Shown: one piece after another, positions 1-23,583 of the stretch
How the letters are laid out: each line of letters opens with the position of its first letter
Numbering within the stretch: position 1 is the stretch's first letter
Source of the DNA: Reclinomonas americana ATCC 50394
Lineage: Eukaryota
Length of the DNA: 23,583 bases
Reading direction: 5' to 3'
Assembly: GCA_048213135.1 (NCBI GenBank)
Contig: PS015202.1
Span: 149,795-173,377 of the forward strand
Translations under genes and position numbers: made by a program
Notes under the pieces: generated by a model
What the model was told of the DNA's origin: nothing
Databases searched by the model: none
The model's input: only the letters and a program-made list of their open reading frames with translations

Positions 1-2163
1 GCCGCTCGATACGACAATCGCCCCGAGAACAGGTGCGACACGTTGACCAGCGGCGAAGTCGGCGAGGCGGCCTGCAGCAGCGGTTTCTGTTTCTGCCACC
101 AGTGAGTCTCTCTGTGATGGTCGCAGCAAAGCAGATGGACTCCACACCTGCAACGGTCGGTTCTCGTCGTGCTGGAAGAACCGACTGCGTCGTGCAGTGG
201 CCGACTGTGGAGTGGTTGCGGTGGTCGGTGTAGAGTCAGCGTCGTCTGCGGAGCAAGTGAGCGCAAGAGGGAGACAGTGTCTGTCGTACAGAGGAGGAGG
301 GAATGCAGCCGCACCGGAGCCTGGGGTGTCGACACTGAGTGGCGACGGAGGTACAAAGGGTCGTGAGGCGCCGCTCGGACGACTGACGGCAGCTGTTGAT
401 GGAATAGGAGATGGTCAGCAGAGCGAGCGGGGGAAAAGAGGGAAGAGGCAGCAACCGGTAACAGTAACACCACGCACTCATGTAGTTGAAAATGGTGGAG
501 CCGGCACGGTCGATTGGCAAGCGCAGCGACTTGCGCTCCGCAGGCTGGTCGGCCAGCAATGTGGGACTTACCACCGTGGCCACCGACGGACCGGCTCTCC
601 TCTGCAGCGACTTGGAGACTGGCTTGCGCGGCACTGCCACCCACCCACCAGACTTGTCCATCGACGACAAGGCCGGTGGCGACGGTGCTGCCGATGCAGC
701 CGCTGTTGCGGTGGTGGTTGTTGTTGTTGTTGTTGTTGTCGACGTTGAGTCGGAAGGTGCCGCATGCGTGGTGCCTCCTAACCTCTCCTCGGCCAACACC
801 CTGCGACTGGTTAAGCAATAGAGGAGAGAGGAAAAGAGAGGGCAGTAACACAGGCACTCAACTCGGCAAACGGCCGCATCGATCGCGGCTCCAACTCGCC
901 ACACACGAGTGCGACCGCCGTCTCCTTGTCCAGCATTTCACCGACAAACTCCAAGTCGTCGGTGCCCAGCAAGCTCTCGTCTGGCTCCGAGAAGTGACAC
1001 AAGCGCTTGGCTATGGGATCAAAGACCACCTGGTAGCGAAACACCAACTCTGCGCGACGGAATTCGTCGGCGTACTCTCGTGGCACGGTGATGCGGTGGT
1101 CGAATTGCAGTCGCGCCAGCACACGGTCCACCTCGCGGTACTGCTGCACCATCTGGTGTGCCTTCTTGATGCCCACATTGTGAATGTTGGGCAGGTAGTC
1201 GCACCCACAAAAGATGCACAGACGAGTGATCATGTCGGGGGTGAACGACGCAAACGACAGCTGCTGATTGGCGCCAAGCATCTGCCACCAACAACGTGAG
1301 TCGCCTCTCTCCTCGCTCTCCTCTCAGGCACACACACACACACAGAGCGAGTGCAGCGTGCCTTGTACTTGAGCTCCTGCGCCTCGCCATCATTGTTCAT
1401 CTTGAAGAGGATGCGCCGGCACTGGTACGCCACCAAATCACTGTCTTCGGTGATCACCGCCTCCACATAGTCGGTGTTGCACAGGTACGCCAGCTGCGCA
1501 TCGGCCTCATACGGCGCCACCATGAACTCCACACCCTCAGCACGCAGCGCCTGCTGGAACGCATACGTCATGCCCGCCGTGACCTCAATGCCCTTGCGGA
1601 AGCACTCGTTCGCCTGCCCAGCAGCAGCACACACATTCACGACAAGTCCTTGTGCGGCGCCAATCATGACACGCGCGCGTAACTTCCTGCGCACGTCCCT
1701 CGCGCAGCAGTGCCAGTCCGCGCTCTCGTCCTTCCTTGCGCGACTTGTTGCGTCCCTCGTTGGTGCCGCGCTTGGCCGGCAGTGGGCGCCCATCAAACAC
1801 AATCACTGGCACCACATTGTGATGCCGCAAGAGACCCACCATGCGCATGCAGTATGCCAGGTATCTGTGTGAGTGTGTGAGAGTGTGTGGGTGGGAGCAG
1901 AGGGGGGAGTGGTGGAGGTGAAACTTGGTGGACGGCATGTTGAGGCACAGTTCGCGCGCGCAGGCATATGCGCCCCTGTGCAGCCACGCAGACGCATCCA
2001 CGGCCACCTGTGCGTGTGCGCACACATGCGAATGAGCGACAGTGTGTGTGTGAGAGAGAGAGAGCGCAAACACACTCACTCTCACCTTCTTGCCTGCGTA
2101 CTTGGAGACGTGCACAGTGACAAGGCATGACTTGAGGTGCGTGAGGAGGTTGGATATTCCCAT
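1..2163 (-). CDS. EXO1: Exonuclease 1 (XPG/Rad2 family), 3'-partial. Inferred exons: 2163-2086, 2007-1925, 1864-1684, 1613-1362, 1281-863, 800-478, 392-315, 245-148, 92-<1
   Basis: Spliced product has the XPG-N motifs MGISNLL..KYAGKKVAVDASAWLHRGAYACA and VFDGRPLPAK, the XPG-I motif VAPYEADAQLAYL..ITEDSDL, the H3TH motif CGCDYLPNIHNVGIKKA and FRYQVVFDP, then a disordered tail with an RSRFF MIP-box-like motif. Exons in the tail are less certain. Confidence 0.95.
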
Positions 2164-2635
2164 GACGCGGGAGAGTGGTCGTTGTGTAGACCACGCACTC
2201 GCGCGCGAGTTGCAGCTGTGAGCGCAGCGCTTGTGTAAACCACACGCGCAGGAGGGGTTTGCGATGGCTATGCCGGGCAAACCGGCACGTCATCGCTGCG
2301 CGTTTGTCCCACCCATCATTTCGTTGTTTTTTTCGACGGAGCATATGTTGCGTGTCTATGTGGCTCTGTGTCGGTGTGGAAGAGTGCATGTGCGCGTGTG
2401 AAGAAGGAGAGCAGAGAAGAGATTGTGCTTTGTGAGTTTGGTGCACATCAGAAGAAAACACATGCGCGTATGGCGTTTGTCTGTGTGCCATAGTGCACTA
2501 CAGACAGGCAAGCAGCAGAGGTGGATATTGTGGACAGCGAGCAGGGGAGAAAGAATGCGTGTGGGGCATGGTGTACATGTCGTCGACATGCATGTGCATG
2601 CCCACTCACTCACTCACTCACTCGCCTCCTTCCCC

Positions 2636-3403
2636 NNNNNNNNNNNNNNNNNNNNNNNNNNNNNNNNNNNNNNNNNNNNNNNNNNNNNNNNNNNNNNNNN
2701 NNNNNNNNNNNNNNNNNNNNNNNNNNNNNNNNNNNNNNNNNNNNNNNNNNNNNNNNNNNNNNNNNNNNNNNNNNNNNNNNNNNNNNNNNNNNNNNNNNNN
2801 NNNNNNNNNNNNNNNNNNNNNNNNNNNNNNNNNNNNNNNNNNNNNNNNNNNNNNNNNNNNNNNNNNNNNNNNNNNNNNNNNNNNNNNNNNNNNNNNNNNN
2901 NNNNNNNNNNNNNNNNNNNNNNNNNNNNNNNNNNNNNNNNNNNNNNNNNNNNNNNNNNNNNNNNNNNNNNNNNNNNNNNNNNNNNNNNNNNNNNNNNNNN
3001 NNNNNNNNNNNNNNNNNNNNNNNNNNNNNNNNNNNNNNNNNNNNNNNNNNNNNNNNNNNNNNNNNNNNNNNNNNNNNNNNNNNNNNNNNNNNNNNNNNNN
3101 NNNNNNNNNNNNNNNNNNNNNNNNNNNNNNNNNNNNNNNNNNNNNNNNNNNNNNNNNNNNNNNNNNNNNNNNNNNNNNNNNNNNNNNNNNNNNNNNNNNN
3201 NNNNNNNNNNNNNNNNNNNNNNNNNNNNNNNNNNNNNNNNNNNNNNNNNNNNNNNNNNNNNNNNNNNNNNNNNNNNNNNNNNNNNNNNNNNNNNNNNNNN
3301 NNNNNNNNNNNNNNNNNNNNNNNNNNNNNNNNNNNNNNNNNNNNNNNNNNNNNNNNNNNNNNNNNNNNNNNNNNNNNNNNNNNNNNNNNNNNNNNNNNNN
3401 NNN
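2636..3403. other. Assembly gap (others: 6442-7122, 9324-9553, 14391-14934, 17597-17677, 22650-22966)
   Basis: Runs of N, mostly flanked by low-complexity sequence. Confidence 1.
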
Positions 3404-4166
3404 CGTGGTCGTCGGCGATCACAATGGTCACATTGGCCTCGGTGTCAAGTGCTCCAAGGAAGTCGCCGGTGCCATTCAGGGTGCCATTCTGGCGGCCAAG
3501 CTGGCCATCCTGCCCATTCGCCGTGGCTACTGGGGCAGCAAGATCGGCACCCCCCACACTGTGCCCATCAAGGTGAGCGAAGGGAGGAAGGAGAGAGTAT
3601 GGGATGCTCTTTTCTTTTTGTTGTTGCTGCTTGCTGCAAGTGATCTCTGCTCCGCTTCCGTGATGATTCCATTTCTGTCTCTTGACGATCAAATTATGGA
3701 AGACAGATTAACCATCTTTCGGGACTGATGAAGATGGTGTCGACACTTGCAGCAAATGGCAGCAGTCTGCCTGCTTCCTATCTCCCTCTCTCTGTCGTTG
3801 ATGTGGGGTAGCACACTGTCTTGCGATGCATTGTTGCTCACTGGCGCGCGACTCGACCAGGTCACTGGCAAGTGCGGCTCTGTGCGCATTCGCCTGGTGC
3901 CGGCCCCGCGCGGTACTGGCATTGTCGGTGCCCCGGTGTCGAAGAAGATTCTGCACTACGCTGGCCTGGAGGACGTGTACACGTCGTCGTCTGGCCAGAC
4001 TGCCACCCTCGGCAACTTTGCCAAGGCTGTCTTCAACGCGGTCCTCAGCACCTACACCTTCCTCACCCCCGACCTGTGGAAGAAGACCAAGTTCCGCCAG
4101 ACTCCGTACCAGGAGCACACCGACTTCCTGTCGACTCAGAAGCTGAAGAAGCGCGTGGAGGAGTAA
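3404..4166 (+). CDS. RPS2: 40S ribosomal protein S2 (uS5), 5' part hidden in gap 2636-3403. Exons <3404-3572 and 3861-4166
   Basis: [84 protein letters not shown] intron 3573-3860; TAA 4164-4166. Confidence 0.97.
3655..3733 (+). ncRNA. Intronic box C/D snoRNA, snR39B/SNORD2-like, predicted to 2'-O-methylate the G in LSU rRNA CCCGAAAGAUGGU (yeast 25S Gm805 equivalent)
   Basis: Box C GTGATGA 3660-3666, box D CTGA 3725-3728, terminal stem CTTC/GAAG, and guide ACCATCTTTCGGG (3711-3723) complementary to a conserved LSU rRNA stretch. The D+5 base is C3720. It lies in an unusually long (288 nt) intron of a ribosomal protein gene. Confidence 0.88.
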
Positions 4167-4425
4167 TTCCACCCTCGCCAACGTCGGCTTGTTGCACGCT
4201 GTGCATTTGCATGAATGAATGGTGTGCTGCATACTCCCCGTTGAATTCGATTTTGAACACATGATTGCTTCTTTCATTTGCAACAGAGGGCGGAGGCCAC
4301 GTGCGTCTGACTCTGCATCGACAGAGGGCTACAGCAGAAGAAGCATCATTAGCTAATTTGTTGCACTTATGCTGTCATGAATGCTGGACACATGCATTAC
4401 CGAAACGGTACAAGCACGCGGCTGT

Positions 4426-4557
4426 GGGCCCTCTCTCTCCGTCGACACTCATCGGAACATACACTCCGATCGCGCAGCAAAAGATAACCAGCCCTGCTGC
4501 TGCACATCCACCGGCGGGCCCTCTCATCGCATTGATCGGAAGTGCACTCCGATCGCG
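4426..4557. promoter_or_regulatory. Duplicated inverted-repeat element upstream of MsrB
   Basis: ATCGGA-N8-TCCGAT (4451-4470) and GATCGGA-N7-TCCGATC (4534-4554). Each is preceded by GGGCCCTCTC and ends in CACTCCGATCGCG. A regulatory role is inferred from position only. Confidence 0.4.
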
Positions 4558-4640
4558 GGGAATAAAAAAGCGGACAAGGGTTGTGTTTCACATTCTTTCA
4601 TCAGCCTCTGAGCCAAGAACAACAACAGCAACCAAGAACC

Positions 4641-5024
4641 ATGAGCGACGAAGACGTGTCTCACCTGAGCGACTCGCAGTGGCGTGAGCGACTGGAGCCG
4701 GGAGTGTTTGCAGTGGTGAGTTCACCACTCTGCATGCATGTGTGTGTGAGTCGTTGCGTTTGCTGACACTCCAGTCACTCAGCTGCGACAAAAGTCAACG
4801 GAGCGACCAGGCACCAGCAAGTACAACAAGTACCACCCGGCCGATGGTGGTGAGTGTGTGAGACTCCGTGTGAGAATGTGATTGTGCTGATCACTGACTG
4901 CCTCTCTCCCCTTTCCAGTGTTCCGCTGCGTCGGCTGTGACACACCACTGTACCAGGCCAACACCAAGTTTGGTGAGTGCGATGTTGCTTGCGAAGCAGG
5001 GGCGCGGACGATGTGACTGACACT

Positions 5025-5063
<39 letters not shown>

Positions 5064-5427
5064 GCTGATCGCAGACAGCGGATGTGGATGGCCGGCGTTC
5101 TACGAGGGCATTCCGGGGGCCATCACCGAGACCACCGATGAGGACGGCCACCGCACCGAGATCACCTGCACCAAGTGTGGCGGACATGTTTCGTTTGTAT
5201 TTATAATCGTCTTGCAGCGATAATGAGCCAAGAAGTCTCACATGTTTGTTGATGTTGCGTAGCTCGGCCACGTTTTCAAGGGCGAGGGCTTTGCCACCCC
5301 CACGGACGAGCGGCACTGCGTGAATGGCATTTGCTTGCGCTTCGAGGCCGGACCCAAGTCGGCCGGCACTGAACCCGCTGGTGCCGGCGCATCAGCTGGC
5401 GGCAGCGGTAGTGGCAGCAGCCGCTAA
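4641..5427 (+). CDS. MSRB: Peptide methionine-R-sulfoxide reductase B. Exons 4641-4715, 4783-4849, 4919-4972, 5075-5187, 5263-5427
   Basis: Spliced: ..WRERL..VLRQKSTERPGT..FRCVGCDTPLY..TKFDSGCGWPAF..RTEITCTKCGGHLGHVFKGEGF.TPTDERHCVN. Two Zn-binding CxxC motifs; the catalytic residue is encoded as Cys (TGC), not Sec. Confidence 0.96.
5028..5062. repeat. (TG)n microsatellite in MsrB intron 3; similar tracts occur in many introns of the window
   Basis: Directly visible dinucleotide run. Confidence 0.95.
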
Positions 5428-5591
5428 TGGAGGCATGCGGTGGTATGTGTGTAGAAAGGGAGGGTCGGCAAGGGAGCGTTGTCACTGTAAATGAAGCATT
5501 TCATTGACAACTCTGCTCGTGAGTGAGTGAGAGCACGCAGTCTGCAGGTACGTTGACAGTGCATGGTTGGTCGTTCACTGCTGGGCTGCAG

Positions 5592-5972
5592 TCACGTGCT
5601 GAGGCCGATTCTGCCGGTGGGAGGAAACACTGGAGGATCGATATTCATCAGTGCGACTGCCACGCACACTTGGACTGAGTTCCTGTCAACGATCGGCAGC
5701 AACTGTACTCTACCGCGCGTACCTAGTGTGTGCTCCTCCGCCACACGGCGCTCACTTCCCTTCTCTGCTCGTTCCACGCGACGCCACAAAGAGCGAAGAA
5801 TTTCACGAACTTCCGGCTCATCGCAGTGGTTTCGCAGGAACCGCAAGCCACTCTGGATGTACAAATCGTCGCCTCTCCCGTGCTCCTTCGCCAGCTCTTC
5901 GAGGCGAACCACCAGATCCATGCTTTGTGAAGAGAACTCGATTATGATCAGTGCGGCCGCTGCGCGGTCCTG
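5592..5972 (-). CDS. Possible small hypothetical protein (5' end uncertain)
   Basis: Open frame QDRAAAALIIIEFSSQSMDLVVRLEELAKEHGRGDDLYIQSGLRFLRNHCDEPEVREILRSLWRRVERAEK.. looks helical and fills an otherwise large (about 780 bp) intergenic gap. No family recognised. Confidence 0.3.
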   Translation of the reverse strand, partial: QDRAAAALIIIEFSSQSMDLVVRLEELAKEHGRGDDLYIQSGLRFLRNHCDEPEVREILRSLWRRVERAEKGSERRVAEEHTLGTRGRVQLLPIVDRNSVQVCVAVALMNIDPPVFPPTGRIGLST

Positions 5973-6211
5973 CTGAGTGGTGAAGTTGCAGCATCAAATA
6001 TGCAACCTCCATCACGATTACGTACAGGGGCATGTTCTTATGTGCATTATATGTGCACAGTGGACGTCTGCACGAGTTGCAACCCCCAGCTTCTCGACGA
6101 ACGCATTTCTCGTGTCGGTGTCCTGTGTTATGCATCACGCTTCGTTGACCATTTCTCTGACCACAGTGTCTCTGTGCTCTCCTCGCACACCCTACGGACA
6201 ACACCAGCAAC

Positions 6212-6441
6212 ATGTTAGAGGGAACTCGACTCTCACTGGCCTTCCGCGAACTGCGTGAGCTTCCGGTGCCTGTGTTGCGCAAGTACAGCAAACGCATCCG
6301 TGAGTTGGATGTGAGCAGCAATGAGCTCAGGTGCGCACACACACAGTGTGAGAGAGACGTGTTGTGTTTGTAGTGTGTGTCCCTCCTCTCTCTCTCTCTC
6401 TCTTTCTTACATCATGACAATCAGTGATCTGACTGCACTGG
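6212..6441 (+). CDS. Leucine-rich-repeat protein N-terminus (resembles the LRMDA/C10orf11-type N-terminal LRR). Exons 6212-6330 and 6425->6441; continues into gap
   Basis: MLEGTRLSLAFRELRELPVPVLRKYSKRIRELDVSSNELS|DLTAL contains an LxxLDxSxNxL repeat; GT-AG intron 6331-6424. Not present in the ORF track because of its length. Confidence 0.75.
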
Positions 6442-7122
6442 NNNNNNNNNNNNNNNNNNNNNNNNNNNNNNNNNNNNNNNNNNNNNNNNNNNNNNNNNNN
6501 NNNNNNNNNNNNNNNNNNNNNNNNNNNNNNNNNNNNNNNNNNNNNNNNNNNNNNNNNNNNNNNNNNNNNNNNNNNNNNNNNNNNNNNNNNNNNNNNNNNN
6601 NNNNNNNNNNNNNNNNNNNNNNNNNNNNNNNNNNNNNNNNNNNNNNNNNNNNNNNNNNNNNNNNNNNNNNNNNNNNNNNNNNNNNNNNNNNNNNNNNNNN
6701 NNNNNNNNNNNNNNNNNNNNNNNNNNNNNNNNNNNNNNNNNNNNNNNNNNNNNNNNNNNNNNNNNNNNNNNNNNNNNNNNNNNNNNNNNNNNNNNNNNNN
6801 NNNNNNNNNNNNNNNNNNNNNNNNNNNNNNNNNNNNNNNNNNNNNNNNNNNNNNNNNNNNNNNNNNNNNNNNNNNNNNNNNNNNNNNNNNNNNNNNNNNN
6901 NNNNNNNNNNNNNNNNNNNNNNNNNNNNNNNNNNNNNNNNNNNNNNNNNNNNNNNNNNNNNNNNNNNNNNNNNNNNNNNNNNNNNNNNNNNNNNNNNNNN
7001 NNNNNNNNNNNNNNNNNNNNNNNNNNNNNNNNNNNNNNNNNNNNNNNNNNNNNNNNNNNNNNNNNNNNNNNNNNNNNNNNNNNNNNNNNNNNNNNNNNNN
7101 NNNNNNNNNNNNNNNNNNNNNN

Positions 7123-8725
7123 CCGTGTCGCTCCCGTCCGGACTTGGTGTCGGTGGTGCAGGTGCCCCTAACGGTGGTGGTGTTGGTGGGACTCCAGCCG
7201 ATGCGTTGCTGGCGGAAAAGGAGGCGCGACTGCGGAATCGGCGGGAGCAGCAGCGCAAGATGTTGTCGGAGGTGGCGTTTGAGACGGCGGCTGCACCGAC
7301 GGCCGGTGAACTCAATCGTAACGCGCTGTCACCGCGCTCTGCCAACAGCACGCCACACACATCAATCACGGGTCTCACGCGGGAGCAGGTGCAGTTCTTG
7401 CAACAGCAGCAGCAGCAGCTGCAACAGCACCGACAATCGCAGCAGCAACAGCAGCAACCGCAGCAGCAAGAGAACCGACCTTCGCGCTCCATGTCCATGC
7501 CGGCGGGCCGTGCCGACCTGCTGGCGGAGATCAGGTCACGGGAGCACCCGATGCAGCAGCACATGGATGTGGTGGTGGACACGGAGGCAGTTGCGTGTTG
7601 AGGACTGAGGCAAGATGGTTTTGTCATGCAACTGACACTCGTGTCGTGTGTGTGTGTGTGTCTGTGGCGTAGGTACGTCGACGCGCTCAGCAACAACCGA
7701 TTGGTCTGCCGACCTCGCAGGCGCCGGCAGCAGCCGCCGCCGCCGCAGGTGGGCAAACTCCGCGGCAACGACCACCCCCACCGCCACCCCCCAAACGGCA
7801 AGTGCCGATCGGCATGGACTCGACCGTCGCCGATCTCGACGACAGCGACCTCGACACCGAGTACGCCAACATGCAGAGTGAGTTTGGCGACGACGACTTC
7901 ACGCTGGCCTCACAGGCGCCACTGGCCTCGGCGGTGCAGCAACGACAGTCGGCAGAAGCAGCCGCCGCCGTCGCCGCCGGTGCGCTGTCACCCCGAGGTG
8001 TGACGCCGGGTGGCGAGCAGCAGCAGCAGGTGCCAGCGCAGCGCAGAGTGACCGGGCAGCGCTTGGCGGGCATCGACAACCCCAACGCCATCGCCAATGC
8101 ACGCACACTGCTGCGTCCGGTGGCCGCCGACAAGACACCCGTCCCCACGACCGAGCGCGCTCAGCTGTCGCAAGCCATGGTTGATCCACCGTCGTCCCGC
8201 GAGCCAAGCATGCGCGTGCGGTCACAATCACAATCGCAACAACAAGTGCAGCAGGAGCAGCAGCAGCAGCAGCAGCCGTCGCCACCACAGCAGCAGCAGC
8301 AGCAGCAAACGATGCCAGTCGCAACCGCAGCAGGGCCCGTGCGTACCGCCAGCGCACAAGCCAACGGCCGCTCCCCACACCCACTGTTCCCCGAGGACAT
8401 TGACGAGCGCACCGAGCCGGCCTCGACCATTGCCTCCTCCGCCCACCCCCTAGCCTCCGTCGCCGCACGCGCCTCACGCGAACCCGCTCCCGCCATCGGC
8501 CTCACCCACCGCCTCGACAAGGCCGCCCGCCTCACCCAACTAACCGCCCTCGACGGCCCTCTCCCCGAACTACCACGCCTGCCCGAGTTCGACACGGACG
8601 GCGCCCCCGATCTGCACCAACAACCGCAATTCCTCCCCTCCGAGATCCAGTTGCTGACCGACGTGATGCCACCGCCGCCACGCAACGACGGCGCTCCAGA
8701 GGAGGAAGACTGGGACGACGCATGA
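7123..8725 (+). CDS. C-terminal part of a low-complexity (Gln/Ala/Pro-rich) protein with a WH2-like helix, poly-Pro and terminal EEEDWDDA; probably the same gene as the LRR at 6212. Exons <7123-7589 and 7673-8725
   Basis: Long GC3-rich open frames joined in phase by intron 7590-7672; GRADLLAEIRS 7506-7538; PPPPPPP 7772-7792; stop TGA 8723-8725. The link to the LRR exons crosses a 681-N gap and is not verifiable. Confidence 0.75.
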
Positions 8726-8791
8726 ACGTACACGGGAGTAAAAAAGTTGTCCGCGTCCTCCTCCGTCTGTGTGTGCCGGCACCGCCATTGG

Positions 8792-11700
8792 ATGTTCAGT
8801 CGCAGCAGCGCAGGCGGCCTTGCGCCGCGTGCCGCATCCATGTGGACGCGACTGGCCACCGCCTGGCACGCACGTCCCTTCCACCAACAACACCAACAAC
8901 AACAGTTCTTTGCACTTTCGCATCGCCAGCACTTTCATCGTCGCTCCCGCCACGACAATGGCAGCCGCAGTGCGAGCAGCGCAGGTGGAGGAGGCAGTGA
9001 CAACAGCGGTAACAACAACAACGATGAGGAGAGTCAGTTGTGGTTGAGTGACAAAAGTGAGAAGCAGTCGCGTTCTCGCACAAAGACGCAGACTGACCAG
9101 GGTGAGTACGCACGCGTGTGTGTGTGTGTGTCTGGAGTGAGAGAGCGTGTGTGTTGTGCTGACACGTGTGTGTGTGTGTGTGCGTTTTGAGTAGAGATTG
9201 CTGAGGAGGATGCTGTGGATGGGAGTTTGCTTGTGCATCCTCGTCGTGCGTCTTCGTCTTCGTCGTCGGCGACTCGCCCTGAGTCGAGTGAGGAGAGTGA
9301 GGATGATGATGCGGAGGGCGAGGNNNNNNNNNNNNNNNNNNNNNNNNNNNNNNNNNNNNNNNNNNNNNNNNNNNNNNNNNNNNNNNNNNNNNNNNNNNNN
9401 NNNNNNNNNNNNNNNNNNNNNNNNNNNNNNNNNNNNNNNNNNNNNNNNNNNNNNNNNNNNNNNNNNNNNNNNNNNNNNNNNNNNNNNNNNNNNNNNNNNN
9501 NNNNNNNNNNNNNNNNNNNNNNNNNNNNNNNNNNNNNNNNNNNNNNNNNNNNNATGATGATGATGATGATGATGAGGATGATGAGGATGATGATGATGAT
9601 GACGATGAGGATGATGAGGATGATGACACAAATGTGTTTGTGGCGGGCGCGCGTGGCAGCTCGCCGGCCAACACGTCGAGTGATGCCAGTGCCGGAGGTG
9701 AGAGGCACGGGAGAGGCAGTGTGAGAGCTTGCAGCTCCGGAGGACTCCGATGGAGACAAGAGACAAGAGAGATGAGAGAGAGAACGAGAGGCTGTGTGCT
9801 GTTGGAGACAACTCTGCGTCGTCTGAAATGCATGTGTCCTTGTTGCTGTTGCGCAGCCTTGGTGCATCCGAGTAGTCTGCCGCTGCCGAGCGAGCTGCTG
9901 GTGATTCCGTTGTATCGGCGACCGGTGTTTCCGGGCATTGTGGCGCCGATCTTGCTGCAGGACGATGACTTTGTGCGGCAGTTGACCAGTCTGCGCGATT
10001 CCGGTGTCAAGCATGTGGGTCTGTTCTTGGCCAAGGAGGCGCCGGCGGGGACGCCGGATGCCTCTGGCGCCGCAGCTGGTACGGCTGGTGCTGCAGCGTC
10101 GCCGTCGTCGAGCCCGTCGGATGCCGCCAAGGCGACCGACAGTACCAAGGCCGGCGACAAGGTGCCTAGCAGTTGTCTCCGTCGTATTGATTGATTGCTT
10201 GCTCATTTCGTCGCGCAGGACAAGAAACCGGGAAGCAGCAAAGAGGAAGATGTGCAACGGCTGGTCAAGAGCATGGAGCAAGTGCACCACATCGGTGTGA
10301 TTGCGCGCATCATTCGCATCCTGCCGAGTCGATCGGGCGGAGCGCAAGTCATGTTGTCGGGACTGAGTCGTATCGAGGCCGTTGAGGAGGTGAAGAATCG
10401 CGATCGACTGACTGTGCGTGTGCGCCACCTGAAGGTGAGTACGTCCTGCCTGACAGCGTGTGTGTGTGAGCATCTCATTGTTTTGCTCTGCTTGCAGAAC
10501 AAACCGATTGACACGTCGGACACGGAAGTCAAGGCCTACACTGTGGAGATTGTGAACACGATCAAGGACATTCTCAAGGTGCCTCCTTCAAGCAGAGAAG
10601 CGGGAATCTGCGTGTTCCAGAGCACTAACACGTGCCTCCCCCCGCACAGCTGAACCCCTTCTTCAAGGAGCAGCTGCAGACGTTCCTCGATCAAGTGGAC
10701 CTGGGCAATCCGAGCGAGTTGGCCGACCTGGCTGCGGCGCTGACCACGGCCGAGGCTGTCAAGTTGCAGGAAGTGTTGGACGCTGTGGAGTTGCACGACC
10801 GTCTGTCCAAGTCACTGACGCTGATCAAGACCGAGTTGGATCTCAACATGATCCAGCAAAAGATTCAGCGGCAGCTGGAGGACAACATCAGCCAGACGCA
10901 CCGCCGATACATGCTCATGGAGCAGCTGAAGGCCATCAAGAAGGAGCTGGGGCTGGAGCGTGAGGACAAGGACACCGTGATCAAGAAGTTCCGCGATCGG
11001 CTGGCCGAGCTCAAGGTGCCGGAGCACGCCAACAAAGTGATTGAGAACGAGATGGTGAGTTGCTGGCGCAGCGCAAGGAAATATGTCAGATGCTGATGGT
11101 GGTTTCTTGTTCTGCTCTACCTCGTAGAATAAGCTGCAAATGTTGGAGGCGTCGAGCGCCGAGTTCAACATGACGCACAACTATCTCGACTGGCTCACTT
11201 CGTTGCCGTGGGGCATCTACTCCACCGAGAATCTCGACATCAAGCACGCCAAGGGTGAGCGAAGAGGGGAAGGGGGATCAAAGAGAGGGAGAGCGCAGGC
11301 AGTAAGCACGAGCATCATTCTGTTCTTCGTTGCTCCATCGTGCTCTGTTTCTCTCGCTCCGCGTCTCTTTACCAGTCTCTCTGTCTCTATCTGAGCCTCT
11401 TTGGTAGTCTCTCTGTCTCTTTGTCTTTCTGTCTTTCTTTCTTTCTGTCTGTCTGTCGGTGTGTGTGGCTGTCTCTCTCTCTCTCTCTGTTCTCCTTTGT
11501 CTTGCTCTCCTCTTTTCCTCTGTCCCCTTGCTCCGTTCTTCCCCCCCCTTCTCTCTTTCTCTCTGCTCTGCTGTGTGCTCCTCGATTCTTCCCTCCTGTT
11601 GCCCCTTGTCTCCTTCTCTCTGCTCAGTTCTGCTCTATTCTGCCGCTTCACTTCTTCTCTCCTTCTCTCCTTCTCTTGCTCTCCTCTGCTCCACTGTCCT

Positions 11701-13763
11701 CTTTCCTTTCCCCCCTCCCCCCTCCCCTTTCTCTTCCCCTTATCGTGCTCACCTTTCTTGCACAACGCAGCGGTGCTCGAGGAGGACCACTTTGGCCTGG
11801 ACGATGTGAAGCAGCGAATCCTGGAGTTTATTGCTGTCGGTGGCCTGCGCGGCACTGTGCAAGGTAAAATCCTGTGCATGGTCGGACCGCCTGGTGTCGG
11901 CAAGACCTCCATCGGCAAGTCGATTGCGCGCTCGTTGGACCGCTCCTTCTACCGCTTCTCGGTTGGCGGCCTCAGTGATGTGGCTGGTGAGAGCGCAAAT
12001 AATCGTTCACCTGCACATACAATGATTCTCATTTCTCCGTTTTGAACAGAAATCAAGGGCCACCGACGAACGTACATTGGCGCCATGCCCGGCAAGCTGC
12101 TGCAGTGCTTGAAGACCACACAGAAGGCCAACCCGGTCATCATGATTGACGGTCGGTGGAGTATGCGCGCTCACTCTGGACATTCAGAAGTGACGCTCAT
12201 GTCCCCCCTGCGCACAGAAATCGACAAGCTTGGTCGTGGATACCAGGGTGACCCGGCGTCGGCACTCCTCGAGGTGCTCGACCCGGAGCAAAACCACGCA
12301 TTCCTGGACCACTTCCTTGACGTGCCGTTCGATCTGTCCAAGGTTCTGTTCGTGTGCACCGCCAACTCGCTCGACACCATCTCCAAGCCGCTGCTCGATC
12401 GCATGGAAATCATCCGGCTGAGCGGCTACGTGTTGGAGGAGAAGGTGGCGATCGCCAACCGGTACCTCATCCCGCACGCAGCCACAGACTCGGGCATCAC
12501 CATGGTTTGTGTGTTGAAATGGGGCACAGAGGGAAAAGACAATGTGAGTTGCTGAACATGGATTGGTGGCCACAGGAGCAAGTGAAAATCACCGACGGAG
12601 CCATTGAGGAGCTGTGCAAGTCATACTGCCGCGAGGCTGGCGTGCGCAATCTGCAAAAGCACATTGAGAAGGTGTTCCGCAAGGCCGCCTACAAGGTGAG
12701 CGTTGGTGTGTGGATAATTTGGAGGAAGTGCACCGCTGAATCCGAGGTGAATGCACCACCAGCTGGCCGCCAAGGAGGTCGAGAATGTCACGGTGACACC
12801 GGAGAACCTCTCGGACTATGTCGGCAAGCCGGTGTTTACGTCGGATCGCTACTATGCGCGCACCCCTGTTGGCGTCGTTGCGTGCGCGCTCTCTGCCTGC
12901 ATCCAACTATTCGCCCGTCCACTCACCCGTTTCCACACACAGACCATGGGCCTGGCCTGGACGGCGATGGGTGGCAGCACGCTGTACATTGAGACGGTGC
13001 TCGAGAAGGCGTACTCGTCCTACAAGAAGCTGACCACGGCCGCCGAAGCCAAGGATGCCAGCGCCAAGGACGAGGAGCGATCGCTGTCCGGAGGTCGCCT
13101 GAAGGTCACCGGCCAGCTGGCGTCGGTGATGCAGGAGAGCACCGACGTGGCGTACACATACGCCCGCCACTTCTTCTATGAGACGGTGCTGCCGAATCTG
13201 CCGGCGGACAGCGGGGTCGACACGTCGTTCTTTGACCATGTGCGTGTGGGAGAGAAAGGGAGGGAGGGGAAAATGCTTGATCCTTCTCATCCTTTTCTCT
13301 GTTGGCAGGCGCGCATCCACCTGCACGTGCCGGAGGGTGCGACACCGAAGGATGGTCCGTCGGCCGGTTGCACGGTGGCCACCTCGATTCTCTCGCTCGC
13401 ACTCAACGTGCCGGTGCGCCACAACTTGGCCATGACGGGCGAGATCACGCTGACAGGTATTTGAGTTTGTGCTTGTCTGTGTTCTTCCTCCTGACTGTCT
13501 GACTGACTGACCGCTCACTCGCCGCAGGCAAAATCCTCCCGATCGGTGGCGTCAAGGAAAAGACAATCGCAGCAAAGCGCAGCGGCATCACGCGTGTGAT
13601 TCTGCCGGCCGGCAACCGCAGCGACTGGGACGAGATGCCGGAGCACATCAAGAAGGGCATCAAGGTGCACTTTGTCAAGACCTTTGAAGACGTCTTCAAG
13701 ATCGCCTTCCCCACCGTGGCCAGACACGCGCGCAAGACGCACAAGCCCGCCAAGAAGAACTAG
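8792..13763 (+). CDS. LONP1: Mitochondrial-type Lon ATP-dependent protease. Exons 8792-9101, 9195-9697 (spans gap), 9857-10161, 10219-10434, 10498-10578, 10650-11054, 11128-11254, 11771-11986, 12050-12151, 12218-12504, 12576-12695, 12763-12876, 12943-13239, 13309-13456, 13528-13763
   Basis: Arg/Ser-rich N-terminus free of acidic residues (presequence-like); [26 protein letters not shown]; Walker A GPPGVGKT; Walker [31 protein letters not shown]; catalytic PKDGPSAG and GGVKEK; no C-terminal SKL. Confidence 0.96.
11300..11760. repeat. Long polypyrimidine low-complexity tract in the 516-nt Lon intron (11255-11770)
   Basis: Almost exclusively C/T on the + strand. Confidence 0.85.
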
Positions 13764-13811
13764 AAGAGAACGAAATCGCAAACACAATACACTTGGCCTT
13801 GCTCTCGTTTG

Positions 13812-14370
13812 TCATGCCACCGCGGCCGTAATGTAAAGCCCCACCACACAACCGTAGCCGAGGACAAACACCACCGATCGCAGCGTGGCCATAGCGTTGT
13901 TGGCGCCCATCAGGTACACGATAATATACAGTGCGCGCAAGCCGAGGAAACCAATCGACAATCCATTCACCCAACCGCGCTGCGATGCCTCCATCGGCAC
14001 CTGCATGTGCGCAATGATGGCGGCGGCGGCGAAGAAGGGCGTCACCTCCAGAGAGTTGAGATGGGCGTTGTAGGCGCGACGACCCCAGCCTGTGCAATTA
14101 GTGTGAGAGAGAGAGAGAGACGCGAGAGCTCTCAGACTTGACACACGTGCCATCGAGCACTTCAGCTGCTTGCTTGCGAGGGTCCACGTTGTCGTACTTG
14201 CCCTTGTTGCGATGAATCCTGTGTGTGTGAGGGAGAGAGAGAGTGAGAGTGTGCATTTGTGTGTGTGTGTGTGTGTTTTGTCGCAATGCGCACCATACGG
14301 ATTTGAGTGTCGATGGCACGTACACCAGAATGCCGGCGGCGAGCACACACCAGAGAGGAATGGTCAACAT
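13812..14370 (-). CDS. MAPEG-family membrane protein. Exons 14370-14294, 14218-14151, 14089-13812
   Basis: MLTIPLWCVLAAGILVYVP..YDNVDPRKQAAEVLDGWGRRAYNAHLNSLEVTPFFAAAAIIA..FLGLRALYIIVYL..LRSVVF: MAPEG signature RAxxAHxNxxE and four hydrophobic segments. Confidence 0.9.
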
Positions 14371-14958
14371 GCTTGAGGAAGGGAGTGAGANNNNNNNNNN
14401 NNNNNNNNNNNNNNNNNNNNNNNNNNNNNNNNNNNNNNNNNNNNNNNNNNNNNNNNNNNNNNNNNNNNNNNNNNNNNNNNNNNNNNNNNNNNNNNNNNNN
14501 NNNNNNNNNNNNNNNNNNNNNNNNNNNNNNNNNNNNNNNNNNNNNNNNNNNNNNNNNNNNNNNNNNNNNNNNNNNNNNNNNNNNNNNNNNNNNNNNNNNN
14601 NNNNNNNNNNNNNNNNNNNNNNNNNNNNNNNNNNNNNNNNNNNNNNNNNNNNNNNNNNNNNNNNNNNNNNNNNNNNNNNNNNNNNNNNNNNNNNNNNNNN
14701 NNNNNNNNNNNNNNNNNNNNNNNNNNNNNNNNNNNNNNNNNNNNNNNNNNNNNNNNNNNNNNNNNNNNNNNNNNNNNNNNNNNNNNNNNNNNNNNNNNNN
14801 NNNNNNNNNNNNNNNNNNNNNNNNNNNNNNNNNNNNNNNNNNNNNNNNNNNNNNNNNNNNNNNNNNNNNNNNNNNNNNNNNNNNNNNNNNNNNNNNNNNN
14901 NNNNNNNNNNNNNNNNNNNNNNNNNNNNNNNNNNCCGGAGGGCAGTCTTGTGTGGTAA

Positions 14959-15375
14959 TGGTTTACACTCCAACACCACTGCTCGTACCGTCAGTACACG
15001 AGTGCACCACTGACTGAGGATGCATCGACAGAAGACTCGGAGGCAATCGTCGATCGTGACTGGGATTGGAGGTCTCCATCCAGATGTTTCACGCTCTACA
15101 TTGTGTTGCAGACAATAAATGAACCAGTTGAAGCTGAAAATCTGCAAGGCGTACATTCTGACCCCTCTCGGCACGTACTCACCATCGAGCACTGGTTGAC
15201 ATTCATTCTAGCACTGGAATACATGTTGCACGGCTACAATCGGTGGATGAGAAAAACTGGGGCAGTCCAAACCGAGCAAAACCAGCCACCAATCTTGTTC
15301 GAATGTGACTTGCCTCTTTGCTTGCTGTGGTCCGCACTTGTCCGCACGGAAGCCAGCAACGCGATAGGACTTTGA
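14959..15375 (+). CDS. Possible terminal exon of an unknown protein (5' part may be in the gap)
   Basis: 138 stop-free codons (..VLTIEHWLTFILALEYMLHGYNRWMRKTG..) with visibly lower GC3 than neighbouring genes; no family recognised. Confidence 0.25.
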   Translation, partial: WFTLQHHCSYRQYTSAPLTEDASTEDSEAIVDRDWDWRSPSRCFTLYIVLQTINEPVEAENLQGVHSDPSRHVLTIEHWLTFILALEYMLHGYNRWMRKTGAVQTEQNQPPILFECDLPLCLLWSALVRTEASNAIGL

Positions 15376-15486
15376 ACGATTGGGGAGGGGGCCGTGCTGC
15401 CGCATCGATGTGTCGTGAGAGCGCCCACCAGGTCGACATGCAGTTCAAGAGTCGACGTCGACGTCGACCACCACATCGGCGTACAG

Positions 15487-15609
15487 CTGTTCCCCGATTG
15501 CCAGAGCTGGAGAGTACCCTGTACCCCGACCTTTCCCGGTCGACTGTACCCCGTACCCCGAGGGCAAAAAAGTGCTGTACCCCCGTACCCCACGTCCCGC
15601 GCACCCCCA
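15487..15609. repeat. Cluster of short direct repeats GTACCC(C)
   Basis: GTACCC at 15514, 15521, 15546, 15553, 15577 and 15585, plus the degenerate copy CTGTTCCCCGA at 15487. Confidence 0.8.
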
Positions 15610-16035
15610 TCGAGTCGGTCCTCTGACGTCGCACATATCGGAAAAACACACCGCGGTCGGTTGCTGGTGGAGGAGGTGTGCGATCTGTGGAGGAACAAGT
15701 GGTCGTTTGTACCCATGTGCGTGCGCGAGAGAAGAAAAGAAACAGGCGGAGAAAAAGAGAATGCAAACGTCGACGTCGACTCCATTCTCTCTCCTCGCTG
15801 CGCACGCAGAAGGCGATGCAGATTGTGAAGATAGAGACACACAAGGAGAAGAGAGACAACGTGCACTCGCAGCGGTCACAGCCAGACGACGTTCACGCGC
15901 CTTCCAAGTCGGGCGGACGCACAATTTTGTTTTATTTTCGTTGTTGCTCCGCGCCACGCACGCACGCACGCACACACACAGTCCACACTCAAGAAAGGAC
16001 TCACTTACACACGTACACACTCGCGCATCATCAAC

Positions 16036-18389
16036 ATGGCAGAGCGACTCCGATGGTGTGTCTTGTCTGCATCACTTATATCAGTCACCTGTCTCTCACA
16101 CACGTGCTGCTGTCTCTTCCCCTTCTCTCTCACGCACACACAGGTTGGTTCTCGGCGGCACTGGCTTCATTGGCCGGTGAGTCTGTCTGCTTGCTTGCTT
16201 GTGTGTGTGTGTGTGTGTGTGTTTTGTGTTTGAGGTACACACAATGTCTCACACGCACGCTCACGCAGCCACCTCGTCAAGTACCTTGTGCGCAACGACT
16301 TGGCCTCCAAGATCCGCGTCGTCGACAAGATCATGCCCGCACTGGCGTACCTCACTCCCGAGTTTGAGGAGTACTATAACGCGGCTGTTGTCGAGTTCAA
16401 GCAGGTGCGTTGTCTCACGCACTCGCACACAGCAAGAGAGAAGGAGAAGGAGAGAGAGTCTGTATGTGTGCGTATGTGCATCTCACTCTCTCAGAGTGTG
16501 TGTGTGCTTGTGCGGGCCCGCTGTTGTGTGTGTTTGCGGAGAAATGGCCAACTCACTCACACCTTGTCTTCTCTCTTGTCCACAGGCCAACCTTGGCAAC
16601 CCTGGTTGCGTCTCTCTCTCTCCCCACACGCCCCTCTGCTGCTTTAACAACAGCAGCAGCAGCAGCATGCAAATGATTGACTTGTTGTTTCTTTTTGGAC
16701 AAATAACACACAGCTCACTTGGCGCGCGCGTTTGACGACCCCGAGGGCACCTTCGACATTGTCGTCAACCTGGCGGCGGAGACCAAGTACGGCCAGGCGG
16801 AGGATGTTGCGGCACCAATCAAGCATTGATGCATGCACACACACTCTAGTGCTGAATGGCGGCAAAATGCAGGTGTACAAGCAACTCATCCTCGACGTGG
16901 CACTGGCGGTGGCCACCGAGGCCGTCCGCCGCGGCGGTGTGCGCAAGTTCATTCAAGTGAGCACTGCGCAGATCTACGACTCGTCCAAGGTTCGCTCTTG
17001 TTTCATTTTTCTCTGGCTGGTGAGACAACTGAACTCACTCTGCCGCGTGAGTAACAGAAGACGAGCACGGAGAGCAGCAAGATCAAGCCGTGGACGCTGC
17101 TGGCGCGTTACAGCCTGGAGGCCGAGGAGGCCCTCCGTGGCATTGCTGGGTGCGCGTGAATCCAAAGTGTGTTCTCCTTCACGTGAGGCGATCTGTGCTG
17201 ACTGTGTGCTCTTTGCAGACTGCCGCTGGTGGTCCTGCGACCGGCCATCTGCTATGGCCCGGGCGACCAGAACGGTGTGATGCCGCGCGTCATCTGCGCT
17301 GCCTCGTACACTCAGCTGGGCGAGAAGATGCAGTTCCTGTGGGGCAAGGATCTGCGGTGCGTTCTCTCTGCCTAAGTTTCTCGCCCATCTCAACCCGCTG
17401 CTCACTCTCTCCTTCACTCACTCCAGCATCAACACTGTGCATGTGGCCGACGTGGCGCGTGCCATTCACCACGTGGCCATCACGGCGGCGGCTGGATCCG
17501 TGTTCAATCTGTCCGATGAGGGCGACACCAGTTGCGTCTCCACGAGTTGCCGCGATGTGTGTTGTAGATGGTATTCACTGTCTCACCGCCCCCCCCNNNN
17601 NNNNNNNNNNNNNNNNNNNNNNNNNNNNNNNNNNNNNNNNNNNNNNNNNNNNNNNNNNNNNNNNNNNNNNNNNNNNNGGAGAGGGGGAAGGGGGAGAGAG
17701 GAAGGGGAAGGAGAGGAGTGTGTGTGTGAGTGTGAAAGAGGTGTGGTTGTTGCCGGATGTGAAAAAAGAGAACGTGAAAGCGCTGTTGATACGTGCAGTC
17801 GAATGTGGTCGGTGTTGTCTGTGTACCCTTGTCGTGGAAGGTTACAGTGAGTGATGTGAATGAGCGACTGGGTAGTTGTATGCGAGTGCATTTGTTATTC
17901 AAGGCAGTAGAATGATGCTAGATGCGTGAAACATGCACTGTGGTGCACGTTGCCTGCTGCTGGCTCTGTTGTTCAAGTCAGTGGAATGTGGTTTGTTAGA
18001 AGGTTGATACTGCGTCGTAGTGAGGGACGTGAAATGAGCGAAGCTGGGTTGCTGTATGCGAGTGGTTCTGTGGCACCAAGACAATAGGATGTGGTTGGAC
18101 GCGGGGTAGAAATGGTTGATGTTGTATGTGCACTGCTGTTATTCTGTGAGTAACGTGAGTGAGAGAAGCTTGAGTCGAATGTTGAATTGGATGTGGTTGG
18201 GTGTGCGATGAAGTTGTTGTTTTGTTGTGCGTGCGAGTGGTTCTGCTGTTGTCCTTGCCCAGAATGCGGTGATCAATTCTCTGTGATTCTGACCTTGTCT
18301 TTCCGCCATTGCAGATCAGCGACGACCTGGTGCGCGAGTCCGTGCAATACTGGATCGACATCAAGGCCTTCCCGCCTCTCCTCCACTAA
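16036..18389 (+). CDS. NAD-dependent epimerase/dehydratase (atypical extended SDR). Exons 16036-16055, 16144-16176, 16269-16404, 16586-16604, 16714-16805, 16873-16989, 17058-17149, 17219-17356, 17427-17530, [missing in gap], 18315-18389
   Basis: LVLGGTGFIGRHLV (Rossmann GGxGxxG), IRVVDK, DIVVNLAAET, KFIQVSTAQIYD, VVLRPAICYGPGD, NTVHVADVARAI, VFNLSD; last exon ISDDLVRESVQYWIDIKAFPPLLH*. Confidence 0.9.
17800..18255. repeat. Degenerate ~175 bp periodic repeat in a long intron
   Basis: AGTGAG.GAYGTGAA(A)TGAGCGA..CTGGGT.GYTGTATGCGAGTG at 17846 and 18019; TGCGAGTG recurs at 17881, 18057 and 18232. Confidence 0.6.
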
Positions 18390-18587
18390 AGCAGAGTGGT
18401 ACCTCAAGTGTGTGTAAGAGCGCCTCCACGGCATGACATGCGCGTGCCTGTGGTGGTGGTGGTGGTTGGGTTCTTTTGAGAAAAGTGAGAACAGGCACGC
18501 GCGGTCTGTCCGTGTCGCTGTCTCAAGTGTGCGCAAATGTATGACATAACAGAAAAGCATCTCTTTGGTACATTCTCTCGCTGTCGC

Positions 18588-19990
18588 TCACGACGACGAT
18601 CGACTGCCGCTGTCCAAGCGTCGCAGCACTTCTATGATGTCGGCCAGACGCTGCGCGTCGCTGACCAGTGGGCCGGTGACCACATCGCACGTGACGGAGC
18701 ACGACACTTGGCCGGTGGCCGTGTTCAGCGAGAGGCGCAGGGGTGAGTGCATACGGGCGTAGGCCTCGTGTTCCCCATCCACCGCCAGGTAACTGCACAT
18801 GTGCATGTCGAGCGGGGTCACCATGGTGCGCACCTCGGCGCGACTCTTTCCCGGCTGTGGCAAGAAATATGCACAATAATGAGGACACAACTCCCAGAGT
18901 CCGCGTTTTTTTTACATCGCTCTCACCTTTTCACGCGTCTGGTGCATCAGGGCAAATCGCTCATCTTGCAGCCGAATGACCGCGCGACTGCGATCGCCCG
19001 GAGTGCGAATGGCAGACAGACGAGCCAACTGCAACAAACGGTGACATTGAGAAACATGAGAAAAAAGGAGTGAGACGGAAAGTGGCAAGTAGAGATCTGA
19101 CCTCGCGCACGACATTCTCCTCTCGAGGGGTCGGCAGCGGAGTATGACCGCCAATCAGCGTGACCAGATCACCCTGCGAGCACCACGTGACACTGCATGC
19201 ATGCACGCGGCATGAGCACACACTTGTCTCGGACAAACTGCTGGACACAGACACACACACACACACCGTGACGACAGGCCGCCTATGGCTTTGACTTGCA
19301 CTGGCTCACCGCCGTTGCTGCTGTCACTAGTGGTGCTGGCCAATCGCTTGGCATCAAACACGTGCTTGACAAGGCGCTGCGCCAAGACGTCGGGGACATC
19401 GAATTTGATTTTCTACACGACAAGTCGCAAGAGTCAGCATGCACCAACGAGGCAGGAGCGTAGGCGAGGGGGGAGGGGATGGGACGAACCTCCTTTGTGG
19501 ACAGAGAACCGCTGAGTGCCAGGCTCGTCACCGGCGCTCGTCGTCTGCCATCAGCTGCAGTCAGCGACACTGACTGACCCAACTCCACGCTCTCTCCGCC
19601 CGTTGACACACACACGCACCTTATGCACTTGCCGAGGGAGATGAACGCCTCGCGCACCTCATCCACTGTCAAGTCCACATTGATCGACGACACTGTCTTG
19701 CTGGCCTTGGTCGGCTTGCTCTCCGCCGCCGCGGCCTTGCGTTCCTTGGGACCGGAATTCGTCACCGCAACTGCCTTCTTCTTCTTCTTCGCCACCTGCT
19801 TGTCCTTGGGCGACACCGAGGAGCGCACCACATTCTTCTTCTTCTTCTGAGGTGCGTCGAAAGGAGAGTTCTCTGCGGAGGCGACAACGAGAGGTGCGCT
19901 CTCCTCCTCGTCAGAGGGCTGGTCGAGAGAGACCTTGGAGGCAATCGCATGGCGACGGGCTTCTTGACGGGCGAGGCGCTTGAGAACCAT
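18588..19990 (-). CDS. Hypothetical protein with Lys-rich (NLS-like) N-terminus and unrecognised globular C-terminus. Exons 19990-19620, 19544-19490, 19412-19310, 19240-19224, 19173-19102, 19028-18927, 18854-18588
   Basis: A continuous frame is obtained with six GT-AG introns of 50-77 nt, including a 17-nt microexon; PQKKKK and AKKKKK clusters; codon usage like neighbouring genes. Confidence 0.7.
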
Positions 19991-20918
19991 GGTGTGTGTG
20001 TGTCAGTGCGTGCGTGAAAGTGCAGGGGGGAAATTGTGATGGCAAACCCCTCTGACGTCATGGATTGGGCGGGAGTCGTGATGCCGGAAAATTTACACGG
20101 CCACGCGTTGTGCTGTCAGTGACGATGGCGTGGTGAAGCAGAGGATTTACGGCGGCATTCGCAGGTGATCTGATCTGCTGGCGACGCACATGCTGTATCT
20201 GTGCAAAGTGTAAATATTCGAACACCAATTTGCAAAGCTGTATTCGTGTGATGCATGCAGGCGTTCGGAGTGGTTCGTACTGCGTGTGGAGCTGGCCACC
20301 GACGCCGCATCCTTGGTAACCATCGCTGGACGGGCAAGTGGTTTTCTGAATGCACAAGCGTTGGTTTCCTCTCGCAAAAACTCCAGCATTCGAGTGTTCG
20401 ATTGCAAGGTCTGGCCGTGAGTGCGCGACCCTGACGTGTGAGGAGAATCCTGTACTGCAAGTATAGGGAGTGTTGGTCGTCACCGATAGCAAGACGGCGC
20501 CGTGGGTGGGAATCACCGCGCAATTAATATTTGCCGCAAACGATGTACGAGCTCTGTCGACTTCTCTAGCGCACCTCTCTCCGTCTTGACCGACCGCACG
20601 CACCACTCTCCTTATTGCCTGTCTCGGCGTGTGCAGTTTGTCGTTGCACCATCATGTTCACATGCACCCGCCTTTGTTCGAAAGAGCGCACGGACTTGAC
20701 AGATTCGTGCATCACGCCTCCGCTGCACACTCACACACGCACAATCATGCTCCTCTCCTGCGCCCACCTCCTCTCTCACACACACACAGATCGCACAACA
20801 CAAGAACCTCACACACGCGCGCGTTTGTGTGTCGTTTGCCAAGAAAGGTAATGATCAGGGATTGTTCCGATCGGTCGGACTGACTCTCTACGCAAAACAA
20901 CAACGCAATCCAAGCGCC

Positions 20919-23283
20919 ATGAGTGACGCGTCCCCGACACGCGGCTCGCCTTCTCCAGGCAAGCGCCTGGTGAAACGCAAGAAGCTCGTGCGGCGTCGCG
21001 TCTCCGGCGCCACCGACGACTCACAGTCACCTCCGCCTCCTCCCACAACAACAACATCAGCCACAGACGACACCACCAGTGGCGCACGCAAGCTGCAACG
21101 CACTCGTCCTCCATCGCTGCAGCAACCATCGTCAGAGCCGCGCGTGCAAGTCTCGTTGCAAGGCGTGGTGCGTCAAAGTGTGGTGTGTGTGATTGGCCAT
21201 GAGCTTCGGACGCGCGCTCACTCTCTCTCTCTCATAGGTCTCCACTCCCGGTGGCTCTCTGATCAAGAGCTCTGCGCGCGATGAGACGCTCCCGTACAAG
21301 CGCACCTCGCTGGCTGCGCTCACGCCCTCCATCTATGGCTCACAGTCGTCGTCGTCATCACGCGCTGCTGGCAAGTCGGCTTCTTCCTCTGCTGCTGCTG
21401 CTGCGTCGTCTGCGGATGAGGATGAGGGTGCGCGTGCTCGCGGCGGCGCGCGGAAGCAGCGTGGTAGCGGTGATGGTGGTGGATCGAGTGGAGGTGGTGC
21501 GGGTGGAAGCAGCTGGGAGAGCAGTGGTGATGATACGCTGAATGACATTGGTGCGGATGCGTGTGTGTGCGTGTGTGTGTGTGTGGGGGGGCTGATTGTC
21601 TGTTTGTGTGGGGTCTTGATCTTTCATTCTCGTTCTCTCCGTCGTCTGTCTTCACTCATTCACACTCGCGCTCTTTGTGCCGTTCTCTCTTCCTTGCGCT
21701 CACTGTCCCTCTTTCTTCGTGTGTTCTTGGTGACGAGTACGAGATTTAGGCGTCGGATAAGTCGTCACCTGAGTCCGACATAGTCGTTGAATGAGTCTCG
21801 TTCTTTTCTCTCACTCACACTCGCGCTCTCCAACTCTTCCCTGTCTCTCCCTTGTTCTCTCTCGTCCTCTCTTCACGTGTTCTTGGCGACGATTTTGTAG
21901 TTTAGTCGTCGGATAAGTCGTCGGCAGAGTCCGACATATATAGTCGTTGAATGGGTCTCGCATTCTTTTCCCACTCACACGCATGCTCTCCTACTCTTCC
22001 CTGTCTCTCCCTTGCTCTCCCTCTCCCTCTCTCTTCATGTGTTCTTGGCGACGAGTATGTGATTTCGGCAGTCCGACATAGTTTGACTGAGTGCCTCTGT
22101 TCTTCTCTCTTCTCTTTCTCTTCCCCACTCTCTCACCATCTCTCTCCTTTGCGCACAGCCAACGAGATTGTGGACGCGGCGCTCGTGCAAGGATGGGATC
22201 CGACATCGGCGTCCAAGGATCGCCCGTTTGATTTGGTGTCGGCCGAGGGATTGCTGTCGTTGTGCCATCGTGTGGAGCGCCTGTTGGCGCGCGAGCCCAC
22301 GGTGGTGGAGCTGCCGGTGCCGTGCAAGGTACGAGTGTCCCCTTGGGCCACACGCGTGATTGCTCTCTAATGCTCACTCTTGCTGGTGTGTGCGTAGATC
22401 TTTGGCGACGTGCACGGGCAGATTGTGGACCTCCTCGACCTCTTCGCGACGTTTGGCCGGCCCAACACCATGAATGGCGACATGGGCTTTGTCAACTACC
22501 TCTTCCTCGGCAACTACGTTGGCCGCGGCTGCTACTCGCTGGAGGTCATTACGCTGCTGCTGGCCATCAAGGCGTTGCATCCGCACAAGGTGTGCCTGCT
22601 GCGCGGCGCACACGAGGACGCACACGTCAACGAGGTAACTTTTTCAACTNNNNNNNNNNNNNNNNNNNNNNNNNNNNNNNNNNNNNNNNNNNNNNNNNNN
22701 NNNNNNNNNNNNNNNNNNNNNNNNNNNNNNNNNNNNNNNNNNNNNNNNNNNNNNNNNNNNNNNNNNNNNNNNNNNNNNNNNNNNNNNNNNNNNNNNNNNN
22801 NNNNNNNNNNNNNNNNNNNNNNNNNNNNNNNNNNNNNNNNNNNNNNNNNNNNNNNNNNNNNNNNNNNNNNNNNNNNNNNNNNNNNNNNNNNNNNNNNNNN
22901 NNNNNNNNNNNNNNNNNNNNNNNNNNNNNNNNNNNNNNNNNNNNNNNNNNNNNNNNNNNNNNNNNNCGTTCCCTGCATGTGTGTGCTGCTCACTCTCTCA
23001 CTCACTGCTGTGTAGGAGGATGGCTTCTTGGGCGAGTGCACCACGCGCCTCGGTGCCGACAAGGGTCGTGCCGTGTGGGAGCGTCTCAACGAGTTGTTCG
23101 AGTGGTTCCCGCTCGGCTGCCGGGTGGCCGACGAGATCTTTGCGGTGCATGCCGGCATTGGCCGCTCCATCACCGACACGCAACAGCTGGCGGCCATCAA
23201 GAAGCCGATTCGTGCTCCCAACGGACCAATCATGAACGACACGGAGCGCGTCGTGTTTGACGCGCTGTGGAGCGATCCAACTG
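20919..23283 (+). CDS. PPP-family Ser/Thr phosphatase-like protein, PPKL/BSU1-type catalytic domain with degenerate active-site motifs; 3'-partial. Exons 20919-21167, 21238-21550, 22159-22328, 22398-22634, 23016-23283
   Basis: EPTVVELPVPCKIFGDVHGQ..LFATFGRP...GDM..VNYLFLGNYVGRG.YSLEVI.LLLAIK..LLRGAHE..GF..EC..RLG..VWERLNELFEWFPL..VHAGIGRSI..DALWSDPT. Confidence 0.9.
21648..22103. repeat. Three diverged ~140-160 bp tandem units inside a 608-nt intron
   Basis: Units at about 21648-21803, 21804-21965 and 21966-22103 share TCACAC..CTCT, GTGTTCTTGGYGACGA and AGTCCGACATA; units 1 and 2 also share GTCGGATAAGTCGTC and TAGTCGTTGAATG.GTCTCG. Confidence 0.9.
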
Positions 23284-23374
23284 GTGCGTGTGTTTCTCAA
23301 TCACTTTATCTGTGTGGAGACGTGTCGCATGCCGTTGTCGCTGCGTGCCTGTCACTGTTTCTTCACTCGTCTTT

Positions 23375-23583
<209 letters not shown>

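Follow-up and report, generated by a model that had tools for sequence, protein, structure and literature searches.

In the 23,583-nucleotide stretch of Reclinomonas americana ATCC 50394 DNA analysed here (contig PS015202.1, positions 149,795 to 173,377; hereafter the window), introns that start with GTT form a distinct class of 5' splice sites, in which the signal downstream of the cleavage site is displaced by one base and which is tied to a base other than G at exon position -1. Independent gene models of the window contain 50 annotated donors in nine genes, nine of them GTT-type and 41 of the ordinary G|GTGAGT or G|GTGCGT type. The GTT-type donors are spread over five of the nine genes and account for 9/50 introns (CI 9-31%, for this single window). 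From the sequence, the class appears to be a real and frequent variant of a register that is rare in humans, a reading that still needs genome-wide and transcript confirmation. The nine introns, in window coordinates, are as follows.

801..862, minus strand: intron 5 (62 nt) of an EXO1-like gene; donor A|GTTGAGT at 862, placed by frame continuity
1614..1683, minus strand: intron 3 (70 nt) of the EXO1-like gene; donor A|GTTACGC at 1683, placed by alignment
1865..1924, minus strand: intron 2 (60 nt) of the EXO1-like gene; donor A|GTTTCAC at 1924, placed by alignment
5188..5262, plus strand: intron 4 (75 nt) of an MsrB gene; donor T|GTTTCGT at 5188, placed by alignment
7590..7672, plus strand: intron (83 nt) of a low-complexity gene; donor A|GTTGCGT at 7590, placed by reading frame
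12877..12942, plus strand: intron (66 nt) of a Lon protease gene; donor C|GTTGCGT at 12877, placed by alignment
16605..16713, plus strand: intron 4 (109 nt) of an NAD-dependent epimerase/dehydratase-like gene; donor G|GTTGCGT at 16605, placed by alignment
16806..16872, plus strand: intron 5 (67 nt) of the epimerase-like gene; donor T|GTTGCGG at 16806, placed by alignment
17531..17596, plus strand: start of intron 9 of the epimerase-like gene; donor A|GTTGCGT at 17531, the remainder lying in an N gap from 17597

None of the nine donors carries G at +5 and eight carry it at +6. The dependence on the last exon base is equally clear: 8 of the 13 donors with a base other than G at -1 are GTT-type, compared with 1 of the 37 donors that have G there (Fisher p = 1.9e-5). 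One tabulated donor in the 50 is uncertain, 19309, the third intron of gene 18587-19990, where the gene model breaks frame. A worst-case recount gives 8 GTT-type and 6 ordinary donors without G at -1 and 1 and 36 with it (p = 3.7e-5), and the homology-pinned donors taken alone divide into 5 and 1 without and 1 and 16 with it (p = 0.001). The original prediction had arrived at 51 donors, the same nine GTT-type among them, a -1 dependence of 8/11 against 1/40 and a share of about one in six introns in five unrelated genes. Every GTT string that it listed is present at its position and on its strand, its description of +5 and +6 is reproduced exactly, and its other figures are close to those of the recount.

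Placement and nature of the introns

Gapless alignment to homologous proteins fixes six of the nine donors from both sides, in keeping with the earlier statement that most positions are pinned by conserved protein; a seventh, 17531, is supported from one side, and 862 and 7590 are placed by frame continuity alone. In the EXO1-like gene, the junctions at 1683 (...GRAQE|ANECF..., in an exon that matches XPG_N) and 1924 (...NMPSTK|YLAYCM...) are gapless against five EXO1 homologs. The exons flanking 5188 abut exactly in all seven MsrB PDB chains common to both exon searches, for example at 123|124 of 6tr8_A, and the junction at 12877 is gapless against 12 Lon homologs. The epimerase-like gene, whose homologs belong to PF01370, was aligned with 12 of these, and both the 19-nt exon ANLGNP(A) with its junction at 16605, the sole GTT-type donor preceded by G, and the junction ...KYGQAED|VYKQLIL at 16806 are free of gaps.

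For 17531 the match to the 12 homologs ends at ...NLSDEGDT and the next exon falls in the N gap, so that support is one-sided; read-through gives non-homologous protein with negative codon likelihood in all frames. At 862 the modelled splice keeps the frame open and read-through reaches a stop after 17 codons, although this donor is not pinned and codon likelihood leaves it undecided because two frames are open in the exon that follows. At 7590, codon likelihood identifies the coding frame of either flanking exon unambiguously and an in-frame stop lies just past the donor; there is no homology pin, and weak in-frame GT alternatives occur at -21, -18 and -15. The gene at 7590 may have a leucine-rich N terminus, a feature named by eye, and a family search with it gave no match.

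The window's own proteins were absent from the protein collection searched, in which the best Lon matches reached 61% identity and the best named match, from Thecamonas trahens, 59%. When the largest Lon exon was searched against metagenomes, 14 loci were returned, with a best full-exon identity of 52%. Two of them (L009 and L010) lie on GC-rich eukaryotic contigs and have a different intron layout, and none of the 14 is a close relative suitable for a cross-species comparison of donors.

By their sequence, the GTT-donor introns are genuine major-type (U2-type) GT-AG introns. All nine start with GT, and all eight with a known 3' end finish with AG. Their median length is 68.5 nt, compared with 71 nt for ordinary introns. 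A CTSAY branch motif lies within the last 45 nt of 4/8 GTT-type and 34/39 ordinary introns (p = 0.03), and the looser YTNAY motif is found in 6/8 of the former. Minor (U12-type) introns have an extended [AG]TATCCTT donor, which is present in none of the nine strings. A GC-AG reading, GTT|GCGT with the donor at +3, was rejected because it adds one residue to gapless conserved blocks in all three testable cases (12877, 16605 and 16806). A mobile-intron (repeat family) origin was likewise discarded, the median local score being 8 within the class and 8 among ordinary introns.

Displacement of the donor signal and of the exon profile

Ordinary donors in the window have G at +3 in 33/41 cases and C at +4 in 16/41. 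Scored against the profile of ordinary donors at +3 to +7, positions +4 to +8 of the nine GTT donors totalled +21.7 bits, whereas the normal register gave a total of -67.3 bits. The opposite holds for ordinary donors, which average +2.62 bits in the normal and -7.99 bits in the shifted register under leave-one-out scoring. Drawing nine sites at random from the 359 other GTT sites in the window lacking G at +5 did not reach the observed mean once in 200,000 resamplings. The weakest member is 1924, as had been ranked before, with a shifted-tail score of -6.4 bits and no register that fits.

The exon side is displaced as well. G precedes only 1/9 GTT donors, compared with 36/41 ordinary ones (p = 4e-7 at the ordinary frequency), and -1 is instead A in 5/9 (p = 0.03 against a background of 0.22), resembling the ordinary -2 position. 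Summed over the nine sites, the exon-side score is +5.5 bits shifted and -18.0 bits unshifted. Donor 16605 differs from this sum, scoring +1.7 bits unshifted and -1.9 bits shifted.

C occupies +5 in 8/9 GTT donors and the matching ordinary +4 in 16/41 (p = 0.009), an excess indicating that the class is more than the ordinary signal moved along by one base, and the heptamer GTTGCG[TG] makes up 5/9. Across the window, sense exons contain 4 copies of GTTG[AC]G against 15 antisense copies, a depletion that is weak evidence because codon usage confounds it.

Pairing with U1 and competing explanations

The likeliest explanation, to which we give an even chance, is that U1 pairs with GTT donors through its 5' end in a register displaced by one base. 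The motif would be read as N|GU-U-GCGU where ordinary donors are G|GU-GCGU or G|GU-GAGU, with the signal after GU one base deeper. The U1 C that normally takes the exon -1 G would take the intron +1 G instead, and +3U, +4G, +6G and +7U would occupy the roles of +2U, +3G, +5G and +6U. Exon position -1 would thereby take over the preference for A that -2 normally shows, and cleavage would stay before the sole GU, being set later by the catalytic core. We infer that U1, perhaps together with U6, would be the reader and that the snRNAs would be standard.

A shifted U1 register had been among the mechanisms put forward in the original prediction, and the part of it that concerns the displacement of tail and exon profile by one base is supported by the data above. 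Its wider suggestion of a lineage-specific recognition mode, through a variant U1/U6 or altered U1C/LUC7/Prp8 behaviour, gains no support from the analysis and would be speculative. For the shifted register itself, the energetics agree less well. With the standard U1 5' end used in place of the organism's own, the predicted duplexes have a median of -1.7 kcal/mol for GTT-type and -7.1 kcal/mol for ordinary donors (Mann-Whitney 4e-5), and the minimum-energy register is the +1 shifted one in five of the nine GTT donors but not in the other four. Duplexes as weak as these indicate that a simple shift of standard U1 falls short of fully explaining the motif.

The closest competitor is a bulged-U register, in which U1 and/or U6 would pair with +1G and +2U normally, an additional U, at +3 (or +2), would bulge out, and GCGU would pair as +3 to +6. 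Under this reading too the tail would be displaced by one base, and the register with a bulge at +3 (or +2) has been validated at human sites, according to the legend of Figure 1C in PMC4856993. The exon side of 16605, the only site with G at -1, fits it better, and pairing of U6 with +6G and +7U would probably require the extra base to be accommodated at the catalytic stage anyway. However, in a bulged register the U1 base opposite -1 stays free and the ordinary preference for G there should therefore persist, whereas it is lost in the GTT donors and -1 shows A as the ordinary -2 does. Since the exon profile has also moved by one base, the +1 shifted U1 register is favoured over the bulged U, which we consider rather unlikely but still a serious candidate.

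We find it improbable that GUUGCGU is recognised as a motif by a dedicated reader, whether a second, variant U1 (or U6) or a protein factor, giving two parallel donor grammars. The stereotyped heptamer, the excess of C at +5, the scarcer CTSAY branch motif and the weak pairing predicted for standard U1 in every register are all consistent with such a reader, and U1 in Entamoeba has co-evolved with a GUU-type donor (bioRxiv 10.1101/2022.06.08.495308). The Entamoeba case, however, is a genome-wide switch and not two coexisting classes, Thecamonas trahens is reported in the available account (same preprint) to have a single standard U1 despite its +4 C preference, and the sample here is small. 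Scanning the window with Rfam models and for tRNAs turned up nothing, and no snRNA gene lies in it. Its genome-wide form is no less doubtful: the lineage would run G|GUG(A/C)GU and N|GUUGCGU (about one intron in six) side by side, with the second read by a variant U1/U6 or a protein factor and not through slippage of standard U1.

Least probable of all is that misplaced donors, draft-assembly errors or a window rich in odd sites created the class, for although 862, 7590 and 17531 are not pinned from both sides and were placed by sequence alone, the assembly has many N gaps and the window was singled out because the pattern stood out, conserved proteins fix six sites to the base, a GC donor three bases downstream adds a residue wherever it can be tested, a G-to-T error at +1 of an ordinary donor would break the frame, and the statistics hold under the worst-case recounts.

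Significance and comparison with known systems

A small fraction of human donors is known to be read out of register, and the proof has come site by site. If perhaps 10-30% of introns use such sites, sharing a stereotyped motif and depending cleanly on the -1 base, the organism would offer a natural system in which it could be asked how U1 binding is connected with the selection of the bond to be cleaved, how the extra base is handled when U6 replaces U1, and whether snRNAs or 5' splice site proteins have adapted. In practice, about one in six introns here would be predicted wrongly by gene finders that have learned ordinary donors, to the detriment of many multi-intron genes.

A literature search on GUUGCG and splice site returned nothing relevant by title or by the start of the abstract. 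Shifted and bulged U1 pairing at human sites, which the original prediction took as established, are both described in PMC4856993: the +1 shifted-register sites of Roca and Krainer 2009 are summarised there, and the bulge register at +3 (or +2) is cited from Roca et al. 2012. Like the human +1 shifted sites, for which CA|GUCAAGU was a test oligonucleotide, the GTT donors, 1924 excepted, fit the donor signal poorly in the normal register and well when every position moves by one base; cleavage stays at GU, and GU is followed in both by an additional pyrimidine. Unlike those sites, they have a tail, GCGU, that matches the organism's own GUGCGU consensus, and their register is predicted from sequence, while that of the human sites has been validated. 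Their resemblance to the human bulge register lies in a single added nucleotide directly behind GU and an otherwise usual donor, and their difference from it in the lost preference for G at -1 (1/9). In frequency they depart from both: PMC4856993 puts the validated noncanonical registers of humans, taken together, at 1.5% of 5' splice sites, while the class here reaches 9/50 within its interval of 9-31%.

Among other eukaryotes, Thecamonas trahens and the Mamiellales are described as having GUGCGU-type donors and a standard U1 (bioRxiv 10.1101/2022.06.08.495308), and the ordinary donors of the window, with their frequent +3 G and +4 C, are similar to these in the +4 C preference. Thecamonas is described as intron-poor, whereas genes in the window carry as many as 14 introns, and a second, one-base-shifted class is present here while none is reported in the account given of those lineages in the preprint. 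Entamoeba, in which 88-90% of introns have GUUUGU(U) donors and U1 has changed to ACAAAC (Roy and Bowser 2022, bioRxiv 10.1101/2022.06.08.495308), shares the GUU start with the class described here, and the donor grammar of that lineage is, by the same account, specific to it and linked to the pairing of its snRNAs. The GTT class of the window differs in being a minority beside 41/50 ordinary donors and in its motif, GUUGCGU.

Genes and donors of the window

The window is 23,583 bases of eukaryotic nuclear DNA with a GC content of ∼55-60% outside gaps, several N gaps and short introns. Nine genes were modelled in it by coordinates:

2163 down to 1, minus strand: EXO1-like nuclease (XPG_N match; homologs with PF00752 and PF00867)
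Ribosomal protein uS5 (Ribosomal_S5_C match)
MsrB (PDB matches)
6212-8726: low-complexity gene
Lon protease (domain match and protein homologs)
Minus strand: MAPEG protein (domain match)
NAD-dependent epimerase/dehydratase-like gene (homologs are PF01370)
18587-19990, minus strand: unnamed gene
Metallophos phosphatase (domain match)

Exons of the epimerase-like gene searched singly against Pfam gave no match, and Rfam and tRNA scans of the window returned no family and no tRNA. The window's own proteins are absent from the protein collection searched; the best matches for Lon over one 135-residue exon were an unnamed protein (61%) and Thecamonas trahens (59%). The introns at 11255-11770 (516 nt) and 21563-22158 (596 nt) far exceed the others in length and are CT-rich and of low complexity, the latter with about three copies of a ∼130-nt repeat unit apparent by eye. 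Several close repeats of GTACCCC(G) at 15520-15600 (plus strand), in intergenic DNA upstream of the epimerase-like gene, are a possible promoter or binding-site cluster.

The original prediction described a frequent class of donors starting with GTT, in which the usual tail is displaced by one base. All nine of its donor strings are present at their positions (862, 1683 and 1924 on the minus strand; 5188, 7590, 12877, 16605, 16806 and 17531), and they account for 9 of the 50 donors in the table built here, in five of the nine genes. Window-wide, the 41 ordinary donors follow a GTGAGT or GTGCGT consensus rather than GTAAGT, with G at -1 in 36/41, at +3 in 33/41 and at +5 in 36/41, and T at +6 in 24/41. 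Their split at +4 between A (17/41) and C (16/41) recalls the preference for +4 C that has been reported in Thecamonas. The shifted donors all have T at +3 and never G at +5, and show G at +4 (6/9), C at +5 (8/9), G at +6 (8/9) and T at +7 (6/9).

Introns with shifted donors are unremarkable in length (median of 68.5 nt versus 71 nt for ordinary ones) and have no extra similarity to one another. A CTSAY branch motif near the 3' end was found in 4/8 of them compared with 34/39 ordinary introns (p = 0.03); TGAAT stands in its place in two of the remainder. The shifted motif predicts a donor about as well as the ordinary motif does, since GTTG[AC]G occurs at 6 donors and 4 times within sense exons and GTG[AC]G at 26 donors and 38 times within sense exons. 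One GTTGCGG heptamer (19765-19771, minus strand) lies in frame within the first exon of a minus-strand gene and is apparently not used as a donor.

Some ordinary donors are ambiguous. In intron 3 of the unnamed gene on the minus strand (19173-19309), a good-looking donor, G/GTGAGCC at 19309, disrupts the frame of the gene model. A GTGTGTG site preceded by a base other than G may be the true donor: either the exon extends to the GTGTGTG donor at 19262, or a 17-nt exon (19240-19224) is followed by a 50-nt intron. Donors 1343 and 21563 lie within GT repeats, making their placement ambiguous. With the former (minus strand, T/GTGTGTG), the EXO1-like model carries at 1344-1361 six residues, ARCTRS, that are extra in comparison with each of the five homologs aligned; placing a GC donor at 1361 instead (minus strand, G/GCACGC) would make the alignment gapless, and the intron may thus be of the GC-AG type. 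Donor 2 of the MAPEG gene, at 14144 (minus strand), T/GTGTCAAGT, is required by the frame, and its placement comes from the reading frame only. It lacks G at both -1 and +5 and fits both classes poorly.

A shifted donor class at DNA and protein level

Both the DNA and the proteins show that the shifted donor class is real, and it is frequent in this window. Most of its members had been held to be pinned by conserved proteins, and we found gapless or abutting junctions at 5188, 1924, 1683, 16605, 16806 and 12877. For MsrB, the exons flanking 5188 end and start at adjacent residues in 7/7 PDB chains returned by both exon searches (residues 84-123 and then 124-150 in 6tr8_A, for example). The spliced EXO1-like model has no gap across 1924 and 1683 when aligned to 5 of 10 homologs, and for the epimerase-like gene 12 full-length homologs picked from 149 matches align without gaps across the junctions at 16605 and 16806, a 19-nt exon included. 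The Lon junction at 12877 is likewise without a gap against 12 of 120 homologs. We listed every in-frame GT or GC up to 45 bases from each shifted site; a GC donor three bases downstream (GTT/GCGT) would insert one extra residue within gapless blocks in 3/3 testable cases and was rejected.

Support for epimerase donor 17531 comes from one side: homology stops exactly at ...GDT, the read-through is neither homologous nor coding-like, and the next exon falls in the N gap at 17597-17667. Donor 7590 joins two frames that are each unambiguous by codon likelihood, with a stop downstream of the donor; weak in-frame GT sites upstream are the remaining alternatives. The least secure placement is 862: in the exon that follows it, two frames are open and score alike in codon likelihood; we prefer the Ser/Thr/Ala/Pro-rich frame, on plausibility only.

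The proposed tie to a non-G base at -1 also held, with 8/13 non-G donors in the shifted class compared to 1/37 donors with G (Fisher p = 1.9e-5). The dependence persists when the two ambiguous donors in GT repeats are left out (8/11 versus 1/37, p = 3.7e-6), among homology-pinned donors alone (5/6 versus 1/17, p = 0.001) and in the worst case, with donor 19309 moved to the non-G ordinary cell (p = 3.7e-5).

Register and possible readers

A profile derived from the 41 ordinary donors served to score the tails, the ordinary donors themselves being scored leave-one-out. The nine tails total +21.7 bits with +4 to +8 read as +3 to +7, compared to -67.3 bits in the normal register; the class is defined by the absence of G at +5, so the low normal score is built in but the high shifted score is not. 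The shifted mean per site, 2.4 bits, is close to the ordinary average of 2.62 bits. The 359 other GTT sites in the window without G at +5 average -2.35, and 0/200,000 resampled sets of nine reached the observed mean.

Pairing of the U1 5' end moved by one base and an extra U looped out as a bulge both displace the tail, and it is the exon side that tells them apart. With a bulged U, the U1 base opposite -1 stays free and the ordinary preference for G there would be expected to persist; G is found at -1 in only 1/9 of the class (p = 4e-7 at the ordinary frequency), although this sole site, 16605, may be an exception to the shifted register. Position -1 of the class (A in 5/9) resembles ordinary -2 (A in 19/41), and its -2 resembles ordinary -3. 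Over the nine sites together, the exon positions sum to +5.5 bits when read one base along and to -18.0 bits when unshifted, which favours the shifted register over the bulge. The class is best described as a one-base-shifted donor.

Duplexes of each site with the standard U1 5' end, the sequence of which is given in Table 2 of PMC4856993, were also predicted by folding; a standard U1 pairing box is reported for Thecamonas in section 16 of the Roy and Bowser preprint. Predicted duplexes are weaker for the nine sites (median of -1.7 kcal/mol) than for ordinary donors (-7.1; Mann-Whitney p = 4e-5), and for 5/9 the energy minimum falls in the shifted register. C at +5 (8/9) exceeds C at the matching ordinary +4 (16/41; p = 0.009), and no register fits site 1924. 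These observations, and the lower frequency of CTSAY in the class, leave room for a dedicated reader or for a greater contribution by U6 or by proteins. UGCGU at +3 to +7 would offer U6 the same contacts as ordinary +2 to +6, and the cleaved bond would then be set by GU itself and not by helix distance. The reader behind the class is inferred; it may be standard U1 pairing out of register, pairing with a bulge, or a factor dedicated to the motif.

Comparison with known systems

The kinds of pairing raised by the original prediction are indeed known in human: PMC4856993 counts the shifted register as well as a +3 (or +2) bulge among the validated ones, with all validated noncanonical registers together making up 1.5% of 201,541 human 5' splice sites. 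The rate here, 9/50 (95% CI of 8.6-31%), is far higher (binomial p = 6e-8), with a possible upward bias as the window was flagged for the pattern. A full-text literature search for GUUGCG with "splice site" returned nothing relevant. According to the Roy and Bowser preprint, Thecamonas and Mamiellales have GUGCGU-like preferences alongside standard U1 (section 16), and in Entamoeba U1 has co-evolved with a donor of the GUU type. The latter is a genome-wide switch, unlike the minority class described here. This kind of 5' splice-site recognition is already known; the class in this window is a new form of it, and one of high frequency.
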